Part shown: piece after piece, positions 1 to 64,000 of the stretch | Layout of the letters: each line of letters starts with the position of its first letter | How positions within the stretch are numbered: position 1 is the stretch's first letter | Assembly: GCA_964442285.1 (NCBI GenBank) | Contig: CAYTZH010000010.1 | Location: 33,516-97,515, forward strand | Direction: 5' to 3' | From: an uncultured Spirochaetales bacterium | GTDB lineage: Bacteria > Myxococcota_A > UBA9160 > JAFDET01 | Length of the DNA: 64,000 bases | Notes under the pieces: model-generated | Databases searched by the model: none | What the model saw: only the letters and a program-made list of their open reading frames with translations | What the model was told of the DNA's origin: nothing | Made by a program: the position numbers and the translations under genes

Positions 1-1581
1 CACCACCGCCGGACACTGCTCGGCGAACGAGGAGGTCACCCGGTAGGCCACGGTCATGAAGCGGGCCGCGTGGAGGCTCTTGTCCACGTGCTCGTAGGAG
101 GCCTCGGCGAGGTCCTCGAGGCTCGACGGCGCGAAGGGCATGAACTCCGTGCGCTGGAGCTTCTTGTTGAGCCAGTCGTTGATCGTGGGATCGGTGGGGG
201 CGTACAGGATGGAGCGGTTGCCGAGGGCGCGGGGTCCGTACTCCATGGCGCCGGCGAAGCGCGCCACCACCCGGTTCGCCATCAGCTCGTCGACCACGGC
301 CTCCTCGAGGTCCGCGGGCCGCTCGAAGGCCACGTCGGCCGCACGCAGGGCGCCCTCGATCTCCCGCTCGTTGTACTCGGGGCCGAGGTAGACGTGGGGG
401 ATGGCCTGGGGCTTCACCTCCACCGTCTCGGCCAGGCGCAGGAAGGCCGCCCCGACCGAGAGGCCGCCGTCGCCCATGTTGGGATGGATGAAGGTCTGGC
501 GCGCCCAGGGCAGCTCCGCCAGGCACGCATTCACCCGCACGTTCGCGAACACGCCGCCCGCCATGGCGACCTGGCCGTCGAAGCTCTCGGGGCCGATCAC
601 CCGGACTGCGTTGCTGACCCACGCACACAGGATCTCCTCGGTGAAGGCCTGGACGCCCGCGGCCATGTCCTCGCGCGAGTGGCGGGCGGCCAGGGCGTCC
701 ACCTGCTCGCGCAGCCAGTGGTAGTGGGAGAGCTTCCAGAAGTGGTCGAGGCGGGGGAGGATGAAGCGCGCGGCCTGGCCCGGATGGCGGGCGTAGAAGC
801 CGGTGGCCGACCAGTCGCCGGCCTTGTGGGCGATCCCGCAGCCGTCCTCGGTGAGCCCCACCAGGGCGCGGAAGGACGGCAGCGTGGCGTCCGGGTCGCC
901 GTGGGCGGCCAGGCCCGTGATCTTGCCCTCGTGGCGGTTCGGCTTGAAGCCCAGGGCCCGGGTGACCTCCGAGTACACGGCGCCGACGCTCGCGTCCGCC
1001 GCGAGGACGGACGCCGTGCGCAGGAGGCGGCCGTCGCGGGCGAGGGAGATCGAGCCCGAGTCCTCGTCGCCGGCGCCGTCGCTGGTGACGACCAGGGCCT
1101 TCTCGAAGCCGGACGTGTAGTACGCCGACGAGGCGTGGCAGGTGTGGTGCCCGTAGCGCTTCGCCGGCGCCGTGATGCCGAACTGGCTGCGCAGGCGGTC
1201 GGCGAGGAGCCGCTCGCCCTCGGCGACGCTGGCCCGCCGCGACCGGGGGGCGAGGGCGATCCAGGCCTGGCGTCCGAGGCGGGGCAGCAGGCGGGCCTTC
1301 TCGGCGGTGGACATGGCGTCGATCGCCGTGTGGCGGTTCCCGGCCAGCAGGAAGCGCATGTAGTCGGCGTCGAGGGGGCGGATCGAGGTCCAGGCCACCG
1401 CCTCGATCTGGGAGGCCTCGGCGCCCGCCAGGCGGAGCACCTCGGCGATAGCGCGCTCGGGGAAGGTGTAGGAGAACTTGACCCGGTCGAGGCGCTCCTC
1501 CTGCACGCAGCAGAGCACGCCCGACTCCGTCACGAGCGCGGCACTCGCATCGTGGCTGAGGTTGAGGCCGAGAACGAGCAT
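1..1581 (-). CDS. Carbamoyltransferase (NodU/CmcH family), paralog 1; C-terminal end runs off the window
   Basis: Not in the ORF track because there is no stop in the window. My reverse-strand translation from the ATG at 1581..1579 reads MLVLGLNLSHDASAALVTESGVLCCVQEERLDRVKF. Further on it reads KRYGHHTCHASSAYYTSGFEKALVVTSDGAGDEDSG. These are the same N-terminal and HHxxHAxSA / TxDGxG signatures as the full-length paralogs at 25087 and 41677. The frame is open for all 527 codons. The listed + ORF 70..1605 is its antisense shadow. Confidence 0.85.
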   Translation of the reverse strand, partial: MLVLGLNLSHDASAALVTESGVLCCVQEERLDRVKFSYTFPERAIAEVLRLAGAEASQIEAVAWTSIRPLDADYMRFLLAGNRHTAIDAMSTAEKARLLPRLGRQAWIALAPRSRRASVAEGERLLADRLRSQFGITAPAKRYGHHTCHASSAYYTSGFEKALVVTSDGAGDEDSGSISLARDGRLLRTASVLAADASVGAVYSEVTRALGFKPNRHEGKITGLAAHGDPDATLPSFRALVGLTEDGCGIAHKAGDWSATGFYARHPGQAARFILPRLDHFWKLSHYHWLREQVDALAARHSREDMAAGVQAFTEEILCAWVSNAVRVIGPESFDGQVAMAGGVFANVRVNACLAELPWARQTFIHPNMGDGGLSVGAAFLRLAETVEVKPQAIPHVYLGPEYNEREIEGALRAADVAFERPADLEEAVVDELMANRVVARFAGAMEYGPRALGNRSILYAPTDPTINDWLNKKLQRTEFMPFAPSSLEDLAEASYEHVDKSLHAARFMTVAYRVTSSFAEQCPAVV

Positions 1582-1765
1582 CGGGACCGCTGCTCCTCGC
1601 GCTGAGAACGCTCCGAGATACCAGAAGGGTACATCGTCCGCAAATCGCCCGACCTGTGGCTCGATCGCGGCGCGCGCCGGCCCGACGGCGTCCGCGGCGC
1701 GCGCGGGCGAACGTCCCTCGGGTCCGTTTCCGAGGCCTTGGGCCCGGTTCTGCGCGGTCTCGCGT

Positions 1766-1792
1766 TGGCAACGGCCTGGCAACAAAGTGGCA
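1766..1792 (+). promoter_or_regulatory. Candidate sigma54-type promoter(s): TGGCA repeated three times at exact 11-bp spacing
   Basis: The sequence TGGCAACGGCCTGGCAACAAAGTGGCA has TGGCA at 1766, 1777 and 1788. Each adjacent pair has the GG-N10-GC geometry of -24/-12 promoters (consensus TGGCAC-N5-TTGCA). It lies about 105 nt upstream of the SGNH gene ATG at 1897, in a 315-bp divergent intergenic region. Confidence 0.35.
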
Positions 1793-1896
1793 GATTCGAG
1801 GCGCAGGGCTCGTGGTGGACCCGCATCCGCCCGCCTTCCGGGTGTCCCCCGCTTCCGGACTCTCCTACAATCCGCGCCCACGGTGGGGCGCTGGTG

Positions 1897-3039
1897 ATGC
1901 GATCTCGGGCAGAACGGCTCGCGGCCGGCTATCGCGGTCTGGCCATCCTGGTCCTGAACACGTTGCTCCTGCTGGTCCTGCTTGAGGTGGTCGCCGGAAT
2001 CGCCATTGGCTGGTCGGACCAGAGCGTCCCCCGGAAGTCGCTGCTCCCGTACTACCAGGCTCAGGAGTGGAACGTCGACTTCTGGGCGGACTACCGCGCG
2101 GAGCGCGAGAAGCCCCTGCGGCAGTACGCACCCTACGTGGGCTGGCGTCGGGTGCCCTTCCGGGGAAAGCTGGTGAACATCGAGCCCGACGGGCGGCGGC
2201 GCACGCCGGGTGCGGAGTGCGTGCCCGGCGCGCTTCGCGTCTGGGCCTTCGGGGGCTCCACCATGGAGGGAGAGGGCGCTCCGGACTGGGGCACGATCCC
2301 GGCCCACCTCCAGGAGCGGCTGGACGAACGCCACGAGCGGCCGGTCTGCGTCGTGAACCTCGGGCAAGGAGGCTGGGTCTCCACCCAGGAGGTCATCGAG
2401 CTCGCCCTGAGGCTGAGGGACGGCGAGCGGCCCGACGTCGCCGTCTTCTATGACGGCATCAACGACGTCTTTGCCGCCTACCAATCACGACGCGCTGGCG
2501 TGCACCAGAACCTGGAGGGCGTGCGACGGCGTTTCGACGGGGATTCCTTTCTCGTGGAGGCTGTGCTGCGCTCCCACACCGCGGATCTGCTCGGACGCAT
2601 CGCCCATCGCCTGCGCGGGCGACGGCCGCGCCATGCGTGGGATGGACAGGAGGTGGACGTGGAGGCGCTCGCCGCGGAGGTGGTCGATAGCTATCTGGGC
2701 AACGTCCGGACGGCCCGGGCCCTGGCGGCTCGCTTCGGCTTCCGGGCGCTCTTCTTCTGGCAGCCGCTCCTCATGGTGGAGCAGAAGCCGCTCTCGCAGA
2801 TCGAGACCCTCCTCCTCTCGCGCCAAGATCCGAAACTCGTTGCGCTCTACCGAGCCGTCTACGCGCGGATGGCCCGGGTGGCCGAGCGCGAGCTGGACCT
2901 CCACGACATCTCGGACGTCTTCTCCCAGGTGGAGGAGGGGGTGTACAGCGATCCCTACCACGTGACCCCCGAAGCCAACGCCCTGCTCGCGCGGCGGATG
3001 CTCGCGCTGGCGGGTCCCCTCGGGCCTCCTCAGGACTGA
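1897..3039 (+). CDS. Membrane-anchored SGNH/GDSL-type hydrolase or acyl-modifying enzyme (paralog a)
   Basis: Internal ATG at 1897 of ORF 1738..3039. N-terminal TM segment LAILVLNTLLLLVLLEVVAGIAIGW. SGNH-like blocks VWAFGGSTMEG (block I, GGS for GDS), NLGQGGW (block II) and FYDGINDV (block III). Confidence 0.75.
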   Translation: MRSRAERLAAGYRGLAILVLNTLLLLVLLEVVAGIAIGWSDQSVPRKSLLPYYQAQEWNVDFWADYRAEREKPLRQYAPYVGWRRVPFRGKLVNIEPDGRRRTPGAECVPGALRVWAFGGSTMEGEGAPDWGTIPAHLQERLDERHERPVCVVNLGQGGWVSTQEVIELALRLRDGERPDVAVFYDGINDVFAAYQSRRAGVHQNLEGVRRRFDGDSFLVEAVLRSHTADLLGRIAHRLRGRRPRHAWDGQEVDVEALAAEVVDSYLGNVRTARALAARFGFRALFFWQPLLMVEQKPLSQIETLLLSRQDPKLVALYRAVYARMARVAERELDLHDISDVFSQVEEGVYSDPYHVTPEANALLARRMLALAGPLGPPQD

Positions 3040-3467
3040 ACGGGGCGTGACGGCGGCGACGGCGCGGCGATCCGATCGACCGCGCGGCGACCGATCCAGG
3101 CGCCGAGCGCATAGTACGGGAAGTCCCACCAGCCGAACGTGGTGCCCACCAGGGTCCGGCCGAGGAAGTTGCGTCGCGCCGCCTCCAGGACCCAAGCGTC
3201 TGAAAGCTGGCTGAACTCGAGCGCGCACGTGGCCGCGAGGACACCCCAGGCGACGCGGGAGGTCGGCCATGCCGGGCGCACGAGCTTGACCACCCCGATC
3301 CAGAACGCGACATACAGCACGCCGCCGAGCCGATGGTTCACCCAGAAGGCGGCCGGTCCCGCGTAGAACTTCGTGGCGAACCCGACCGGGACCAGCAGGA
3401 GCAGTCCCACTGCGACCCGCCGCTTCAGGACGGACGCGTCGAGCGGCGCACCCCGAGTCCGGCTCAC
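3030..3467 (-). CDS. DUF2809-like small polytopic membrane protein
   Basis: ORF 3030..3467 with a GTG start directly after the upstream stop. The pattern KFYAGPAAFWVNHRLGGVLYV ... EFSQL ... LGRTLVGTTFGWWDFPYYALGA matches my recollection of DUF2809 proteins. Its 3' end overlaps the convergent SGNH gene by 10 nt. Confidence 0.6.
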   Translation of the reverse strand: MSRTRGAPLDASVLKRRVAVGLLLLVPVGFATKFYAGPAAFWVNHRLGGVLYVAFWIGVVKLVRPAWPTSRVAWGVLAATCALEFSQLSDAWVLEAARRNFLGRTLVGTTFGWWDFPYYALGAWIGRRAVDRIAAPSPPSRPVQS

Positions 3468-4571
3468 TCAGGTCGTGCGGGCGCCGAGGTCGTCGACCCA
3501 GGCTGGAAACTCCCGGGCGATCTCGGCCACCCGATCCTCTTCGAAGTAGCCCGATTCGTGGCAGCGGCGCCGGCCGGCCGCGGCCACCCGCCGGCGCTCC
3601 TCCGGATCGGCCAGGTAGCGTCGGCACTGGGCCAGAAGCTCGTCGGGACCTTCGAAGAAGGCGGCTTCTTCCCCTTCCCGGAAGAAGCCGGCCACCACGG
3701 GGTTCCGCTGGTGCAGGAGGAAGGCCCCCAGGGCCGGGATCTGGAAGGTCCGCGACGCGGTGTGGTTTCGGTTCTGGGTCGAGACGATGCCGAGATTGAT
3801 GTCGAACGACACGATCGCTCGGCCGTACTCCTCGCCCCACACACCCCGATACTGGCACACCCCCTGTAGCTCCGACCTGGCCCGGGCGCTCTCCCAGTTC
3901 GGGCCGTAGATCTTCAGAGGGATGTGCGCCCGGATCAGGTGCAGCAGAAGCTCCTCGGTGTAGGGCTCCCAGTGGCCGATGAACCCGACCGGCGCACCCA
4001 CGGCAGCACGCTCCTCCGCCGTCATGGGACTCGGTTCCGGAACGGCGCGGTTGGCGCACAGTTCCATGTGATACACCCGCGGTAGCCCGTCGCGGCGGAA
4101 CTCCTCGACGTTGTGCAGGTTCGAGGTGATGTGAACGTCGTAGTCGCGGAGGCCGCGGAGGAGGAACCGCCAGTGAAGCCAGTGCATCCGGGTGTCGGCC
4201 CGCCAGTCGTCGGTGTTGTGGTACACGAGAACGCCGCCGAGCCGACGCAGCTCGCGTAGGGTCTGGGGGAACACGAAGACGCCCTTCTCGATCCAGACGA
4301 TCTGGGGTCGAAAGCGCCGAGCGCGCTCCAGGATCTCGCGGTTGAAGCGGTGCACACCGGGCGTGCGCAGGGTCCAGAACGTGAGCCGCGACAGGATGGG
4401 GTTCGCGCTCTCGACGTAGTCGCGCTGGTCGATCGATTCCACCTGGTGGCCGAAGTGGACGAGCGCATCACGCCGCGCCCGGGTGGTGAGGAAGGGGCGG
4501 AGGCTGCCGATGAAGAGGATGCGGAACGGGTCCAAGGGCGTGCGGGTCCGTGGCGTGGCGGAGGATGACAC
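3468..4571 (-). CDS. CgeB-like glycosyltransferase (GT1-fold, DUF3880/Glyco_trans_1_2-like)
   Basis: ORF 3468..4571. Coding-like composition. The C-terminal part RTFQIPALGAFLLHQRNPVVAGFFREGEEAAFFEGPDELLAQCRRYLADPEERRRVAAAG is typical of CgeB/spore-maturation-type glycosyltransferases. Confidence 0.6.
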   Translation of the reverse strand: MSSSATPRTRTPLDPFRILFIGSLRPFLTTRARRDALVHFGHQVESIDQRDYVESANPILSRLTFWTLRTPGVHRFNREILERARRFRPQIVWIEKGVFVFPQTLRELRRLGGVLVYHNTDDWRADTRMHWLHWRFLLRGLRDYDVHITSNLHNVEEFRRDGLPRVYHMELCANRAVPEPSPMTAEERAAVGAPVGFIGHWEPYTEELLLHLIRAHIPLKIYGPNWESARARSELQGVCQYRGVWGEEYGRAIVSFDINLGIVSTQNRNHTASRTFQIPALGAFLLHQRNPVVAGFFREGEEAAFFEGPDELLAQCRRYLADPEERRRVAAAGRRRCHESGYFEEDRVAEIAREFPAWVDDLGARTT

Positions 4572-4720
4572 GCGCCGCTCGCGGCGTGCCGAAGGGATAG
4601 CACACGGCCTCGCATCGAGGTCGCGGGCCCGCTCCGGCGACGCGCTTTACGTTCCAACCCGGTTCTGCTACTTCAGCGCGTCGGCCCGATCAGTGGGTCC
4701 GGTGTCCGCTGCGGGAGCCC

Positions 4721-6019
4721 ATGAACCCGATCCGACGCAGGCTGGCGGACCGCCGCGCGGCCGCTCGCGACGCGCGCGGCGCTGCCTACGCCGAGGCGGC
4801 CCACGACGCCTTGGGGCGTCTCAGCCAGCAGCTCGAGCGCTTCAACCGCTGCTGGAGCGAGATCTCGCGCCACGTTCCCTACTACGCCGCCCAGCTGCGT
4901 GCCGGTGCGCTCCCGGTACGCTTCGACAGCTGGGCGGAGGTGCTCGAGCGGCTGCCGGTGGCCGATCGTCGCTTCGCCCAGACCCACGGCGCGGCGCTCG
5001 CGGACACGCGCCGACCGCCCGACTTCCAGCGCATGACCGGCGGATCCTCTGCGGAGCCCGTCCAGCTGCCGGCCTGGGACGAGGAGCGCGCCGCGCTCGA
5101 TCCGGACACATGGCTCGGCCGCAGCTGGTACGGCATCGAGCCCGCCGACGGGCTGTTCATGATCTGGGGGCACAGCCACCTGCTGGGTCACGGGCTCCGG
5201 GGGCGCTGGAACGCGCGCAAGCGCCAGCTCCAGGACGCCCTGCTCGGGACCATCCGGTTCTCGGCCTACGACATGTCGCCCGCGGCCATGGACCGCGCCG
5301 CCCGGTCCCTCGAGCGGTCGGCAGCCCGTTGGGTGATCGGCTACTCCGTCGCCCTCGACCGCTTCGCACGTCTCCGGGAGGGTCGGCCCCTGGCGTGCGA
5401 CGAGCTCAAGGCCGTGGTGGCCACCGCCGAGGCGCTCCCCGCGGACGACTCGGAGTCCCGCCTTCGCGAGGTGTTCCAGGCGCCGGTGGCGATGGAGTAC
5501 GGCGCGGTCGAGACGGGCCTGGTGGCGCACACCCGGCCCGAGGGCGGCTACGGGGCGTTCTGGCTCTCCTACTTCCTCGAGGCGGCGGAGCCCGGGCCCC
5601 GCGGCGGACGCGTGCTGCGGGTGACGAGCCTCTATCCCCGCTGCTTTCCGCTCCTCCGCTACGACCTGGGCGACGAGGTCGAGGCACCGGACGTCGAGCT
5701 CGGCGCGACCCGCTTCAGCCGGGTCCTCGGACGCTGCAACGACTACGTGGAGCTGGCCGGGGGCGTCCACATCCACTCCGAGGCCATCACCCACTGCGTG
5801 CGCGGCTTGGCGTCGGTGCAGGCCTTCCAGCTCGTCCAGGAGGGCGCCGCCATCGAGCTGCGGGTCGTCCCGCGCGGACGGCTCGACGAGGCCGACCGCG
5901 CCGGGATCCGCGATCGGCTCGCGCGCATCCACCCCGATCTCGGTCGGGCGGACGTCGCGCCGGTCGAGCAGCTGTACCAGACCCGGGCCGGCAAGACACC
6001 CATGATCCTGAGGCGCTGA
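4721..6019 (+). CDS. CapK / F390-synthetase / phenylacetate-CoA-ligase-like adenylate-forming enzyme (paralog 1, degenerate P-loop)
   Basis: ORF 4721..6019, with RBS GGGAG before the ATG. Family-like N-terminus and the LYPRCFPLLRYDLGDEV motif. The P-loop position reads TGGSSAEP rather than SSGTTG. Confidence 0.6.
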   Translation: MNPIRRRLADRRAAARDARGAAYAEAAHDALGRLSQQLERFNRCWSEISRHVPYYAAQLRAGALPVRFDSWAEVLERLPVADRRFAQTHGAALADTRRPPDFQRMTGGSSAEPVQLPAWDEERAALDPDTWLGRSWYGIEPADGLFMIWGHSHLLGHGLRGRWNARKRQLQDALLGTIRFSAYDMSPAAMDRAARSLERSAARWVIGYSVALDRFARLREGRPLACDELKAVVATAEALPADDSESRLREVFQAPVAMEYGAVETGLVAHTRPEGGYGAFWLSYFLEAAEPGPRGGRVLRVTSLYPRCFPLLRYDLGDEVEAPDVELGATRFSRVLGRCNDYVELAGGVHIHSEAITHCVRGLASVQAFQLVQEGAAIELRVVPRGRLDEADRAGIRDRLARIHPDLGRADVAPVEQLYQTRAGKTPMILRR

Positions 6020-6025
6020 GGGTCG

Positions 6026-7129
6026 GTGACCGCGAACGCCGGGCGGGGCCTGCGACTCCTGCTGCTGCACACCGACGGCTACGGGACGCCGGGCGGAATG
6101 GCCGCGTTCAACCGCGGCTTCGTCGCGGCGGCCCTGGCCAGCGGTCGCACCGCGCGGGTGAGCGTCGTCTCGATGTTCGACGGCCCCGGGAGACCGGACG
6201 TGCCCCCGGAGGTCACCTGGTACCCGGTGCCGCCGGGCGACAAGGTCGGCTACGCCAGGCGCGCCCTGGCGGCGGCGGCGCGGGGCTTCGATCTGGTCGT
6301 CTGCGGTCACATCAACCTCATGCCCCTGGGCCTCGCCGCGGCCCGCCTGGCCCGAGCCCGGCTCTGGACCCAGAGCCACGGCATCGAGATCTGGCAGCCG
6401 CCCCGCGGCCGGCTGCACCGCTGGAGCTTCGAGCACAACGATCGGGTGCTCACGGTGAGTGCGTTCTCCCGCGCACGCATTCTGGAGTGGGCGCGCCTGG
6501 CACCCGAGCGCGTCCAGGTGATCCACAACACGGTCGATCCCGACCGCTTCACCCTGGGCCCGCGCAACCCCGAGCTCGTGGCCCGCTACGGGCTGGCGGG
6601 GCGCCGGGTGCTGATGACCGTGGCCCGTCTCGCGGCCTCCGAGCAGCGCAAGGGACACGATCGGGTGATCGCCGTGATGCCCAAGGTGGTGGAGGCGATC
6701 CCGAACGCCACCTATCTGATCGTCGGCGACGGCGATGACCGGCCCCGACTCGAGGCCCTGGTGCGGGACCACGGGATGGCGGACCGGGTGGTCTTCACCG
6801 GGTTCGTGGACGACCTGTGCGAGCACTACCGGCTCGCCGACCTCTACGTGATGCCGAGCCGCGGGGACGGCTTCGGGATCGTCTTCCTTGAGGCCGCGTG
6901 CTGCGGGGTGCCCTCGCTGGGGAGCAGCGACGATGCGGGAGGGGAGGTCGCCACGCGCCTCGGCGGGCGCGCCACCGCGAGCGGCGATCCGGACCGGCTC
7001 GCCGCCGCCATCGTGGAAGGGCTGCGAGACGCGGGGCCGCCGGATCCGGACCTCCGCGGCCGCGCGATCGAGCTCTACGGGCCGGAGCGGTACCGCGCCC
7101 GCGTCGGCGAGCTGCTGGCCACGCTCTGA
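6026..7129 (+). CDS. Glycosyltransferase family 4 (GT-B)
   Basis: ORF 6026..7129, GTG start. C-terminal GT4 signature LYVMPSRGDGFGIVFLEAACCGVPSLGSS (E-x7-E region). Confidence 0.8.
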   Translation: MTANAGRGLRLLLLHTDGYGTPGGMAAFNRGFVAAALASGRTARVSVVSMFDGPGRPDVPPEVTWYPVPPGDKVGYARRALAAAARGFDLVVCGHINLMPLGLAAARLARARLWTQSHGIEIWQPPRGRLHRWSFEHNDRVLTVSAFSRARILEWARLAPERVQVIHNTVDPDRFTLGPRNPELVARYGLAGRRVLMTVARLAASEQRKGHDRVIAVMPKVVEAIPNATYLIVGDGDDRPRLEALVRDHGMADRVVFTGFVDDLCEHYRLADLYVMPSRGDGFGIVFLEAACCGVPSLGSSDDAGGEVATRLGGRATASGDPDRLAAAIVEGLRDAGPPDPDLRGRAIELYGPERYRARVGELLATL

Positions 7130-7139
7130 GCGGACCGCG

Positions 7140-8294
7140 TCAGCCGCGCTTCTTGCGCAGGACCTTGCGCTGCTGGTTCTGGAAGCGGTTGGCGGTGAGG
7201 AAGTCGTCGTTGATCGTGCAGCCTTCGTAGAGCTGCAACGCATAGGCCGGGTGGTTGGGCGCCGCGCGCAGGCCGTTGAACCCCTCGATCGTGCAGCCCC
7301 GGACGGTCGCGTGGGCGTTCTCGTTGAGCTGGATGGCGTTCCCATGGCGGCCGGCGGCGCGCAGGATGCAGTTCACCACACGCACCCCTTTCACGTTGTA
7401 GTAGAGGCTGATGCCGTGCCCGCCCTGGGTGGCCCGGCCGAAGCCCAGGCTCTTGTCGATGGTGGAGTCGTGGATCCAGACGTCTTCGGCGGGGTCGGGG
7501 TGGACCGCGTCGAACGCCACCTGGTTGGTCCCCTGGATCGAGAAGTTCATGCCGGTGAGCCGGGCCACCTCCACCCGTTTGGGGTGCACGAGCTTGCAGC
7601 TTCCGCTCAGCTCGCCGGTGGCGCGGCAGTCGAGGACCTTGGCGTCGCGCAGCTCGGTCAGGGCGAAGCCGGGTCCGCCGATCTTCACGCCCGGGCGACT
7701 CGGGCTCGGCGCCGGGTCGAGACCCCAGGTGTCGTGGACCCGCACGCGCTCGATGCGCAGGCGCCGGCTGGGCGCGTACTGCTCCGTCCGCACGCCCATC
7801 ATGCAGCTGTGGATCTCGACGTCGCGGATCACCCCGTCGTCGAGGCCGTGGCCCACGATTCCTTCGCGCGGAAACCCGTGGATCAGCGCGTTTTCGATCC
7901 GCAGCCTCGGCGCCTTCTGGATCTTGATTGCCGCCAGGCTGGCACAGACGCCGGGGGGGGCGCCCAGCCGCTCGCTGCCGAGGTTCCACCGCCTCTGCCA
8001 ACGCGACGCACCCACCAGCTCGACATTGCGCAATGTGATGTTCGGGTTGGCGATCCAGAGCGCCGCCATGGTCGACTCGAACCGGAAGTCCGGAGCGAGC
8101 ACGAGGCGGAGGTTCTCGAGTGTCTCTCCGGCGGTCAGCGAGAGCGGCTTTCGCAGGACCCGGGTCTCCCGCGGTCCGGAGGCCACGGCAGGCGAGCTGG
8201 CGGCGCGGGCCGTGCACCCCGTCGGCAGCAGACACGCACCGGCGAGGGCGAGACCGGCGCGGGAGGTGCGCAACAGGAATTCCCGTCGATCCAT
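7140..8294 (-). CDS. Tat-signal right-handed beta-helix protein; putative secreted polysaccharide lyase or depolymerase
   Basis: Internal ATG at 8294 of ORF 7140..8444, with GGAG 5-8 nt upstream. N-terminus MDRREFLLRTSRAGLALAGACLLPTGCTARAAS carries a twin-arginine motif (RREFL). The body shows repetitive beta-helix-like turns such as NITLRNVEL, RIENALIHGF, IRDVEIHSC, RIERVRVHDT, VRVVNCIL and TVRGCTIEGF. Confidence 0.65.
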   Translation of the reverse strand: MDRREFLLRTSRAGLALAGACLLPTGCTARAASSPAVASGPRETRVLRKPLSLTAGETLENLRLVLAPDFRFESTMAALWIANPNITLRNVELVGASRWQRRWNLGSERLGAPPGVCASLAAIKIQKAPRLRIENALIHGFPREGIVGHGLDDGVIRDVEIHSCMMGVRTEQYAPSRRLRIERVRVHDTWGLDPAPSPSRPGVKIGGPGFALTELRDAKVLDCRATGELSGSCKLVHPKRVEVARLTGMNFSIQGTNQVAFDAVHPDPAEDVWIHDSTIDKSLGFGRATQGGHGISLYYNVKGVRVVNCILRAAGRHGNAIQLNENAHATVRGCTIEGFNGLRAAPNHPAYALQLYEGCTINDDFLTANRFQNQQRKVLRKKRG

Positions 8295-8419
8295 GTCGCT
8301 CCGAGAGTAGCCGAGGCCCTCGCAGGGAGCGGCGTTCCCTGCGGGGGGCCGTCGGCCGAGCACTGGTGGCGTAGGAACACGAGGCCTGCGAGAATTATGG
8401 GTTACCCGCGCCTGCGGCC

Positions 8420-9589
8420 TTGCTGGAAGATCGGTTGGTGTCACGCGTCGCCCAGTCGCTCCTGGTCCTCGTCCTCGTCCTCGCGATGGTCGAGGTCTCG
8501 CTCCAGGGCTTCTACTTCCTGACCACAGGCGGCTTCCTTCCGCGACGGGTCGCGCTCCCGATGTTCGCGCCCGACCCCGATGCCAGCTTCTGGCTGAAGC
8601 CGGACAACAGCTTCACCCACAAGACCCAGGAGTTCCAGGCGAGTGTCCACGTGAACGGCCAGGGCTTCCGGGTGGCCGACCCCTCGCACCTCCATCCGCT
8701 CGCGAAGCCGCCCGCCACCTTCCGCATCATGCTGCTCGGGGCCTCCTACCCGTTCGGGTGGGGCGTCGACTTCGAGCACTCCTTCGCGGCTCGCCTCGTG
8801 CGCCTGCTCGAGGGAGGAGGCTATGCCGACGGGCTCCCGATCGAGCTGATCAACGCCTGCGTCCCCGGCCTCATCCCCGGCTCGAACCTGGCCTGGTACG
8901 AGAATCAGGGCAGCGCATTCCGGCCCGACCTCGTGATCCAGGTGGTCACGGGCACCATGGCGATCACCGAAGAGCGCAACACGTCCACCGTGGACGAGGA
9001 CGGCTACATCGTCCCGGCCGGCATGACCGCGCGGGGGTGGGCCGAGTACTATCTGAAGAAGCTGGGCATCGTCTTCTATCCCTGGCTCGTGGTCACCCGT
9101 CTCGAGGACCAGCTCCGCGCGTCGGGCGAGGACGCGGCGCCGGTGGAGGAGGTCTCGTCCTTCGAGGGCTTCGACCCGGCGGCTCCGGAGCTCGAGCCGT
9201 CCTTCCGCTTCTACCGGCGCCTGGAGCGCTCCGTCGCGGCCAGCGGCGCGCGCCTGCTGGTGCTCTTCACGCCCGTGAGTCACCGGATCCACCCGGAGGA
9301 CGTGGCGCGCTGGCGCCTGAAGGGCCAGCCGCCCGTCGGAGAGCGGATCGAGTTCAACCGCGATTTCTGCCGCCACCTGTCGGCGACCGGCATCGACTGC
9401 GTGGACGTGACGCCGGCGCTCCTGGCGGCGGCCCGGGCGTCCGACGAGCGACTCTACTACTGGCTCGACAGCCACTGGACGATCCAAGGCAACCGGGTCG
9501 TCGCCGACTCGGTGGCGACGCACATGCTGCCCGGGAGCGGCCCCGCGCCTGCAGACGGGTCGGTCGCCTCCGAGGCGACCCTCCGCTGA
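8420..9589 (+). CDS. Membrane-anchored SGNH/AlgX-AlgJ-like protein (paralog b)
   Basis: ORF 8420..9589, TTG start; alternative starts TTG 8435 and GTG 8438. TM segment SLLVLVLVLAMVEVSLQGFYFL. C-terminal YYWLDSHWTIQGNRVVADSV resembles the D-x-H-W motif of AlgX/AlgJ-type SGNH-like O-acyl-modifying proteins. Confidence 0.65.
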   Translation: MLEDRLVSRVAQSLLVLVLVLAMVEVSLQGFYFLTTGGFLPRRVALPMFAPDPDASFWLKPDNSFTHKTQEFQASVHVNGQGFRVADPSHLHPLAKPPATFRIMLLGASYPFGWGVDFEHSFAARLVRLLEGGGYADGLPIELINACVPGLIPGSNLAWYENQGSAFRPDLVIQVVTGTMAITEERNTSTVDEDGYIVPAGMTARGWAEYYLKKLGIVFYPWLVVTRLEDQLRASGEDAAPVEEVSSFEGFDPAAPELEPSFRFYRRLERSVAASGARLLVLFTPVSHRIHPEDVARWRLKGQPPVGERIEFNRDFCRHLSATGIDCVDVTPALLAAARASDERLYYWLDSHWTIQGNRVVADSVATHMLPGSGPAPADGSVASEATLR

Positions 9590-9612
9590 GGCGAGGCGGC
9601 CCCGCCGGGCCG
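9562..9612. terminator. Two GC-rich hairpins at a convergent gene junction; possible bidirectional terminator, no U-tract
   Basis: Perfect 9-bp inverted repeat GGTCGCCTC-c-GAGGCGACC at 9562..9580, inside the last codons of the + gene. A second hairpin CGGCCC-cgcc-GGGCCG at 9597..9612 lies between the stop codons at 9589 and 9615. Confidence 0.25.
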
Positions 9613-9614
9613 GC

Positions 9615-11264
9615 TCAGCGTCGGCCTTCGGACCGGAGCCGCGCTAGGTTCGACCGGATCTCCGGTCGGTCCGCCAGGGCGAGGGCCCTGCGGTAGTAGG
9701 CCTCCGCCTCCTTCGCGCCGCCGATGCGGAAGTAGGCGGCGTTTCCGAGGTACACGAGGGCGAGAACGTCCTCCGGGTCCTTCTCGATCCGCTCCTCGAG
9801 CTCCTTCACCATACGGTCGTACTTCCAGAGGTCGCGATCCCCGACCCGCGCCGGGTCGAAGCCGATCCCGAGCCATTCTCCGACGTCCAGGGGATCCGCG
9901 GCGAGCTGCTCGAGATCCGCCAGGCGGCCCGCGACGTAGGCATCCAGCGCGAAGTCCGCCGTGGGCGCGGGCACGAGCTCCTCGTCGACCAGCTTCCGGA
10001 ACAGGCCCTCGGCCACCCGCACGTTGCCCTGGGGCGTGAGGTGCACGTAGTCGTAGAAGTCGTCGAAGCCGACGATCCCGCTCTCGGCCTCCTCGGAGAG
10101 GTGCTCGATGGTGTCGAAGAGGGGGAGTCTGCGGTCCTGCGCCACCGCCCGGACCGAGTCGGCCATGCGGTCCAGGGCGCGCCGCAGGTGGGGATCCTCG
10201 TTCATCGACGCGCGGTAGTCCTCGCGCGCGGCGCCGAAGTCCCCCAGCGCGGCCGCCGCCGCGGCGCGGCGGAACAGCAGGTCGTAGCGCTCGTCGGTCC
10301 CGGCGGAGGCGATCCGCTCGTCCAGCACCCGCCGCGCGCGGGCGTACAGGCCCGCCGTGCTAGTGCTCTCGCCGCCGACGAGCTCCGCCGCCCAGCCTTC
10401 TGGCAGGTCTTCGCGGCCGCGCCACTCCCAATTGGCAGCCACGGTCATCGGGATCATCCGGGTGTTCGCCTCGGCGCAGGCGGCGGCCATCGCGTCGATG
10501 TTGTCCCGGTAGCGCGCGACGACCTCGGCGATCTCCTCCGAACTCACCTCGACTTCCTGGATGATGGTGTTCTGGGTGACCCGGAGGTCGTCGTGGGAAA
10601 GGTCCTGGTCGGCCAGCGACGGGGTCTTCGGCGCCCCGCGGATGGCGCGGTTCACGGTGCGGTACAGGTTCGTCCCGATCAGTGCGTCGAGGAGGCCCGT
10701 GGTCCAGCCGGCGCGGGCCTCCGCGAACTTTTCGGCGTGCAGCTCGAGGAACTCGTTGTTGCCGGAGTAGACGAGCACCAGGTCCGGTTCGTAGCGGCGG
10801 GCAGCCTCCGCGACCAGCAGCTTCACCTGCTTCGAGGCCAGGGCCACGATGCCGAGGTTGAGGACCTCGACCCGGCGATCCGGGTAGGCGCGCTCGAGCA
10901 TGCGCGCCAGCTCGCGGCTGAAGGTGGCGTTGGGGCTGTAGCCGAGCCCCGCGGTGGCCGAGCCGCCGAAGCTGAAGACCCGCAGGGAGCTCGCCGGCTT
11001 CTCCCGCAGGATGCGTTGATACGGCAGCCGACGGTCGGCGGTCCGGTAGACCGGTGTGCCGTCGGCCAGCTGCGCCGGCTCCAGGATCGGGAAGTAGATC
11101 TGCTGGTACTTGAGCCGAGACGCCCGGGACGGGTCGGGCGCGCCGATCCCGAGCAACCGGAGACCGCCCTCGACCGCGGCGAGGAACAGCAACGTCACCA
11201 GGACGGACCCGACGAGAAGCAGCAGATTACCGGTCGGGGAGGAGCGGGGCGCCGGCTCGGTCAT
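9615..11264 (-). CDS. Membrane-anchored SGNH-like domain fused to a C-terminal TPR region (paralog c)
   Basis: ORF 9615..11264. TM segment NLLLLVGSVLVTLLFLAAVEGGL. Block I RVFSFGGSATAG and block III LVYSGNNEF. TPR-like tail LALVYLGNAAYFRIGGAKEAEAYYRRALAL. Confidence 0.7.
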   Translation of the reverse strand: MTEPAPRSSPTGNLLLLVGSVLVTLLFLAAVEGGLRLLGIGAPDPSRASRLKYQQIYFPILEPAQLADGTPVYRTADRRLPYQRILREKPASSLRVFSFGGSATAGLGYSPNATFSRELARMLERAYPDRRVEVLNLGIVALASKQVKLLVAEAARRYEPDLVLVYSGNNEFLELHAEKFAEARAGWTTGLLDALIGTNLYRTVNRAIRGAPKTPSLADQDLSHDDLRVTQNTIIQEVEVSSEEIAEVVARYRDNIDAMAAACAEANTRMIPMTVAANWEWRGREDLPEGWAAELVGGESTSTAGLYARARRVLDERIASAGTDERYDLLFRRAAAAAALGDFGAAREDYRASMNEDPHLRRALDRMADSVRAVAQDRRLPLFDTIEHLSEEAESGIVGFDDFYDYVHLTPQGNVRVAEGLFRKLVDEELVPAPTADFALDAYVAGRLADLEQLAADPLDVGEWLGIGFDPARVGDRDLWKYDRMVKELEERIEKDPEDVLALVYLGNAAYFRIGGAKEAEAYYRRALALADRPEIRSNLARLRSEGRR

Positions 11265-11272
11265 GCGGAGGC

Positions 11273-11461
11273 TCAGTCGAATCCGTCGTAGTCGAACGGG
11301 AGCTCATTCTCTTCGCCCGCGAACAGGGCGGTGACCGCGACGCTTCCGAGGAGGATTCCGAGCAGCACGAGCGCGATCATTGCCGCCCGCTTGAGGGTGG
11401 CTCCGAAGGAGGAGCCCGCCGGTGCGGGCTCGGCTGCGGAGGACTGTTTGTCGGAGGCCAT
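11273..11461 (-). CDS. Small single-pass membrane protein (62 aa), hypothetical
   Basis: ORF 11273..11461. Central TM segment AAMIALVLLGILLGSVAVTALFAG and an acidic tail EENELPFDYDGFD. It sits 8 nt upstream of the SGNH-TPR gene and is preceded by a consensus -10 box. Confidence 0.5.
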   Translation of the reverse strand: MASDKQSSAAEPAPAGSSFGATLKRAAMIALVLLGILLGSVAVTALFAGEENELPFDYDGFD

Positions 11462-11470
11462 CGGCGGCGG

Positions 11471-11499
11471 ATTATACGCGCTCGCCAGCGGCCGACCAA
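11471..11499 (-). promoter_or_regulatory. Candidate sigma70-type promoter TTGGTC-N17-TATAAT giving a near-leaderless transcript
   Basis: On the minus strand, TATAAT (11476..11471) is a perfect -10 in a roughly 70% GC context. TTGGTC (11499..11494) lies exactly 17 nt upstream. Only 9 nt separate the -10 from the ATG at 11461. Confidence 0.4.
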
Positions 11500-11581
11500 G
11501 AGCGGATCTTCGTCGCGCGCAACGGGCGCGCAGCCCGTGCGCAGCGGCCCGCCCGGGTCGGGTGAGCTACACCTGCGAGCC

Positions 11582-12802
11582 GTGCAGCCCGGCCTGGATC
11601 GCATCCTTCCCCTCGAGGCGCCCATTCGCAGCTATGCCTGGGGCTCGCGAAGCGTGCTGGCCGAGATGCAGGGTCGACCGACCCCGTCGGCCGAGCCCGA
11701 GGCCGAGCTCTGGGTCGGCGCCCATCCCCTGGCCCCCGCGCGCGTCCGCAGCGGCGCGGGCGAGGTCCCGCTGCCCGACTGGATCGCTTGCGATCCGGAG
11801 GCGGTGCTGGGGACCGACGTGGTGCGGCGCTTCGGCCCGGCGCTTCCGTTCCTGCTCAAGATCCTCGCCGTCGAGCAGCCGCTCTCCCTCCAGGCGCACC
11901 CGGACGCCGCCCAGGCCCGGGCCGGCTTCGAGCGGGAGAACCGCGCAGGCGTCCCTCTGCAGGCGCCCGAGCGCTCCTACAAGGACCCGCAGCCCAAGCC
12001 CGAGCTGGTCTGCGCCCTGACCCCGTTCGAGGCGCTGAAGGGCTTCCGGGAGCCCGGCGAGACCCGTGCCCGGCTCGAGGCCCTCGGGGTGTCCGCGCTC
12101 GCGGCGGCCCTCGCGCCCCTGGTCGAGCGGACCGACGCGGAGGGCTGGCGCGCCAGCTTCGAGAACCTGCTGCGCACGCCCGCCGAGCGGCGGCGGGGAC
12201 TCGTGGCGGCCGTCGTCGCCGCGGCCCGGGAGCGGGCCGACGCGGACGAGGCCTTCTCGTGGGTCGTGCGGCTTGCCGGGGCGCATCCCGAGGACCTCGG
12301 GGTCCTGGCGCCGCTCTACCTCCACTGGGTGCGGCTCGCGCCCGGAGAGGCCCTCTTCCTGCCGGCGGGAGAGCTCCACTGCTACCTCCACGGCACGGCC
12401 CTGGAGCTCATGGCCAACTCCGACAACGTGCTGCGCGGCGGCCTCACGCCGAAGCACGTCGACGTGGACGAGCTGCTCCACATCGGGGTATTCCAGCCGG
12501 GAGACCCCGTGCCCCTGCGTCCCTGCGACGGGGTGTACGCCACGCCGGCGGCCGAGTTCGAGCTGGCGGTGCGCGACGTGGCGCCAGGTGTCCCGGTCCG
12601 CGGCGCCGACCCGGGTGCGGTCGCGCTGCTCCTGTGCACCGCGGGCCGCCTCCGGGTCGTCCCGGAGCGAGGCGAGCCGCTGCCGCTCACCCCGGCGAGC
12701 GCGCTGCTCGTGCCGGCCGCGGCACCCGCCTATCACCTCGAGGGCGACGGGCGCCTGTTCCGGGCCTCGGTTCCGGCGTCGAGCGGGTCGGGAGCGGCCT
12801 AG
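11582..12802 (+). CDS. manA: Mannose-6-phosphate isomerase, class I
   Basis: ORF 11537..12802. I prefer the GTG at 11582, which gives MQPGLDRILPLEAPIRSYAWGS and resembles ManA N-termini (YAWGS). Signature LPFLLKILAVEQPLSLQAHPD. GTG 11537 is an alternative start. Confidence 0.85.
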   Translation: MQPGLDRILPLEAPIRSYAWGSRSVLAEMQGRPTPSAEPEAELWVGAHPLAPARVRSGAGEVPLPDWIACDPEAVLGTDVVRRFGPALPFLLKILAVEQPLSLQAHPDAAQARAGFERENRAGVPLQAPERSYKDPQPKPELVCALTPFEALKGFREPGETRARLEALGVSALAAALAPLVERTDAEGWRASFENLLRTPAERRRGLVAAVVAAARERADADEAFSWVVRLAGAHPEDLGVLAPLYLHWVRLAPGEALFLPAGELHCYLHGTALELMANSDNVLRGGLTPKHVDVDELLHIGVFQPGDPVPLRPCDGVYATPAAEFELAVRDVAPGVPVRGADPGAVALLLCTAGRLRVVPERGEPLPLTPASALLVPAAAPAYHLEGDGRLFRASVPASSGSGAA

Positions 12803-14139
12803 CCCGGCTCCTCGCCGGGGTCCGGGCGTCGGCGGGCGAAGGCGCCCGAGAGGGCCATGCTCGTGAGGCAGGCGGCGGTCATGGAGCCGAGGGTGGCGAT
12901 CGCCGCACCCTTCGCCCCGTAGGACGGGATCAGCAGGAAGTAGAGGACGAGCGCCGAGCTGGCGCCGGCGATCTGGACCACGAGCAGCCGCTCCGTGCGG
13001 CGATGGGCCAGGATCGTGTTGGAGAAGGCGTCCTCGATGCCGCGGACCGCATAGGCGGCACCGATCCAGATGAACAGGTCGCTGCCACCGCGGAACGCCT
13101 CTCCCAGCAGGAGTCCGGCCAGCAGCTCGGACAACAGATAGACCGCCACCAGCCCGCCGGCGAAGATCGCGCCCGAGATTCCGACCCAGGTGAGCAGGGT
13201 GCGCCGCTCCTTGCTTCGATCCGCCGTCGATGCGGCGTCGAACAGGACCGGGCGCAGCGTGTTGCTCACGATGTTCGCCACGACCACGAAGGGCTGGTTC
13301 GCGATGCCGTACGTGGCCGAGTAGATGCCGGCGGACTCCGCCCCCGCCAGCTCCGCCAGGATGTAGCGATCGCTCATGTTGATCACCCAGCCGAGGACGG
13401 CCTGGGGGATCAGGGGGTTGGCGAAGCGCAGGATGTCGCGACGGAGCCGCGTCGTCCAGGACGGGTCCGCGGCGAGCGGATCCCCCGGCACCCGCACCAC
13501 CAGCCTTCGGAAGATGACGTTCACCACGGCCCCGCCCACGAAGTAGCCGAGCAGCACGCTGGCGGCGCTCGGCCCGAAGAGGAGCACGCCGCCCACCGCC
13601 GCCATCATCCGGAGCCAGGCGTCCGAGGCCGCCCACAGGCCGAAGGCGGCCTGTCGGCGCGTGGCGTTGAGCTGGTTCGCCTCGAAGGCGTGCTGCACGT
13701 CCACCAGCAGGACGGCGCACAGGAGCACGAAGGTCACGAACCGGGTCTCGGTCTCCGTCAGGCCGATCCAGAGGGCGCCGCCGACCAGCAGCATGGCGGC
13801 GGTGATCGCATAGCGGCGGCCCAGCATACCGACGAGGAGTCGTCGGAAGTCGGCGATCCGGCCCGCGTTGCGCGCCTCCGGCAGGAACCGCAGGGTGGCG
13901 TGGAGGATCGGGGCGCAGAGGATGTGGTTGCCGAGGAGTGCCAGGCCGCCCAGCAGGACGACCTCGGCGAACACGCTGGGGGAGAGGAGCTCGGTGAGCA
14001 GGCGGAGGCCGACCAGCCGGCCCGCGATCGACAGCAGCTGCGTGGCGGCGACCCAGGCCCCCTGCCGGACCACGGGGGTGTCCCGGAGGCGCTGCAGCAG
14101 CGGGGGACGGGAGGAGCGCGTGGCATCGCCTTCGGGCAC
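12799..14139 (-). CDS. Wzx-type flippase / polysaccharide biosynthesis protein (MOP superfamily)
   Basis: ORF 12799..14139. About 12 hydrophobic segments throughout and a PST-family-like layout. The 3' end overlaps convergent manA by 4 nt. Confidence 0.75.
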   Translation of the reverse strand: MPEGDATRSSRPPLLQRLRDTPVVRQGAWVAATQLLSIAGRLVGLRLLTELLSPSVFAEVVLLGGLALLGNHILCAPILHATLRFLPEARNAGRIADFRRLLVGMLGRRYAITAAMLLVGGALWIGLTETETRFVTFVLLCAVLLVDVQHAFEANQLNATRRQAAFGLWAASDAWLRMMAAVGGVLLFGPSAASVLLGYFVGGAVVNVIFRRLVVRVPGDPLAADPSWTTRLRRDILRFANPLIPQAVLGWVINMSDRYILAELAGAESAGIYSATYGIANQPFVVVANIVSNTLRPVLFDAASTADRSKERRTLLTWVGISGAIFAGGLVAVYLLSELLAGLLLGEAFRGGSDLFIWIGAAYAVRGIEDAFSNTILAHRRTERLLVVQIAGASSALVLYFLLIPSYGAKGAAIATLGSMTAACLTSMALSGAFARRRPDPGEEPG

Positions 14140-14148
14140 GGGTCCCGC

Positions 14149-14940
14149 TCAGGCGCGGCGGAACTCGAAGATGCCGCAGCCGCAGTCCAGGCCGAAGGAG
14201 TCCGTGGCGTCGACCTCCGGGCGGGGGACGTCGGCGTGCAGGTCCCCGGCATCGTCGACGTAGGAGAAGGCCTCCAGGTGCAGCCGCCCCTTGGCCCAGC
14301 CGAGCACCGTGCCGACCGAGATCACCCGATGGCTGTTGAACTCCACCCGCTCCCGTCCGATCGGCACCGAGACGTACAGGATCCCCTCCTCGGCCAGCAT
14401 CGACACGAGTGCGTCGAACGCCCTGCTGTGGCCGACCGCGTCGACGGTGTCCCCGTAGCGGCCGAGTCCGACGTGCTCGATCGCGTGGAGGCTCGACACC
14501 GACTCGCAAGCGCCCCGCCATTCGTCCGGGAGGTCGAGGAGGTCGGCCTGGTGGAAGCGCACGCCGGGCACCCGGCTGGTCTGGGGCCGGATGTCGAGCA
14601 CGTCGATCTCGCGGAAGCTCGCCACGTGGGCCACGAAGCCATCGACCCGGGATCCCACGTCGATGTGGCGCGCGGGCGCGCGCTGGAAGATCCGCCGCGC
14701 CACGTGCAGATCCTGGTGGAAGTAGGCGCCGGAGGCCTCCCCGCTGGCGTCGAAGCGGTCCGCGAGGGCCGGGTAGGAGAACGCCAGCGGAGGGCTCGCC
14801 TCCAGGGTGCGGGCGTGGGCCCGGTAGCGCCGGTAGTCCGAGACGGCTGCGGGCAGGCCCTTGCAGGCGTTCAGGAAACGCAGGGGAACGAAGCCGAAGG
14901 CGTTGAGCCAACGGAGCACGGGCATCAGCCAGCGCTTCAT
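14149..14940 (-). CDS. Putative class I SAM-dependent methyltransferase (DUF268-like)
   Basis: Internal ATG at 14940 of ORF 14149..15600, in an ATGA overlap with the GT11 stop. Sequence MKRWLMPVLRWLNAFGF ... HIDVGSRVDGFVAHVASFREIDVLDIRP ... SLHAIEHVGLGRYGD is consistent with a methyltransferase fold. Confidence 0.5.
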   Translation of the reverse strand: MKRWLMPVLRWLNAFGFVPLRFLNACKGLPAAVSDYRRYRAHARTLEASPPLAFSYPALADRFDASGEASGAYFHQDLHVARRIFQRAPARHIDVGSRVDGFVAHVASFREIDVLDIRPQTSRVPGVRFHQADLLDLPDEWRGACESVSSLHAIEHVGLGRYGDTVDAVGHSRAFDALVSMLAEEGILYVSVPIGRERVEFNSHRVISVGTVLGWAKGRLHLEAFSYVDDAGDLHADVPRPEVDATDSFGLDCGCGIFEFRRA

Positions 14941-15866
14941 CGGAGCTCCTCCTCGGCGGGCAGCACCAGCTCTCCGGGGATCTCTGTCCATCCCTCCGCC
15001 ACCCAGTCCTCGTTCAGGTGGCGTACACAGGACGGGACGATGACGCGTTTTCCTGCAGCCGTCGAGAGCCAGGCCCCCCACCAGCTGAAGGAGCTGTTGG
15101 CCAGGACGAATCGACGGCACTGGGACATCAGCCAGAGGTCCTCGTAGTTCTTCGTCTCTCCGTCGACGGTGTTGTGGGTGACGTGCACGGTGCGGAACGG
15201 GATCTCCAGGTTGGACCGGATCCAGTCGGGATAGTCGGAGAAGCAGTACACGGTCGGGTCGGAGAGCCCCTCGACAGCCAATGCGAGGGCACGCCGGTAG
15301 TAGTCCACCGGGAGGGAGGGGACCGAGGCGGCCGGTCTGGGCGATGCCACGGCGCCGACGCCGTGGAGGCGCCGGGCGTGCAGGCAGACGGCATCGCGGG
15401 AGCGGATCTCCTCGGCCAGGGCGCGATTCGCGGCGTCGTGGGGTGTCACGATGCGGAGCTCCTCGAGAAGCTCGGCCCGGATGTGCCCGAAGTAGCGCTC
15501 GGACTGCCAGTAGCCCTCGAGGTAGGCGCCGTCCCGGGGCGGCGCGGCCAGGAGACGTTCCTCCACGCGGGCCGGCGGCTCCTCGATGTAGGTCCGCCAC
15601 CCGAAGGGGAGCAGCCGCTGGCTCCGGCGAACGACCTTCCGCCGGAGCCGGCCGAGGGTACCGAGGAAGCAGCGGCTGGGATCCGCCTCGCGGACGTCCG
15701 CCGCGAAGTGGTGCAGGAGCGAATGGCCCCGGCCGAAGTTGTCCGTGGCCGCGGCCGAGACGACGTCATAGGCCGGCTCGAGTCCGTGTCGGCTTGCGAT
15801 CCCGCGCAAGGCGGCGTAGATGAAGAGCTGGTTGCCGAGGCCCCCCTGGACGCGGGCGATGATCAC
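14937..15866 (-). CDS. GT11 alpha-1,2-fucosyltransferase
   Basis: ORF 14937..15866. The N-terminal MIIARVQGGLGNQLFIYA and C-terminal LANSSFSWWGAWL motifs are hallmarks of GT11 (FutC/WbgL-type). Confidence 0.85.
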   Translation of the reverse strand: MIIARVQGGLGNQLFIYAALRGIASRHGLEPAYDVVSAAATDNFGRGHSLLHHFAADVREADPSRCFLGTLGRLRRKVVRRSQRLLPFGWRTYIEEPPARVEERLLAAPPRDGAYLEGYWQSERYFGHIRAELLEELRIVTPHDAANRALAEEIRSRDAVCLHARRLHGVGAVASPRPAASVPSLPVDYYRRALALAVEGLSDPTVYCFSDYPDWIRSNLEIPFRTVHVTHNTVDGETKNYEDLWLMSQCRRFVLANSSFSWWGAWLSTAAGKRVIVPSCVRHLNEDWVAEGWTEIPGELVLPAEEELR

Positions 15867-16645
15867 GATGCCGGCCCCGCGCGGAAGCGCTCGGCGAAGC
15901 GGGCGAGGTCGGCCGTCACCTCCTCCCGGGTCAGCAGGTAGGGGCCCGAGCGTCCGAAGACCTCGCCGTGGCGCGTGCGCATGTCGTACCGGGCGTGGGG
16001 CCCCGCGTCGGGATCCGCGGGCGGTAGCGTCACTCCCAGCGCCTCCGCGGCCAGGTCACCCATGCGCGCGGGCTCGGTCGCCAGGTTGAGCAGCGACAGC
16101 CCGGCCGCCAGGGCGGTCTGGAGGTCGTCCCAGAGCCGGCCGACCTCGTAGAACTGCATCACCGCCTCGCCGTCCACGAAGCGGAAGTCGCGGTGCAGGA
16201 TGTCGAAGATCATGTTCTTGCGCAGGCCGTCGCCGAAGAGCCCCGGGAGCCGCACCACCAGCGCCTCGAAGCGCTCGCGGACGAACTGCTCCAGCAGGAA
16301 GCGGTGCAGGCTGTAGGGCCGGAGCCCGGTCTCGTCGATCGGCGTGTCCTCGACCACGGCGTCCACCCGGGGGTAGACGTCGATCGTCGACAGCAGGATG
16401 AAGCGGTCCGCCTGGACCTCCTTCAGGGCGCCGAGCAGGAGATCCAGGGCGCGGCGGTCGGAAGCCGGGTCGCGGTTGGCCTGGAACTTCAGGCTCGACG
16501 GCGCGGCGCAGTAGAGCGCGGCGAACCGCCGTCCGCGGATCTCGTCGATGGTCGTCGAGCGATACGTGCGATCGAAGGCTGCGCGGGACCGCAGCGCGGT
16601 TCCGACGAACCCGCTCGCCCCGATGAGTCCGACCTCTCTGCCCAT
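15863..16645 (-). CDS. NAD(P)-dependent epimerase/reductase (extended SDR-like)
   Basis: ORF 15863..16645. Rossmann motif LIGASGFVG. ATGA overlap with the next gene. Confidence 0.6.
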   Translation of the reverse strand: MGREVGLIGASGFVGTALRSRAAFDRTYRSTTIDEIRGRRFAALYCAAPSSLKFQANRDPASDRRALDLLLGALKEVQADRFILLSTIDVYPRVDAVVEDTPIDETGLRPYSLHRFLLEQFVRERFEALVVRLPGLFGDGLRKNMIFDILHRDFRFVDGEAVMQFYEVGRLWDDLQTALAAGLSLLNLATEPARMGDLAAEALGVTLPPADPDAGPHARYDMRTRHGEVFGRSGPYLLTREEVTADLARFAERFRAGPAS

Positions 16646-16655
16646 GGAAGGTGGA

Positions 16656-17822
16656 TCAGGCGGCGTCGTACTCGCGAATCGCGTGGATGATCCGGTCGAC
16701 GTCGCGGTCGGTGAGGTCCGAGTGGATCGGGATCAGGATCGTGTCCTCGTCGGCCCGAGCGGTCTGCGGCAGGTCTCTCGGGCCCGCGCCGAAGATCGCG
16801 TACCGGTCGTTCCGGCGGTTGTTGACGTTCACCATGATGCCGCGCTCACGCAGGAACTTCGCGAAGGAGAGACGGTCCTGAACGTGGACGGGGAAGATCT
16901 GGAAGTTCGGCGTACGATCGCTCTCGTAGCGCAGCAGGGTCAGCTTCTTCAGCCCCTTCAGCTCGTCGCGGTAGCGCAGGCCGACCTCCCGCCGGCGGGC
17001 GAGCGGGCCGTCGAAGTGCTGCATGCCGACCAGGCCCAGCGTGGCCGTGATGTCGTTCATGTTGTACTTGAAGCCGAGCTCGTCGATCTCGTCGGGGAGC
17101 GGGTCGATGAGGTTGGTCTTCTTCTCCTCGCGATCCACGCCGTACCAGACCTTCCGCTTCAGCTTCTTGTAGTTGTCCTCGCTCGCCGTACAGATCAGTC
17201 CGCCGTCGCCCGCGGTGACGATCTTCACCACCTGGAGCGAGAACGTCACGTAGTCGCCCTTGGCGCCGATGAAATCGTCCCGGTACTTTGCGCCCAGGGC
17301 GTGGGCCGAGTCCTCGACGAGCGGCAGGCCGTGCTTCGCCGCAACGGCCCGCAGGGCGTCCAGGTCGCAGGCGTAGCCGCCGTAGTGGACGCACACGATC
17401 GCCTTCGTCCGGTCCGTGATCCTGGCCTCGACGCTCTCCGGGTCGAGGTTGAGCGTGTCGTAGTCGATGTCGGCGAAGACCGGCGTCGCGCCCTGCTCCA
17501 GGATGGACGTATTGGTGGCGATGAAGGTGTAGGGAGTGCTCACCACCTCGTCGCCCGGGCCCACGCCGATGGCCGCATAGGAGGCGCGAAGCGCGGCGGT
17601 CCCGTTCGTGCACGCCACCACGTAGGGAGAGCCGAAGCGCTGTCGCACGTGCTCGCGGAGCGCCTTCTCCTGCTTGCCGGTGTTGATCCACTTCGAGCGA
17701 AGGACCTCGGTCACGGCCGGCCCCGCCTCGTCGGGGACGTAGGTCGACCACGGACGGATCAGCTCCTCCCCGAACTCGTAGTCCTTGCGGTCCGCCACGG
17801 ACGGCTTGGCAACACTCGACAT
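16656..17822 (-). CDS. DegT/DnrJ/EryC1/StrS-family sugar aminotransferase (PLP-dependent)
   Basis: ORF 16656..17822. Motifs ACTNGTAALRASY, DEVVSTPYTFIATN, and VTFSLQVVKIVTAGDGG carrying the catalytic Lys. Confidence 0.85.
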   Translation of the reverse strand: MSSVAKPSVADRKDYEFGEELIRPWSTYVPDEAGPAVTEVLRSKWINTGKQEKALREHVRQRFGSPYVVACTNGTAALRASYAAIGVGPGDEVVSTPYTFIATNTSILEQGATPVFADIDYDTLNLDPESVEARITDRTKAIVCVHYGGYACDLDALRAVAAKHGLPLVEDSAHALGAKYRDDFIGAKGDYVTFSLQVVKIVTAGDGGLICTASEDNYKKLKRKVWYGVDREEKKTNLIDPLPDEIDELGFKYNMNDITATLGLVGMQHFDGPLARRREVGLRYRDELKGLKKLTLLRYESDRTPNFQIFPVHVQDRLSFAKFLRERGIMVNVNNRRNDRYAIFGAGPRDLPQTARADEDTILIPIHSDLTDRDVDRIIHAIREYDAA

Positions 17823-17823
17823 C

Positions 17824-18756
17824 TCAGCTCTCCCAGAGGACCGAACGGTAGTAGGTGACGGTTTCCCGAATCCCGGTCTCGTGATCGGTGAACCGGAAGC
17901 CCGGGAGCCATTCCCGGAACCTGCGATCGTCCAGGATCTTGAACGGGGCGCCGTCCTGGTAGGTGGTATTGAACTCGAGGCTCCCCTCGTAGTCGAGGGC
18001 CTTCTTGATCAGCTCCGCGGACTCCCCGATCGAGTAGCCCTTGTTGCGACCGATGTTCACGGGCTCGACGAGGGACTCGTTGCGGGCGACGGCTTCGGCG
18101 AGGACCTCGGCGATGTCGACGATGTATCCCCACTCCCGCACCGGCTTTCCGGTGCCCCAGATCTCGAACGAGGCCGCTCCCTTCCGCTGGGCCTGCATCA
18201 TCCGGATGATCATCCCGTTGAGGGCGTGGGTGCGGTTCGGGTCGGTGTAGTCGCCCGGACCGAAGGCGTTCGGCACCAGCAGGTTGACGGTACGCGTGCC
18301 GTACTGGCGTTCGAAGGATCGCGAGAGGATGTAGATGAAGCGCTTGGCGTTTCCGTAGGCGAGCACCGAATCGTGGACCGGCCCGCTCCACCACTGGTCT
18401 TCCACGTGCTTGTTGGCGTCGCCGGGGTAGGAGCAGTTGGACAGCGGGTTCACGACGAGTGCCTCCGGGCACTCGAGTCGGACCGCCTCGTAGAGATTGA
18501 GTGCCATGCGGGTGTTGTCCTGGAAGACCTCGCCCGCGTGGTCGCTGACGTAGTGGAGGCTGCCGACGTGCGCCGAGGCGTTGACGATCGCGGCCGGCGC
18601 CTCGTCTCTCAGGCATGCGCGGACGGCGTCGATATCCCGGAGGTCGACGCCGGTGCGGCGGGAGGCCGCGACGGGAGCGAAGCCACCCTTTTCCTCGAGC
18701 ACCCGGATCACGTGTTTGCCCAGGAACCCGGATCCGCCGAATACGACCGTCTTCAT
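17824..18756 (-). CDS. GDP-L-fucose synthase-like NAD-dependent epimerase/reductase
   Basis: Internal ATG at 18756 of ORF 17824..18930, with RBS GGGAAGG upstream. Sequence MKTVVFGGSGFLGKHV, the YxxxK element AYGNAKR, and an Fcl-like tail FNTTYQDGAPFKILDDRRFREWLPGF. Confidence 0.7.
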   Translation of the reverse strand: MKTVVFGGSGFLGKHVIRVLEEKGGFAPVAASRRTGVDLRDIDAVRACLRDEAPAAIVNASAHVGSLHYVSDHAGEVFQDNTRMALNLYEAVRLECPEALVVNPLSNCSYPGDANKHVEDQWWSGPVHDSVLAYGNAKRFIYILSRSFERQYGTRTVNLLVPNAFGPGDYTDPNRTHALNGMIIRMMQAQRKGAASFEIWGTGKPVREWGYIVDIAEVLAEAVARNESLVEPVNIGRNKGYSIGESAELIKKALDYEGSLEFNTTYQDGAPFKILDDRRFREWLPGFRFTDHETGIRETVTYYRSVLWES

Positions 18757-18766
18757 GGCGCCTTCC

Positions 18767-19699
18767 CTAGACGTTCCGGTAGATGCTGCGGTGCTCGAGG
18801 ACCGGAACGGCCTCGATGAGCTCTTCGATGCCCTCCTCGACGCGCACGTCGCAGGAGAAGCCCAGGCGGTTGATCTTGTCGTACGAGACGACGTAGTTGC
18901 GCTTGTCCTTGTCCTCGCCGATGTCGGCAAAGTGGAGGTAGTAGTCCACCTTCCCCTTGATCATCAGGGCGACGTCTTCCTTGCTGTAGTTGTTCCGGTC
19001 GTCGCCGATGTTGAAGACCTCGCCCTTCATCTTGTCGGCGTTGTCGACCGCGAAGGCGAAGCTCTTGGCCATGTCGTCGACATGGATGAAGGTGCGCTTG
19101 AAGTGCTTCTCGAACATGATGAGGTACTGGTTCACGACGGCTTCGTAGACGAAGTCGTTGATCAGCAGGTCCAGTCTCATCCGCGGCGAGAGGCCGAACG
19201 CCGTCGCGAAGCGATACGCGATGGTGGTGTTGTGGTCCATCAGGAGCTGCTCGGCCTCGGTCTTGGTGCGGCCGTAGAGACTCAAGGGGTTGAGGGGCGT
19301 CTCCTCGGTGCAGACGCCCTCGACGTGGCCGTAGTTGCTGCCGGTGGAGGCGTACAGGACGAGCTGTTGCCGGGAGAGGAGCCCGGAGAGCGTCCTGGCC
19401 GACTCGAGGTTCGTGGTGACCGCCAGATCCGGGTTCTTCTCGCAGGCCGGGAACCCGACGATGGCGGCCAGGTGGATCACGACGTCCGCATCCGCGACCA
19501 GGGGGCGGAGGGTCTCGGCGCTCCGCGCGTCGCCCTTCAGGAACCGGAAGCGGCGGTTCCGGAAGAACGGGATCATCGCGTGGCCGTTCTCGTACATCAG
19601 CAGGTCGAGGACGGTGACTGCGTGCCCTTCGTCCAGCAGTCGGCCGACCAGGACCGATCCCACATAGCCCGCGCCGCCGGTCACCAGGATCTTCGCCAT
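18767..19699 (-). CDS. NAD-dependent sugar epimerase/dehydratase (extended SDR)
   Basis: ORF 18767..19699. Motifs MAKILVTGGAGYVGS and the YxxxK element LYGRTK. This is the lowest-GC gene in the window, at about 52-60% on hand-counted lines. Confidence 0.8.
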   Translation of the reverse strand: MAKILVTGGAGYVGSVLVGRLLDEGHAVTVLDLLMYENGHAMIPFFRNRRFRFLKGDARSAETLRPLVADADVVIHLAAIVGFPACEKNPDLAVTTNLESARTLSGLLSRQQLVLYASTGSNYGHVEGVCTEETPLNPLSLYGRTKTEAEQLLMDHNTTIAYRFATAFGLSPRMRLDLLINDFVYEAVVNQYLIMFEKHFKRTFIHVDDMAKSFAFAVDNADKMKGEVFNIGDDRNNYSKEDVALMIKGKVDYYLHFADIGEDKDKRNYVVSYDKINRLGFSCDVRVEEGIEELIEAVPVLEHRSIYRNV

Positions 19700-19937
19700 C
19701 GGATACCTCTCTCGCGGCCTCGCAGGCCGAACGCGGCGTCGCCACCGTTTCGCGGGCCCCGGGAGCTCGTTCGCGGCCCCACCGCTCTAGTGGCGCTCTC
19801 CCGAGCAAAGGTGTCGGCGGCCTCGGCAATGGACGCAGCGGCCCGCCGAACCCGCAACCATAGGAAAGATTCCCGGCCCTCGCCGCGTGCGCGGGCCTCC
19901 TTCGGGCCAGGGGCGCAACCCCTGCGCAACCGCCTCG

Positions 19938-21131
19938 CTAGCGGAACGCAACGGGGGACTCCGTTCCGGCGGGCGGCGGCAGCAGCCCGCTCTCGACGAG
20001 CCCCTCGGCCAACGCCTCGCCGTAGATCCGATGGCCCAGCGCGTTCCAGTGGGGGTCGAAGGGGATCCGGATCTCCGCCTGGCTCGGGATGCGCTCCTTC
20101 CAGCGTGCGTACGTGCCGAAATCCTGCACGCCCAGCTCCCGACCCAGCAGCAGGCTCCAGGGCCCGTCGGTCATGAGGACGTCGAACGCGGCGCCTTCCG
20201 CCTCGGCCGCGCGTCGCATCGCTTCGACGAGAGAGGCCGTGAGGCGGAAGACGTAGCTCTCTGGATCGGGCACGTCGACGAGGTCCTCGAAGTCGCCGTA
20301 CGAGCCGGCCCGCAGGATCTGCTGCGTCAGCTGGGGGGCGGCGGCGACGATGTGGACGAGCGCGGTGGCGAAGCCGCTGCGGCAGACGATCTCGTCTCGG
20401 ATCCAGAGGACGAAGCGCGTCTTCCACGGCACCGTCAGCTCGCGACGGTTGCCCGAAGTGTCCAGCCGGATGTTGGCAGTGTACTCGAACCGCGGGACCG
20501 GCGTCCCACGCAGCTCCGCAGTGCCGTCGGCTCGGATCCCGAAGTAGGGCTTCCCATACACTCGAAAAGGGCGATGGATCGTCATGTTGTCGTCGAGATC
20601 GTTGCCGTTGAACCAGTAGAGCACCAGGTCCGGCTCGTACTTCAATCCCTCGTCGGCGATGAACAAGTAGGCCTGGTCCGTGCCCCAGCCCCGGGTCCCG
20701 CCGTTGATGAACTCGACCGCGTGGCCCCGTTCGCGGAGGGCACGTTCGGCGACCCGGGTGAAGACCGCTTCGGGCGGAACCTCGAATCCGACCACCGCGG
20801 AGTCGCCCACCACCAGGACCCGGAAGACGTCCGGGTCGGACCGATACGGCAGCTCGCGCTCGCGGAGCCCCTTGGAGTTGATCCTGATGGGCTGCTCCAC
20901 CCCGAGCTTGACGAAGACGACCTCGCCGTCCGGGACGTGGTGCCACCCCCAGCGGGGGTGGTGGGTGAAGACGTCGTACGCCGGGTGCAGGGGGCGGATG
21001 CCCATGATCCAGCGCGAGGCCGCTTCGCCGATCGCGAAGGTGATGGCGCAGAAGAGGAGCACCTTTCCGAGCAGCGCGAGCAGCCGCCGCGGGATCGAGC
21101 GCGCTCTGCCGGGGGGTCCGTGCTCAGACAT
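19938..21131 (-). CDS. Membrane-anchored SGNH/GDSL hydrolase (paralog d, canonical motifs)
   Basis: Internal ATG at 21131 of ORF 19938..21206, overlapping the upstream stop by 8 nt. TM segment LLALLGKVLLFCAITFAIGEAA. Block I VLVVGDSAVVG, block II INGGTRGWGTDQ, block III WFNGNDL, block V FDPHWNALGH. Confidence 0.8.
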   Translation of the reverse strand: MSEHGPPGRARSIPRRLLALLGKVLLFCAITFAIGEAASRWIMGIRPLHPAYDVFTHHPRWGWHHVPDGEVVFVKLGVEQPIRINSKGLRERELPYRSDPDVFRVLVVGDSAVVGFEVPPEAVFTRVAERALRERGHAVEFINGGTRGWGTDQAYLFIADEGLKYEPDLVLYWFNGNDLDDNMTIHRPFRVYGKPYFGIRADGTAELRGTPVPRFEYTANIRLDTSGNRRELTVPWKTRFVLWIRDEIVCRSGFATALVHIVAAAPQLTQQILRAGSYGDFEDLVDVPDPESYVFRLTASLVEAMRRAAEAEGAAFDVLMTDGPWSLLLGRELGVQDFGTYARWKERIPSQAEIRIPFDPHWNALGHRIYGEALAEGLVESGLLPPPAGTESPVAFR

Positions 21132-22677
21132 GGCGTGAGACGCCCGACTCCGCCCCCTGCCAGTCCAGGTCGTCGGCCAGCGCGCGACGCGAGCCCCGCA
21201 GCGCACCCAGGGCGATGTGCATGAGGATGACCGGTGCCACCGCGAAGAGCAGGGTGCCGTACGAGGAGGCGACGTTGGCCATGAACCCGAAGCCGATCTG
21301 CTGCAGGGAGACCACCATGACGAGGACGCCGGGCGCGACGAGCGGACGCCGGCCGCAGGTCTCGTGCAGGATGCGGATGAGGAGTCCGATCAGGAACATG
21401 CCGCCGATGATCCCCGGCCAGCCGAAGTTGAGATAGAAATCGCCCACCTGGGTCGGGCCGGTGGAGGATCTGATGCCTGGCCCGGAGCCGTATACCTCCG
21501 TGATCCATCCGCCGATGTCCATGACGGGTTTGCCGGGCCAGATCAGACGCGGGACCGGGAAGAGCAGCAGGATGTAGAGGGTCTTCCCGTACTGGAACGG
21601 GACCTCGCGCGGGGTCTCGCGGATGATCACCGACGTCACCCCGACGCCATCGAAACGCCGCTTGGCGCGCTCGAACCCGTCGAGGAGGAGCGCCTCGGGC
21701 TTGTTCGAGCCCACGAACTCCTGGACCTGGGAGAGGGCCGCCCCCGGGTTCCGCGCCAGGGCGCCCACGCCCTGCGGGAGCAGGCCCTCCTTCACGAACT
21801 CCGAGATGGGATACACCCCGAAGAGCGCGAAGGCGCCGATGGCGATCAGCCGCAGGGGCAGCCGGGCCTTCAGCACCATCCATGTGACCACCACCACACC
21901 GGGCCCGATGAGCATCGCCTCCTTGGATCCGGTCAGCGTCCCGATCAGCATGTTGGCGGGGACGTTGAAGGCGAGCACGATCAACGCGCCCCGGGAGCGG
22001 TACTTCAGGTACGCATACGTCATCAAGACGTTCACGTAGATGTAGCTGGAGGCCAGCGTCGAGATGACCCCCGAGCCCAGCTCCGACGGGACGAGACCCG
22101 CCATCGACGCCAGGGCGATCGCCCAGCCCAGGGGCAGCATGATGGCGGACACGAGGATGATGTCCGCGAGGCTCCACTCGCGCTGGAAGCGGGGTACGGC
22201 CCGGCCGACCAGCCGGCCCACGGGCGAAACGTATGTCAGGAGCACCACCGACATGGCGAGCAGGCCCGCCAGCTGCCCGCGGATCACGTGCTGGGGCAGG
22301 AGGTTGCTGAAGGCGAGTCCGGCCGCGTCGGTGGGACCGAACGCCGGGATGTAGAGGAAGAAGACCGAGCTCACCCAGTAGCCCATGAAGGCGAGCAGGA
22401 AGATCGAGAGCACGAGGTGGCGGTGGCGCGGCGGGCGGAGGCGATCGAAGCCGAGGGGGATCAGGCCGAGCACGATCGTGACCACGGCCAGGGACAGCAT
22501 GGTGAAATCGGGGCCGTCGAGCTCGGCGATGAGGCCGGCCGCGAAGATGCCCACGACCAGGACCACCGTGAACACGAGGAACAGCAGGGCCTCTGCGGGC
22601 CGTTGGGCGCGCTCCGGGGCCTCGGCGGTCTCCGGCGCGGCCAGCGGGGGCAGCGCGTTGGGGTCGGGATCGGGCAT
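21124..22677 (-). CDS. Polytopic membrane protein; putative Wzy-type EPS polymerase or O-antigen-ligase-like protein
   Basis: Internal ATG at 22677 of ORF 21124..22929, with GGAG/GAGGA upstream. At least 10 hydrophobic segments plus one large hydrophilic loop (EFVGSNKPEALLLDGFERAKRRFDGVGVTSVIIRETPREVPFQYG). Confidence 0.6.
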   Translation of the reverse strand: MPDPDPNALPPLAAPETAEAPERAQRPAEALLFLVFTVVLVVGIFAAGLIAELDGPDFTMLSLAVVTIVLGLIPLGFDRLRPPRHRHLVLSIFLLAFMGYWVSSVFFLYIPAFGPTDAAGLAFSNLLPQHVIRGQLAGLLAMSVVLLTYVSPVGRLVGRAVPRFQREWSLADIILVSAIMLPLGWAIALASMAGLVPSELGSGVISTLASSYIYVNVLMTYAYLKYRSRGALIVLAFNVPANMLIGTLTGSKEAMLIGPGVVVVTWMVLKARLPLRLIAIGAFALFGVYPISEFVKEGLLPQGVGALARNPGAALSQVQEFVGSNKPEALLLDGFERAKRRFDGVGVTSVIIRETPREVPFQYGKTLYILLLFPVPRLIWPGKPVMDIGGWITEVYGSGPGIRSSTGPTQVGDFYLNFGWPGIIGGMFLIGLLIRILHETCGRRPLVAPGVLVMVVSLQQIGFGFMANVASSYGTLLFAVAPVILMHIALGALRGSRRALADDLDWQGAESGVSRHV

Positions 22678-22931
22678 TGGGTCCTCTGGACTCCCAGACA
22701 CCACGGCCAGCGAGTGGGTCGACTTGAGGCGACCCGGGGCCCGGATTCTAGAGGCTCGCCTGTCGGCACGCACCATGGCAGAGCCGGGCGGCGAAGCTGC
22801 CGGCTCGCTGCGGGTCGGCTGCGCACGGCGTGCGTTCGCCGCCCCATCAGCCGCCCCCGCCCCCCCCGCGGCGCCGGGAGCCGGGCTATAGTGCAGGGCC
22901 GCGCGCCGCCCCCCGAGGGCCTGCGCCACAG

Positions 22932-22955
22932 GCAGACTGCGGCGGAGCAGTCTGC
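22932..22955. promoter_or_regulatory. Perfect 9-bp inverted repeat GCAGACTGC-N6-GCAGTCTGC just upstream of the GT4 start
   Basis: Read directly: gcagactgc (22932..22940), ggcgga, gcagtctgc (22947..22955). It lies 19 nt before the ATG at 22974 in a 296-bp divergent intergenic region. It could be an operator or a 5'-UTR hairpin. Confidence 0.3.
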
Positions 22956-22973
22956 GCCCAGAGCAGGGTGGGC

Positions 22974-24092
22974 ATGCGCCGGACGTCCCAGGCCTCGGTT
23001 CTGATCAACGCGCTCACCGTCATCGACGGTGGGGGCCGCAGCTACATCACGAACCTGCTCCGGGAGCTCGACGCGGACCCCCGGGGATTCCGCTTCACGG
23101 TGCTGGCCGCCGAAGGGCAGCTCACGGAACGGGACACGGGCCGCTCCCAGCTCCTGACGCTGCGCCTCGCCGGCGACCACCGCGCCCTGCAGCTCCTGCA
23201 GCGGGTGGCCTTCGAGCAGGTCGTCCTGCCCTGGCGGGCCCGGGCCTACGACCTCCTGTACTGCGTGGCCGACATGGTGCCCCTGGCGACCAGCGTGCCC
23301 ACCGTGGTGGCCCTGCGGAACCTCAACATCTACGACGACACCTACTACAACACGCCCCGGCTGCGCGCCCTGCGCATGCTGGTGCCGCTCGGCCTGCGCC
23401 GGGCCCGTCGCATGATCTTCCCGTCCCAGGCGGCGGCGGATGCCATCGCGCCCCGGGTCGGGATCTCCGCCGAGCAGGTTGCCGTGGTGCGCTACGGCAT
23501 CGCCCGCGAGGCCTTCGACGCCCCCGACGACCCGGTCGACGCCGGCGCTCCCTACCTCTTCCTGCCCGCCGCCCTCGAGCGCCACAAGAACATGGAGGTG
23601 CTGCTGCGCGGGCTGCCCCGGGTGTCGGACCCGACGCTCCAGCTCTGGATCGCCGGTCAGTCCCAGACCGATCCGGTCTACGCCGCCGAGATCCGGGACC
23701 TGGCGGCGAGCCTCGGCCTCGACGAGCGCGTGCGCTTCCTCGGGCCCGTGCCCTACAAGGACGTGGTGCGCTATCACCGCCACGCCGTCGCCCTGGTGTT
23801 CCCCTCGAAGATCGAGACCTTCGGGCACCCGCTGCTCGAGGCCATGCTGGCCGAGACGCCGATCGTGGCCGCCGACATTCCCGCCTTCCGCGAGATCGCC
23901 GGGGACGCGGCGCTCTTCTTCGCGCCCGACGACGTGGACGGCCTGGTCGCCGGCGTGGAGCGGGTGCTGGGCGACGCCTCCTCGCGTAGCCAGCGCGTCG
24001 AGCTGGGTCGCAAGCGCGCCTCCGAGTTCACCTGGAAGCGCTCGGTGGATCGTCTCTGCCAGGTGTTCGAGGAGGCGCTGGGGGCGGGATGA
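22974..24092 (+). CDS. Glycosyltransferase family 4
   Basis: Internal ATG at 22974 of ORF 22830..24092. GT4 C-terminal signature ALVFPSKIETFGHPLLEAMLAETPIVAADIPAFREI. Confidence 0.8.
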   Translation: MRRTSQASVLINALTVIDGGGRSYITNLLRELDADPRGFRFTVLAAEGQLTERDTGRSQLLTLRLAGDHRALQLLQRVAFEQVVLPWRARAYDLLYCVADMVPLATSVPTVVALRNLNIYDDTYYNTPRLRALRMLVPLGLRRARRMIFPSQAAADAIAPRVGISAEQVAVVRYGIAREAFDAPDDPVDAGAPYLFLPAALERHKNMEVLLRGLPRVSDPTLQLWIAGQSQTDPVYAAEIRDLAASLGLDERVRFLGPVPYKDVVRYHRHAVALVFPSKIETFGHPLLEAMLAETPIVAADIPAFREIAGDAALFFAPDDVDGLVAGVERVLGDASSRSQRVELGRKRASEFTWKRSVDRLCQVFEEALGAG

Positions 24093-25090
24093 ACCGCCAG
24101 CTCTTCGAGCACCACCCGGTGCTGGGGCATCGGTTCATCCCCGGACTGCGGGCGCGCGTGGACCACGAAGCCGGCGGCTACCTGATGCGCACGAACGCGT
24201 CGGGCTTCCGCTGCCGACACCCCTTCGAGAAGGCCCCGACACCGGGACGGCGCCGGGTGCTCCTGTTCGGCGACTCCTACACCGCCGGCGACGGCGTGAG
24301 CGACAAGCACCGCTACGGCGAGCGGCTGGAGGCGCTGCGGCCGGACCTGGAGGTCTACAACTTCGGACTCCCCGGCAGCGGCACCGATCAGCAGTACCTG
24401 GCCTGGCGGGAGTTCGCCCGGGACGTCGCCTGCGACGCCGTGGTGCTCGCCGTCATGGTGGAGAACGTCCGCCGGGTGGCCGCGCGCTACCGGCCCTACA
24501 CGGATCGCGACGGCACACCTCGCGTCTTCGCCAAGCCGTGGTTCGAGCTCGACGCCGACGGCGCGCTCACGCTCCGCGGTGTGCCCGTGCGCAAGACGCC
24601 GATCCCGGAGGCGGAGCTGCCCGCGGAAGAGCGGGCGTCGGTGGACGAGAGCGGCCGCGCCGCCTGGCTGCGCCGGGCGGTGAACCGGCTCGGCCCCGAC
24701 GTGAAGGACGTGGCCCAGCGCCTCACCCGCTACCAGCCCCTTCCCGAGTACGACGAAGCCGACCACCCCGCGTGGCGCCTGCTCTCCGAGGTGCTGCGCC
24801 GCTGGGTCGGCGAGATCGAGGCGCCGGTGCTGCTCTTCCCGATTCCCCTCTACCAGTACGTGGAGGAGACCGCCTCGGCCCAGGCCTACCGCGCCCGCTT
24901 CCGCGAGCTGGCGGACGAGACCGGCGCCGCCTTCTGCGATCCCCTGCCCGATCTCCAGCTGCCGCCGCGGCCGGAGCGGCGCGGGTTCCGCTTCCGTGAG
25001 GATCCGCACCCCACACCCGCGGCCCACGCGGTGCTCGCCCGGGCGCTCGCCCGCGGGCTGGCGCCCGTGCTCGAACGGGGCGCCGCGTGA
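24089..25090 (+). CDS. SGNH/GDSL hydrolase (paralog e; no TM anchor)
   Basis: ORF 24089..25090, in an ATGA overlap with the GT4 gene. Block I VLLFGDSYTAGDGV, block II NFGLPGSGTDQQ, block V REDPHPTPAAH. It is coupled by a GTGA overlap to the following carbamoyltransferase. Confidence 0.8.
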   Translation: MNRQLFEHHPVLGHRFIPGLRARVDHEAGGYLMRTNASGFRCRHPFEKAPTPGRRRVLLFGDSYTAGDGVSDKHRYGERLEALRPDLEVYNFGLPGSGTDQQYLAWREFARDVACDAVVLAVMVENVRRVAARYRPYTDRDGTPRVFAKPWFELDADGALTLRGVPVRKTPIPEAELPAEERASVDESGRAAWLRRAVNRLGPDVKDVAQRLTRYQPLPEYDEADHPAWRLLSEVLRRWVGEIEAPVLLFPIPLYQYVEETASAQAYRARFRELADETGAAFCDPLPDLQLPPRPERRGFRFREDPHPTPAAHAVLARALARGLAPVLERGAA

Positions 25091-26922
25091 GCCACCACGT
25101 GCTCGGCATCTCCGCCTTCTACCACGACGCGGCCGCGGCCCTGGTGCGCGACGGCGAGATCGTGGCGTGCGCCCAGGAAGAGCGCTTCACCCGCAAGAAG
25201 CACGATCCGCGCTTCCCGCGCCACGCCATCGCCTACTGCCTCGAGGAGGCCTTCATCGAGAACGACGAGCTGGATGCGGTGGTCTTCTACGACCATCCGC
25301 TGCTCACCCTGGACCGGGTGCTGCAGTCGCTGCTGGCCGTGGCCCCCGAGGGCGAGGACCTGTGGCGCAAGGCGGCCCCGTCGGTGCTCGGGGTGAAGCT
25401 CTTCGTCGACCGCTACGTGCGCGACGTGCTCAAGACCGACGTGCCCGTGCTCTTCGCCCGCCATCACCTCTCCCACGCGGCCAGTGCCTTCTACCCGTCG
25501 CCCTTCGAGCGGGCCGCCGTGCTCACGGTCGACGGCGTGGGCGAGTGGGCCACCACGAGCCTGGCCGTGGGCGAGGGGGAGCACATCGAGGTCCGCAAGG
25601 AGATCCACTACCCCCACAGCCTGGGTCTCCTCTACAGCGCCTTCACCTACTTCTGCGGCTTCAAGGTGAATTCGGGCGAGTACAAGCTGATGGGCCTCGC
25701 GCCCTATGGCGAGCCCCGCTACGCCGACGCGATCCGGCACGAGCTGATCGATACGAGGCCCGACGGCTCGTTCCGCCTGAACCTCGACGCCTTCGGCTTC
25801 CTCGACAGCGACCGCATGACGAACGCCCGCTTCGACGCCCTCTTCGGGGGGCCGCCGCGGGCGCCCGAGTCGCGCATCAGCCGCCGCGAGATGGACCTGG
25901 CGGCGTCGGTGCAGGCGGTCACCGAGGACGTCATGCGCGGTCTCGCGCGCCACGCCCTGGAGCTCGCGGGCTGCCGCGACCTCTGTCTGGCCGGCGGCGT
26001 GGCGCTCAACTGCGTGGCCAACGGCAAGCTGCTGCTCGAGGGCGTGGCCGACCGCGTCTGGATCCAGCCGGCCGCCGGCGACGCGGGGGGCGCCCTGGGC
26101 GCGGCGCTGGTGGGGAGCCTGCGCCGCTTCGGGGCCCGGCGGGTGCGCTCGCCGGGGGGCGGCGACGCCCAGCACGGGAGCTACCTGGGCCCGGCCTGGT
26201 CCGCTGCCGAGATCCGCGCCTTCCTGGACCGCCACGACTACCCCTTCGAGGTCGTGGAGGGCCTCGACGCGCGCGCGGAGCGGGTGGCGGCGGCGCTCGC
26301 CGACGGGCAGGTCGTCGGCTGGATGAGCGGCCGCATGGAGTTCGGGCCGCGCTCGCTCGGCGGCCGCTCGATCCTGGGCGACCCCCGCAACCCCGAGACC
26401 CAGGTGCGCATGAACCGGAAGATCAAGTACCGGGAGTCGTTCCGGCCCTTCGCGCCCAGCGTGCTGGCCGAGCGCTGCGGCGACTGGTTCGAGCTCGACG
26501 CGGAGAGCCCCTACATGCTGCTGGTGGCCCCCGTGCGGGAGGGGCTGCGCAAGTCGCCGCCGCCGCCCGAGACCGACGACGCCGACGACCTGCTCGCCCG
26601 GGTGCGCCAGGCCCGCAGCGAGATCCCGGCGGTCACCCACGTGGACTACAGCGCGCGGGTGCAGACGGTGCACCGGGAGACGAACCCCGCGTACCACGCG
26701 GTGCTGTCCGCCTTCGAGCGCCTCACCGGCTGTCCCGTGGTGGTCAACACCTCCTTCAACGTGCGCGGCGAGCCCATCGTCTGCTCGCCGGAGGACGCCT
26801 ATCGCTGCTTCATGCGCACCGAGATGGACCTGCTGGTGCTCGGCGACTGCCTGCTGCGCAAGGCGGAGCAGCCGCCGATCCTGGACGACGAGTCGTGGAA
26901 GGACGAGTATGAGCTCGACTGA
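25087..26922 (+). CDS. Carbamoyltransferase (NodU/CmcH family), paralog 2
   Basis: ORF 25087..26922, GTG start. Sequence HHVLGISAFYHDAAAALVRDGEIVACAQEERFTRKKHD, then HHLSHAASAFYPSPF and TVDGVGEW, plus the C-terminal domain VNTSFNVRGEPIVCSPEDA. Confidence 0.9.
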   Translation: MSHHVLGISAFYHDAAAALVRDGEIVACAQEERFTRKKHDPRFPRHAIAYCLEEAFIENDELDAVVFYDHPLLTLDRVLQSLLAVAPEGEDLWRKAAPSVLGVKLFVDRYVRDVLKTDVPVLFARHHLSHAASAFYPSPFERAAVLTVDGVGEWATTSLAVGEGEHIEVRKEIHYPHSLGLLYSAFTYFCGFKVNSGEYKLMGLAPYGEPRYADAIRHELIDTRPDGSFRLNLDAFGFLDSDRMTNARFDALFGGPPRAPESRISRREMDLAASVQAVTEDVMRGLARHALELAGCRDLCLAGGVALNCVANGKLLLEGVADRVWIQPAAGDAGGALGAALVGSLRRFGARRVRSPGGGDAQHGSYLGPAWSAAEIRAFLDRHDYPFEVVEGLDARAERVAAALADGQVVGWMSGRMEFGPRSLGGRSILGDPRNPETQVRMNRKIKYRESFRPFAPSVLAERCGDWFELDAESPYMLLVAPVREGLRKSPPPPETDDADDLLARVRQARSEIPAVTHVDYSARVQTVHRETNPAYHAVLSAFERLTGCPVVVNTSFNVRGEPIVCSPEDAYRCFMRTEMDLLVLGDCLLRKAEQPPILDDESWKDEYELD

Positions 26923-27256
26923 CGGCGGCAGGGGCGCCCGCGCCGTATCGCGCTTCTGGCAGCGCCGGCTGCGGCCGGCGGCGGAGCGGCTGAAGGCGCG
27001 CGGGGTCGGGTTCTTCCCCCGCGGCCCCGAGCGCGAGGCGGAGAGCTGGTACGTGGCGGGCCCTCCGGCGGAGGCACCGGAGCTGGTCGAGATCCCCCTC
27101 GACGGCTGCGCCGACCTGCTGCGGCGTCACTGGGAGGAGGCCGGGCTCCCGGAGCTGGCCGCCCTGGCCGACGAGCTCGTGGAGCTCGCCCGGGCCTGCG
27201 AGATCGAGGCCGAGGAGTCGGCCGACGTCTCGCCCTTCGTCTACGTCATGTACTGA
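26909..27256 (+). CDS. Hypothetical 115-aa protein encoded immediately 3' of carbamoyltransferase 2; C-terminal tail PFVYVMY
   Basis: ORF 26909..27256 overlaps the carbamoyltransferase 3' end by 14 nt. High third-position GC in this frame. Acidic helical C-terminal half LAALADELVELARACEIEAEESADVSPFVYVMY. I do not recognise a family. Confidence 0.55.
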   Translation: MSSTDGGRGARAVSRFWQRRLRPAAERLKARGVGFFPRGPEREAESWYVAGPPAEAPELVEIPLDGCADLLRRHWEEAGLPELAALADELVELARACEIEAEESADVSPFVYVMY

Positions 27257-27265
27257 GCGGTCGGT

Positions 27266-28504
27266 TCAGCGGCCCGCCAGCCCGGCGAGGAGGCCCGCGA
27301 AGCGGGTGCCGATCACGCGGCGGTCGAAGGCGCCCGCCACGAAGGCGCGGCCGCGGGCGCCGTCGCGGTCGGCCCGGGCGGGGTCGCGCAGGTAGGCGAG
27401 CATGGCGTCCGCCAGGGCGTCGGGATCGCCGGGCGTCACCACGGTTCCCCCCTCGGCCCGCTCCACCGTCTCCGCTCCCTCGCCGCCCGCCTGATACAGG
27501 ACCGGCCGGCCGCTGGCGAGGGACTCGTAGAGCTTCGACGGCACGGTGCTCGTGTCCTTGCGGGGGCGCAGGGTGACCAGCACGCCGGTGGCGCGACGCA
27601 GCAGCGAGAAGACCGCGGCCCGCGGCTGGCGCGGCACGAACACGACCCGATCGAGCGCCCGTCGCGCGACCTGCGCGCGCAAGTCCGCCTCGCGGGGCCC
27701 CTCGCCCACGAGGACGAGCTGGGTCGTGGCGTAGGCCTCGGGATCCTTCTCCCGCAGGCGTGCGAAGGCGTCCACGACGATGTCCAGGCCCTGGGGCGTG
27801 TTCAGGATGCCCGCGTAGGCGAAGTAGCGGCCGTCGGGCGCGAGCGGGGCGAAGTCCGCCGGCAGCGGCTGCTTCGACTCGGCGTCGAAGAGGGCCACGT
27901 CGACCCCGTTGGGGAGCACGTGGATCTTCTCTGGGGAGACGCCGATCTCCACCAGCCGCGCCTTCCAGCCCTCGGTGACGGCGCTGATGGCGTCGGCCGA
28001 GCGGTAGAGGGCGCGCGCGAGGGCCTCGAAGGCCCAGATCAGGACCGGGTTGGTGAGGCGACCGCTCTGCACGATGGCCTCGGGCCAGATGTCGCGCACG
28101 TCGAGCACCATGGGCACCCGGCGGGTCCACGCCGCCACCAGGCCCGGGATGCCCACGCTCGGCGGCGGCGTGGTGGCGACCACCACGTCCGGGCGCAGGC
28201 TCCGGTCGAAGAGCACCCGCAGGCAGGCCGAGAGCAGGAAGCTGGCGTAGGCCAGCGGGCGACCGCCGCGACCCGAACGTGTGTAGATCGGGCAGCGCTT
28301 CACGGTGACGCCGTCGCGGGTCTCGCTGAAGAAGCCCCGGCCGCGGTAGCCCTCGTGGATCGCACCGCCCGGGAAGTGGGGGAGGCCGGTCACCACCGTC
28401 ACGTCGTGGCCGTCGGCGATCCAGCGCTGGGCGAAGTCGTGGAAGCGTCCCGCCGGGGCGCCCATGTCGGGCGGGAAGTACTGCGAGACGACGAGGATCC
28501 TCAT
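27266..28504 (-). CDS. Glycosyltransferase family 4 (WcaI-like)
   Basis: Internal ATG at 28504 of ORF 27266..29977, in an ATGA overlap with the upstream stop. N-terminus MRILVVSQYFPPDMGAPAGRFHDFAQRW is typical of WcaI-type GT4. Also VPSKLYESLASGRPVL. Confidence 0.8.
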   Translation of the reverse strand: MRILVVSQYFPPDMGAPAGRFHDFAQRWIADGHDVTVVTGLPHFPGGAIHEGYRGRGFFSETRDGVTVKRCPIYTRSGRGGRPLAYASFLLSACLRVLFDRSLRPDVVVATTPPPSVGIPGLVAAWTRRVPMVLDVRDIWPEAIVQSGRLTNPVLIWAFEALARALYRSADAISAVTEGWKARLVEIGVSPEKIHVLPNGVDVALFDAESKQPLPADFAPLAPDGRYFAYAGILNTPQGLDIVVDAFARLREKDPEAYATTQLVLVGEGPREADLRAQVARRALDRVVFVPRQPRAAVFSLLRRATGVLVTLRPRKDTSTVPSKLYESLASGRPVLYQAGGEGAETVERAEGGTVVTPGDPDALADAMLAYLRDPARADRDGARGRAFVAGAFDRRVIGTRFAGLLAGLAGR

Positions 28505-29913
28505 TCGTCGACGAGCTCGGGAAGCTGCAGGGGCGCGCAGGGGAAGACCAGGGCGTCGGCCTCGGGAAGGCCGCGCCCGAGGGTCTCGACCAGCGCCGCC
28601 CAGTCGCGGAAGAGGTGCCCGCCGCGGTACTTGCGCCGGAAGCCCCAGTCCGGGAAGCGCTCGGACCAGACCAGGGTCCGGGCGTCGCCGGGCGACGGGG
28701 CGGGCGCGGCCACGTCGGGCGGCAGCCGGCCTTCGCCCGCGGCGAAGGCGGCGTAGGCCAGGTGGTTCATGTGGAAGTAGCAGGTGCGCGCCGCGAGCAC
28801 GGGCGTCGGCAGGGCCCGGGCCAGGCCCCGCAGCCAGGCGGACCAGGCGCGGGGCTCGCGGAGCCAGCCGGGCAGGTTGCGCAGCAGCCGGCGCGGGTCG
28901 ACGCCGCTGCCCATGCCCATGCCGTGGTAGAAGACCCCGTCGCTGGCGGCGTTCACCGCCACGGTCCAGGGCGCGTCGAACTTCTTCGCGATGGTGATGC
29001 TCTTGCCCATCTGGATCGGATCCGTGTCGAGGGGGAAGGCGTTCACGACCACCGCCTGCGCGCGGTCGGCCAGCGCCCGCGGCACGGGCGTGCGGCCGAT
29101 CTCCCGGGCGCGGCGGGCGGCGGCCCGATGGGCCTCCACCGGGTCGCCCGTCCAGAGGCCCGCCAGCTCGGCCCGACCGTTCATCACCGCGCACACCGCG
29201 GCATGCACGCCCACCTGGCGCGCGACGGCCTCGGACCAGGCGCGCCGGTCGAGGCGGCCCCCGGCCGCCTCGAGGCTGCCGACCTCCCGGGGCGGCAGGC
29301 TGCCGTGGAAGTGGGCGATGGTCAGGCGGCCCGCGACCCCGGGCACCACCATCTTGGCGCCGCCGCCGAAGCCGGTCTCGTTGTGGGGGATCACGCCGCC
29401 CACGACGATCCGCAGGTCCGCCTCGAGGAAGTGCCGGTTCAGGTAGACCGGGCCGCCCGCCACGTGTCCCACGAAGCGGACGTCGGGTCCCATGAAGTCG
29501 TGCATGACCACGGCGCCCGCCCGCTCCGCGGCCGGACCGAGCTTGCGCGCGGTCTCGTCGGCGGTCATGGGGCGGTGGGCGGCGGTGCCCACCAGGAGGG
29601 TGACGGCGTCCCCGCCGAGGCCGCCCGCGGCGAGGGCGTCCAGCAGCCGGGGCAGGAAGCGGTGCACGGGCGTCGGCCGGGTGAGGTCGTCCACGGCGAT
29701 CACCGCGCAGCGGCGCCCCCGGGCCAGCTCCGTCAGGGGCGGGCCGCCCACGGGTGCCGCGAACGCCCGCGCGATCGCCGCCTCGTCCGCGGCCGGGGCA
29801 TCCTCCGGGTCGAGCCGATGCAGCCGCCAGCCCGGCGGGAACGCGAGCTCCCGGTCGGGGAGATCGGTCCAGGCGCCGAACGGAAGGGCCACGCGCGGAG
29901 GCTCGGGGCTCAT
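28501..29913 (-). CDS. LarA-like (DUF2088, lactate-racemase N-terminal domain family) protein
   Basis: ORF 28501..29913. Motifs AVDDLTRPTP (the D-x-T-R-P motif), GTAAHRPMT, and GVIPHNETGFGGGAKMVVPG followed by TIAHFH. These correspond to the His/Lys/His positions I recall for the nickel-pincer-nucleotide site of LarA. Confidence 0.65.
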   Translation of the reverse strand: MSPEPPRVALPFGAWTDLPDRELAFPPGWRLHRLDPEDAPAADEAAIARAFAAPVGGPPLTELARGRRCAVIAVDDLTRPTPVHRFLPRLLDALAAGGLGGDAVTLLVGTAAHRPMTADETARKLGPAAERAGAVVMHDFMGPDVRFVGHVAGGPVYLNRHFLEADLRIVVGGVIPHNETGFGGGAKMVVPGVAGRLTIAHFHGSLPPREVGSLEAAGGRLDRRAWSEAVARQVGVHAAVCAVMNGRAELAGLWTGDPVEAHRAAARRAREIGRTPVPRALADRAQAVVVNAFPLDTDPIQMGKSITIAKKFDAPWTVAVNAASDGVFYHGMGMGSGVDPRRLLRNLPGWLREPRAWSAWLRGLARALPTPVLAARTCYFHMNHLAYAAFAAGEGRLPPDVAAPAPSPGDARTLVWSERFPDWGFRRKYRGGHLFRDWAALVETLGRGLPEADALVFPCAPLQLPELVDE

Positions 29914-29919
29914 GCTCCT

Positions 29920-29955
29920 CCTTCGGTCGCCGAGGCGGGCTCGGGGCGCCGAAGG
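29920..29955 (-). promoter_or_regulatory. 5'-UTR stem-loop partly sequestering the Shine-Dalgarno of the LarA-like gene
   Basis: The minus-strand RNA reads CCUUCGG-cgcc-CCGAG-cccgc-CUCGG-cga-CCGAAGG-AGGAGC-AUG. It forms a 7-bp outer stem plus a 5-bp inner stem. The 3' arm CCGAAGG is the 5' part of the SD AAGGAGGAG. Confidence 0.3.
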
Positions 29956-30051
29956 GATACCCCATCCCGGCCCGCACCGCGCCCGCCCCGTGCGCTCCCC
30001 CGCGCCACTTTGCGGGCCACGGCGCGGCCCCGCGCGCTACCCTGCGGCGCC

Positions 30052-31263
30052 ATGGCGCCTCCGGCAGCGAGTCTCCCCGGAGCGGTGGTCTTCACCGTGT
30101 CGCCCACGGGTCTCGCCGTGGCGCGCTCGCTCGCGCCCCGGGGCGTCGCGGTCTGGGGCGTCGACCCCGACCGCTGGGAGATCGGCCACGCTTCCCGCTG
30201 GTTGCGCCGCGATCCGCGCTTCTCCTTCCTGCCGCCGGGCCCGGCGCTGCTGGAGGCCCTGCTGGCGTTCGGGGCCGAGCAGGCCCAGCGGCCGGTGCTC
30301 TTCCTGGGCGGCGACCCCTACATGGACTTCGTCGCCGAGCACCACGAGCGGCTCCGGGATCGCTTCGTGCTGGCCGAATCCATGCGACCCGAGGTCCTGA
30401 GCGTCCTGCTCAACAAACGGACCTTCTACGAGCGTTGTCAGCGTCTGGGGGCGGCCATGCCCACCACCTATTTCCCGAGCGATGTCGCCGAGGCGCGCGC
30501 GGCGTCGGCGGAGCTGCGCTACCCGGCCATCGTGAAGCCCACCCACGCCCACCTCGTGCGCCAGCGACTCGGCGGCAACAAGCTGGTGGAAGTGGGCGAC
30601 GCCGAAGCCCTCGTCGCCTGGTGGGAGCGCTTCCGCGCGTGGGGCACCGACTCGGTGCTGCAGGAGATCATCCCCGGGCCCGAGCGCAACATCATGGTGG
30701 GCGGGGTCTACATGGATGCGCAGCTCCGCTGTCGATCCCTCTTCACCGGCCGGAAGAATCGGCAGTATCCGCCCTGGTACGGCTCCGGCTCCTACATGGA
30801 GGCCTGCTGGTCCGACGAGATCGCCGCGCTCTCCGAGGACCTCCTGCAGCGCCTCGAGTACCGCGGCGTGGCCGGGACCGAGTTCAAGTGGGACGAGCGG
30901 GACGGCGTCTGGAAGCTGATCGAGGTGAATCCGCGTCCCACGCTCTGGTTCGCCCTCACCCGCGCCGCCGGCGTCGACGTGGTCTGGGACGCCTACTGCG
31001 ATCTGCTCGGTCGTCCCAACGAGGTGCACGTCAATTGCCAGGACGATCGCGCCCGCTGGCAGCTCCTGGTCCGCGACCTGGTGAGCAGCTGGCACTTCCT
31101 GCGCCACGAGGACCTCGGCCTGCGGGAGTACTGGCGCACCGTGGTGGATCCCCGCGGCAAGGAGTACGCGGTGCTCTCCCTCCGGGATCCGGGCACCCTG
31201 TTCGCGTATCCTCTGAACAGCTTCTCCAAGTGGTGGAACCACGTCCGTCGGAGATCCTCGTGA
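30052..31263 (+). CDS. ATP-grasp domain ligase (carboxylate-amine ligase-like)
   Basis: Internal ATG at 30052 of ORF 28615..31263. Motifs RYPAIVKPTH, SVLQEIIPGPERN and KLIEVNPRP, matching the ATP-grasp K, E-x-I-x-G and E-x-N elements. Confidence 0.75.
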   Translation: MAPPAASLPGAVVFTVSPTGLAVARSLAPRGVAVWGVDPDRWEIGHASRWLRRDPRFSFLPPGPALLEALLAFGAEQAQRPVLFLGGDPYMDFVAEHHERLRDRFVLAESMRPEVLSVLLNKRTFYERCQRLGAAMPTTYFPSDVAEARAASAELRYPAIVKPTHAHLVRQRLGGNKLVEVGDAEALVAWWERFRAWGTDSVLQEIIPGPERNIMVGGVYMDAQLRCRSLFTGRKNRQYPPWYGSGSYMEACWSDEIAALSEDLLQRLEYRGVAGTEFKWDERDGVWKLIEVNPRPTLWFALTRAAGVDVVWDAYCDLLGRPNEVHVNCQDDRARWQLLVRDLVSSWHFLRHEDLGLREYWRTVVDPRGKEYAVLSLRDPGTLFAYPLNSFSKWWNHVRRRSS

Positions 31264-32234
31264 GCGTCGGCAGCGATCCGATCCCGAACATGATGACCGT
31301 CGACGTGGAGGACTGGTTCCACATCCTCGACGCCGACGAGGCGCCGGACCGGGAGGGCTGGGCCGCGCTCGAGTCGCGGGTCGTCGCCAACACCGAGCGC
31401 CTGCTCGCGCTCTTCGCGGCGGCGGAGGTGCGCACCACCTGCTTCATCGTCGGCTGGGTGGCCTGGCGCTGCCCGGAGCTCGTGCGGCGGATCGCCGACG
31501 CCGGCCACGAGGTGGCCTCCCACAGCTTCTGGCACGAGATCCTTCACCGCCACGACCGCGCCTCCCTGGCCCGCGACCTCGAGCGCTCCCGGAAGCTGCT
31601 GCAGGACCTCTCCGGGCAGCCGGTGCGGGGCTTCCGCGCCCCCGGCGCCTCGGTCACGGCGGAGACGGCCTGGGCCTTCGACGTGCTGGTGGAGCAGGGC
31701 TTCGCCTACGACGCCTCGATCTGCCCCGGCGTGTCGAGCCACGGCGGCTTCCGCTCGCCCTTCCCGGGGCCCCACCGGGTGCGCTGCGAGGCCGGCGAGC
31801 TGGTGGAGATCCCGTCCTCCACCGCCGAGCTGGGCGGGCGCCGGATCCCCTACGCCGGCGGCGGCTACCTGCGCCTGTTCCCGTACCTGCTGATCCGGGG
31901 CGCCCTGCGTCGGGACAACCGCGCCGGTCGCCCCGCCAACGTGTACCTGCATCCGCGGGAGATCGATCCGGCGCAGCCGCGCATGGCGCTGCCCGCCAAG
32001 CGCCGCTTCAAGTACTACGTGGGCCTGCGCAGCACCGAGGAGAAGGTGCGGGCGCTGCTGCGCGACTTCCGCTGGACCTCGTGCGCGGACTGGATCGCGC
32101 GCTTCGGGCCGGCCGAGGGGACCGACGTCCTGGACGTGCGCGCGACCGCGGCGGAGCACCCGCCCGCGCCCGATCCGGCGCGCGTACCGCCCGCGCCCCC
32201 GCTCGAGGCCTACGCCGAGAGCGTGGCCTCGTAG
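31260..32234 (+). CDS. XrtA/PEP-CTERM-locus-type polysaccharide deacetylase (CE4/DUF3473-like)
   Basis: Part of ORF 29754..32234. The GTG at 31260 overlaps the ATP-grasp stop (GTGA); alternative ATGs at 31290 and 31293. Motifs MMTVDVEDWFH, VASHSFWHE (H-x-x-x-H) and VRGFRAPGAS. Confidence 0.8.
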   Translation: MSVGSDPIPNMMTVDVEDWFHILDADEAPDREGWAALESRVVANTERLLALFAAAEVRTTCFIVGWVAWRCPELVRRIADAGHEVASHSFWHEILHRHDRASLARDLERSRKLLQDLSGQPVRGFRAPGASVTAETAWAFDVLVEQGFAYDASICPGVSSHGGFRSPFPGPHRVRCEAGELVEIPSSTAELGGRRIPYAGGGYLRLFPYLLIRGALRRDNRAGRPANVYLHPREIDPAQPRMALPAKRRFKYYVGLRSTEEKVRALLRDFRWTSCADWIARFGPAEGTDVLDVRATAAEHPPAPDPARVPPAPPLEAYAESVAS

Positions 32235-34858
32235 ACGCCCGTCACCCCGTCCACCGCCTGCAGGGCCACCTCGCGCACCCGGCGGCGCACGCCGTCGGCG
32301 GCGAGCGCCGCCGGCACGTCGACGCTGGCCCGTCGGTAGGGGAGGGAGGAGCGCAGCCGCAGGGTGTCGCCCGCACGCTCGGCGGTGATGCCGCTCGCCG
32401 CGCCGTCGACGGCGTCCGCCGCCACCACCAGCTCCCAGGCCGCGTCCCGCGCGTCCACCCGGAAGCGCAGCGGGCCGGGCTCCACCGGCGAGCGCCGCGC
32501 CGGCCAGCGCTCGCCGTCGCGCTCGATCCAGGCCTCGCGGACCCGTCCGAAGAGCCAGGCCGGGGGCAGCACCGTCACCTCCCGGGGCTGCTCCGCCGAC
32601 ACCGGGATGTCGCGGCCCACCAGCCGCAGCACGTAGCGATAGGTCTCCTGCCCCGCGTCGGGCGCCGCCAGCTCCACCACCTCCTCGTCGCGCCAGGCCA
32701 GCAGCCGGGGCGTGTAGCGCTCGTACCAGGCGAGCACCGCGTCCCGGGTGCGGGAGAAGCGTACCTCCGGGTGGGCGCGGGCCACGTGGGCCAGGTGGTC
32801 GCGGATCGTGGCCCAGTCGCCGTAGCCCGCCTCGAGGGAGTCCCACTGCCGACCCATGCGCCAGTTAATGAACTTGTCGTGGGTCATGGCGCAGATCACG
32901 TGCACGCCGGGGAGCGCGCCGCCCTCCGGCGTGCGCAGGGCGTCGATCCGACCGTCGACGTAGCCGTTCAGCACGCCCACGTCCGAGAGGAAGTCGGCCT
33001 CGATGTTGAACTCGGCGCGGATCTCCAGGGCCCGCATGCGCTCGGGGCCGGCCGCCGGCTGGCGCGGATCGCCGTCGACCGGGTAGGTGGCCCGGGCCAT
33101 CGGCCGGTGGTAGAGCCGCGGCTTCGGCACGTCGCTGTCCGCCAGCAGCTCGAGCCGCTGGAGCAGGGCGAGGGAGCGCGCGCGCTCGGGGGCGTCCTCG
33201 CCGAAGTCGAAGGAGCCGGCGCGGAAGCAGGTGACCCGGAAGCGCGGGTCGCCCAGGCGCCCGAGGGCCTCGAGCGCGCCGATGCCGCGCCAGGTGGCCC
33301 AGGCGCGGGAGCCCTCCAGCGCGGCGTCGCCCAGGGCGGGGAAGGCGCGGCTCCAGAACCCGCGCTGGGGCAGCGGCGTCTCGAGGAACGCCGCGGGCGT
33401 GGTCACCCGGTCCGACTCGGGATCGAAGCCGTGGCAGAAGACGTCGGTGCCCGGGTCGTGGAAGGCGTGGCAGTGCAGGCCCAGGTCGTTGCCGTTCGCC
33501 ACCGCCTCGATCAGGTGCTCGGCGCTGGCGTCGGCGACCGCCTGCCAGGTGTCGCCGCGGGACTGGCGCGCGGCCCAGGGCACCAGGTGGAGGGAGCCCA
33601 CGTCCACCATGTGGGTCCAGGCCGCGCCCTGCTCGTTGGCCACCTGCTCGGCGAAGCGCGACTTGTCCACCAGGGTCTTGCGCGCCGCCTCGGCGTCGGT
33701 GGCCTCGCGCTCGTCGTAGAGCTCGTGGTCCTCGGTGATCGTGTAGTGGATCTCGCCAGGCTCCCGGTCGGGAACGCCGAACGCCAGCGACAGCCGCTCC
33801 ACCCGGGCTCCCGAGGCCAGCGCCAGCTCCAGGCGCCACGGCCGACCGCCGGCCACGGCGTCGGGCCGGAGAGCGGTCACGCGCACCGTGAGCGACGTGT
33901 TGCCCTCCGCCACCGGAATCCGCCCCCGCGGCTCGCAGAGGAGTCCGTGGCCGCAGGGCTCGAGCACGTGGAGCCCGGCCGCACCCCCGGAGACCTGGAC
34001 CCCGACCTCGATCTCGACGGATTCGCCGACCTCGAGCGCGGCCGGGCGGGTGCCGGAGACCGACAGCCTCAGGTGGGCCACGTGCCCGCTCCCGGACAGG
34101 CGCTCCAGACCGACGATGGCCGCGTCGCACCCGGGGTCGAGGGCCAGGGCGCGGCCCCAGGCCTCCCGGGCGCGCTCCGGCGCCGCGTGCTCGCAGGCGT
34201 CGCCCAGCTCGGACCAGACGGCGACGTCCAGGGGGTCCAGGTCCGCGGCGCGCTCCAGGGCGCCCTCCGCCAGGCTCGCGACGCCGGAGGCCAGGGCGCG
34301 GCGGCCGAGGGCGAGCCAGAGGTCCGCGCGACCGCCGTCGAGCCGGCCGGCCTCGTCGAGCAGGCGCTCCTCCCGCGCGCGGTCGCCGGCCCGGGCCGCC
34401 GCGGCGGCCAGGTGGAGCAGGCCGTCCACCCGGCTGCCCAGGGGCGCGTCCGACTTGCGCAGCGCGGCCTCGGCGTCGCCGAAGCGCCCCTCGGCCAGGA
34501 GCTTCTCGAGGTCCTCGGAGGGGCCGCCGCCCTGGCGACGCGAGCGGCGCCAGGCCAGGGTGGTGCGCAGGGCGCCGAGCACCGAGGTCTCGAGGGTGTT
34601 GTGGGCGAGGTGCTCGAAGGCGTCCCGGTGCCGGGCCGCCGCGCCCGCATCGCCCCGGGCCTCGGCGCGGGCGGCGAGCAGCCGGTGGGCGTCCCGCGCC
34701 CCGGGGTGGATGCGCAAGGCGGCCCAGGCGGCCCCGGGCAGCCAGGACCCCACCCGCACGAGGCCCGCCGCGGTCAGCTCCCGCGCCGCCCGCCGCAGCA
34801 CGAAGGCGTCGTGGGCCGTGACCTGGCGCAGCAGCAGCGCGAGCTCGCGTCGCTTCAC
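32210..34858 (-). CDS. 882-aa multidomain hypothetical protein: N-terminal TPR-like region, middle beta-sandwich-like region, C-terminal divergent deacetylase-like region
   Basis: Part of ORF 32210..35383. The GTG at 34858 overlaps the upstream stop (GTGA). There is no signal peptide or TM segment. TPR-like helices occupy roughly residues 1-300. C-terminal motifs IHYTITEDHELY, LGLHCHAFHD and CFRAGSFDFG parallel TVDVEDWF, SHSFWHE and FRAPGAS of the neighbouring deacetylase. The fold assignment is an inference. Confidence 0.55.
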   Translation of the reverse strand: MKRRELALLLRQVTAHDAFVLRRAARELTAAGLVRVGSWLPGAAWAALRIHPGARDAHRLLAARAEARGDAGAAARHRDAFEHLAHNTLETSVLGALRTTLAWRRSRRQGGGPSEDLEKLLAEGRFGDAEAALRKSDAPLGSRVDGLLHLAAAAARAGDRAREERLLDEAGRLDGGRADLWLALGRRALASGVASLAEGALERAADLDPLDVAVWSELGDACEHAAPERAREAWGRALALDPGCDAAIVGLERLSGSGHVAHLRLSVSGTRPAALEVGESVEIEVGVQVSGGAAGLHVLEPCGHGLLCEPRGRIPVAEGNTSLTVRVTALRPDAVAGGRPWRLELALASGARVERLSLAFGVPDREPGEIHYTITEDHELYDEREATDAEAARKTLVDKSRFAEQVANEQGAAWTHMVDVGSLHLVPWAARQSRGDTWQAVADASAEHLIEAVANGNDLGLHCHAFHDPGTDVFCHGFDPESDRVTTPAAFLETPLPQRGFWSRAFPALGDAALEGSRAWATWRGIGALEALGRLGDPRFRVTCFRAGSFDFGEDAPERARSLALLQRLELLADSDVPKPRLYHRPMARATYPVDGDPRQPAAGPERMRALEIRAEFNIEADFLSDVGVLNGYVDGRIDALRTPEGGALPGVHVICAMTHDKFINWRMGRQWDSLEAGYGDWATIRDHLAHVARAHPEVRFSRTRDAVLAWYERYTPRLLAWRDEEVVELAAPDAGQETYRYVLRLVGRDIPVSAEQPREVTVLPPAWLFGRVREAWIERDGERWPARRSPVEPGPLRFRVDARDAAWELVVAADAVDGAASGITAERAGDTLRLRSSLPYRRASVDVPAALAADGVRRRVREVALQAVDGVTGVYEATLSA

Positions 34859-36258
34859 GCCAGGCGGCCCGTCTCGAGCTGCGACACCACGGCGCGGAAC
34901 TTCCCGTTGGGAAGCCGCGGGATGGCGTCGACCACCTCGTAGGCGATCTCGATCTCGTGACCCAGGCGGCTGCGGAACTCGGCGTCGAGCTCCTTGCGGG
35001 CCGCGTCGTCGAAGCCCGCCCGCGGGACCAGGCGCACCACGATCCGGTCCCGGCTGGACTGCACGATCTGCGCCTCCTTCACCTCGAGGGCGTCCTTGAA
35101 GACGTGGTCCATCCGCCCGATGCGGCGGCCATCGGGGGTCACCACGAAGTCCTCGATGCGCCCGTCGATCCGCTCCAGGAGCGGGCGCGCCCGACCACAG
35201 GGACAGCTCGCCCGCTTGAGCAGCGTGGCCACGTCGCCGGTGCGGTAGCGCAGCAGCGGCATGGCGCGATTGGCGAAGCCGGTGGAGATCACCTCGCCGC
35301 GCACCCAGTCCTCGGTCTCCTCGTGGGGATCGATCTCCACCACGCCGAACTCGGTGTCGACGTGGTAGTGGCCGGCCGGGCACTGCAGCACCGATACGCT
35401 GAACTCGGAGTTGCCGTAGCGGTCGGCCACGACGGCGCCGGTCGCCTGGGCGATCCGATCGCGATGGAAGTCCAGCAGCGTCTCCGACGACGGGAACACG
35501 GCGCGGGGCGCCGCGGCGCCGAGGTCGATCCCGCGGTCGAGCAGGTGCTGGGAGATCAGTCCCAGCGAGGAAGGATAGCCCTGCCAGAAGCGGTAGCCGG
35601 GTCGCTGCAGCTCCCGGGCGTAGGCGTCCAGGAACTCGGCGCGCATGTGGTAGAGCGAGAAGATCATCCGGGAGCGCGCCCGGTCGTAGCGCCAGAACGG
35701 CGGGCGGGCCTGGGTGAAGGGGACCGCCATCTGGCCGCCGAAGGCGGCGAAGCGGTCGCCGAGCTTCACGCCGTACCAGCCCCGCTGGCGCCAGATCACG
35801 CCGTACTCCCAGCCCAGCGCCTCCCGGGTGTGGAAGAGCCGCAGGGCCGTGCCGGTGGTGCCGCTCGAGTGCCCGCCGATGATCTGGCGCTCCGGGATGC
35901 CCTCGCTCTTCAGCGCCTCGGCGTTCTCCCGCACCGTCTCCTTGGGGAGGAAGGGGACCTTGGCCAGATCGTCGCTGCCGCGGATCGAGGCCGGATCGAT
36001 GCCCTCCCGCGTGAACAGGGTGCGGTAGTAGGGCACCGTGCGAGCCGCCCAGAGGATCATCTCCCGCAGCCGCCGGTCCTGGTCCTCGCGGATCTGCTCC
36101 GGGGAGTTGAAGTCGGTCCGCTCGAGCTCGTCGAGGATGCGGCGGAACGGTGCGCCGAAGCGGTGCCGGTAGCTGCGCCAGCCCCAGGCCGCCACCGCCA
36201 GCTCCTGGGCGGCGATGGGAAGCCGGTCGTACAGGCGGTGCATGCGGCTTCGCGCCAT
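34855..36258 (-). CDS. CapK / F390-synthetase / phenylacetate-CoA-ligase-like adenylate-forming enzyme (paralog 2, intact P-loop)
   Basis: ORF 34855..36258. P-loop GGHSSGTTGTAL, motif LLRYRTGDVATL, and C-terminal LPNGKFRAV. Confidence 0.75.
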   Translation of the reverse strand: MARSRMHRLYDRLPIAAQELAVAAWGWRSYRHRFGAPFRRILDELERTDFNSPEQIREDQDRRLREMILWAARTVPYYRTLFTREGIDPASIRGSDDLAKVPFLPKETVRENAEALKSEGIPERQIIGGHSSGTTGTALRLFHTREALGWEYGVIWRQRGWYGVKLGDRFAAFGGQMAVPFTQARPPFWRYDRARSRMIFSLYHMRAEFLDAYARELQRPGYRFWQGYPSSLGLISQHLLDRGIDLGAAAPRAVFPSSETLLDFHRDRIAQATGAVVADRYGNSEFSVSVLQCPAGHYHVDTEFGVVEIDPHEETEDWVRGEVISTGFANRAMPLLRYRTGDVATLLKRASCPCGRARPLLERIDGRIEDFVVTPDGRRIGRMDHVFKDALEVKEAQIVQSSRDRIVVRLVPRAGFDDAARKELDAEFRSRLGHEIEIAYEVVDAIPRLPNGKFRAVVSQLETGRLA

Positions 36259-36262
36259 GGCA

Positions 36263-38410
36263 TCAGACCGCGGAGGGCGCTCCGCTGGCGAGCGAGGCCA
36301 GGGCGGCCAGGCAGGCCCGGGTGGTGGCGGCCGACTGCTCGAAGGGGATCGGCATCGGGCCGCCCTCGCGCACGGCCGCGAGGAAGCGCCGCATCTCCTC
36401 GGCGAAGCCCTTGTCCTGGTTGGCCGAGCGGTCCTTCTGGATGCGACCCCCGCGGACCCGCTCGAGGGTGCGGAAGTCGTCGAGCACCGCCAGCCGCCCT
36501 TCGCCGAAGACCTCGAGCCGCTCCTTCGGGTAGCGGCTGTCGCCGAGCGCCGTGTAGACCACGCTGCCCAGCGAGCCGTCGGCGAAGCGCAGGCTGATCG
36601 CGACGTTGTCGTCGCCGCGATAGCGGTCGTCGCCCGCGATGCTCTCGGCGTGCACGCGGACCGGCGGCGCGCCCGCCAGGAACTGCAGCAGGTCGACGAA
36701 GTGGCAGACCTCGCCGCGGATGCGGCCCCCGCCCTCGGCGGGGTCGTGGATCCAGTGGTCGCCGGGGATGAAGCCCGCGTTGATGCGGTACTGCATCACC
36801 AGGGGATGGGTGCGGTCGGCGAAGTGCTCCGCGAGCTTCGCCACCAGGGGCGCGAAGCGGCGGTTGAAGCCCACCATCACGTCGCCGCGCGCGCCGGCGC
36901 GGGCGGCTTCGATGGCCGCCAGCTCCTCCTCGCACAGGCAGAGGGGCTTCTCGGTGAAGACGTGCTTGCCCGCTTCGAGGCCGCGCCGGACCAGGGGCGC
37001 GTGGAGGTCGTGGCGGGTGAGCACGAACACCGCGTCCACGTCCGGATGCGCCACCACCTCCTCGGTCTCGGCGGTGGCGAGCCGGAAGCCGTGCTGCTCG
37101 CCGATGCGGCGGGCGGTCATGCCGCCGGCGGAGGCGATGGCGACGTTCTCCGTCCCGCCCGCCTCCTGGAGGGCGGGCAGCAGCACCGACTGCCCGAAGC
37201 TCCCGGCGCCCACCAGGCCCACCCGCACGCGGTCCCGCCCCAGGGGCTCGGCGGACAGCGCCACCGACGACGCCGGCGGCCTGGGGGCCTCGTCGTCGGC
37301 GTCGTACTCGAGCACGACCCCCAGGTACGGCTCGCGGCCCCCGGAGATCAGGCCGTAGGCGTCGAGGGCCGCGTCGATCCCGAAGCGGTGCGTGACCAGC
37401 CGCCGCGTGTCCAGACGGCCGTCCGCCGCCAGGTCCAGGAAGGCCTCGAGGTTGCGCTGCTCGGTCCAGCGCACGTGGCCCAGGGGGTAGTCGACGCCGC
37501 GCTCCTCGTAGTCCGGGTCGTAGCGTCCGGGGCCGTAGGACATGGACATCCGCAGGTCGAGCTCCTTGCGGTAGTAGGTCGAGCGGGGGACCTGCATCCC
37601 CACCAGGCCGACCACCACCACCCGGCCGCGCAGGCGGGAGATCTCGCCGGCGACCTCCAGCGGCCCGGCGTCCGGCGTCGACGCGGCCACGATCACCGCG
37701 TCCATGCCCTGGCCCAGGGAGAACTGCGCGGCGGCGGTCTCGAGGTCGTCGGAGACGGCGCGGTGGGCCCCGAGCTCCTCGGCCAGCTTGGCCCGCTCGC
37801 CGTTCGGATCGAAGCCCAGCACCCGGCAGCCGCCCGCCCGCAGCAGCTGCACCGTGAGCTGTCCGATGAGCCCCAGGCCGATCACCGCCACCCGCTCGCC
37901 CAGGGTGGGCTCGGCCTGCCGGACTCCTTGGAGCGCGATGGCGCCCACGGTGGCGAACGCGGCGCTCTCCATGTCCACGCCGTCGGGAATCCGCACGACC
38001 AGGTTGCGCGGGACGTAGTTGTAGTCGGCGTGGTTGGCGTAGCCGGCGCCGGCACAGGCGACGCGGTCGCCCACCTGCAGCTCGGAGACCTCCTCGCCCA
38101 CGCCGACCACGATCCCGGCGCTCGAGTAGCCCAGGGGGATCGGCGTCTCGAGCTTGGTGCGCACCTTCTGGAGCGTGTTCATCACGCCCTGCTTGCGGGC
38201 CGTGGTGATCACCTTGCGCACCAGGTCCGGGCGGGCCCGGGCCTTGGCCACCAGGCTCTTGCGGGCCAGGTCCACCACCATCTTCTCGGTGCCGGCCGAC
38301 ACCAGGGAACGCACCGTGCGCACGAGCACGCCCTGGGGCCGCAGCGCGGGCGGCGGGACGTCCTCCACCTTCATCTCGCCGGTCCGGTACGACTGGATCA
38401 GCTGGCGCAT
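36263..38410 (-). CDS. Bi-domain oxidoreductase: N-terminal zinc-type alcohol dehydrogenase (MDR) fused to a C-terminal Gfo/Idh/MocA domain
   Basis: Internal ATG at 38410 of ORF 36263..38866. The MDR part has GYSSAGIVVGVGEEVSELQVGDRVA and VAVIGLGLIGQL. The Gfo/Idh/MocA part has VRVGLVGAGSFGQSVLLPAL and GKHVFTEKPLC. Confidence 0.8.
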   Translation of the reverse strand: MRQLIQSYRTGEMKVEDVPPPALRPQGVLVRTVRSLVSAGTEKMVVDLARKSLVAKARARPDLVRKVITTARKQGVMNTLQKVRTKLETPIPLGYSSAGIVVGVGEEVSELQVGDRVACAGAGYANHADYNYVPRNLVVRIPDGVDMESAAFATVGAIALQGVRQAEPTLGERVAVIGLGLIGQLTVQLLRAGGCRVLGFDPNGERAKLAEELGAHRAVSDDLETAAAQFSLGQGMDAVIVAASTPDAGPLEVAGEISRLRGRVVVVGLVGMQVPRSTYYRKELDLRMSMSYGPGRYDPDYEERGVDYPLGHVRWTEQRNLEAFLDLAADGRLDTRRLVTHRFGIDAALDAYGLISGGREPYLGVVLEYDADDEAPRPPASSVALSAEPLGRDRVRVGLVGAGSFGQSVLLPALQEAGGTENVAIASAGGMTARRIGEQHGFRLATAETEEVVAHPDVDAVFVLTRHDLHAPLVRRGLEAGKHVFTEKPLCLCEEELAAIEAARAGARGDVMVGFNRRFAPLVAKLAEHFADRTHPLVMQYRINAGFIPGDHWIHDPAEGGGRIRGEVCHFVDLLQFLAGAPPVRVHAESIAGDDRYRGDDNVAISLRFADGSLGSVVYTALGDSRYPKERLEVFGEGRLAVLDDFRTLERVRGGRIQKDRSANQDKGFAEEMRRFLAAVREGGPMPIPFEQSAATTRACLAALASLASGAPSAV

Positions 38411-39888
38411 GCCCGGGCTTCCGGCTCCCGCTCGATGTGACCCTTCCAGCCGGGGTGGGCCTCGAAGTGGAGGTTCAGGTCGATGTCGGAGAAGCGCATC
38501 CGGCGCTCTCCCGCCTCGTCGATCCAACACACCTCGAGGCTCTCGGGCTCGCCCCGGAAGGCGGTGATCCGCAGGCCGCCGGCGAGCTCCTCCAGGGCCC
38601 GGCGCAGCAGCGGGATCCGCCGCCACTCGAAGCCCATGATCCAGGTGAGCACCACGTCGACGCAGCCCCCGTCCTCGCCCGCGGCCAGCAGGCCCAGGGG
38701 GCGCGGGTCCGGCCCCATGGGCCCCTGGCCCTCGCCGGCCACGATGCCGTCGTAGACGTTGAGCACGCGGCGGGTGGACGCCTGCCCGAGGCGGCCCTCC
38801 TTGTCGGCGTGATAGAAGACCTTGTTGAGATCCAGGCAGGTGCGCCAGATGGTGTCGTTGCCCCACCAGTTGCCGGAGCGGGTCCGCTGGCCCAGGCCGC
38901 TGGCCTCCTCGGCGGCCCGGATCCGGCGGAACACCGCGCCCCCGATGCCGCGCTTGAGCAGCCGGCGGGCGAACTCGCCGCCGAAGGCGCGGAGCCGGGC
39001 GTAGGCGTCCGGCCGGGGGAACTCGTCGCCGCCCCCGGACTGGAAGCCTGCCCGGTAGTGGGGCAGCCAGTTCTTGTCGCCATTGATGCCGATGAGGTTC
39101 TTCATCGACAGGGTCACGCCAGCCTTCTTGTGGGTCTTGATCTTGGGCACGTTGATGGCCAGGTCGGCCGACAGCACCGTGCGCGCCACCAGGTACTCGT
39201 TCACGCCCCGGCTGTGGTGCTGGATCGTGACCTCCTCGTCGTAGTCGGCGCCCCGCAGCAGCCGCAGGTGCCGCTCGGACATGCTCTGGAACTCACTGGC
39301 AGTCCCGAGGTCGGCGGCCACGTAGCCCTTGGGATCGCCCGGCAGCTTGCGCTTCTCCGTCTGCACGCCGTGGGTGTGGCGGCCGAACTCGACCCGCAGG
39401 TCCCGGAAGGGCACCTCGAGGCCGATCTCCGTGTACCAGCCCAGGAACTCCGCGAGGCGGAGCTTCTCGAGCAGCACCTCGATCTCGCAGTCGTACTGGG
39501 GCGCGTCGGCGACCACCACCGAGCCGCCGGGGCCGACGGCCTTCCAGGCGTAGTCGATCAGCGGCCGCAGCACGGCGGGATGCGTGACCACCGCCTCGAC
39601 GGAATCGCCGTGGGTCTCGTTGAAGTGGCGCACGAAGTTCGGCTTCAGCACCACGCTCCCACCGGGCGTCACCAGGTCCGAGAGGGGCGACCAGTCGGGC
39701 GTGCCGAAGCGCGCGGCGTCGTAGCCCAGGCCCCGGAGCATCCGGCGGACCCCCGCGTAGATGCGGTTGCGGGGCTCGGTGTCCCCGGGCAGGAAGCCCA
39801 GCTCCGGATAGCGCTCCGGCGGGTGGTAGGGCAGGGGAAGGTCGTAGTCCTTCTGGCCCGTGAAGTGGATGACCGGCAGCGGCAGCAT
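38398..39888 (-). CDS. DUF362 domain protein
   Basis: ORF 38398..39888, with a perfect SD AAGGAGG before the ATG. Motifs SVVLKPNFV, INVPKIKTHKKAGVTLSMKNLIG and YDGIVAGEGQGP are typical of DUF362. Confidence 0.7.
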   Translation of the reverse strand: MLPLPVIHFTGQKDYDLPLPYHPPERYPELGFLPGDTEPRNRIYAGVRRMLRGLGYDAARFGTPDWSPLSDLVTPGGSVVLKPNFVRHFNETHGDSVEAVVTHPAVLRPLIDYAWKAVGPGGSVVVADAPQYDCEIEVLLEKLRLAEFLGWYTEIGLEVPFRDLRVEFGRHTHGVQTEKRKLPGDPKGYVAADLGTASEFQSMSERHLRLLRGADYDEEVTIQHHSRGVNEYLVARTVLSADLAINVPKIKTHKKAGVTLSMKNLIGINGDKNWLPHYRAGFQSGGGDEFPRPDAYARLRAFGGEFARRLLKRGIGGAVFRRIRAAEEASGLGQRTRSGNWWGNDTIWRTCLDLNKVFYHADKEGRLGQASTRRVLNVYDGIVAGEGQGPMGPDPRPLGLLAAGEDGGCVDVVLTWIMGFEWRRIPLLRRALEELAGGLRITAFRGEPESLEVCWIDEAGERRMRFSDIDLNLHFEAHPGWKGHIEREPEARACAS

Positions 39889-39902
39889 GTTCCTCCTTCT
39901 CG

Positions 39903-40565
39903 CTATTCCGGCACGAACGCGGACAGCCGCGCCACGACCCGCGGCGCGAACTCCTCGAAGGCGCGGTCCGCGGCCGCCTCGCCCCCGCTTCCCAGCGGGA
40001 TCGTGAACCGCACGAGGGCGCCGTCGGTCCTCCCCCGGGTCGCGCGATCCCAGAACAGGTCCACGATCTTGCGCCAGTCCTCGGCGATCACGCGGCCGCG
40101 GGAATGGTACCAGTAGTAGACCGCCTGCCGCGCGGGCCCCTTGGCGATCACGAAGCGCTTGATCCGCGCCGGTCGCTCGGGCATCCCCGGCATGTCGACC
40201 TCGAGCTGGCGGGCCCCCACGATGTCCCAGCCCGAGCCCGGCAGGCAGTGCTTCGGCGGATGGATGGCGTTCTCGCCGGCCCCGCCGCCCTCCCGGCGGA
40301 CCTGGGTGGCGTGGTAGCCGACGTAGAGATTCACCAGGGCGCGCGGCTCGTTGCGCACGAAGTTGCAGAGCAGGTAGTCGGTCACGCCGAGGTTGCGGAC
40401 CACCGGCGCCTCCAGCGCCTCGCGGCCCGCGCAGCGCCAGGCCCCCAGGGCGTCCGGGAAGGCCTCGAAGCGCTGGCGCTCCGGCACCACCTCCCCGGTG
40501 GCGAGGCCGTGGTAGACGTAGAGGTTCAGGCCCAGGAAGGCCGCGGCCACCAGGTAGCGGGTCAC
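39903..40565 (-). CDS. epsI: EpsI-family exosortase-associated protein
   Basis: ORF 39903..40610. I prefer the GTG at 40565, which overlaps the xrtA stop (GTGA) and gives MTRYLVAAAFLGLNLYVY; the ATG at 40610 is the alternative. The signature AIHPPKHCLPGSGW matches EpsI (H-x-P-x-x-C-L-P-G-x-G-W). Confidence 0.85.
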   Translation of the reverse strand: MTRYLVAAAFLGLNLYVYHGLATGEVVPERQRFEAFPDALGAWRCAGREALEAPVVRNLGVTDYLLCNFVRNEPRALVNLYVGYHATQVRREGGGAGENAIHPPKHCLPGSGWDIVGARQLEVDMPGMPERPARIKRFVIAKGPARQAVYYWYHSRGRVIAEDWRKIVDLFWDRATRGRTDGALVRFTIPLGSGGEAAADRAFEEFAPRVVARLSAFVPE

Positions 40566-41473
40566 GGCCGGGCCTCCGCGGGGCGCCCCGGGCCGCCCGG
40601 GCGTGGCCACAGGCGCGCCAGCAGTGCGGCCTCGGCCAGGAGCAGGGCGAAGGCCAGCCCGAAGGTGAACAGCCCCTCGGTCTCGTGGATGGCGCCCTCC
40701 GCCATCTCCTGGCCGAAGCGGTGGGTCAGGATCCCCGTCAGCGCCACCCGCAGGGCATTGACCAGGATCGCGATCGGGAGCGTGGAGAGCACGATGACGC
40801 CGCGCTCCAGCCAGGACTTCCGGAAGAAGTAGGCGAACACGACGCCCAGGGTGAGCAGCGCCATGAGCGAGCGGAGACCGCTGCAGGCGTCCTGGACGAA
40901 GAGCGTGACCTCGGCGAGGTGGATGATGTTGCCCTCGCGCAGGGCGGGGATGCCCAGCTCGTGGAGCAGCCGCACCGCCATGTCGGCGGCGAACAGCTGC
41001 AGCGGGAACGAGACGACGTTCACCAGGGACTGGGGCAGCGGGATCATCAGGAACAGGAAGAGCAGCGGGAAGGCCAGGACCCGGTAGGCGTCCCGGCCGA
41101 GGAGCAGCAGCACCAGGCCGTTGCAGGTGAGCACGAACCCCGTCCGCATGCTCATCTGCTCGACGCCCAGCCGGCCGACGGCCAGGGCCAGGACCCCCGC
41201 GGCCAGCACCGGCACGCCCCAGACGCTGGCCCGGAACGCGGTCCGCGCCAGGTCGTGGCGCCGCTCCCAGGCGAAGTAGAGCGCCAGGGGCGCCACCACG
41301 AAGCCGTGGGAGTAGCTGTCGTCGGTGGACCAGTGGCGCGCCATGTGACGGAGCACGGGTGCGTACACCGCCGTGGCCCCGACGAGGGCGACGGCGGTGG
41401 CGGCGAGCGCCGTTCGCGGAGACGCGCCCGGGCGGGCCGGGGGCCCGCCCGGGCTGTACGACTCCGTCGTCAA
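40562..41473 (-). CDS. xrtA: Exosortase (XrtA/EpsH type)
   Basis: ORF 40562..41473, TTG start. Motifs DDSYSHGF, LMIPLP, QDACSGLRS (catalytic Cys), VNALRVA (Arg) and AIHETEG (His). It is followed directly by epsI, and prsT lies in the same locus. Confidence 0.85.
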   Translation of the reverse strand: MTTESYSPGGPPARPGASPRTALAATAVALVGATAVYAPVLRHMARHWSTDDSYSHGFVVAPLALYFAWERRHDLARTAFRASVWGVPVLAAGVLALAVGRLGVEQMSMRTGFVLTCNGLVLLLLGRDAYRVLAFPLLFLFLMIPLPQSLVNVVSFPLQLFAADMAVRLLHELGIPALREGNIIHLAEVTLFVQDACSGLRSLMALLTLGVVFAYFFRKSWLERGVIVLSTLPIAILVNALRVALTGILTHRFGQEMAEGAIHETEGLFTFGLAFALLLAEAALLARLWPRPGGPGRPAEARP

Positions 41474-41492
41474 TGCCCCGGGTCCCGCCCCG

Positions 41493-41668
41493 CTAGAAGA
41501 GGGCGTAGATGAACGGCGCGACTGCAGAGCCCTCGGTCAGGACGATGAGCACCGAGAGCAGCAGCATCACCACCACGATCGGGCCGAGCCACCACTTCTT
41601 GCGGACCTTCATGAAGGTCCAGAGCTCGCCGAAGATCCCCAGCCGGCTTCCACCCGCCTTCGCCATGT
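41493..41668 (-). CDS. SxtK/DUF5989-like small membrane protein; N-terminus out of frame (G6 run) or expressed as a 39-aa form by ATGA-coupled reinitiation
   Basis: Below the ORF-track size cutoff. The frame ending at TAG 41495..41493 reads (G)IFGELWTFMKVRKKWWLGPIVVVMLLLSVLIVLTEGSAVAPFIYALF. The only in-frame ATG is at 41612 (39 aa). A well-placed ATG at 41668 (RBS GGAGAG) is in another frame and stops after 19 codons at TGA 41611..41609. A C6 run (G6 on the coding strand) lies at 41637..41642. Confidence 0.55.
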
Positions 41669-41676
41669 CTCTCTCC

Positions 41677-43416
41677 TCAGTCGAGCTCGTAGAGCTCTCG
41701 CCAGTCCACGTCTTCGCGCAGCTCCGGCTGGTCGCGCTTCCGCAGCACCTGGTTGCCCAGCACCAGCACGTCCATCTCGGTGCGCATGAAGCAGAGATAG
41801 GCGTCCCGGGGCGTGCACACGATCGGCTCGCCGCGGACGTTGAACGAGGTGTTGATCAGCACCGGGCAGCCCGTGCGCTGGTCGAAGGCCTGGAGCAGGT
41901 CGTAGAACTCGGCGTGGCTCTCCCGGGTGACCGTCTGCAGGCGGGCCGAGCCGTCCACGTGGGTCACGGCCGGCACCTCGCGGCCCTCGCGCACCTGGCA
42001 GACCAGCAGCATGTAGGGGCTCTCGCGGTCGATGTCGAACCACTCCCCCGCCTTCTCCGCCAGACAGGCGGGCGCGAAGGGCCGGAAGCTCTCGCGGTAC
42101 TTGATCTTGAGGTTGACCCGCTTCCAGTTCTCCTCGTCCCGGGCGTCGGCCAGGATGCTGCGGCTGCCCAGGGAGCGCGGACCCCACTCCATGCGTCCCT
42201 GGAACCAGCCCACGACGGCCCGCTCCTCGTCGATGAGGCGGGCCGTCTCCCGGATCATCTCGTCCCGGGGCAGCGTCTGGTAGACCGCCCCCGCGCCGTC
42301 GAGGAAGCTGCGGATGGCGTCGTCGTCGAAGGCGGGGCCCCAGTAGGCGTGATCCATGCGGCAGCGGCGCGGGTTACCCAGCACGCAGTTGTCGATGAAC
42401 AGGGCCACGCCGAGGGCGCTGCCCGCGTCGCCCGCGGCCGGCTGGATCCAGAGCTCCTCGAAGGGCCCCTCGCGGATGATCCGGCCGTTGGCGACGCAGT
42501 TGAGGGCCACGCCGCCCGCCATGCAGAGGTTCTTCATGCCGGTGCGGGCGTGGAGGTCCCGCACCATGCGCAGCACCACCTCCTCGGTGACCGCCTGCAC
42601 GCTGGCCGCCATGTCCCAGTGGAACTGCTCCATGGGCGACTCGGGCTCGCGCCGGGGCTGCCCGAAGAGCTCGGCGAAGCGCTTGTTGGTCATGGTCAGG
42701 CCGTAGTCGTAGGCGAAGTACTTCATGTCGAGCTTGAAGGAGCCGTCCTCGCGGATGTCGATCAGCTCCTTCTTGATCAGGTCGGCGTACTTCGGCGTGC
42801 CGTAGGGCGCGGCGCCCATGACCTTGTACTCGGCGCTGTTGACCTTGAAGCCCAGGTAGTAGGTGAAGGCGCTGTAGAGCAGACCCAGGCTGTGGGGGAA
42901 GCGGATCTCGTGCAGCAGCTCGAGCTGGTTGCCGCGACCGACGCCGAAGGTCGCCGTCGCCCACTCGCCCACGCCGTCGAGGGTGAGCACGGCCGCCTCC
43001 TCGAAGGGGGAGGGGAGGAAGGCCGCGGCGGCGTGACTCTGGTGGTGCTCCGCGAAGAGCACCTCGCCCGTGTAGCCGAGCTTGCTGGCGATCTGGTTCG
43101 GGACCCAGAGCTTCTCCTTCAGCCAGATCGGGATGGCCTTGGTGAACGACGGCAGGGAGCGCGGGAAGGTGGCGATGTACGTGGTGAGCATGCGCTCGAA
43201 CTTCACGAACGGCTTGTCGTAGAAGGCCACGTAGTCGACGTCGTCGATGTCGAGGCCGGCCTCCGCCAGGCAGTAGCGGGTGGCCTCCACCGGCAGCTCC
43301 GGGTCGTGGCGCCTGCGGGTGAAGCGCTCCTCGTGGGCCGCGGCGACCAGCTCGCCGTCGCGCAGCAGGGCGGCGGCGGCGTCGTGGTAGAAGCAGGAGA
43401 TGCCGAGGATGTTCAC
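41677..43416 (-). CDS. Carbamoyltransferase (NodU/CmcH/SxtI-like), paralog 3
   Basis: ORF 41677..43416, GTG start with RBS GGAGA. Sequence MNILGISCFYHDAAAALLRDGELVAAAHEERFTRRRHD, then HHQSHAAAAFLPSPF and TLDGVGEW, plus INTSFNVRGEPIVCTPRDA. Confidence 0.9.
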   Translation of the reverse strand: MNILGISCFYHDAAAALLRDGELVAAAHEERFTRRRHDPELPVEATRYCLAEAGLDIDDVDYVAFYDKPFVKFERMLTTYIATFPRSLPSFTKAIPIWLKEKLWVPNQIASKLGYTGEVLFAEHHQSHAAAAFLPSPFEEAAVLTLDGVGEWATATFGVGRGNQLELLHEIRFPHSLGLLYSAFTYYLGFKVNSAEYKVMGAAPYGTPKYADLIKKELIDIREDGSFKLDMKYFAYDYGLTMTNKRFAELFGQPRREPESPMEQFHWDMAASVQAVTEEVVLRMVRDLHARTGMKNLCMAGGVALNCVANGRIIREGPFEELWIQPAAGDAGSALGVALFIDNCVLGNPRRCRMDHAYWGPAFDDDAIRSFLDGAGAVYQTLPRDEMIRETARLIDEERAVVGWFQGRMEWGPRSLGSRSILADARDEENWKRVNLKIKYRESFRPFAPACLAEKAGEWFDIDRESPYMLLVCQVREGREVPAVTHVDGSARLQTVTRESHAEFYDLLQAFDQRTGCPVLINTSFNVRGEPIVCTPRDAYLCFMRTEMDVLVLGNQVLRKRDQPELREDVDWRELYELD

Positions 43417-43465
43417 GTGGGGGTCTCCGTTCGCGGCGCCGGACGTCCGGACGCGCGGGCCGTTC

Positions 43466-43744
43466 TCAGGACTGCGTCTTCGCGCGCTCCAGCTCGGCGG
43501 GCGCCGCCTCCGCCTCGTTCCAGGCCGTATCCGGCTCGCGCAGGCCGCGCTTGGCGAGCAGGTCCTGCCGGCCGATGTTGACGATCGTGGCCGCGATCCC
43601 GATCGCGGAGGCGTAGAAGAGCGACAGGATCACCTGGGTCTGCACCTCGCCGAAGTGGGCGACGATGCGCATCCAGCCGTGTCCGAAGGGCCGCAGCGGT
43701 GCGAGCACACGCCGCCAGCCGACTGTCTCCACGGCCGCGCTCAT
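43466..43744 (-). CDS. 92-aa membrane protein, SxtJ-like (C-terminal-half resemblance)
   Basis: C-terminal part of shadow ORF 43466..44980. The ATG at 43744 overlaps the wecB stop (ATGA). The sequence MSAAVETVGWRRVLAPLRPFGHGWMRIVAHFGEVQTQVILSLFYASAIGIAATIVNIGRQDLLAKRG resembles the conserved W..lg..n..iiL.l.y..v..P......r..g.D.L region I recall for SxtJ-family proteins. Confidence 0.5.
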   Translation of the reverse strand: MSAAVETVGWRRVLAPLRPFGHGWMRIVAHFGEVQTQVILSLFYASAIGIAATIVNIGRQDLLAKRGLREPDTAWNEAEAAPAELERAKTQS

Positions 43745-44886
43745 GAGGCCTCCCGCCCGCCGGTCCCCGGCTCCGGGGGCCCGCACAGGTCCCGTTGTAG
43801 CACGTCCACGATCCGGGCCGCGGCGCGTCCGTCCCAGCGTTCCGGGACGCGACCGGCCTTCGACTCGCCGTCGAGGATCTTGGTGACCTCGCTGCGGATG
43901 GTGGCCGGGTCGCGACCCACCAGCGTATTCGTTCCCTCGCTGAGCGTCACCGGCCGCTCCGTGTTCTCGCGCAGGGTGAGGCAGGGAACGCCGAGCACCG
44001 TGGTCTCCTCCTGGACGCCGCCGGAATCCGTGAGCACCAGCTTTGCATCGGCCATCAGCCGCAGGAAATCGAGGTATCCCAGGGGCTCGGTGGTGCGAAG
44101 CCGGGGCTCGCGCCCGCCGAGCAGGCGCGCGATGGCCGCACGGGTCCGCGGATGGACCGGGAACACCAGGGGAATCTCGCCGTGGATCTCCTCCAGCACG
44201 CCGAACAGCGCCCGCAGGTGGGTGGGGTCGTCCACGTTGGCCGGCCGGTGCAGGGTGAGCAGGCCGTAGCCCCCGGGGGTCAGGCCCAGCCGTCCCAGGG
44301 TGTCCCGCTCCCGGGCCCGCGCGAGATGGGCGCGCAGGGTGTCGATCATGACGTTGCCGGCGAAGTGGATCCGCTCGGGGGCCACGCCCTCCCGGAGCAG
44401 GTTCTGCTCGGCCGCGGGCTCCGTGGTGAAGCACCAGTCGGAGATGGCATCGGTGAGCACCCGGTTGATCTCTTCGGGCATGGTCCGGTCGAAGGAGCGC
44501 AGTCCGGCCTCCACGTGGGCCACCGGGATCCCGAGCTTGACGGCGGCGAGCGCGGAGGCCAGGGAGCTGTTGACGTCGCCCACCACCACCACGACATCCG
44601 CCGGGGACTCCTGGAGCAGGACCTCCATCTGGCGCAGGACCTCGGCCGTCTGGGCCCCGTGGGGACCCGAGCCGACGCCGAGATTGCGGTCCGGCTCCGG
44701 GATCCCGAGGTCCTGGAAGAAGTCCTCCGACATGGCGCGGTCGTAGTGCTGACCGGTGTGGACGAGGGTCACGCCGAAGGCGTCCCGGGCCCGGAGCTCG
44801 CGCAGGAGCGGGGCGATCTTCATGAAGTTCGGTCTCGCGCCCGCGACGGCGAGGATCCTCGGACGGGGCCGGTGCTCGAGGGCCAT
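43741..44886 (-). CDS. wecB: UDP-N-acetylglucosamine 2-epimerase (non-hydrolysing)
   Basis: Internal ATG at 44886 of ORF 43741..45006, with RBS GGAGA. Motifs ILAVAGARPNFMKIAPL, HTGQHYD, VVVVGDVNSSLA, VAHVEAGLRSFD and TDSGGVQEE. Confidence 0.9.
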   Translation of the reverse strand: MALEHRPRPRILAVAGARPNFMKIAPLLRELRARDAFGVTLVHTGQHYDRAMSEDFFQDLGIPEPDRNLGVGSGPHGAQTAEVLRQMEVLLQESPADVVVVVGDVNSSLASALAAVKLGIPVAHVEAGLRSFDRTMPEEINRVLTDAISDWCFTTEPAAEQNLLREGVAPERIHFAGNVMIDTLRAHLARARERDTLGRLGLTPGGYGLLTLHRPANVDDPTHLRALFGVLEEIHGEIPLVFPVHPRTRAAIARLLGGREPRLRTTEPLGYLDFLRLMADAKLVLTDSGGVQEETTVLGVPCLTLRENTERPVTLSEGTNTLVGRDPATIRSEVTKILDGESKAGRVPERWDGRAAARIVDVLQRDLCGPPEPGTGGREAS

Positions 44887-44957
44887 GATCTCCTGCTCTT
44901 CTCCCCGCTTCTCCCCGCGGGTGGTGGGTTGCGGGCGGTGCCTCGGGCTTCGTGAAA

Positions 44958-44975
44958 TTTGCGAGAAGCGTGCCA
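44958..44975 (-). promoter_or_regulatory. Sigma54 (-24/-12) promoter for the wecB ... xrtA-epsI operon
   Basis: The minus strand reads TGGCACGCTTCTCGCAAA. GG and GC are in the exact -24/-12 register of the consensus TGGCAC-N5-TTGCA, with one -12 mismatch. The -12 GC lies about 75 nt upstream of the wecB ATG. Two sigma54-activator genes are in the window. Confidence 0.65.
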
Positions 44976-45188
44976 GGCACCTCGCCGAGGCGCTCGGAGC
45001 CGGCACCTCAAAGCCCTAAAGTATTGCGTTCGTCTCGCGAAAGGGAATGGGGCTGCCTCTGTGTGCCGCAGGACGGAAAATCCGTTCCCACGTGCCGAAC
45101 CAGTTCCCACAAGTGGAAGGGGTTTACATATGGGCCGAAGCCCGCAAACTCCGTTCGGCCGTGTGGGCCCTCGAGGGGAGGCCGCTGA

Positions 45189-45206
45189 CGGCACGGCGAT
45201 CGCAAA
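45189..45206 (+). promoter_or_regulatory. Sigma54 (-24/-12) promoter for the response-regulator/export operon
   Basis: The plus strand reads CGGCACGGCGATCGCAAA. It has the same GGCACG-N4-TCGCAAA architecture as the divergent promoter. The -12 GC lies about 60 nt upstream of the ATG at 45264. Confidence 0.6.
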
Positions 45207-45263
45207 GCCTCCCGCGACCGGAACGTAGGGAAGCAGCCTCGTCCGCGGAGGAATGACGCCGGA

Positions 45264-46688
45264 ATGTCCGAGCCTTTTCGCGTTCTCGTGATCGACGACG
45301 ATCCCGGGGTCCGCGACTACCTGGAGGCCCTGGTGACGCGCCAGGGCTACGAGGTCTTTGCCGCCGCGGGTGGTGAGGAGGCGCTGCAGTCCCTCGAGCA
45401 GAGCCGGCCCGACCTGGTGACCCTCGACGTGGTGCTGCCCGGCATGGATGGTCTCGAGACACTCCGCCAGCTCAAGCAGAAGCTGGCCGACGTGCCGGTC
45501 ATCATGCTCTCGGGCCACGGCCAGGCCCGCACCATCGTCGAGGCCATGAAGCTCGGCGCCTCGGACTTCCTGCGCAAGCCGTTCGAGGTGGAGGAGCTCG
45601 AGCTGGCCTTCCAGAAGGCGCTCGAGAAGCGCGCCCTGAAGCAGGAGGTGGAGGACCTCCGGCGCCGCTCCCGGGGCGAGTCGGAGCGCATGATCCTCTT
45701 CGGGGACAACGAGAAGATGCGCGGGGTGCGCGAGATCATCGAGCAGGTCGCCGACACCGACATCACCGTCCTGATCCGGGGCCCGAGCGGCACCGGCAAG
45801 GAGGTGGTGGCCCGCAGCATCTTCGAGCTGTCGAGCCGTCGCGACCGTCCCTTCGTCAAGGTCAACTGCGCCGCGCTCCCCTCGGAGCTCCTGGAGAGCG
45901 AGCTCTTCGGCTTCGAGAAGGGGGCCTTCACGGGCGCCCAGAAGCGCAAGCTCGGCAAGTTCGAGTACGCGAACCACGGCACCATCTTCCTGGACGAGAT
46001 CAGCGAGATGCACCCCAACCTCCAGGCCAAGCTCCTGCAGGTGCTCCAGGACGGGGAGTTCTCGCGCCTCGGCGGGGAGAGCGACATCCGCGTCGACACC
46101 CGGGTGCTGGCCGCCACCAACCGCAACCTGGAGGAGGCGGTGCGCGACGGGTCGTTCCGCGAGGACCTCTTCTACCGCCTCAACGTGGTCGCCATCCAGA
46201 TCCCGCCGCTGCAGGATCGGCGCGACAGCATCCCGCTGCTGGTGGACCACTTCCTGCGCAAGTACAACGAGCAGTACAAGAAGGAGGTGAAGCAGCTCTC
46301 CTCCGAGACCCTGGCCGTATTCATGCAGTACGGCTGGCCCGGCAACGTCCGGGAGCTCGAGAACATGGTGAAGCGCATGGTGGTGCTCGGGAACGAGGAC
46401 ACCGTGCTGGAGGACATCCGCCTCCAGGCTGCGCGGGCCGAGACCGCCGACGCGGAGGCCGACGACCCCCTGGACCTGACCGAGCTCGACGCCGACCTGG
46501 CCGACGGCAAGGGCATCGACCTCAAGTCGATCGCCAAGCGGGCGGCCCAGCTGGCGGAGAAGCGGGTGATCGAGAAGGTGCTCGCCCAGACCCGGTGGAA
46601 CCGCAAGGAGGCCGCCGAGCGTCTGCAGATCAGCTACAAGGCGCTGCTCTACAAGATGAAGGAGAACGGGCTCAGCGAGGGCCGCTGA
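45264..46688 (+). CDS. Sigma54-dependent response regulator (NtrC family: REC + AAA+ + Fis-type HTH), orphan copy heading the export operon
   Basis: ORF 45264..46688. REC domain VLVIDDD and DLVTLDVVLPGMDG. Walker A GPSGTGKE, the sigma54-contact loop GAFTGA, and the C-terminal HTH NRKEAAERLQISYKALLYKMKENGL. Confidence 0.9.
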   Translation: MSEPFRVLVIDDDPGVRDYLEALVTRQGYEVFAAAGGEEALQSLEQSRPDLVTLDVVLPGMDGLETLRQLKQKLADVPVIMLSGHGQARTIVEAMKLGASDFLRKPFEVEELELAFQKALEKRALKQEVEDLRRRSRGESERMILFGDNEKMRGVREIIEQVADTDITVLIRGPSGTGKEVVARSIFELSSRRDRPFVKVNCAALPSELLESELFGFEKGAFTGAQKRKLGKFEYANHGTIFLDEISEMHPNLQAKLLQVLQDGEFSRLGGESDIRVDTRVLAATNRNLEEAVRDGSFREDLFYRLNVVAIQIPPLQDRRDSIPLLVDHFLRKYNEQYKKEVKQLSSETLAVFMQYGWPGNVRELENMVKRMVVLGNEDTVLEDIRLQAARAETADAEADDPLDLTELDADLADGKGIDLKSIAKRAAQLAEKRVIEKVLAQTRWNRKEAAERLQISYKALLYKMKENGLSEGR

Positions 46689-46709
46689 GCGCGTTTCCAG
46701 GGAGCCCCG

Positions 46710-47312
46710 ATGTCCAAGCGTTTCGGTCGGCGAATCCCCCTCGCCTGCATCCTGGTCGTCCTCGCCACGGCGTGCGCGAGCCGCGTGGTGCCCCCGCCCC
46801 CGGAAGTGGACGTGCTCGAGCGGGACACCTACGTGATCGGGCACTCCGACGTCCTGCGGATCGACGTCTGGAAGCAGCCCGAGCTCTCGGTGGCGAACGT
46901 GCCGGTGCGGCCCGACGGCAAGATCTCGGTGCCGCTGATCGACGACGTGCAGGCGGCGGGGCTGACGCCCGAAGAGCTCAAGGAGCTGCTCACCAAGGCG
47001 ATGGCCGAGTACGTCACCGCGCCCGACGTCACCGTCCTCGTGATCGCGATCAACAGCAAGACCATCCACCTGATGGGCGAGATCGTGCGCCCCAACGCCT
47101 ACATCGTCTCCCGGGACATGCGGGTGCTGGACGCCCTCGCCGTCGCCGGTGGGTTCACCGCCTACTCGAACAAGCGGCGGATCAAGATCCTGCGCCCGAG
47201 CCCCGCCGGCATCGCCGAGTACCGCTTCGACTACGAGGCCTATCTCGACGGCAAGACGCCCGAGGCGAACATCCTGCTCTATCCCGGCGACACCATCGTG
47301 GTGCCCGACTGA
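46710..47312 (+). CDS. Polysaccharide export protein (Wza/EpsE-like; Poly_export + SLBB), lipoprotein
   Basis: ORF 46710..47312. Signal and lipobox ILVVLATAC. Motifs YVIGHSDVLRIDVW and PVRPDGKISVPLIDDVQAAGLTPEEL. Confidence 0.85.
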   Translation: MSKRFGRRIPLACILVVLATACASRVVPPPPEVDVLERDTYVIGHSDVLRIDVWKQPELSVANVPVRPDGKISVPLIDDVQAAGLTPEELKELLTKAMAEYVTAPDVTVLVIAINSKTIHLMGEIVRPNAYIVSRDMRVLDALAVAGGFTAYSNKRRIKILRPSPAGIAEYRFDYEAYLDGKTPEANILLYPGDTIVVPD

Positions 47313-47314
47313 CC

Positions 47315-49117
47315 ATGGGACGGGTCCAAGCTGTCGCCGCCTGCGCCTCGGCCGCGCTCCTGGTGCTCGGGTCTCCGGGCGCCGCGCACGAGGTCCAGAT
47401 CGGCCTGCAGACGACCATGGACTACGACAGCAACATCTTCAACAGCGCCGGCGACGTGACCGACGACGGGATCTGGCGCTTCAGTCCCTCGATCCGGCTC
47501 CTCCACGAGCAGGGCGACTTCACCTACGACGTCCGCTTCGTCCCGCGCTTCGAGACTTTCATCGTCCAGTCGGATCTCGAGGCCTGGGACTACAACGTGG
47601 CGGCCCTCTTCGGCCTGCGGCTGGGCCCGCGGACGCAGATTCGGCTCTCCGAGCGCTTCCTCCAGACCCGCAGCCTCAACCGCGCCGAGGTCCTCCTGAC
47701 CCCGGAGGAGCAGGTCGAGCTCGGCGTAATCGGTCAGCCCGACATCGAGTTCAACCGCAACCTGACCAAGCAGAACGTAGTGGATCTCTCCCTCACCCAC
47801 GGCTTCAGCGAGCGGCTCACGGGGAACCTCGTCGGGCAGTACTCGATCTTCATCCCGGAGTTGGAGAACAACTTCACCAGCAGCACGTACGCGGCCACCG
47901 GCAGCCTCGACTACGCCCTGACCCGGCGGACCAGCATCGGGGGCGGTCTCGGCTACACCCACCAGCTCTTCGAACAGACGACCACGCAGGACACGACGAC
48001 GACCGACTTCTATCGCCTGTTCGGCCGGCTCACCCACCAGATCGATCCGACCCTGACCGTGAGCCTGCAGGCCGGCCCCAGCTTCATCGACTCCGACACC
48101 GCGGACGACATCACCCAGCAGACGGTGCTCCGATTCCCGGCCCGCAACCTCACCACCAGCACCGAGCCGGACCGGCTGAACCTGCTCGACCCGGGGCTCT
48201 GCCCGACGCTCGACGACGGCACGCCGTTCAACGCCAACACCTGCGGAATCTTCCAGGGCAACCGGCGGCTCGAGTTCGAGCGGACACAGAACGTGATGAT
48301 CCAGGGCGTCGCCGGCCAGGTGAACGGCTTCTACATCGACAGCCAGGTGCTGCGGACCGACGTCCTGGATCAGGTGGTCGACATCTCCCTGGTGGGCGAT
48401 CGCCCCGATTCCGGCTCCAACATCACCTTCTTCGCCGCGGCCTCGGTCGTCAAGTCGTGGGAGACCGTGACCGCCGCGCTGCGCTACACCCGGCGGGACA
48501 GCGGCAGCAGCGGCTTCGGCACGAGCACGATCGTGGACACGGTCACGGGGACTCTCAGCTGGGAGCCCGCCCGCAAGTGGCGGCTCAGCCTGAGCGGGAT
48601 CTGGACCCAGCAGTCGTCCGCCACCGAGCAGGCCGTCAACCGGGTCACCCTGCGGCCCCTGACCCTGCGCGAGCTCAACGAGGAGTTCGGCGGGGTCCTC
48701 AACCCGGAGGAGAGCGCGAGCGCCATCCTGCGCGATCCGGACGACGACCTGGTGCTGCTGGTCGAGAACCTGAACAACGGCCTTCCCGGCAACCCGCTCG
48801 GTCCGGACGGCGACGACCGCTTCGACCTGAGCGAGCTCCCGGACGCCCAGGAGCTCACGGACGAGGCCCTGGACACCGTGGTCGGGGCCGAGGTGGTCGC
48901 CCTGCGCCGGGTCACGATCGACGACGCCATCGACATCCAGACCTTCGGCGCCACGGTCCGGCTGGAGCGGGAGCTGACCCGGCAGTCTCGGGTCTTCCTC
49001 GACCTCGCCTACCGCCGCCAGGACAGCGCCCGCGGAAGCGTCACCGGAGGCGTCGTCCTGAACACCTACAGGGCCAGCCTGGGATTCGTCTGGACGTTCG
49101 ATCCCTGGCGGTTCTGA
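47315..49117 (+). CDS. Outer-membrane beta-barrel protein of PEP-CTERM/EPS loci (600 aa)
   Basis: Internal ATG at 47315 of ORF 46595..49117. Signal peptide MGRVQAVAACASAALLVLGSPGAAHE. Alternating beta-strand pattern and an aromatic C-terminus LGFVWTFDPWRF. An acidic insert lies around 48664..48876. Confidence 0.7.
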   Translation: MGRVQAVAACASAALLVLGSPGAAHEVQIGLQTTMDYDSNIFNSAGDVTDDGIWRFSPSIRLLHEQGDFTYDVRFVPRFETFIVQSDLEAWDYNVAALFGLRLGPRTQIRLSERFLQTRSLNRAEVLLTPEEQVELGVIGQPDIEFNRNLTKQNVVDLSLTHGFSERLTGNLVGQYSIFIPELENNFTSSTYAATGSLDYALTRRTSIGGGLGYTHQLFEQTTTQDTTTTDFYRLFGRLTHQIDPTLTVSLQAGPSFIDSDTADDITQQTVLRFPARNLTTSTEPDRLNLLDPGLCPTLDDGTPFNANTCGIFQGNRRLEFERTQNVMIQGVAGQVNGFYIDSQVLRTDVLDQVVDISLVGDRPDSGSNITFFAAASVVKSWETVTAALRYTRRDSGSSGFGTSTIVDTVTGTLSWEPARKWRLSLSGIWTQQSSATEQAVNRVTLRPLTLRELNEEFGGVLNPEESASAILRDPDDDLVLLVENLNNGLPGNPLGPDGDDRFDLSELPDAQELTDEALDTVVGAEVVALRRVTIDDAIDIQTFGATVRLERELTRQSRVFLDLAYRRQDSARGSVTGGVVLNTYRASLGFVWTFDPWRF

Positions 49118-49165
49118 GGCATCTCTCCCCCCAACTCCGCGGAAAAGCAGGCGAAAAGGACGACC

Positions 49166-50806
49166 ATGAACGCGCAAGAGGGTCTTCAGCTTCCGGATCT
49201 CCGAGGAATGCTCACCCGGCGTGCCCCCGTGGCTGCCGCCGTGGCCGGGGCGGTCTTCCTGCTCTCCATCGTCCTGGCCGCCGTGCTGCCGAACCAGTAC
49301 GAGGCCTCCACGACCATCCTCGTCGAGCCCCAGACCATCTCGACGCAGCTGGTCGAGGCCCAGATGGCCAGCACCGACCTCAACGCGCGCCTCCACCTGA
49401 TGTCCATGCAGATCCTCTCGCGGCCCCGGCTCTCGCGGATCATCGACGACCTCGATCTCTACGAGGACGAGTCGGAGCAGATGACCCGGGCCGAGGTCAT
49501 CGAGCTGATGCGGGACCAGATCCGGGTGGAGCCGGTGCTCCCGGAGCTCGAGCAGACCCTCCGCACCGTCCGCCGCGACATCCAGATCAACACCTTCCGG
49601 CTCTTCTTCCAGAGCGATCGGGCGGCGCTGGCCGCCAAGGTGGCCAATCGGCTGGCGAGCGACTTCACCGACGAGCACATCCGCGAGCGGGTGAACGTCA
49701 CGAGCGACACCGCGGAGTTCATCGAGGCGGAGCTCGCCCGGCTGGCCGTCCAGATCCAGGACGTGGAGAGCCGCATCGCCCAGGTGAAGGCGGAGAACCC
49801 GGGCAAGCTCCCCGAGGACTTCAGCGCCAACCAGCGGCTGTACGAGCGGGCCGTGGACAACCTGCGCCTCGCCCAGCGGAAGCTGGCGGAGGCCGAGAGC
49901 GACGAGGCCTTCTATCGGCAGCAGGCCGCCGTTTCGTCGAACGTCTATCCCCAGGACGCCGCGAGCCCCGAGCGCCGGCTCGACCTGCTCGAGCTCCAGC
50001 TCGCCGAGTACCTCTCCCGCGGGCTGACGGAGAAGCACCCGGACATCGTGGCGACCCGCCTGGAGATCGAGCAGGTGAAGCGCACCGTCGCCGCCGGGGC
50101 CGACCTGGAGGGTGGCGAGCCGCCCAAGAGCGTGGCCCAGCAGACCGCCGAGTCCGAGCAGCGCCGGGCGGCCCTCCAGGTGCGCGCGACCCAGGAGGAG
50201 ATCGGCCGGCTCGAGGCGCAGGTGGCGGAGGTGCAGACCCGCATGGCGGAGACGCCCCGGGTCGCGGAGCAGCTGGCGGCCCTGGAGCGCGACTACGAGC
50301 ATCTGTTCGAGAGCTTCCAGAGCTACAGCAACAAGCGTCTCGAGGCGGCGGTCTCGGCGAACATGGAGCGGCGCCAGAAGGGCGAGCAGTTCCGGGTGCT
50401 GGAGCAGGCCGTTCCGCCCCCGAGCCCCACTTCGCCGAACCGGCCGTTGATCGTGCTGCTGGGGCTGTTCCTGGGCGTGGCCCTGGGCGCGGGCGTCGGC
50501 GTCCTGATGGAGGCCGCGGACCCCTCGTTCCACGTGGCCCGGGACCTCCAGACCGCCTTCCGGATCCCGGTGCTGGCCCAGATCCCGAACATCTTCCTGG
50601 AGTCGGACCGGGTGGCCCAGCGCCGTCGGCGGGCCGTGGTGGCGGCCGCCACGGTGGCGATCGTCGGCGTGGTGCTGATGGGCGCGGCCGCCGGCTACTT
50701 CGTGGTGAACGGGGCACCGGGATGGCTCAGCGGCGGCGACGAGGCCGAGCAGTCGGAGCCGGCGCCGGACGCGGCGGCCCTCGCGGGGCCGGGGCGGACG
50801 GTCTAG
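49166..50806 (+). CDS. Polysaccharide chain-length determinant (PCP/Wzz-GumC type, PEP-CTERM-locus subfamily-like)
   Basis: ORF 49166..50806. An N-terminal TM segment is followed by NQYEASTTILVEP. A long coiled-coil periplasmic region follows, then the P-rich motif AVPPPSPTSPNRPL before the C-terminal TM segment. Confidence 0.85.
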   Translation: MNAQEGLQLPDLRGMLTRRAPVAAAVAGAVFLLSIVLAAVLPNQYEASTTILVEPQTISTQLVEAQMASTDLNARLHLMSMQILSRPRLSRIIDDLDLYEDESEQMTRAEVIELMRDQIRVEPVLPELEQTLRTVRRDIQINTFRLFFQSDRAALAAKVANRLASDFTDEHIRERVNVTSDTAEFIEAELARLAVQIQDVESRIAQVKAENPGKLPEDFSANQRLYERAVDNLRLAQRKLAEAESDEAFYRQQAAVSSNVYPQDAASPERRLDLLELQLAEYLSRGLTEKHPDIVATRLEIEQVKRTVAAGADLEGGEPPKSVAQQTAESEQRRAALQVRATQEEIGRLEAQVAEVQTRMAETPRVAEQLAALERDYEHLFESFQSYSNKRLEAAVSANMERRQKGEQFRVLEQAVPPPSPTSPNRPLIVLLGLFLGVALGAGVGVLMEAADPSFHVARDLQTAFRIPVLAQIPNIFLESDRVAQRRRRAVVAAATVAIVGVVLMGAAAGYFVVNGAPGWLSGGDEAEQSEPAPDAAALAGPGRTV

Positions 50807-50821
50807 GAGGCGGGGCGGCCG

Positions 50822-51718
50822 ATGTACCTGGAGTACTACGGGCTCGTCCGAGGGCCCTTCGAGATGACGCCCGACCCGTCCTTCCTCTACCTGGGGGAGA
50901 CCCACCGGGAGGGGCTGGCGACCCTCGTCTACGGCGTCCGCTCCCGGAAGGGCTTCCTCCTGCTCACCGGCGAGGTGGGGACCGGGAAGACCACGCTGCT
51001 CCACGCCCTGCTCTCCCAGCTCGACGCCAGCACCGCCTCGGCCTTCATGTTCAACCCCCGACTCGAGCCCCTGGACTTCTTCCGGATGCTCTTCGACGAG
51101 TACGGGCTGGAGGAGGGGTGCGAGACCAAGGCCGAGTACCTGATGGCGCTCAACCGCTTCCTGATCGAGCGGCTCGAGCGCGACCAGCCCACCCTGCTCA
51201 TCGTGGACGAGGCGCAGAACCTCTCGCCCGAGATGCTCGAGGAGATCCGGCTGCTCTCCAACCTGGAGACCTCCACCTCGAAGCTCATCCAGATCATGCT
51301 GGTGGGACAGCCGGAGCTGAAGGAGCTGCTCGCCCGTCCCGAGCTGCGCCAGCTCCGGCAGCGAATCGTGCTCCGGCACCACCTGCGTCCGTTCGATGCA
51401 GAGGAGACCACCTCCTATGTGCAGGAGCGGCTGCGACTTGCGGGCTACACGGGAAAGGGGATCTTCAAGCGTTCGGCGCTGGCGGCGCTGTACGAGGTCA
51501 CGGGGGGCGTCCCCCGGCTCGTCAACGTCGTCTGCGACGGGGCTCTGCTGCTCGGCTACGCCCGGGATTGGAGCACCCTCGGACGCGAGGCCATCCTCGA
51601 GGTGGCTCGGGATCTGGACTTGATCGAGGCGGGGGCGTCCCCTGCGGGGACCCCGGCTTCCGGAGAGTCGGGCCGAGGGGAACGGCGCCGACGCGGCCTA
51701 TTCGGGATGTTCCGCTGA
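50822..51718 (+). CDS. ExeA-like AAA ATPase (XrtA/PEP-CTERM system-associated ATPase type)
   Basis: ORF 50822..51718. N-terminus MYLEYYGLVRGPFEMTPDPSFLY, Walker A GEVGTGKTT, and Walker B LLIVDEAQNL. Confidence 0.85.
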   Translation: MYLEYYGLVRGPFEMTPDPSFLYLGETHREGLATLVYGVRSRKGFLLLTGEVGTGKTTLLHALLSQLDASTASAFMFNPRLEPLDFFRMLFDEYGLEEGCETKAEYLMALNRFLIERLERDQPTLLIVDEAQNLSPEMLEEIRLLSNLETSTSKLIQIMLVGQPELKELLARPELRQLRQRIVLRHHLRPFDAEETTSYVQERLRLAGYTGKGIFKRSALAALYEVTGGVPRLVNVVCDGALLLGYARDWSTLGREAILEVARDLDLIEAGASPAGTPASGESGRGERRRRGLFGMFR

Positions 51719-51740
51719 GCGGAGCCCGGGGAGCAGAGCC

Positions 51741-52595
51741 ATGGCCAAGGTATACGATGCCCTGCGAAGGGCGGAGGAGCAGCGGCAGAGCCGCGCCGGA
51801 GAGGCCCAACAGCCCGGGGTGGCCGCCCCCCTGAAGTGGGAGCCCCCGGCCTCGGCCGCCAAGGTGTCCAAACCGCCGTTCTGGCAGGTCTGGCGCCGCT
51901 TCCGCCGCCGCGCCGCGCCCGCCGACGTCGGCGGCGACGTGAACAAGCGCCGCATCTCCCTGCTCCAGCCCGACTCCTTCGTGGCCGAGCAGTTCCGCAC
52001 CCTGCGCGCCCGGATCGACTCCATCGCGGCCGAGCGACCCATCCGCACGGTGGTCGTGACCAGCCCCATGGCGGGGGAGGGCAAGAGCACCGCGGCGATC
52101 AACCTGGCCCTGGTCACGGCCATGCAGCTGGAGCGCCGGGTCTGCCTCGTGGACTGCGACATGCGCAAGCCCAAGGTCCACCGGGCCCTGGGTCTGCAGC
52201 CCGAGGTGGGGCTGGCCGAGGTGCTCTCCGGCGAGGCGCCGCTCGAGAAGGCCCTGATCCCCGTAGAGGGCGTCGGTCTGCAGGTCCTCGCGGTGCGGCG
52301 GCAGCCGTCGAACCCCGCGGAGCTCCTCACCACGGACCGGATGCGGGAGACCATCGAGGAGCTTGCGCGCAGCTTCGATCGCGTCATCCTGGACACCCCC
52401 GCGGCCCTGGCGCTCCCGGACGCCAAGATCGTGAGCGACCTCTGCGACGGGATCGTGATGGTCGTGCGGGCGGACGTGACCCCGCAGCAGGACGTGGAGT
52501 CCACGCTCGACTTCCTGGACCGCCGGCGGCTGCTGGGCCTGGTCCTCAACGGAGCCGAGGTCCCCCAGGGGCGCTACGCTTACTACCCCGGCTGA
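51741..52595 (+). CDS. BY-kinase-type tyrosine autokinase domain protein (EpsG-like)
   Basis: ORF 51741..52595. Walker A SPMAGEGKST, Walker A' CLVDCDMRKP, and Walker B VILDTPA. A short C-terminal Tyr cluster GRYAYYPG. Confidence 0.8.
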   Translation: MAKVYDALRRAEEQRQSRAGEAQQPGVAAPLKWEPPASAAKVSKPPFWQVWRRFRRRAAPADVGGDVNKRRISLLQPDSFVAEQFRTLRARIDSIAAERPIRTVVVTSPMAGEGKSTAAINLALVTAMQLERRVCLVDCDMRKPKVHRALGLQPEVGLAEVLSGEAPLEKALIPVEGVGLQVLAVRRQPSNPAELLTTDRMRETIEELARSFDRVILDTPAALALPDAKIVSDLCDGIVMVVRADVTPQQDVESTLDFLDRRRLLGLVLNGAEVPQGRYAYYPG

Positions 52596-52648
52596 TCGCG
52601 GCGGACATTCCCGACGGCGGCCGCGGACCCGTCGCCACGGAGCACTCG

Positions 52649-53761
52649 GTGAAGGCATCGGTCGACCTCGGCGCGCTCCTGGTCTCCTTCGTCGTAGCCC
52701 TGACCGTGGCCGCCCTGGCCACGCCCATCGTCTCGCGCCTGGCGCGCGCCTTCGAGGTCATCGACAAGCCGGGCGAGCGCAAGGTGAACGAGCGGGCCAA
52801 CATCCCCCTGCTCGGGGGCATCGCGGTGGCCCTGGGCGTCTTCGTCGGGCTCTCCGTGGCCGTGCTGCTCACCGGCGACCAGGTCGAGTACCGGGAGCAC
52901 CTCGAGGCCCTGCTGATCGGCGGGACGCTCCTGCTCGGGATCGGGGCCTACGACGATCGCTTCGCACTCCCCGCCACGCCCAAGTTCGCGGTGCAGATCG
53001 CCGTGGCGGCCATCGCCATCTACTACGGCTTCTCGATCGCCTACTTCCGGGATCCGCTCACCCAGACCTCCTGGGCCCTGCCCACGGCCGTGGTCTGGAT
53101 CCTCACGACCCTGTGGATCGTGGGGATCACCAACGCCATGAACCTGATCGACGGCCTGGACGGGCTGGCCACCGGCGTGGGGGCCATCATCGCGGCCACC
53201 CTCACCCTGGTCTGCTACCAGGCGGGTGAGCCCCTGGGCGTGTATCTCGGCGTCGTCTTCGTCGGGGCCCTGCTCGGGTTCCTGCCCTTCAACTTCCAGC
53301 CCGCGCGCATCTTCCTGGGCGACACCGGGGCGCTGTTCATCGGCTACGTCCTGGCACTGCTGGCCCTGGAGGGCTACCGGAAGTTCTCCGTGCTGACCTT
53401 CGTCGTCCCCATCCTGGCGCTGGCCGTGCCGCTCCTCGACACGGTCCTCTCGGTGCTGCGCCGGCTGCGACGCGGGAAGAACCCCTTCACGGCGGACCGC
53501 CTGCACATGCACCACCGCCTGCTGCAGTCCGAGGGCTCCCAGCGGGCTGCCGTGCTCTCGATCTACTTCCTCACGGCCTGCTTCTGCGTGATCGCCCTCT
53601 CGTTCACGAACCTGGAGGGCTTCGCGGCGATCGTGTTCCTGGCGGCCGTGATCCTGCTGACCATCCGCCTGCTCCGGAACCTCGGCTTCTTCGACCCGCC
53701 GCCCGACGAGGGCGAGCCGGCGCCGCGGGCGGCGGCGTCCGGGGAGGGCAAGGGGTCGTGA
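52649..53761 (+). CDS. WecA/MraY-family polyprenyl-phosphate N-acetylhexosamine-1-phosphate transferase (initiating transferase)
   Basis: The GTG at 52649 lies within ORF 51836..53761. Motifs [33 protein letters not shown] and RLHMHH. Confidence 0.85.
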
Positions 53762-54756
53762 GCGGCTGCGCGCTGATCACCGGCGTGACGGGCCAGGACG
53801 GCTCCTACCTGGCGGAGCTCCTGCTCGACCACGGCTACGAGGTCCACGGGATGGTGCGGCGCTCCAGCACCGAGAGCTTCGAGCGCATCGCCCACCTCCG
53901 CGGCCGGCTCGTCCTGCACCAGGCCGACCTGCTGGACCAGATCTCGCTGGTGAACCTGCTGCGGGAGGTCCGGCCCCGGGAGGTCTACAACCTCGCCGCC
54001 CAGTCGTTCGTGCCCACGTCGTGGCTGCAGCCGTCGCTCACGGGTGAGTTCACCGCGCTGGGTGTCACCCGCATGCTCGATGCGGTGCGGCTGGTCGATC
54101 CGGAGATCCGCTTCTACCAGGCCTCCAGCTCCGAGATGTTCGGGAAGGTGCGCGAGACGCCCCAGAACGAGGAGACGCCGTTCCACCCCCGCAGCCCCTA
54201 CGGCGTGGCCAAGGCCTACGGCCACTGGATCACCGTGAACTACCGGGAGAGCTTCGGCCTCTACGCCGTGTCCGGCATCCTCTTCAACCACGAGTCGCCG
54301 CGTCGGGGCCGGGAGTTCGTCACCCGCAAGATCAGCGAGACGGTCGCGCGCATCGCCCTCGGCCTGGAGGACCGGCTGGCCCTGGGCAACCTGGACGCCA
54401 AGCGCGACTGGGGCTACGCGCCCGAGTACGTCGACGCCATGTGGCGCATGCTCCAGCAGGACCGGGCGCGCGACTACGTGATCGGGACCGGCCGGCACCA
54501 CTCGGTGAAGGAGTTCGTCGACATCGCGTTCTCCCACGTGGGCCTCGATCCCGGCGACTTCGTGCGGATCGAGCCCTCCCTGGTGCGGCCGGCGGAGGTG
54601 GACACCCTGCTGGCGGATCCTTCCCGGGCCCGCGAGGAGCTCGGCTGGGCGCCCCGCACCGCCTTCGCGGACCTGGTCCGGATCATGGTGGACGCCGACC
54701 TGGAGGCCCAGGAGCGCGCCAGCGGACGCCGCCGCGGAGCGCCCGGCACCCGATGA
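53758..54756 (+). CDS. gmd: GDP-mannose 4,6-dehydratase
   Basis: ORF 53758..54756, with a GTGA overlap. Motifs [35 protein letters not shown] and [10 protein letters not shown]. Confidence 0.9.
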
Positions 54757-55703
54757 GTCGCCGCGCACTCGTCACGGGCGGCGCCGGCTTCATCGGTAGC
54801 CACCTGGTGGAGGGTCTGCTGGCGGCCGGCTGGGCCGTGCGGATCCTGGACGACTTCTCGACCGGGCGCACAGAGAACCTGGCGGGCGTCAGCGGCGACG
54901 TGGACGTCCGTCGGGGAGACATCCGGGAGCCGGCCACGGTGGCCGCCGCGCTCGACGGCGTCGAGGTGGTCTTCCACGAGGCGGCGATCCCTTCGGTGCC
55001 CCAGAGCGTGGACGATCCCCGCGGCACCGACGCCGTGAACGTCCACGGGACGCTCGAGCTGCTGGAGGGGGCCCGGCGCGCCGGCGTGGCCCGCTTCGTG
55101 CTCGCGGCCTCCTGCGCCGCCTACGGCGACGGCCCGGAGCTCCCCAAGCACGAGGGGCTGGTGCCGCGTCCCGCCTCGCCCTACGCCCTGCAGAAGGTGA
55201 CCTGCGAGCACTACGGCCGGCTCTACAGCGAGCTCCACGGTCTGCCCACGGTGAGCCTGCGCTACTTCAACGTCTACGGGCCGCGCCAGAATCCCGACGG
55301 GGAGTACGCCGCGGCGGTCCCCATCTTCGTCCGCGCGTTCACCAAGGGCGAGGCGCCGACGATCTTCGGCGATGGCGGCCAGACGCGCGACTTCGTGTAC
55401 GTGGGCGACGTGGTCCGGGCCAACCTGCTGGCGGTCGAATCGGAGGCGGCCGTGGGGCGTGTGGTGAACGTGGCGAGCGGGGCCCGCACGAGCATCCGGG
55501 ACCTGGTCCGCGAGATCCGCGCGCTCACCGGGTCGCGCCTCGAGCCTCGCTCGGCGCCGCCCCGGGCGGGAGACGTCCGCGACAGCGTGGCGGACCTGGA
55601 AGTCGCCCGCCGCGTGCTCGGCTACACGCCGAGCGTCGACCTGCGCGAGGGGCTCCGGCGGACGCTCGAGGGCGCCCGCACACAACCGGGAGGGGGGGCA
55701 TGA
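54753..55703 (+). CDS. NAD-dependent nucleotide-sugar 4-epimerase (GalE/WbpP-like)
   Basis: Internal ATG at 54753 of ORF 54441..55703, with an ATGA overlap. Motifs [21 protein letters not shown] and [10 protein letters not shown]. Confidence 0.8.
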
Positions 55704-57010
55704 ACATCAGTGTGATCGGGACCGGCTACGTGGGGCTGGTCACCGGGGCCTGCTTCGCCGAGTTCGGCGTGCAGGTCACCTGCGTGGACAACGACGCCGA
55801 GAAGATCGCGGCGCTCGACCGGGGAGAGATCCCCATCTACGAGCCCGGTCTCGACGATCTCGTCAAGCGCAACGTGCGCGAGGGGCGGCTGCACTTCAGC
55901 ACCGACACCGCCGAGTCGGTGCGCAACTCCCTGGTGGTGTTCATCGCGGTGGGCACGCCGCCCAAGGCCGACGGCAGCACCGACCTCACCTACGTCGAGC
56001 AGGTGTCGCGGGAGATCGGACGGAACCTGGACAGCTACAAGGTGATCGTCACCAAGAGCACCGTCCCGGTGGGCACCTCCGGCAAGGTGAAGGCGTGGGT
56101 GCAGGCCGAGCTCGACCGGGCCGGTGCCGGCGCCCGCTTCTCGGTGGCCTCGAACCCCGAGTTCCTGCGGGAGGGCGCCGCCATCGGCGACTTCATGCGG
56201 CCCGACCGGGTGGTGATCGGCGCCGAGGACGACTCGGCCCGGGCGATCATGCAGGATCTCTACCGCCCGCTCTACCTGAACGAGACGCCCTTCGTCGTCA
56301 CCAACATTCCGACCGCCGAGCTCACCAAGTACGCCGCCAACGCCTTCCTGGCCACCAAGATCTCCTTCATCAACGAGATGGCCAATTTGTGCGAGCGGGT
56401 CGGCGGCGACGTCCAGGCCATCGCCCGCGGCATCGGGCTCGACCGGCGCATCGGACCGAAGTTCCTCCACGCGGGACCGGGCTTCGGGGGCTCGTGCTTC
56501 CCCAAGGACACGCGCTCGGCGGCCCACTTCGCCCACGAGGCCGGCGAGCGGCTCGAGGTGGTGGAGGCGGTGATCCGCGCCAACGAGCGCCAGCGCGAGC
56601 GGATGACCGAGAAGATCCGTCAGGCCGTCGGGGGTGACGCCCGCGATCGTACCATCGCGGTGCTGGGACTCTCGTTCAAGCCGGAGACCGACGACATCCG
56701 CGACGCGCCCGCCATCGACATCGTGCGGGCGCTCCTGTCCGACGGTGCGGAGGTGCGCGCCTTCGACCCGGTGGCCATGCCCAACACCGAGCCGGTGCTG
56801 CCCGAGGTCACCTACTGCAAGAATGCCTACGAGGCCTGCGAGGGCGCCGATGCGCTGGTGATCATCACCGAGTGGAACCAGTTCCGGATGCTCGATCTCG
56901 AGCGGATCCGCGCCACCCTGCGGGAGCCGCTGGTGATCGACCTGCGCAACGTGTACGAGCCCGAGTCGATGCACGCCGCCGGCTTCCGCTACGTCAGCGT
57001 CGGGCGATGA
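55700..57010 (+). CDS. ugd: UDP-glucose 6-dehydrogenase
   Basis: ORF 55700..57010, with an ATGA overlap. Motifs [27 protein letters not shown] and GFGGSCFPKD (catalytic Cys). Confidence 0.9.
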   Translation: MNISVIGTGYVGLVTGACFAEFGVQVTCVDNDAEKIAALDRGEIPIYEPGLDDLVKRNVREGRLHFSTDTAESVRNSLVVFIAVGTPPKADGSTDLTYVEQVSREIGRNLDSYKVIVTKSTVPVGTSGKVKAWVQAELDRAGAGARFSVASNPEFLREGAAIGDFMRPDRVVIGAEDDSARAIMQDLYRPLYLNETPFVVTNIPTAELTKYAANAFLATKISFINEMANLCERVGGDVQAIARGIGLDRRIGPKFLHAGPGFGGSCFPKDTRSAAHFAHEAGERLEVVEAVIRANERQRERMTEKIRQAVGGDARDRTIAVLGLSFKPETDDIRDAPAIDIVRALLSDGAEVRAFDPVAMPNTEPVLPEVTYCKNAYEACEGADALVIITEWNQFRMLDLERIRATLREPLVIDLRNVYEPESMHAAGFRYVSVGR

Positions 57011-58101
57011 GCCGATCGGCGTCCCAGCCGCGCATCCACGCCGTGGTGCTGGCGGGGGGTGCCGGGGAGCGGTTCTGGCCCGCCTCCCGGCAGCGCGTGC
57101 CGAAGCCCTTTCTCGCGCTCGGGGAGGACCGCAGCCTGATCGAGGCCACCCTCGACCGGGTGCGGCGCTTCGCCGCCCCCGACGATTGCTGGGTGGTCTG
57201 TGGCGAGGAGCACCGGCGTTCGGTGATCCGCATCACCGGATTGCCGCCCCGACGGGTGCTGGTGGAGCCCCGTCGGCGCAACACGGCCATGGCGGTGGGG
57301 CTGGCCGCGCTGCGCATCGCCGCGGAGGATCCGAGGGCCGTGATGGCGATCCTCCCCGCCGACCACCGGATCCCCGATGAGACGGCCTTCTCCCGCGCCA
57401 TGCTGCGGGCTGCCCGCGCGGCGGCGACGGCCGACGTGCTCGTCACCCTGGGGGTTCGCCCGACGCGTCCCGAGACGGGTTATGGCTACATTCAGGTCGG
57501 GAAAGCGGTGGGGTCCGCCTACCGGGGACTTCACCGTGTGCGCCGGTTTGTCGAAAAGCCGGACGAGGCCCGGGCCAGGCGCTTCCTTCGCTCCGGAGGG
57601 TTTCTCTGGAACGCCGGCATCTTCGTGTGGTCGGCGGAGACGATCCTCGGGGAGATCGAGCGCTGCGCGCCGGACCTGCACCGGGCGCTGGCTCCGGTAC
57701 GCCGCACGCCGCGGGGACGCGGCGCCGCCGATGCGATCCGTCGCGCGTACGCGCGCGCGCCGTCGCTGCCGGTGGACGTGGCGATCCTGGAGCGAAGCCG
57801 GCGGGTGTGGACACTGCCGGTGGGCTTCCGGTGGAGCGACGTGGGCACCTGGCAGTCCCTGGCCGAGGAGCTGGGCGTGCGGGCCGGCCAGAACCGGGTG
57901 CTGGGAGGAGACGTGCTGATGCACGATGCTTCCGGGAACCTGGTCTGGGGGCACCGACGCACGATCGCGTTGGTCGGCGTCGAGGGCCTCGCGGTGGTCG
58001 ACACCGGCGACGCCCTGCTGGTGGCGCGGCTGGACCGCAGCCCGGCCGTCCGCGAGATCGTGGCGGCGCTGCGAGCCGCGGACCGGGAGGATCTGACCTA
58101 G
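57007..58101 (+). CDS. manC: Mannose-1-phosphate guanylyltransferase (nucleotidyltransferase-only form)
   Basis: Internal ATG at 57007 of ORF 56872..58101, with an ATGA overlap. Motifs AVVLAGGAGERFWPASR, GYGYIQ, FVEKPD, LWNAGIFVW and WSDVGTW. Confidence 0.85.
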   Translation: MSRSASQPRIHAVVLAGGAGERFWPASRQRVPKPFLALGEDRSLIEATLDRVRRFAAPDDCWVVCGEEHRRSVIRITGLPPRRVLVEPRRRNTAMAVGLAALRIAAEDPRAVMAILPADHRIPDETAFSRAMLRAARAAATADVLVTLGVRPTRPETGYGYIQVGKAVGSAYRGLHRVRRFVEKPDEARARRFLRSGGFLWNAGIFVWSAETILGEIERCAPDLHRALAPVRRTPRGRGAADAIRRAYARAPSLPVDVAILERSRRVWTLPVGFRWSDVGTWQSLAEELGVRAGQNRVLGGDVLMHDASGNLVWGHRRTIALVGVEGLAVVDTGDALLVARLDRSPAVREIVAALRAADREDLT

Positions 58102-58136
58102 GCGTCCCGGAGACGGGGAGCCGGGGGAGGACGGAC

Positions 58137-58799
58137 ATGGCGACGGAGCACACGGTGCAGTCCCTGCGGCGGATCCCGCTCTTTGCCGGGGTCTCCGACG
58201 AGGATCTCGCGAACATGGCGTTGCACCTGATCGAGCGGAAGTACCCGCGCAACGCCACGATCGTGGAGGAGGGCCTCCCCGGCGACTACATGTACGTGAT
58301 CCACAGCGGTCGCGTGAAGGTGACCAAGCTCTCCGAGGACGGGCGCGAGAAGATCCTGGAGATGCTCGGCGAGGGCTCCTTCTTCGGGGAGATGGCGCTG
58401 CTCGACCAGGCGCCGCGCTCCGCGTCGGTCAAGACCCTCGCCCCGTCGCGGCTGCTCGCCTTGTCCCGGGCCGACTTCCAGTCGCTCCTGCGCCGCACTC
58501 CGGACCTCGCCATGGCGGTGATCCAGGAGCTCACCCGCCGCCTGCGGGAGACCAACGAGCAGGCCAGCTCGCTTTCGTTCCTGCGCGTGAAGGACCGCAC
58601 CAAGGGCCTCCTGCGCCGGCTCGCCGAGGAGCGGGAGGGACCGGCCGAGCGCCGGGTCACGCCCCAGCTCACCCATCAGCAGATCGCCGACATGATCGGC
58701 ACCTCCCGGGAGACGGTGACCCGGGTGGTGAAGGAGCTGAAGCAGGACGGCTGGCTCGAGCAGAAGGGCAAGCAGTACCTGGTTCCCGCCGAGGCCTGA
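58137..58799 (+). CDS. Crp/Fnr-family transcriptional regulator
   Basis: Internal ATG at 58137 of ORF 57627..58799, with RBS GGGGGAGGA. The cNMP-binding-like region contains IPLFAGVSDEDL and FFGEMALLD. The HTH is THQQIADMIGTSRETVTRVVKEL. Confidence 0.85.
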   Translation: MATEHTVQSLRRIPLFAGVSDEDLANMALHLIERKYPRNATIVEEGLPGDYMYVIHSGRVKVTKLSEDGREKILEMLGEGSFFGEMALLDQAPRSASVKTLAPSRLLALSRADFQSLLRRTPDLAMAVIQELTRRLRETNEQASSLSFLRVKDRTKGLLRRLAEEREGPAERRVTPQLTHQQIADMIGTSRETVTRVVKELKQDGWLEQKGKQYLVPAEA

Positions 58800-58845
58800 G
58801 CCCCGGGCGCCTCAGGCGACCCCCCGATCCACCGATACGTCCCGC

Positions 58846-60026
58846 ATGGCGTTGCGGGACGCGACCTACGCCGATCGACTGATCGACGCCCTGTCCTCGG
58901 GGCTCCTCGCCATCGACGGCGAGGGCGCGGTCGTCGTCGCCAACGCGGCCGTGCCCCGGATCCTGCGGCTCTCCGAGGAAGACCCCAGCCCGTGGATCGG
59001 GCGGCCGGTCGTCGAGGTGCTGCGGGACCGCCCCCAGGTGGCCGCGGTGCTGCTCGACGCCCTGGACGGTCGCGAGCGCCCCTCCCGCGCCGAGCTGGTC
59101 CTCGAGGCGCGCGGCGGCCTTCCGACGACCACCATCGGCTTCACCCTGACGCCGCTGCTCTGCCGCGAGGGTGCCATCGCCGGGGCCGCGATGCAGTTCC
59201 GCGACGTGACGCCCTACGAGCGCCTCGGCGAGCGGGAGCGCCTGCGCGACCGGCTGGCCGCCCTGGGCGAGATGGCGGCGGGCCTGGCCCACGAGCTCCG
59301 GAATCCGCTCGCGGGTCTCGGCGTCCTCGCGGGTCTCCTGCGCCGCCGGGTCGCCGACCGCCCCGAGGCCCTGGCTGTCGTCGAAGAGCTCAGCGCGGGC
59401 CTGCGCGGGATGACGGGCACCCTGAACGAGACCCTGGACTTCGTGCGGCCCCTGGCGCCCTCACCCGAGACCCTGGATCCGGAGTCCCTCCTCGAGGCCT
59501 GCCTCGAACGGGCCCTGGCCCGGGTGCCCTTCAAGGGACGCATCGATCGGGCCTACGCCGACGCCCTGCCCCAGCTGGTGGCCGATCCCCAGGCGCTGCG
59601 CTCGGCGCTCACCGACCTGATCGTGAACGCCCTCGAGGCGATGGCGACGCTTCCGGATGACGCCGATCCGCGGCTCGCGCTGTCGATCCGGGCAGAGGTC
59701 CATCCCACGGCCGGGCCCCCCGTGCGCGTGCGCGGGACCCTGCCGGCGGGCCCGGCGCCGGAGGCGCGCTGCGAGCTCGTCTTCGCGATCGGCGACTCCG
59801 GTCCCGGCGTGCCGCCGGATCTGCGCGACCGGATCTTCTATCCGTTCTTCACCACGAAGGGCGAGGGCTCGGGAATCGGCCTGGCCAACGCCCAGAAGGT
59901 GGCGGCGAGTCACGGCGGCGTCGTCGCGCTCGAGAGCCGCGAGGGCGAGGGAAGCGTCTTCGAGGTGCGGCTGCCCCTCGGCCCGGGCGGCGAGGGTGCC
60001 TCGGGAGCGGGCGGCGAGGGCGGGTC

Positions 60027-60030
<4 letters not shown>
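58846..60030 (+). CDS. Soluble PAS-domain sensor histidine kinase (NtrB-like); PrsK position but no membrane domain
   Basis: ORF 58846..60030. No hydrophobic segments. PAS-like N-terminus. H-box LAHELRNPL, and G-boxes DSGPGVP and GSGIGLA. Confidence 0.85.
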
Positions 60031-61499
<1,469 letters not shown>

Positions 61500-61549
61500 C
61501 AATCCGGGCTGCCCCGACTTCCGCTGCGGGGTCCCCCGGAGGTCACGCC

Positions 61550-64000
61550 ATGGCTCGCCGGCCCACGTCCGCGCGTCTCGCATCCGCCTTCCTGTCCTGC
61601 CTGGTCGCCCTGGGGGCCAGCCTCCTGCTCGCCTGTGCCAGCGACGAGGAGCGGCTGCAGGAGCACCTCGCGCAGGGCGACAGCTACCGCGAGGAGGAGA
61701 AGTACGCCGAGGCGATCATCGAGTACAAGAACGTGCTCAAGATCGACCCGAACAACGCCCAGGCGCACTTCGGTCTGGCCGACGCCTTCTTGCGCACGAG
61801 CCGCCTGCGCCAGGGTTACTGGGAGCTGCGGGAGGCGGTGCGGCTCGATCCCAGCAACGCGGCCGCCCGCCTGCAGTACGGGCACCTCTCCCGGCTCGCG
61901 GGTGAGCTGGAGGAGGCCCTCGCCCAGGCGGATGCGGTGATCGAGATCGATCCGGACAGACCGGCGGCCTATCTGCTGCGGGGGCAGTCCCTCGACGGGC
62001 TGAAGCGCTACGACGAGGCGCAGATCAGCTACGAGGAGGCGGTCGAGCGCTTTCCCGAGGATCCCGCGCCGCTGCTGCTCCTCGCGAACTTCCATCTTCG
62101 CCAGGGCGACCCGGAGCTGGCGGAGCCCTTGTTCCGCAAGCTCACCGAGGTCGAGCCCAGCTTCAACTCCTGGGCGGCGCTCGCCGGATTCCTGGCCCGG
62201 GAGAACCGGGACGAGGAGGCCGAGGCGGCCTATCGGAAGGCGCAGGAGCTCGCCGACGAGGAACAGGTGAGCATCAGCCACCGGGTGCTCGCGAGCTTCT
62301 ACTACGCCCGCGAGCGCTTCGACGAGGCGGAGTCCGTCCTCCAGGCCGCGCTCGAGAAGCGCCCGGGCGACCTGGACCTGATCTACGTGCTGGCCCGCTT
62401 CTACGCCGCCCGGGGCGAGTCCGACCGGGCCGACGCCATGATCGAGGAGGCCACCCGCGCGCAGCCGGACGACGTGCGTCCCTATCTGGTCCTCTCCGCG
62501 TACCGCGGGCGCCAGAACGACCTGCCGGGGGCGTTGGCGGCGGCCGAGCAGGCCCTGGACGTGGATCCCGAGAGCCGCCCGGCGAAGCTCCGCAAGGCCG
62601 AGCTGCTGCTGGACATCGGCTACCGCAACGATGACACCGCCAAGATCGCCCAGGGTCGGAGCATCGTGAACGCGGTGCTGTCGAAGGACCCGTCGAGTCC
62701 GGAGGCCCTGTTCGTCCGCGCCAAGACCCACCTCGCGGAGGCGGCACCCGCCGAGGCGATCACGGACCTGCGGCGCGCGATCGACCTCAAGCCGGACTGG
62801 GCCGAGGCCCACTACATGCTGGGCTCCGCCCTCTTCGTCCAGCGCGATCTGAATGCGGCCCGGGTCGAGGTGGCGCGCGCCCTCGAGATCGACGGTCAGA
62901 TGGTGGAGGCGCGCAAGATCCTGGCCCGGATCCACGCCGCCCTCGGCGATCACGAGCTCGCGGTGGAGGCAGCGGACAAGGTCCTGGAGCAGCAGGAAGA
63001 CCTGACGACCCGCCTGCTGGTGGCCCAGTCGCTGGTCCGACTCGGCCGCAACGACGAGGCCAAGGAGATCCTCGAGTCCATCCCGGCCGGGGAGCAGAGC
63101 GGGGAGACCCTCTATGCCCTCGGCCGCATCCAGGTCATCGAGGGCGATGCGGTGAAGGCGCGCGACTACTTCGAGCGCGCCAACGCGGCGCTCCCGCACC
63201 AGGCCGACATCCTCGACGCCCTGCTGCAGCTCGATCTGCGGGAGCGGCGGGCGGAGGAGTCCCTGAACCGCATCTCCGCCGCGGTGGAGGCGCAGCCCGA
63301 GGCCTCGAAGCTCAAGCATCTCCAGGGGCTCACCTACCTGGTGCTGGGCCGGGGCAGCGATGCGGAGAATGCGTTCCGGAGGGCGATCGAGCTGGATCCC
63401 AACGCGCTGGCGGCCTACCAGAGCCTGGCCCAGTACCTGGCCCGGAGCGGCCGGCGCGAGGAGGTGCTGGCCACCTACGAGAAGGCGGCCGCCCAGCGGC
63501 CCGACGCCGCGGGCCTCCAGCTGGTGATGGGCTCGCTCTACGAGGCCTACGGCGACACCGACAAGGCCGTGGAGCACTACGAGAAGGCCATCGCGATCGA
63601 CCCGAACCTGGCCCCGGCCAAGAACAACATGGCCTACATCCTGGCGGAGTCCGAGACCAACCTGGATCGGGCGCTCGACCTGGCCCAGGAGGCCAAGCGC
63701 CTGCTGCCGGACAACGGCCACGTCGCCGACACGCTCGGGTGGGTGCTCTACAAGAAGGGCGTGCCCCAGGCGGCCCTGGGCTACCTGAAGGAGGCGGAGA
63801 GCCTGTTCCGACCGGACGACCCGAACCTGGGCGTGGTCCGCCATCACCTGGCGCTGGCCTACGAGGCCAACGGGGAGCCCGAGCGCGCGCGGGAGGCGCT
63901 GGAGAAGGGCATCGCCGACGTCGAGGCGCTGCGGAATGCCTACCGGGATCGGACCGGGCAGGAGCCCGGAAAGCCCGCCTGGCTGACCGAGATGCAGACC
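61550..64000 (+). CDS. prsT: PEP-CTERM-system TPR-repeat lipoprotein (PrsT-like); 3' end runs off the window
   Basis: Not in the ORF track because there is no stop in the window. My translation from ATG 61550 (RBS GGAGG) gives MARRPTSARLASAFLSCLVALGASLLLACASDEERLQEHLAQGDSYREEEKYAEAIIEYKNVLKIDPNNAQAHFGLADAFL. TPR units continue for all 817 open codons to 64000. The lipobox is LLLAC. The listed ORF 61364..63847(-) is its antisense shadow. Confidence 0.85.
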   Translation, partial: MARRPTSARLASAFLSCLVALGASLLLACASDEERLQEHLAQGDSYREEEKYAEAIIEYKNVLKIDPNNAQAHFGLADAFLRTSRLRQGYWELREAVRLDPSNAAARLQYGHLSRLAGELEEALAQADAVIEIDPDRPAAYLLRGQSLDGLKRYDEAQISYEEAVERFPEDPAPLLLLANFHLRQGDPELAEPLFRKLTEVEPSFNSWAALAGFLARENRDEEAEAAYRKAQELADEEQVSISHRVLASFYYARERFDEAESVLQAALEKRPGDLDLIYVLARFYAARGESDRADAMIEEATRAQPDDVRPYLVLSAYRGRQNDLPGALAAAEQALDVDPESRPAKLRKAELLLDIGYRNDDTAKIAQGRSIVNAVLSKDPSSPEALFVRAKTHLAEAAPAEAITDLRRAIDLKPDWAEAHYMLGSALFVQRDLNAARVEVARALEIDGQMVEARKILARIHAALGDHELAVEAADKVLEQQEDLTTRLLVAQSLVRLGRNDEAKEILESIPAGEQSGETLYALGRIQVIEGDAVKARDYFERANAALPHQADILDALLQLDLRERRAEESLNRISAAVEAQPEASKLKHLQGLTYLVLGRGSDAENAFRRAIELDPNALAAYQSLAQYLARSGRREEVLATYEKAAAQRPDAAGLQLVMGSLYEAYGDTDKAVEHYEKAIAIDPNLAPAKNNMAYILAESETNLDRALDLAQEAKRLLPDNGHVADTLGWVLYKKGVPQAALGYLKEAESLFRPDDPNLGVVRHHLALAYEANGEPERAREALEKGIADVEALRNAYRDRTGQEPGKPAWLTEMQT

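Follow-up and report, generated by a model that had tools for sequence, protein, structure and literature searches.

Six genes follow one another on the minus strand of the window, the whole 64-kb stretch of DNA that was analysed, in the order wecB, a 92-aa ORF (J'), a 579-aa O-carbamoyltransferase (CT1), a 57-aa DUF5989/SxtK protein (K), xrtA and epsI, with junctions of -4, 49, 10, 19 and -4 nt. The initial annotation had placed all six correctly in position and strand and had measured the 4-nt overlap and the 49- and 19-nt gaps as we did; its CT1/K gap of 8 nt is corrected here to 10 nt. The first gene, wecB (43741..44886), encodes a non-hydrolysing UDP-GlcNAc 2-epimerase (TIGR00236, 332.3 bits against a cut-off of 210.15; PF02350, E 4.6e-108), and its stop is overlapped in ATGA by the start of J' (43466..43744). 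CT1 (41677..43416) starts with GTG and has the ribosome-binding site GGAG; K (41493..41666) comes next. The exosortase gene xrtA (40562..41473; PF09721, 254 bits; TIGR03109, 215.4 against a cut-off of 208) has a TTG start that lines up with the ATG of relatives. The exosortase-associated gene epsI (39903 to 40565 or 40610; PF11984, 156.7 bits; TIGR02914, 96.3 against a cut-off of 42.8) likely starts at 40565, giving the 4-nt overlap with the xrtA stop. Tight packing continues past epsI from 39888 to 32210 through a DUF362 gene (38398..39888), an ADH_zinc/GFO_IDH_MocA oxidoreductase (36263..38410), a CapK-like ligase (34855..36258) and an 882-aa protein to which the family search assigned no family (32210..34858), all on the minus strand with junctions of 14, -13, 4 and -4 nt, and every junction from 44886 to 32210 is at most 49 nt. 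The same set also lies 3' of epsI in L001, L092, L099 and L150.

The sigma54-type -24/-12 element TGGCACGCTTCTCGCA (44960..44975, minus strand) lies 74 nt ahead of the wecB start codon and agrees with 11 of 12 consensus positions. It is the sole match to TGGCAC-N5-TYGCW in the 64 kb, against 0.07 expected by chance, in agreement with the earlier proposal of a sigma54-type promoter ahead of wecB. The corresponding elements score 10/12 in L008, 9/12 in L004 and L112 and at most 8 in the others, and conservation in most relatives is not clearly apparent. A dyad, TTCC-N6-GGGAA (45104..45118, minus strand), lies in the intergenic region between the operon and prsR; a TTCC-N5-7-GGAA dyad recurs in all 16 homologous intergenic regions examined, and the window contains two matches against 0.22 expected. 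The dyad is a candidate activator-binding site. The divergent gene (45288..46688, plus strand) encodes a PrsR-like sigma54-dependent response regulator whose TIGR02915 score of 401 bits is under the cut-off of 502.6 and is similar to those of the AtoC and NtrC models; prsR is divergent from the operon in every related locus. Within 34000-45400, neither a sigma70-like promoter nor a minus-strand terminator-like site was found. We infer that the gene string is read as one transcript under sigma54/PrsR control.

Both Carbam_trans_N (335 bits) and Carbam_trans_C (243 bits) match CT1, in agreement with its previous designation as a carbamoyltransferase, while NCBIfam returned general carbamoyltransferase models only, all under cut-off. 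Among solved structures, CT1 matches GdmN (7vyj, 345 bits), TobZ (289-292 bits) and also NovN, and its alignment retains HHxxH (H124/H128), LDGxGE (D147), GDAG (D330), GPRSLGSRS and NTSFN. By these matches, CT1 is a bona fide TobZ/GdmN/SxtI-type O-carbamoyltransferase. It shares with TobZ, GdmN and NovN the two-domain architecture and the metal-binding and carbamoyl-adenylate motifs, but the GdmN alignment reaches only residue 566, so the C-terminal tail (...DWRELYELD), common to nearly all J/K-associated carbamoyltransferases, is unaligned. The substrates of TobZ, GdmN and NovN are soluble antibiotics, and these enzymes are not known to need SxtJ/SxtK-type partners. The extreme C-termini are conserved in all three protein families (CT, ...EFELD; J, ...QF; K, ...APFIYTLF).

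K, a single-pass membrane protein ending in APFIYALF, matches PF19451 well above the cut-off (87.8 bits versus 27) and can be assigned, as had been proposed, as a bona fide DUF5989/SxtK protein; no NCBIfam model matched it. It occurs once in the window and is 77-96% identical across hundreds of environmental sequences. The SxtJ-like label given to the 92-aa protein fared less simply. Direct searches of Pfam and NCBIfam with J' gave no match even at E<=10, whereas hhalign against 12 canonical SxtJ proteins gave 97.9% (E 4.4e-13), aligning columns 7-83 with columns 68-144, the C-terminal half of SxtJ. A local SxtJ HMM detects J' at E 2e-9, and PF19588 is matched by 37 of the 53 relatives that an exhaustive search retrieved. 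The label therefore rests on profile-level evidence. The AlphaFold model has one helix (residues 5-57, pLDDT 81.6), and as a single helix it gave no informative match in fold comparison. J' is best described as a remote, N-terminally truncated SxtJ homologue, a one-helix membrane "mini-SxtJ". Both small ORFs were picked independently by a composition-only gene caller, and their codon usage is that of genuine genes in DNA of 71% G+C, with GC3 values (J', 0.94; K, 0.93) beside 0.98 for CT1. Both have dN/dS below 1 (J', 0.24-0.63; K, ~0-0.08).

The closest named precedent is the SxtI-SxtJ-SxtK set of the cyanobacterial saxitoxin cluster, where a Carbam_trans_N/C enzyme carrying GPRxLGxRS likewise adjoins a membrane protein of the SxtJ family and one of the DUF5989 family. 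The two differ in order (I-J-K in sxt, J-CT-K in the window), in the length of SxtJ (134 aa, 405 nt) relative to the 92-aa, one-helix J', which falls below Pfam detection, and in setting, a toxin cluster versus an EPS/exosortase operon with a sigma54 activator, where the acceptor is presumably a glycan. For SxtJ and SxtK the literature, as late as 2026, goes no further than that they are "hypothesised to work in conjunction" with SxtI. The trio also resembles a CT-SxtJ-DUF5989 module found in many phyla: CT1 shares 52-62% identity and the ...DW..EFELD tail with its enzymes, K shares 45-76% identity with its K proteins, and the J proteins are homologous. In that module, however, the J protein has its full length of 131-161 aa and scores 37-51 bits to PF19588, CT-J-K is the main order (38/80), and no exosortase lies within 3 kb, L004 and L006 excepted.

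The window also encodes a WecA-like initiating transferase, GDP-mannose dehydratase, NDP-sugar dehydrogenase, export protein, chain-length determinant, tyrosine kinase, pepcterm ATPase-like protein, glycosyltransferases and a Wzy-like protein. XrtA/PEP-CTERM exopolysaccharide loci, the system of Haft et al. 2006, carry many EPS-modifying enzymes, and their families include TIGR03109, TIGR02914, TIGR03006, TIGR03007, TIGR03015, TIGR03018, TIGR02915 and TIGR03027. The window resembles such loci in that xrtA, epsI and the XrtA-system polysaccharide deacetylase (TIGR03006, 298 against a cut-off of 276) score above cut-offs, and system models are among the best matches of its export protein, chain-length determinant, ATPase, tyrosine kinase and response regulator. 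Most accessory models are under cut-off, and the window therefore represents a divergent branch. It differs further in that XrtA and EpsI match best the two halves of the fused XrtD model (XrtA, 231.9 to the N-terminal half, above its TIGR03109 score yet under XrtD's own cut-off; EpsI, 166 bits to the C-terminal half), and in that it has no PEP-CTERM substrate gene.

A J gene is located within 3 kb of the enzyme in 77 of 80 species-level CT loci, and a K gene in about 58 of them, so CT, J and K form a general module. An exosortase occurs within 3 kb in only two of the 80, L004 and L006, both of the window's own clade; in about 70 other species of many phyla the trio stands without a nearby exosortase, next to sugar-nucleotide enzymes, methyltransferases, GT1 and GDSL hydrolases. 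The compact gene string itself is found again in numerous metagenomic and MAG loci. In the relatives that CT and PrsR identity place closest to the window (CT 81-84% identical), wecB-J'-CT-K diverges from prsR and is followed by other EPS genes, beginning with the oxidoreductase, a GT4 or a GDSL gene directly after K, and xrtA-epsI is absent within 10 kb behind K. The arrangement prsR<>[wecB]-J'-CT-K thus occurs both with xrtA-epsI (L001-L004, L006, L088..L119, L150, L151) and without it (L144-L149), and wecB is itself variable: L004, L006, L088 and L150 lack it at this position, and L112 carries it downstream of epsI. Gain and loss are modular, and the census therefore identifies the trio heading a PrsR-type EPS operon as the conserved unit and xrtA-epsI as a variable passenger.

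The analysis shows the gene identities and their homology, a compact and conserved arrangement, gain and loss by modules, and selection acting on the small ORFs; beyond this we favour, at a probability of roughly 0.6, a membrane-associated O-carbamoylation module that acts on EPS and with which xrtA-epsI shares only a regulon. CT1 would be a cytoplasmic SxtI/TobZ-type enzyme using carbamoyl phosphate and ATP, and J' and K its two small membrane partners; that they keep the soluble enzyme at the membrane is conjecture. The module fills the first positions of a large EPS operon of the XrtA/PEP-CTERM type, transcribed divergently from its PrsR-type sigma54 activator, in a high-G+C, Myxococcota-like clade. 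Carbamoyl groups would most likely be put on an EPS sugar, a substrate suggested by the EPS setting, probably on the lipid-linked repeat unit at the cytoplasmic face of the inner membrane. We propose that xrtA-epsI is co-transcribed behind K because of the shared regulon and not because the trio takes part in sorting; the trio behaves as an optional decoration cassette rather than as part of the protein-sorting machinery.

Viewed from xrtA, the association is much tighter. Among 32 loci with XrtA at >=60% identity and upstream sequence present, K lies directly upstream of xrtA in 31 (gaps 10-220 nt), and 25 of these 31 also have CT. J'-CT has been deleted in five xrtA loci, leaving recognisable remnants, and was lost at least twice independently while K-xrtA-epsI remained; K is intact in all five, with 62 synonymous versus 4 non-synonymous codon differences, and is under strong purifying selection there (dN/dS about 0-0.05). 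A pure CT1-helper role would not predict this, unless another carbamoyltransferase uses K. The trio, or K at least, might be coupled to exosortase sorting, with K as a membrane subunit or partner of XrtA-EpsI, or with CT carbamoylating PEP-CTERM substrate glycans that XrtA processing needs. We regard this as unlikely: besides the closest relatives that lack xrtA-epsI, L109 has retained xrtA-epsI although all that is left of K is a decayed remnant, K partners CT across phyla in loci without a nearby exosortase, more distant XrtA relatives (39-49% identity) lack both K and CT, and the window encodes no PEP-CTERM-type protein. Retention of K could moreover be explained by a paralogue such as CT2 (25087-26922, plus strand; 611 aa), 53% identical to CT1 and 57-62% identical to J/K-associated enzymes of other phyla, in whose module (24089..27256), completed by a GDSL/SGNH hydrolase (24089-25090) and a 115-aa acidic ORF (26909-27256), no J or K was found. 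The functional link to XrtA sorting that had been predicted is thus not supported, the adjacency being modular in every direction. The view of the trio as integral to an exosortase operon holds from the side of this xrtA subfamily but not from that of the trio, and the statement that such an operon was undescribed agrees with our literature search, which found no paper in the searchable collection linking the trio or DUF5989 to exosortases.

A similarly low probability attaches to a non-polysaccharide acceptor, namely a small secreted metabolite, a lipid or a cytosolic nucleotide-sugar precursor, with CT1 merely housed in the EPS locus. The characterised close structural relatives GdmN, NovN and TobZ all use small molecules, the Sxt precedent is a toxin pathway, and wecB directly before the module makes a soluble UDP-ManNAc-derived precursor conceivable. 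However, the 64-kb window showed no PKS, NRPS or other secondary-metabolite genes, and the genes scanned there serve EPS assembly, export and regulation; the two membrane partners speak for a membrane-bound acceptor; and many trio-bearing relatives have no wecB at this position. That the trio and xrtA-epsI are separately transcribed chance neighbours in a crowded locus is very improbable: cassette-like gain and loss of J'-CT, wecB and xrtA-epsI and K-xrtA gaps as wide as 130-220 nt in some relatives would allow it, but the 10- and 19-nt gaps flanked by start/stop overlaps, the lack of internal promoter- or terminator-like sites and an identical order in dozens of loci with XrtA identity of 61-68% argue against it.

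Like the saxitoxin cluster, in which the GDSL protein SxtL is adjacent, these loci have a GDSL hydrolase as a recurrent fourth neighbour of the trio or its enzyme: it follows K in L148 and L149 and stands before CT2 in the window, and in other phyla 10 of 134 neighbouring ORFs encode such a hydrolase.

The trio of an SxtJ-like protein, an O-carbamoyltransferase and a DUF5989/SxtK protein lies at the head of a compact minus-strand gene string, which spans 44886 to 32210 and in which no junction exceeds 49 nt. The first gene is wecB (44886..43741), followed by the 92-aa SxtJ-like ORF (J', 43744..43466), the 579-aa carbamoyltransferase (CT1, 43416..41677) and the 57-aa DUF5989/SxtK ORF (K, 41666..41493). 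Directly after K come xrtA (41473..40562) and epsI (40565..39903), then genes for a DUF362 protein, a two-domain ADH/GFO oxidoreductase and a CapK-like ligase, and the string ends with a gene for an 882-aa protein without a family match. The gene order and compactness described in the initial annotation were therefore found in the sequence, and with them the placement of the trio in one operon with xrtA-epsI; the junction lengths also agreed, including the 49-nt gap between J' and CT1, except that CT1 and K are separated by 10 nt rather than 8. Because the G+C content of the window is about 71%, long spurious ORFs occur in all frames, and the genes were checked by family scans, codon-position composition and conservation. 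J' and K have GC3 values of 0.94 and 0.93, at the level of real genes, and both were called independently by a composition-only gene caller.

Upstream of wecB, TGGCACGCTTCTCGCA at 44975..44960 (minus strand) is the sole match to a sigma54-type pattern in 64 kb, where 0.07 is expected by chance, and it agrees with the consensus at 11 of 12 positions. Its conservation among relatives is inconsistent, as only 3 of 15 related intergenic regions hold a -24/-12 element with at least 9 of 12 positions. A TTCC-N5-7-GGAA dyad, a candidate binding site of the sigma54 activator, is present in all 16 homologous regions between the operon and the divergent regulator gene (L001-L008, L088, L092, L094, L099, L100, L106, L112 and L115), often in two or more copies, at about 100-180 nt from the regulator start; the window copy lies at 45104-45118. 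The regulator itself is a PrsR-like sigma54-dependent response regulator, which scores 401 bits against the PrsR model TIGR02915, under the cut-off of 502.6, and slightly higher against the AtoC and NtrC models. Inside the string, we found neither a sigma70-like promoter nor a terminator-like site on the minus strand. Given the compact string, the lone sigma54-like site, the lack of such internal sites and the shared dyad, the simplest reading would be one transcript controlled by a sigma54 activator. An Rfam scan of the window gave no match.

K is an unambiguous member of the DUF5989/SxtK family, as had been claimed, matching PF19451 at 87.8 bits (E = 4.8e-25, profile positions 2-49 of 49) against a gathering threshold of 27. 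It adjoins CT1 here, and CT is deleted in five related loci. The assignment of CT1 as a carbamoyltransferase holds equally well, since it contains both domains (Carbam_trans_N, 335 bits; Carbam_trans_C, 243 bits) and the catalytic motifs. The full length of CT1 can be aligned with O-carbamoyltransferases of solved structure, namely GdmN (345 bits), NovN and TobZ, and comparison with GdmN shows that HHxxH, LDGxGE, GDAG, GPRSLGSRS, FRPFAP and NTSFN are kept, with roles that we take to be those described for TobZ and GdmN. Among NCBIfam models, none matched K, and only general carbamoyltransferase models matched CT1, below their cut-offs. The extreme C-termini of all three families are strongly conserved across phyla in the window and L004-L083, with tails of ...DW+xEFELD in CT, ...APFIYTLF in K and ...YEKQF or ...LERAxxQ(F/S/T) in J. 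Since GdmN aligns to CT1 only up to residue 566, the CT tail lies outside that alignment, and the three tails may be docking motifs. Seven proteins in which J or K seemed to be fused to another domain (P0040, P0086, P0118, P0119, P0126, P0034 and P0158) were rejected as frameshifted read-throughs, false positives or clustering artefacts.

The assignment of J' as SxtJ-like was upheld in part. Neither J' nor a 124-aa upstream extension of its ORF has any Pfam or NCBIfam match; for J' this includes the SxtJ family PF19588 (gathering threshold 24.4 bits) even at E ≤ 10. Against PF19588, the orthologues of J' in L007 and L006 score 23.9 and 19.6 bits, at profile positions 51-98 only, and in other phyla the ORF between CT and DUF5989 is a PF19588 SxtJ protein (37-51 bits). 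A local HMM built from 12 canonical SxtJ proteins matches J' at E = 2e-9, and hhalign of J' with the same 12 proteins gives a probability of 97.9% and E = 4.4e-13 over 77 columns, pairing J' residues 9-92 with the last 77 SxtJ columns, that is, the C-terminal half only. Canonical SxtJ proteins are 131-161 aa long, and J' does not show the full-length architecture of about 130-160 aa with two further N-terminal hydrophobic segments. In the AlphaFold model, J' is predicted as a single long helix (residues 5-57), for which Foldseek found no match in the PDB. These profile-level matches and the single-helix model show J' to be a one-helix mini-SxtJ, a truncated form homologous to the C-terminal half of SxtJ. 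What stands of the original assignment is thus the profile-level homology and the adjacency to CT, whereas the PF19588 threshold is not reached and the full-length architecture is absent. With dN/dS of 0.24-0.63 at saturated dS, J' is under purifying selection. A word-seeded protein search with J' returned only three matches, and an exhaustive profile search was needed to collect 328 representative clusters at E < 1e-3; among the matches listed (P0004-P0153), most are short forms of 65-110 aa. PF19588 matched 37 of 53 aligned relatives (E ≤ 0.01), some short forms included but not the window's J'. J' belongs to a large family of short SxtJ forms that Pfam often misses.

On the exosortase side, the xrtA product passes the TIGR03109 model marginally (215.4 bits, cut-off 208), and EpsI scores 96.3 bits against TIGR02914 (cut-off 42.8). 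The XrtD and XrtW models give higher scores on partial length, far under their own cut-offs. XrtA and EpsI (39903-41473, minus strand) best match the N- and C-terminal halves of the fused XrtD (VPLPA-CTERM) model with 231.9 and 166 bits, which sum to 398 against a cut-off of 400, and the pair looks like a split XrtD-like exosortase. No PEP-CTERM-like C-terminus was found among the called genes of the 64-kb window. Further members of the EPS locus are export, chain-length, kinase and ATPase genes and the gene of an XrtA-system deacetylase. At 28501-32234, the XrtA-system polysaccharide deacetylase is encoded together with a LarA-like nickel-pincer racemase homologue and an ATP-grasp ("carbamoyl-phosphate-synthase-like") protein, and the same gene set is present in L144 and L146. 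More regulators of the EPS locus lie at 58137-61499 (plus strand), namely a Crp-type regulator that binds cNMP, a PAS histidine kinase and another sigma54-dependent response regulator, the second in the locus.

In 57 metagenome loci collected by XrtA similarity, K is immediately upstream of xrtA in 31 of the 32 loci with XrtA identity of at least 60% and upstream sequence present, and CT precedes K in 25 of those 31. Five loci (L089, L094, L097, L102 and L111) have the order wecB-K-xrtA. The scars are visible in L102 (690-880) and L111 (410-560), where a short ORF between wecB and K consists of the first J' codons and the last CT codons. Both its flanking sequence and its synonymous sites place L102 with L098, which contains CT, so J'-CT was deleted at least twice. 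K is intact in all five deletion loci; among them, its codon differences are 62 synonymous and 4 non-synonymous. XrtA relatives at 39-49% identity have neither K nor CT.

Such strong conservation of K after the loss of J'-CT is not predicted by a simple model in which the trio only decorates the polysaccharide. Together with the position of K directly ahead of this xrtA subfamily, the very strong purifying selection on it could indicate that K is an independently selected 50-aa membrane factor which works with XrtA-EpsI in this lineage irrespective of CT, perhaps forming a third subunit or coupling EPS modification or export to exosortase action. We regard this as improbable. The retention of K has another plausible explanation: the window encodes a second carbamoyltransferase (CT2) that has no J or K of its own, and K could serve more than one CT, CT2 among them. 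CT2 (611 aa, 25087-26922, plus strand) is of the SxtI type and 53% identical to CT1. It belongs to a plus-strand group at 24089-27256, headed by a GT1 gene (22968-24092) and made up of a GDSL/SGNH hydrolase (24089-25090), which overlaps the CT2 start by 4 nt, CT2 and a 115-aa acidic ORF; no second J or K for CT2 was found in the window. The 115-aa ORF ends in SPFVYVMY, similar to APFIYALF of K, a likeness that may be a coincidence, and no homologue of it was found in the fetched loci.

A strict tie between K and xrtA was rejected on the evidence of a census from the K side and of L109 (1-200), where only a decayed 3' remnant of K, GPAVTPFIHTLC*, precedes xrtA. The K word search gave 2164 matches, and contexts were read from the longest contigs. 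L144-L149 are the closest relatives of the window (CT 80-84%, PrsR 82-84%). The order is prsR<>wecB-J'-CT-K-oxidoreductase in L144, L145 and L146, where <> marks divergent genes; L147 has a 69-aa ORF, a GT4 and an acetyltransferase after K; and L148 and L149 have CT-K-GDSL. xrtA-epsI was not found in these six loci within the stretch read, which was 10 kb on each side in L144, 10 kb upstream of K and about 3 kb downstream in L145, about 6 kb in L146-L148 and the whole 4.7-kb contig in L149. L150, L151 and a 46.5-kb JGI contig have prsR<>J'-CT-K-xrtA-epsI-capK-DUF362. From the CT side, we compared 80 species-level genome loci with CT 52-80% identical. Within 3 kb of CT, 77 of them have J and about 58 have K, most commonly in the order CT-J-K (38 loci). 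An exosortase is nearby in only two of the 80, the complete loci L004 and L006 of a 78-80% identity clade, whose MAG labels are Spirochaetales and Myxococcota; for their truncated relatives L005 and L008 the labels are Deltaproteobacteria and Myxococcota. An exosortase is present as well in the three JGI contigs L001-L003. Elsewhere the neighbours are GDSL hydrolases, sugar-nucleotide enzymes, methyltransferases and glycosyltransferases.

What always stays together is thus prsR<>[wecB]-J'-CT-K, a unit that heads an EPS operon of the XrtA/PEP-CTERM type. The adjacency claimed in the initial annotation is retained for K, which nearly always precedes xrtA-epsI of this subfamily, but the trio also occurs independently of xrtA-epsI, and xrtA-epsI can be retained where CT, and even K, is lost. 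A mechanistic link between the trio and XrtA sorting received no support, given the trio without xrtA-epsI in L144-L149 and xrtA without CT or an intact K. Such gain and loss is how a decoration cassette in the same regulon as the sorting genes would behave, and not how a component of the sorting machine would. XrtA EPS loci carry many modifying enzymes. Judging from family membership and context, the soluble carbamoyltransferase would most likely O-carbamoylate a sugar of the EPS at the inner membrane, where J' and K would keep it.

A CT-SxtJ-SxtK neighbourhood is known from the saxitoxin (sxt) cluster, where J and K are uncharacterised. New here are the J-CT-K order, the mini-SxtJ form, the natural deletion series of J'-CT and K, and the position of the trio at the front of an operon that contains xrtA, in an environmental clade that is widespread. 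In a literature search mostly without subscription journals, we found no paper linking exosortases with O-carbamoyltransferases and none mentioning DUF5989, although earlier mentions are possible; the suggestion that the trio had no earlier description in an exosortase operon agrees with this. Ever since the description of the saxitoxin cluster, SxtJ and SxtK have been listed as proteins of unknown function and probable partners of SxtI; this clade offers an entry point to their role. It is an unusually clean natural experiment, with the full trio, K only (from recent J'-CT deletions) and a decayed K, with and without xrtA-epsI, and the mini-SxtJ family delimits the smallest conserved portion of SxtJ. 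If the EPS is O-carbamoylated, this would be a new decoration for XrtA/PEP-CTERM-type polysaccharides and a genetically tractable read-out of the roles of J and K. What exosortase biology gains is mainly a negative result, namely that the trio is a passenger or decoration module and does not belong to the core of sorting.

GDSL/SGNH hydrolases recur beside these modules, at L148:6215-7276 and L149:1056-2117 and in the window at 24089-25090 and 19938-21131, and account for 10 of 134 neighbour ORFs in 29 other loci. The sxt cluster likewise has the GDSL protein SxtL beside SxtI/J/K, and this recurrent fourth neighbour suggests that CT, J, K and a GDSL hydrolase form a four-gene I-J-K-L unit.

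Follow-up and report, generated by a model that had tools for sequence, protein, structure and literature searches.

How are the exosortase and polysaccharide export genes on either side of the wecB/response regulator intergenic region of this uncultured Myxococcota genome controlled, and do the two -24/-12-like motifs found between them act as promoters? We addressed these questions on the whole stretch of DNA analyzed here (64 kb, hereafter the window), which has a G+C content of 71.4%. The positions of the features discussed below are collected in Table 1.

Table 1. Features of the wecB/response regulator locus, in window positions.
Feature	Position	Strand	Details
Polysaccharide deacetylase gene, convergent	~31290-32234	+	Bounds the minus-strand run
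Minus-strand co-directional run, putative transcription unit	32210..44886	-	12.7 kb, first gene wecB
epsI	39903-40610	-	EpsI model TIGR02914, 96.3 bits (cut-off 42.8)
xrtA	40562-41473	-	XrtA model TIGR03109, 215.4 bits (cut-off 208)
wecB (UDP-GlcNAc 2-epimerase)	43741..44886	-	TIGR00236, 332 bits (cut-off 210)
wecB/regulator intergenic region	44887..45263		377 bp; motifs face outward
Predicted minus-strand sigma-54 (-24/-12) promoter	44975..44958	-	TGGCACGCTTCTCGCAAA; top score, conserved
AT-rich island, short, conserved	45013..45025	.	CCCTAAAGTATTG; midway between the minus-strand promoter and box 1
Candidate enhancer (upstream activating sequence)	45072..45128	+	Three PrsR-type boxes of ~17 nt, ~19-21 bp apart
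Box 1	45072-45088	+	GACGGAAAATCCGTTCC
Box 2	~45091-45109	+	Middle box of the three-box cluster
Box 3	45112-45128	+	AGTGGAAGGGGTTTACA; ends in TTTACA
Predicted plus-strand sigma-54 (-24/-12) promoter	45189..45206	+	CGGCACGGCGATCGCAAA; supported by position and conservation
Response regulator gene, sigma-54 activator	45264..46688	+	GAFTGA at residue 220
Plus-strand co-directional run	45264..64000	+	Regulator gene first; all gaps below ~100 nt
PAS histidine kinase gene	58846-60030	+	Directly before the second activator gene; short, soluble product
Second sigma-54 activator gene	60030..61499	+	Receiver, AAA+ and HTH_8 domains; GAFTGA

The sequence read at these positions agrees with the geometry given in the initial annotation, which had described two motifs in a 377-bp region, on opposite strands, in an exact GG-N10-GC register and identical at 13 of 18 bases. 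The GG and GC dinucleotides occupy positions 44974-44973 and 44962-44961 in the minus-strand motif and positions 45190-45191 and 45202-45203 in the plus-strand motif, so that both keep the spacing that defines sigma-54 promoters, and comparison with the consensus TGGCACG-N4-TTGCW reveals one mismatch in the minus site and two in the plus site. The 5' ends of the motifs are located 89 nt from wecB (ATG at 44886 on the minus strand) and 75 nt from the response regulator gene (ATG at 45264 on the plus strand), within the range of tens to ~250 nt used for promoter positions, and 57 nt separate the last base of the plus motif (45206) from the regulator ATG. Setting +1 at ~12 nt past the C of the -12 element, transcription is predicted to start near 44949 and 45215, with leaders of ~63 nt to wecB and ~49 nt to the regulator gene, in line with the 50-65 nt leaders proposed earlier. 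A consensus scan for sigma-70 promoters returned no matches in the intergenic region, and a whole-window Rfam scan yielded zero RNA families, indicating that no riboswitch or leader RNA accounts for this region.

To gauge the strength of both motifs we used two position-weight matrices, one trained on 87 sigma-54 promoters of Desulfovibrio vulgaris (Kazakov et al. 2015) and an approximate one. With the 87-promoter matrix, the minus site scores 16.9 bits (training median 18.2) and ranks first among ~128,000 positions, whereas the plus site, which departs from the consensus with a C at -26 and a C at -14, scores 7.5 bits (training tenth percentile 12.6, minimum 4.6) and ranks tenth. The search for RpoN sites suggested in the initial annotation, performed here within the window, therefore singles out the minus site but finds the plus site to be weak. 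With the approximate matrix, the minus site is the best match in the window and the plus site the third best. In dinucleotide-shuffled versions of the window, matches reaching the score of the minus site number ~0.08-0.28 per window, and those reaching the score of the plus site ~12; shuffling the intergenic region only, the corresponding p-values are 0.000 (minus) and 0.075 (plus) with the 87-promoter matrix, and 0.003 and 0.020 with the approximate matrix. The minus site, far above the shuffled sequences, thus stands by itself, whereas the score of the plus site is not significant by itself and the case for this site comes from its position and conservation.

Pattern counts bear on the possibility that both motifs are chance matches in GC-rich DNA devoid of promoter function. 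The pattern GGCACG-N4-TCGCAAA, allowing up to one mismatch, occurs in the 64 kb only at these two sites, compared to 0.07 expected occurrences, yet this is a post hoc test because the pattern was taken from the sites themselves. The looser GGCAC-N5-TYGC pattern presents six matches in the window against an expectation of 2.46, four of which lie elsewhere, and the 87-promoter matrix also detects a 15.3-bit match inside a coding region (55085-55103). Against these indications that such sequences can arise fortuitously, the two motifs fall in a single 377-bp intergenic region, point outward and lie at distances from the start codons that are typical of promoters, and both are conserved in ten loci against a largely unconserved background (see below). 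We hence strongly disfavor a chance origin and consider it very improbable.

Between the two motifs, the intergenic region harbors a cluster of three boxes, which the reading in the initial annotation had left out. A repeat search detected a direct repeat with 19-nt spacing in this segment, and the three-box cluster occurs only once in the window. Box 3 is separated from the plus site by 60 nt and box 1 from the minus promoter by ~97 nt. This arrangement recalls the one described upstream of proteobacterial PEP-CTERM genes, where a motif of 17 nt with TTTACA at its end, present in some cases as repeats, precedes a -24/-12 sigma-54 motif by 62.8 +/- 10.6 nt (range 32-92), with 71 +/- 38 nt from the sigma-54 motif to the start codon, and where PrsR was proposed as the binder of the 17-nt motif (Haft et al. 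2006, PMC1569441). Box 3 has the same length and the same TTTACA end, with two related boxes upstream, and both the 60-nt spacer and the 57 nt to the ATG fall within the reported distances. Sites for the D. vulgaris PrsR orthologue DVUA0057 conform to TGTCGGA-N5-TTACA (Kazakov et al. 2015, PMC4641369), differing from the window boxes in their left half, which is GGAA here. Scored with a DVUA0057 matrix (training minimum 11.6 bits), box 3 of the window reaches 7.7 bits and ranks fourth in the window, compared to 16.2 (L010), 16.9 (L082 and L088) and 21.0 bits (L012) for box 3 of orthologous loci. Two further box-like matches (1467-1483 and 57549-57565) lie within coding regions and were set aside. 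Reading the TTACACA end of the box module as part of a sigma-70 promoter with TTCCCA as its -35 element was also discarded, given its poor spacing and -10 match and the empty consensus scan.

We then examined the conservation of these elements in related loci. Searching a single genome per species, we identified ~22 Myxococcota loci from metagenome assemblies, encoding regulators 61-84% identical to that of the window (84% for the best genome in the collection) and sharing its divergent synteny. In every orthologous Myxococcota locus with enough upstream sequence, the regulator gene is preceded by the box module, which takes the form GGAA-N5/6-TT(A/C)C(A/C) and comprises approximately three boxes per locus, ~20 bp apart, with the last one ending in TTACA. 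In alignments of the intergenic regions, most of the conservation falls on three islands, namely the two promoter sites and the box module between them, to which the closest relatives add the AT-rich island. The complete three-part layout is common to ten loci (the window, L009, L010, L012, L081, L082, L086, L088, L101 and L103), in which the minus site lies 129-151 nt from box 3; the distance from box 3 to the plus site is 49-60 nt in nine of the ten loci and ~77 nt in L009. In all, nine relatives present both sites and four more the plus site. The plus site is found at the equivalent place in L009, L010, L011, L012 and L021, as well as in the distant L037 and L042, two loci from other phyla encoding regulator homologues ~47% identical, where it accompanies a box and scores 15-17 bits. 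The CGGCACG form that the plus site takes in the window recurs in L010 and L088.

An additional line of evidence originated with a scan of metagenome contigs using box 3 and the plus site as the query, leaving out the minus site. Among the 24 matches obtained, three (L082, L088 and L103) lie directly upstream of complete regulator orthologues, and three more (L081, L086 and L101) present an alike box context at contig ends. All six of these loci, retrieved through the plus half of the region, carry a strong minus-strand site (11.8-20.2 bits), at 127-149 nt from box 3. Together with the orthologue alignments, this result backs the central prediction of the initial annotation, that two outward-facing sigma-54 promoters serve the flanking gene sets. 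A separate search of the 22 intergenic regions for 8-mers, allowing one mismatch, failed to distinguish signal from the GC-rich background: the best word was present in 18 loci, compared to maxima of 14-17 under the null, and little besides fragments of the box module was recovered.

Another reading takes the two motifs as a 17-nt imperfect inverted repeat (44958-44974 and 45190-45206) that delimits a mobile or recombination element. The arms do pair as an inverted repeat, being 76% complementary and 215 nt apart. Their agreement, however, lies at the sigma-54 consensus positions and the three A's that follow, whereas all four N4 positions differ; the arms vary independently among orthologues while each retains the sigma-54 consensus, and nothing resembling an element is found between or beside them. 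Since the shared bases are mainly sigma-54 consensus positions, we rejected the mobile-element reading, to which we attach a negligible probability.

Conservation of the boxes extends beyond that of the promoters. In 15 of the 22 orthologous Myxococcota loci, the boxes and a GAFTGA-bearing regulator are present, but no sigma-54 site was detected on either strand with either matrix, and a sigma-70 consensus scan of three of these box-only loci found no match. These loci indicate that the boxes are not invariably paired with sigma-54 promoters and that some other promoter must serve the operons concerned. On a rough neighbor-joining tree of the regulators, the loci bearing sigma-54 sites are scattered and include outgroups, and one box-only locus (L005) resembles a decayed remnant of both sites. 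The simplest reading of this distribution is the repeated loss of promoters with retention of the boxes. We tentatively consider that the boxes may persist after their promoters are lost, although we regard this as rather doubtful. If true, the box cluster would have a second, sigma-54-independent role, for instance as an operator at an unrecognized promoter, and control of the polysaccharide and exosortase operons would have changed more than once from enhancer dependence to other modes and back.

A related alternative for the window itself holds that only the minus site is functional, with the regulator and export genes being transcribed from an unrecognized promoter at which the boxes would perhaps act as an operator. 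The 7.5-bit score of the plus site, below the tenth percentile of the training set and marked by the two C substitutions, points in this direction, as do the 15 loci with boxes and no sigma-54 site. Set against this are the retention of the plus site in L009, L010, L011, L012 and L021, its high-scoring counterparts in other phyla, the recurrence of its CGGCACG form, a spacing from the boxes that fits that of Haft et al. (2006), and the empty sigma-70 consensus scan of the intergenic region. On balance, we deem it improbable that the minus site functions alone and favor the activity of both promoters.

Sigma-54 promoters depend on a dedicated activator, and the initial annotation had reported two in the window. 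Domain searches substantiate this report: both the adjacent response regulator and the second activator match the Pfam Response_reg, Sigma54_activat, AAA_lid_14 and HTH_8 families, ending in a Fis-type HTH as in PrsR-type regulators, and both possess an intact GAFTGA loop. Furthermore, the adjacent regulator and all 22 of its orthologues retain GAFTGA and Walker A. The PrsR model TIGR02915 (cut-off 502.6 bits) assigns 404.5 bits to the adjacent regulator and 396.7 bits to the second activator, so that both miss the cut-off, and both score higher against the AtoC model (457 bits each). Translation of the window in all six frames yields no RpoN-box peptide; rpoN, if present, lies outside it.

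Among the candidates for binding the boxes, the adjacent regulator ranks first, because its gene travels with them in every related locus inspected. It is also conceivable that the boxes are bound by the second activator, or that both proteins share the motif, in which case promoters and boxes would still be real. The kinase-activator-PrsT order downstream is reminiscent of the PrsK-PrsR-PrsT neighborhood of Haft et al., the two activators score nearly equally against TIGR02915, and D. vulgaris offers an example of two regulators, DVU0110 and DVUA0057, predicted to use one motif. Yet the boxes stand directly upstream of the first regulator gene in all the related loci inspected, and the kinase next to the second activator is a short soluble PAS kinase, unlike the membrane-bound PrsK. 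We consequently view a role for the second activator as unlikely, though a serious contender, and retain the adjacent regulator as the favored binder.

The genes on either side delineate what these promoters may control. Downstream of wecB, the minus-strand run comprises a small conserved ORF, a carbamoyltransferase gene, xrtA, epsI, and the genes for a DUF362 protein, an oxidoreductase, an AMP-ligase-like protein and an 882-aa protein. Its extent, from 44886 to 32210, agrees with the unit of about 12.7 kb from wecB to the 882-aa gene that had been proposed, which is putative and derived from gene order. The gap ahead of xrtA spans 203-317 nt and could accommodate an internal promoter. On the plus strand, the regulator gene is followed by genes encoding a PEP-CTERM-type polysaccharide export protein, an unknown 602-aa protein, a chain-length determinant, an ATPase and a tyrosine kinase, and then by a WecA-like gene, gmd, and genes for an epimerase, a UDP-glucose dehydrogenase and ManC (manC ending at 58101). 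The proposed unit from the regulator to manC is co-directional throughout, but the run extends beyond it: it continues with genes for a Crp-like regulator, the PAS histidine kinase, the second activator and a PrsT-like TPR protein that leaves the window, and so reaches the window end. With XrtA and EpsI above their cut-offs and export genes close by, the locus qualifies as an XrtA exosortase system; the models for the export protein, chain-length determinant, ATPase, tyrosine kinase and PrsT produce strong matches below their equivalog cut-offs. No PEP-CTERM tails were found among the ORFs of the window. A terminator scan of the intergenic region, both runs and three box-only loci returned nothing informative, and a sigma-70 promoter scan of the two runs gave no matches.

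Taken together, these data suggest, with a probability of roughly 0.7 and on the basis of sequence comparisons, that the region between wecB and the regulator gene controls transcription in both directions in an enhancer-dependent manner. The three PrsR-type boxes (45072-45128) would constitute an upstream activating sequence shared by both promoters. A phosphorylated NtrC-family activator, most likely the adjacent response regulator as judged from its linkage to the boxes, would bind them and then oligomerize; through DNA looping and at the expense of ATP, it would open the sigma-54 holoenzyme presumed to be pre-bound at the two outward-facing promoters. The minus promoter is predicted to read into wecB, the carbamoyltransferase gene, xrtA, epsI and possibly the genes beyond, and the plus promoter into the regulator's own gene, implying positive autoregulation, and into the export and chain-length genes. 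One compact region thus appears to govern the genes of the sorting enzyme (xrtA, epsI), those of polysaccharide export and the regulator itself.

Several elements of this arrangement have precedents in other bacteria. The genomes in which Haft et al. (2006, PMC1569441) described the box and sigma-54 layout combine an exosortase, EpsI, a PrsT-like protein and NtrC-type regulators, but the layout occurs there mainly before PEP-CTERM cargo genes, with a few sites preceding other genes. The window region differs in preceding a regulator and export gene set instead of a PEP-CTERM gene, in having a second promoter that faces wecB and xrtA, and in its host, a member of the Myxococcota rather than the Proteobacteria. 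In D. vulgaris, DVUA0057 bound upstream of PEP-CTERM genes in DAP-chip assays (Rajeev et al. 2011, PMC3333781; Kazakov et al. 2015, PMC4641369), and DVUA0036-41, a predicted sigma-54 operon assigned to its regulon, contains the genes for PrsT, an export protein, a chain-length determinant, a tyrosine kinase and an ATPase (Kazakov et al. 2015, PMC4641369). The plus-strand gene set of the window nearly equals this operon in content, and the regulators of both systems carry GAFTGA; in contrast, the window activators fall below the PrsR cut-off, the window box scores 7.7 bits against 16-21 bits in relatives, and the arrangement is divergent and takes in the regulator's own gene. In the betaproteobacterium Aquincola tertiaricarbonis, pepA is rpoN-dependent, with a mapped -24/-12 promoter and a predicted enhancer upstream (PMC9850573), but it is a single PEP-CTERM structural gene.

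Divergent sigma-54 promoters sharing an activator-binding region are also found in E. coli at zraP/zraSR, where one of the promoters drives the operon of the activator itself, resulting in positive autoregulation. The zra system differs in controlling a zinc and envelope-stress regulon through an unrelated motif, and in that ZraR is encoded with its kinase. In Myxococcus xanthus, the NtrC-like sigma-54 activator EpsI/Nla24 is encoded in an exopolysaccharide locus and is required for polysaccharide production. The EpsI/Nla24 locus is not known to have an exosortase or PEP-CTERM context, nor are EpsI/Nla24 binding sites known to resemble the window boxes.

Sigma-54 control of exosortase-linked polysaccharide being already established, the finding will not surprise specialists: it is real and well supported, and is a fresh example of an established layout rather than a new type of system. 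Its new aspects are the Myxococcota lineage and the bidirectional, autoregulated form, which extend the PEP-CTERM box and sigma-54 logic from Proteobacteria and Desulfovibrio to uncultured Myxococcota. The region, a well-delimited segment of 250 bp, also lends itself to reporter and DNA-binding experiments, and a search pattern consisting of a box, ~55 nt and a sigma-54 site could trace the regulon in metagenomes.

Two minor features of the region complete its description. The AT-rich island (CCCTAAAGTAT among the closest relatives) is invariant in the alignment of the window with L010, L082 and L088. Inspection by eye revealed no match to the IHF consensus in the island, whose position would suit a DNA-bending protein. 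The TCGC version of the -12 element, termed unusual in the initial annotation, is indeed uncommon, yet three of the 87 D. vulgaris promoters also have it, and it is the conserved form in the lineage of the window, where it is found alongside TGGC. The consensus T at -14 is almost never present in the promoters of this lineage, and the TCGC/TGGC form might represent a lineage-tuned promoter subclass.

The three-box module, the candidate PrsR-type enhancer between the two divergent predicted sigma-54 promoters, and the gene encoding the GAFTGA regulator were found to be retained in fifteen related Myxococcota loci, where the boxes occupy the intergenic stretch that precedes the regulator gene. 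No sigma-54 site was detectable upstream of the regulator gene in these same fifteen loci (the box-only set is listed as L001-L008 without L005, plus L013-L020 and L034), and scanning of three of the fifteen revealed no sigma-70 consensus promoter. When these sequences are placed on a rough tree, loss of the sigma-54 site among box-keeping loci looks to have occurred repeatedly.

The GGAAATATATTTC(A/C)CA box was also identified upstream of distant regulator homologues with approximately 47% identity, at L037 (5334-5421) and L042 (5881-5967), the source bins of which are one Anaerolineales and one unclassified. At both loci the box is followed, after 53-58 nt, by a strong canonical TTGC-type sigma-54 site located immediately upstream of the regulator gene.

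Additional sigma-54-like matches were present in the window, together with several other features of the polysaccharide region.

Additional features of the window, ordered by position
Feature	Position	Strand	Remarks
Carbamoyltransferase gene (NodU/CmcH-type)	1-1582	-	By eye only
TTGGCAACGGCCTGGCAACAAAGTGGCAGA	1765-1792	+	Includes GG-N10-GC match, -12 element in TGGCA form
Carbamoyltransferase gene (NodU/CmcH-type)	25000-26922	+	
LarA-like racemase	28501-30036	-	
DUF3473 polysaccharide deacetylase	~31290-32234	+	
Gap, 203-317 nt	41474-41676 (possibly to 41360)		Carbamoyltransferase to xrtA, within presumed minus-strand unit
Carbamoyltransferase gene (NodU/CmcH-type)	41677-43416	-	
Small ORF, ~89 aa	43469-43735	-	Between wecB and carbamoyltransferase
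Perfect tandem duplication, CTTCTCCCCG x2	44898-44917		Predicted wecB leader, just upstream of ribosome-binding site
AT-rich island CCCTAAAGTATTG	45013-45025		Halfway from minus-strand promoter to box 1
CGTGGCCCGCTTCGTGCTC	55085-55103	+	Strong sigma-54-like match, 15.3 bits, rank 2 in window
Second regulatory block	58098-64000	+	Downstream of manC

The CGTGGCCCGCTTCGTGCTC match sits within the epimerase gene in the sense direction, with the UDP-glucose dehydrogenase gene approximately 600 nt further downstream; it could be a chance occurrence or an internal site. The TTGGCAACGGCCTGGCAACAAAGTGGCAGA region is intergenic, flanked by a minus-strand carbamoyltransferase gene starting at 1582 and a plus-strand gene from near 1888; no box was found near it, and its candidacy as a third sigma-54 promoter is weak.

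The regulatory block following manC encodes a Crp-like regulator of the cNMP-binding type and a soluble PAS histidine kinase, along with the second GAFTGA activator and a PrsT-like TPR protein; the last of these scores below the cut-off (303.6 versus 312.2 bits). Neither a box nor a sigma-54 site was found ahead of this block.

Three NodU/CmcH-type carbamoyltransferase genes lie within this single 64-kb polysaccharide region. The small ORF preceding the third of them in the minus-strand unit encodes an FGEVQT motif and a hydrophobic stretch, returned no Pfam or NCBIfam match, and is conserved in five related loci (L001, L005, L009, L010 and L012). At some loci this ORF, rather than wecB, directly follows the minus-strand promoter as its first gene. 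Its product presumably resembles the small SxtJ-like partners of carbamoyltransferases. An internal promoter, or some small feature, might lie in the gap separating this carbamoyltransferase gene from xrtA, which was estimated at a similar size in L001. Within the wecB/regulator intergenic region, the CCCTAAAGTATTG island is identical in the window and in three related loci (L010, L082 and L088).
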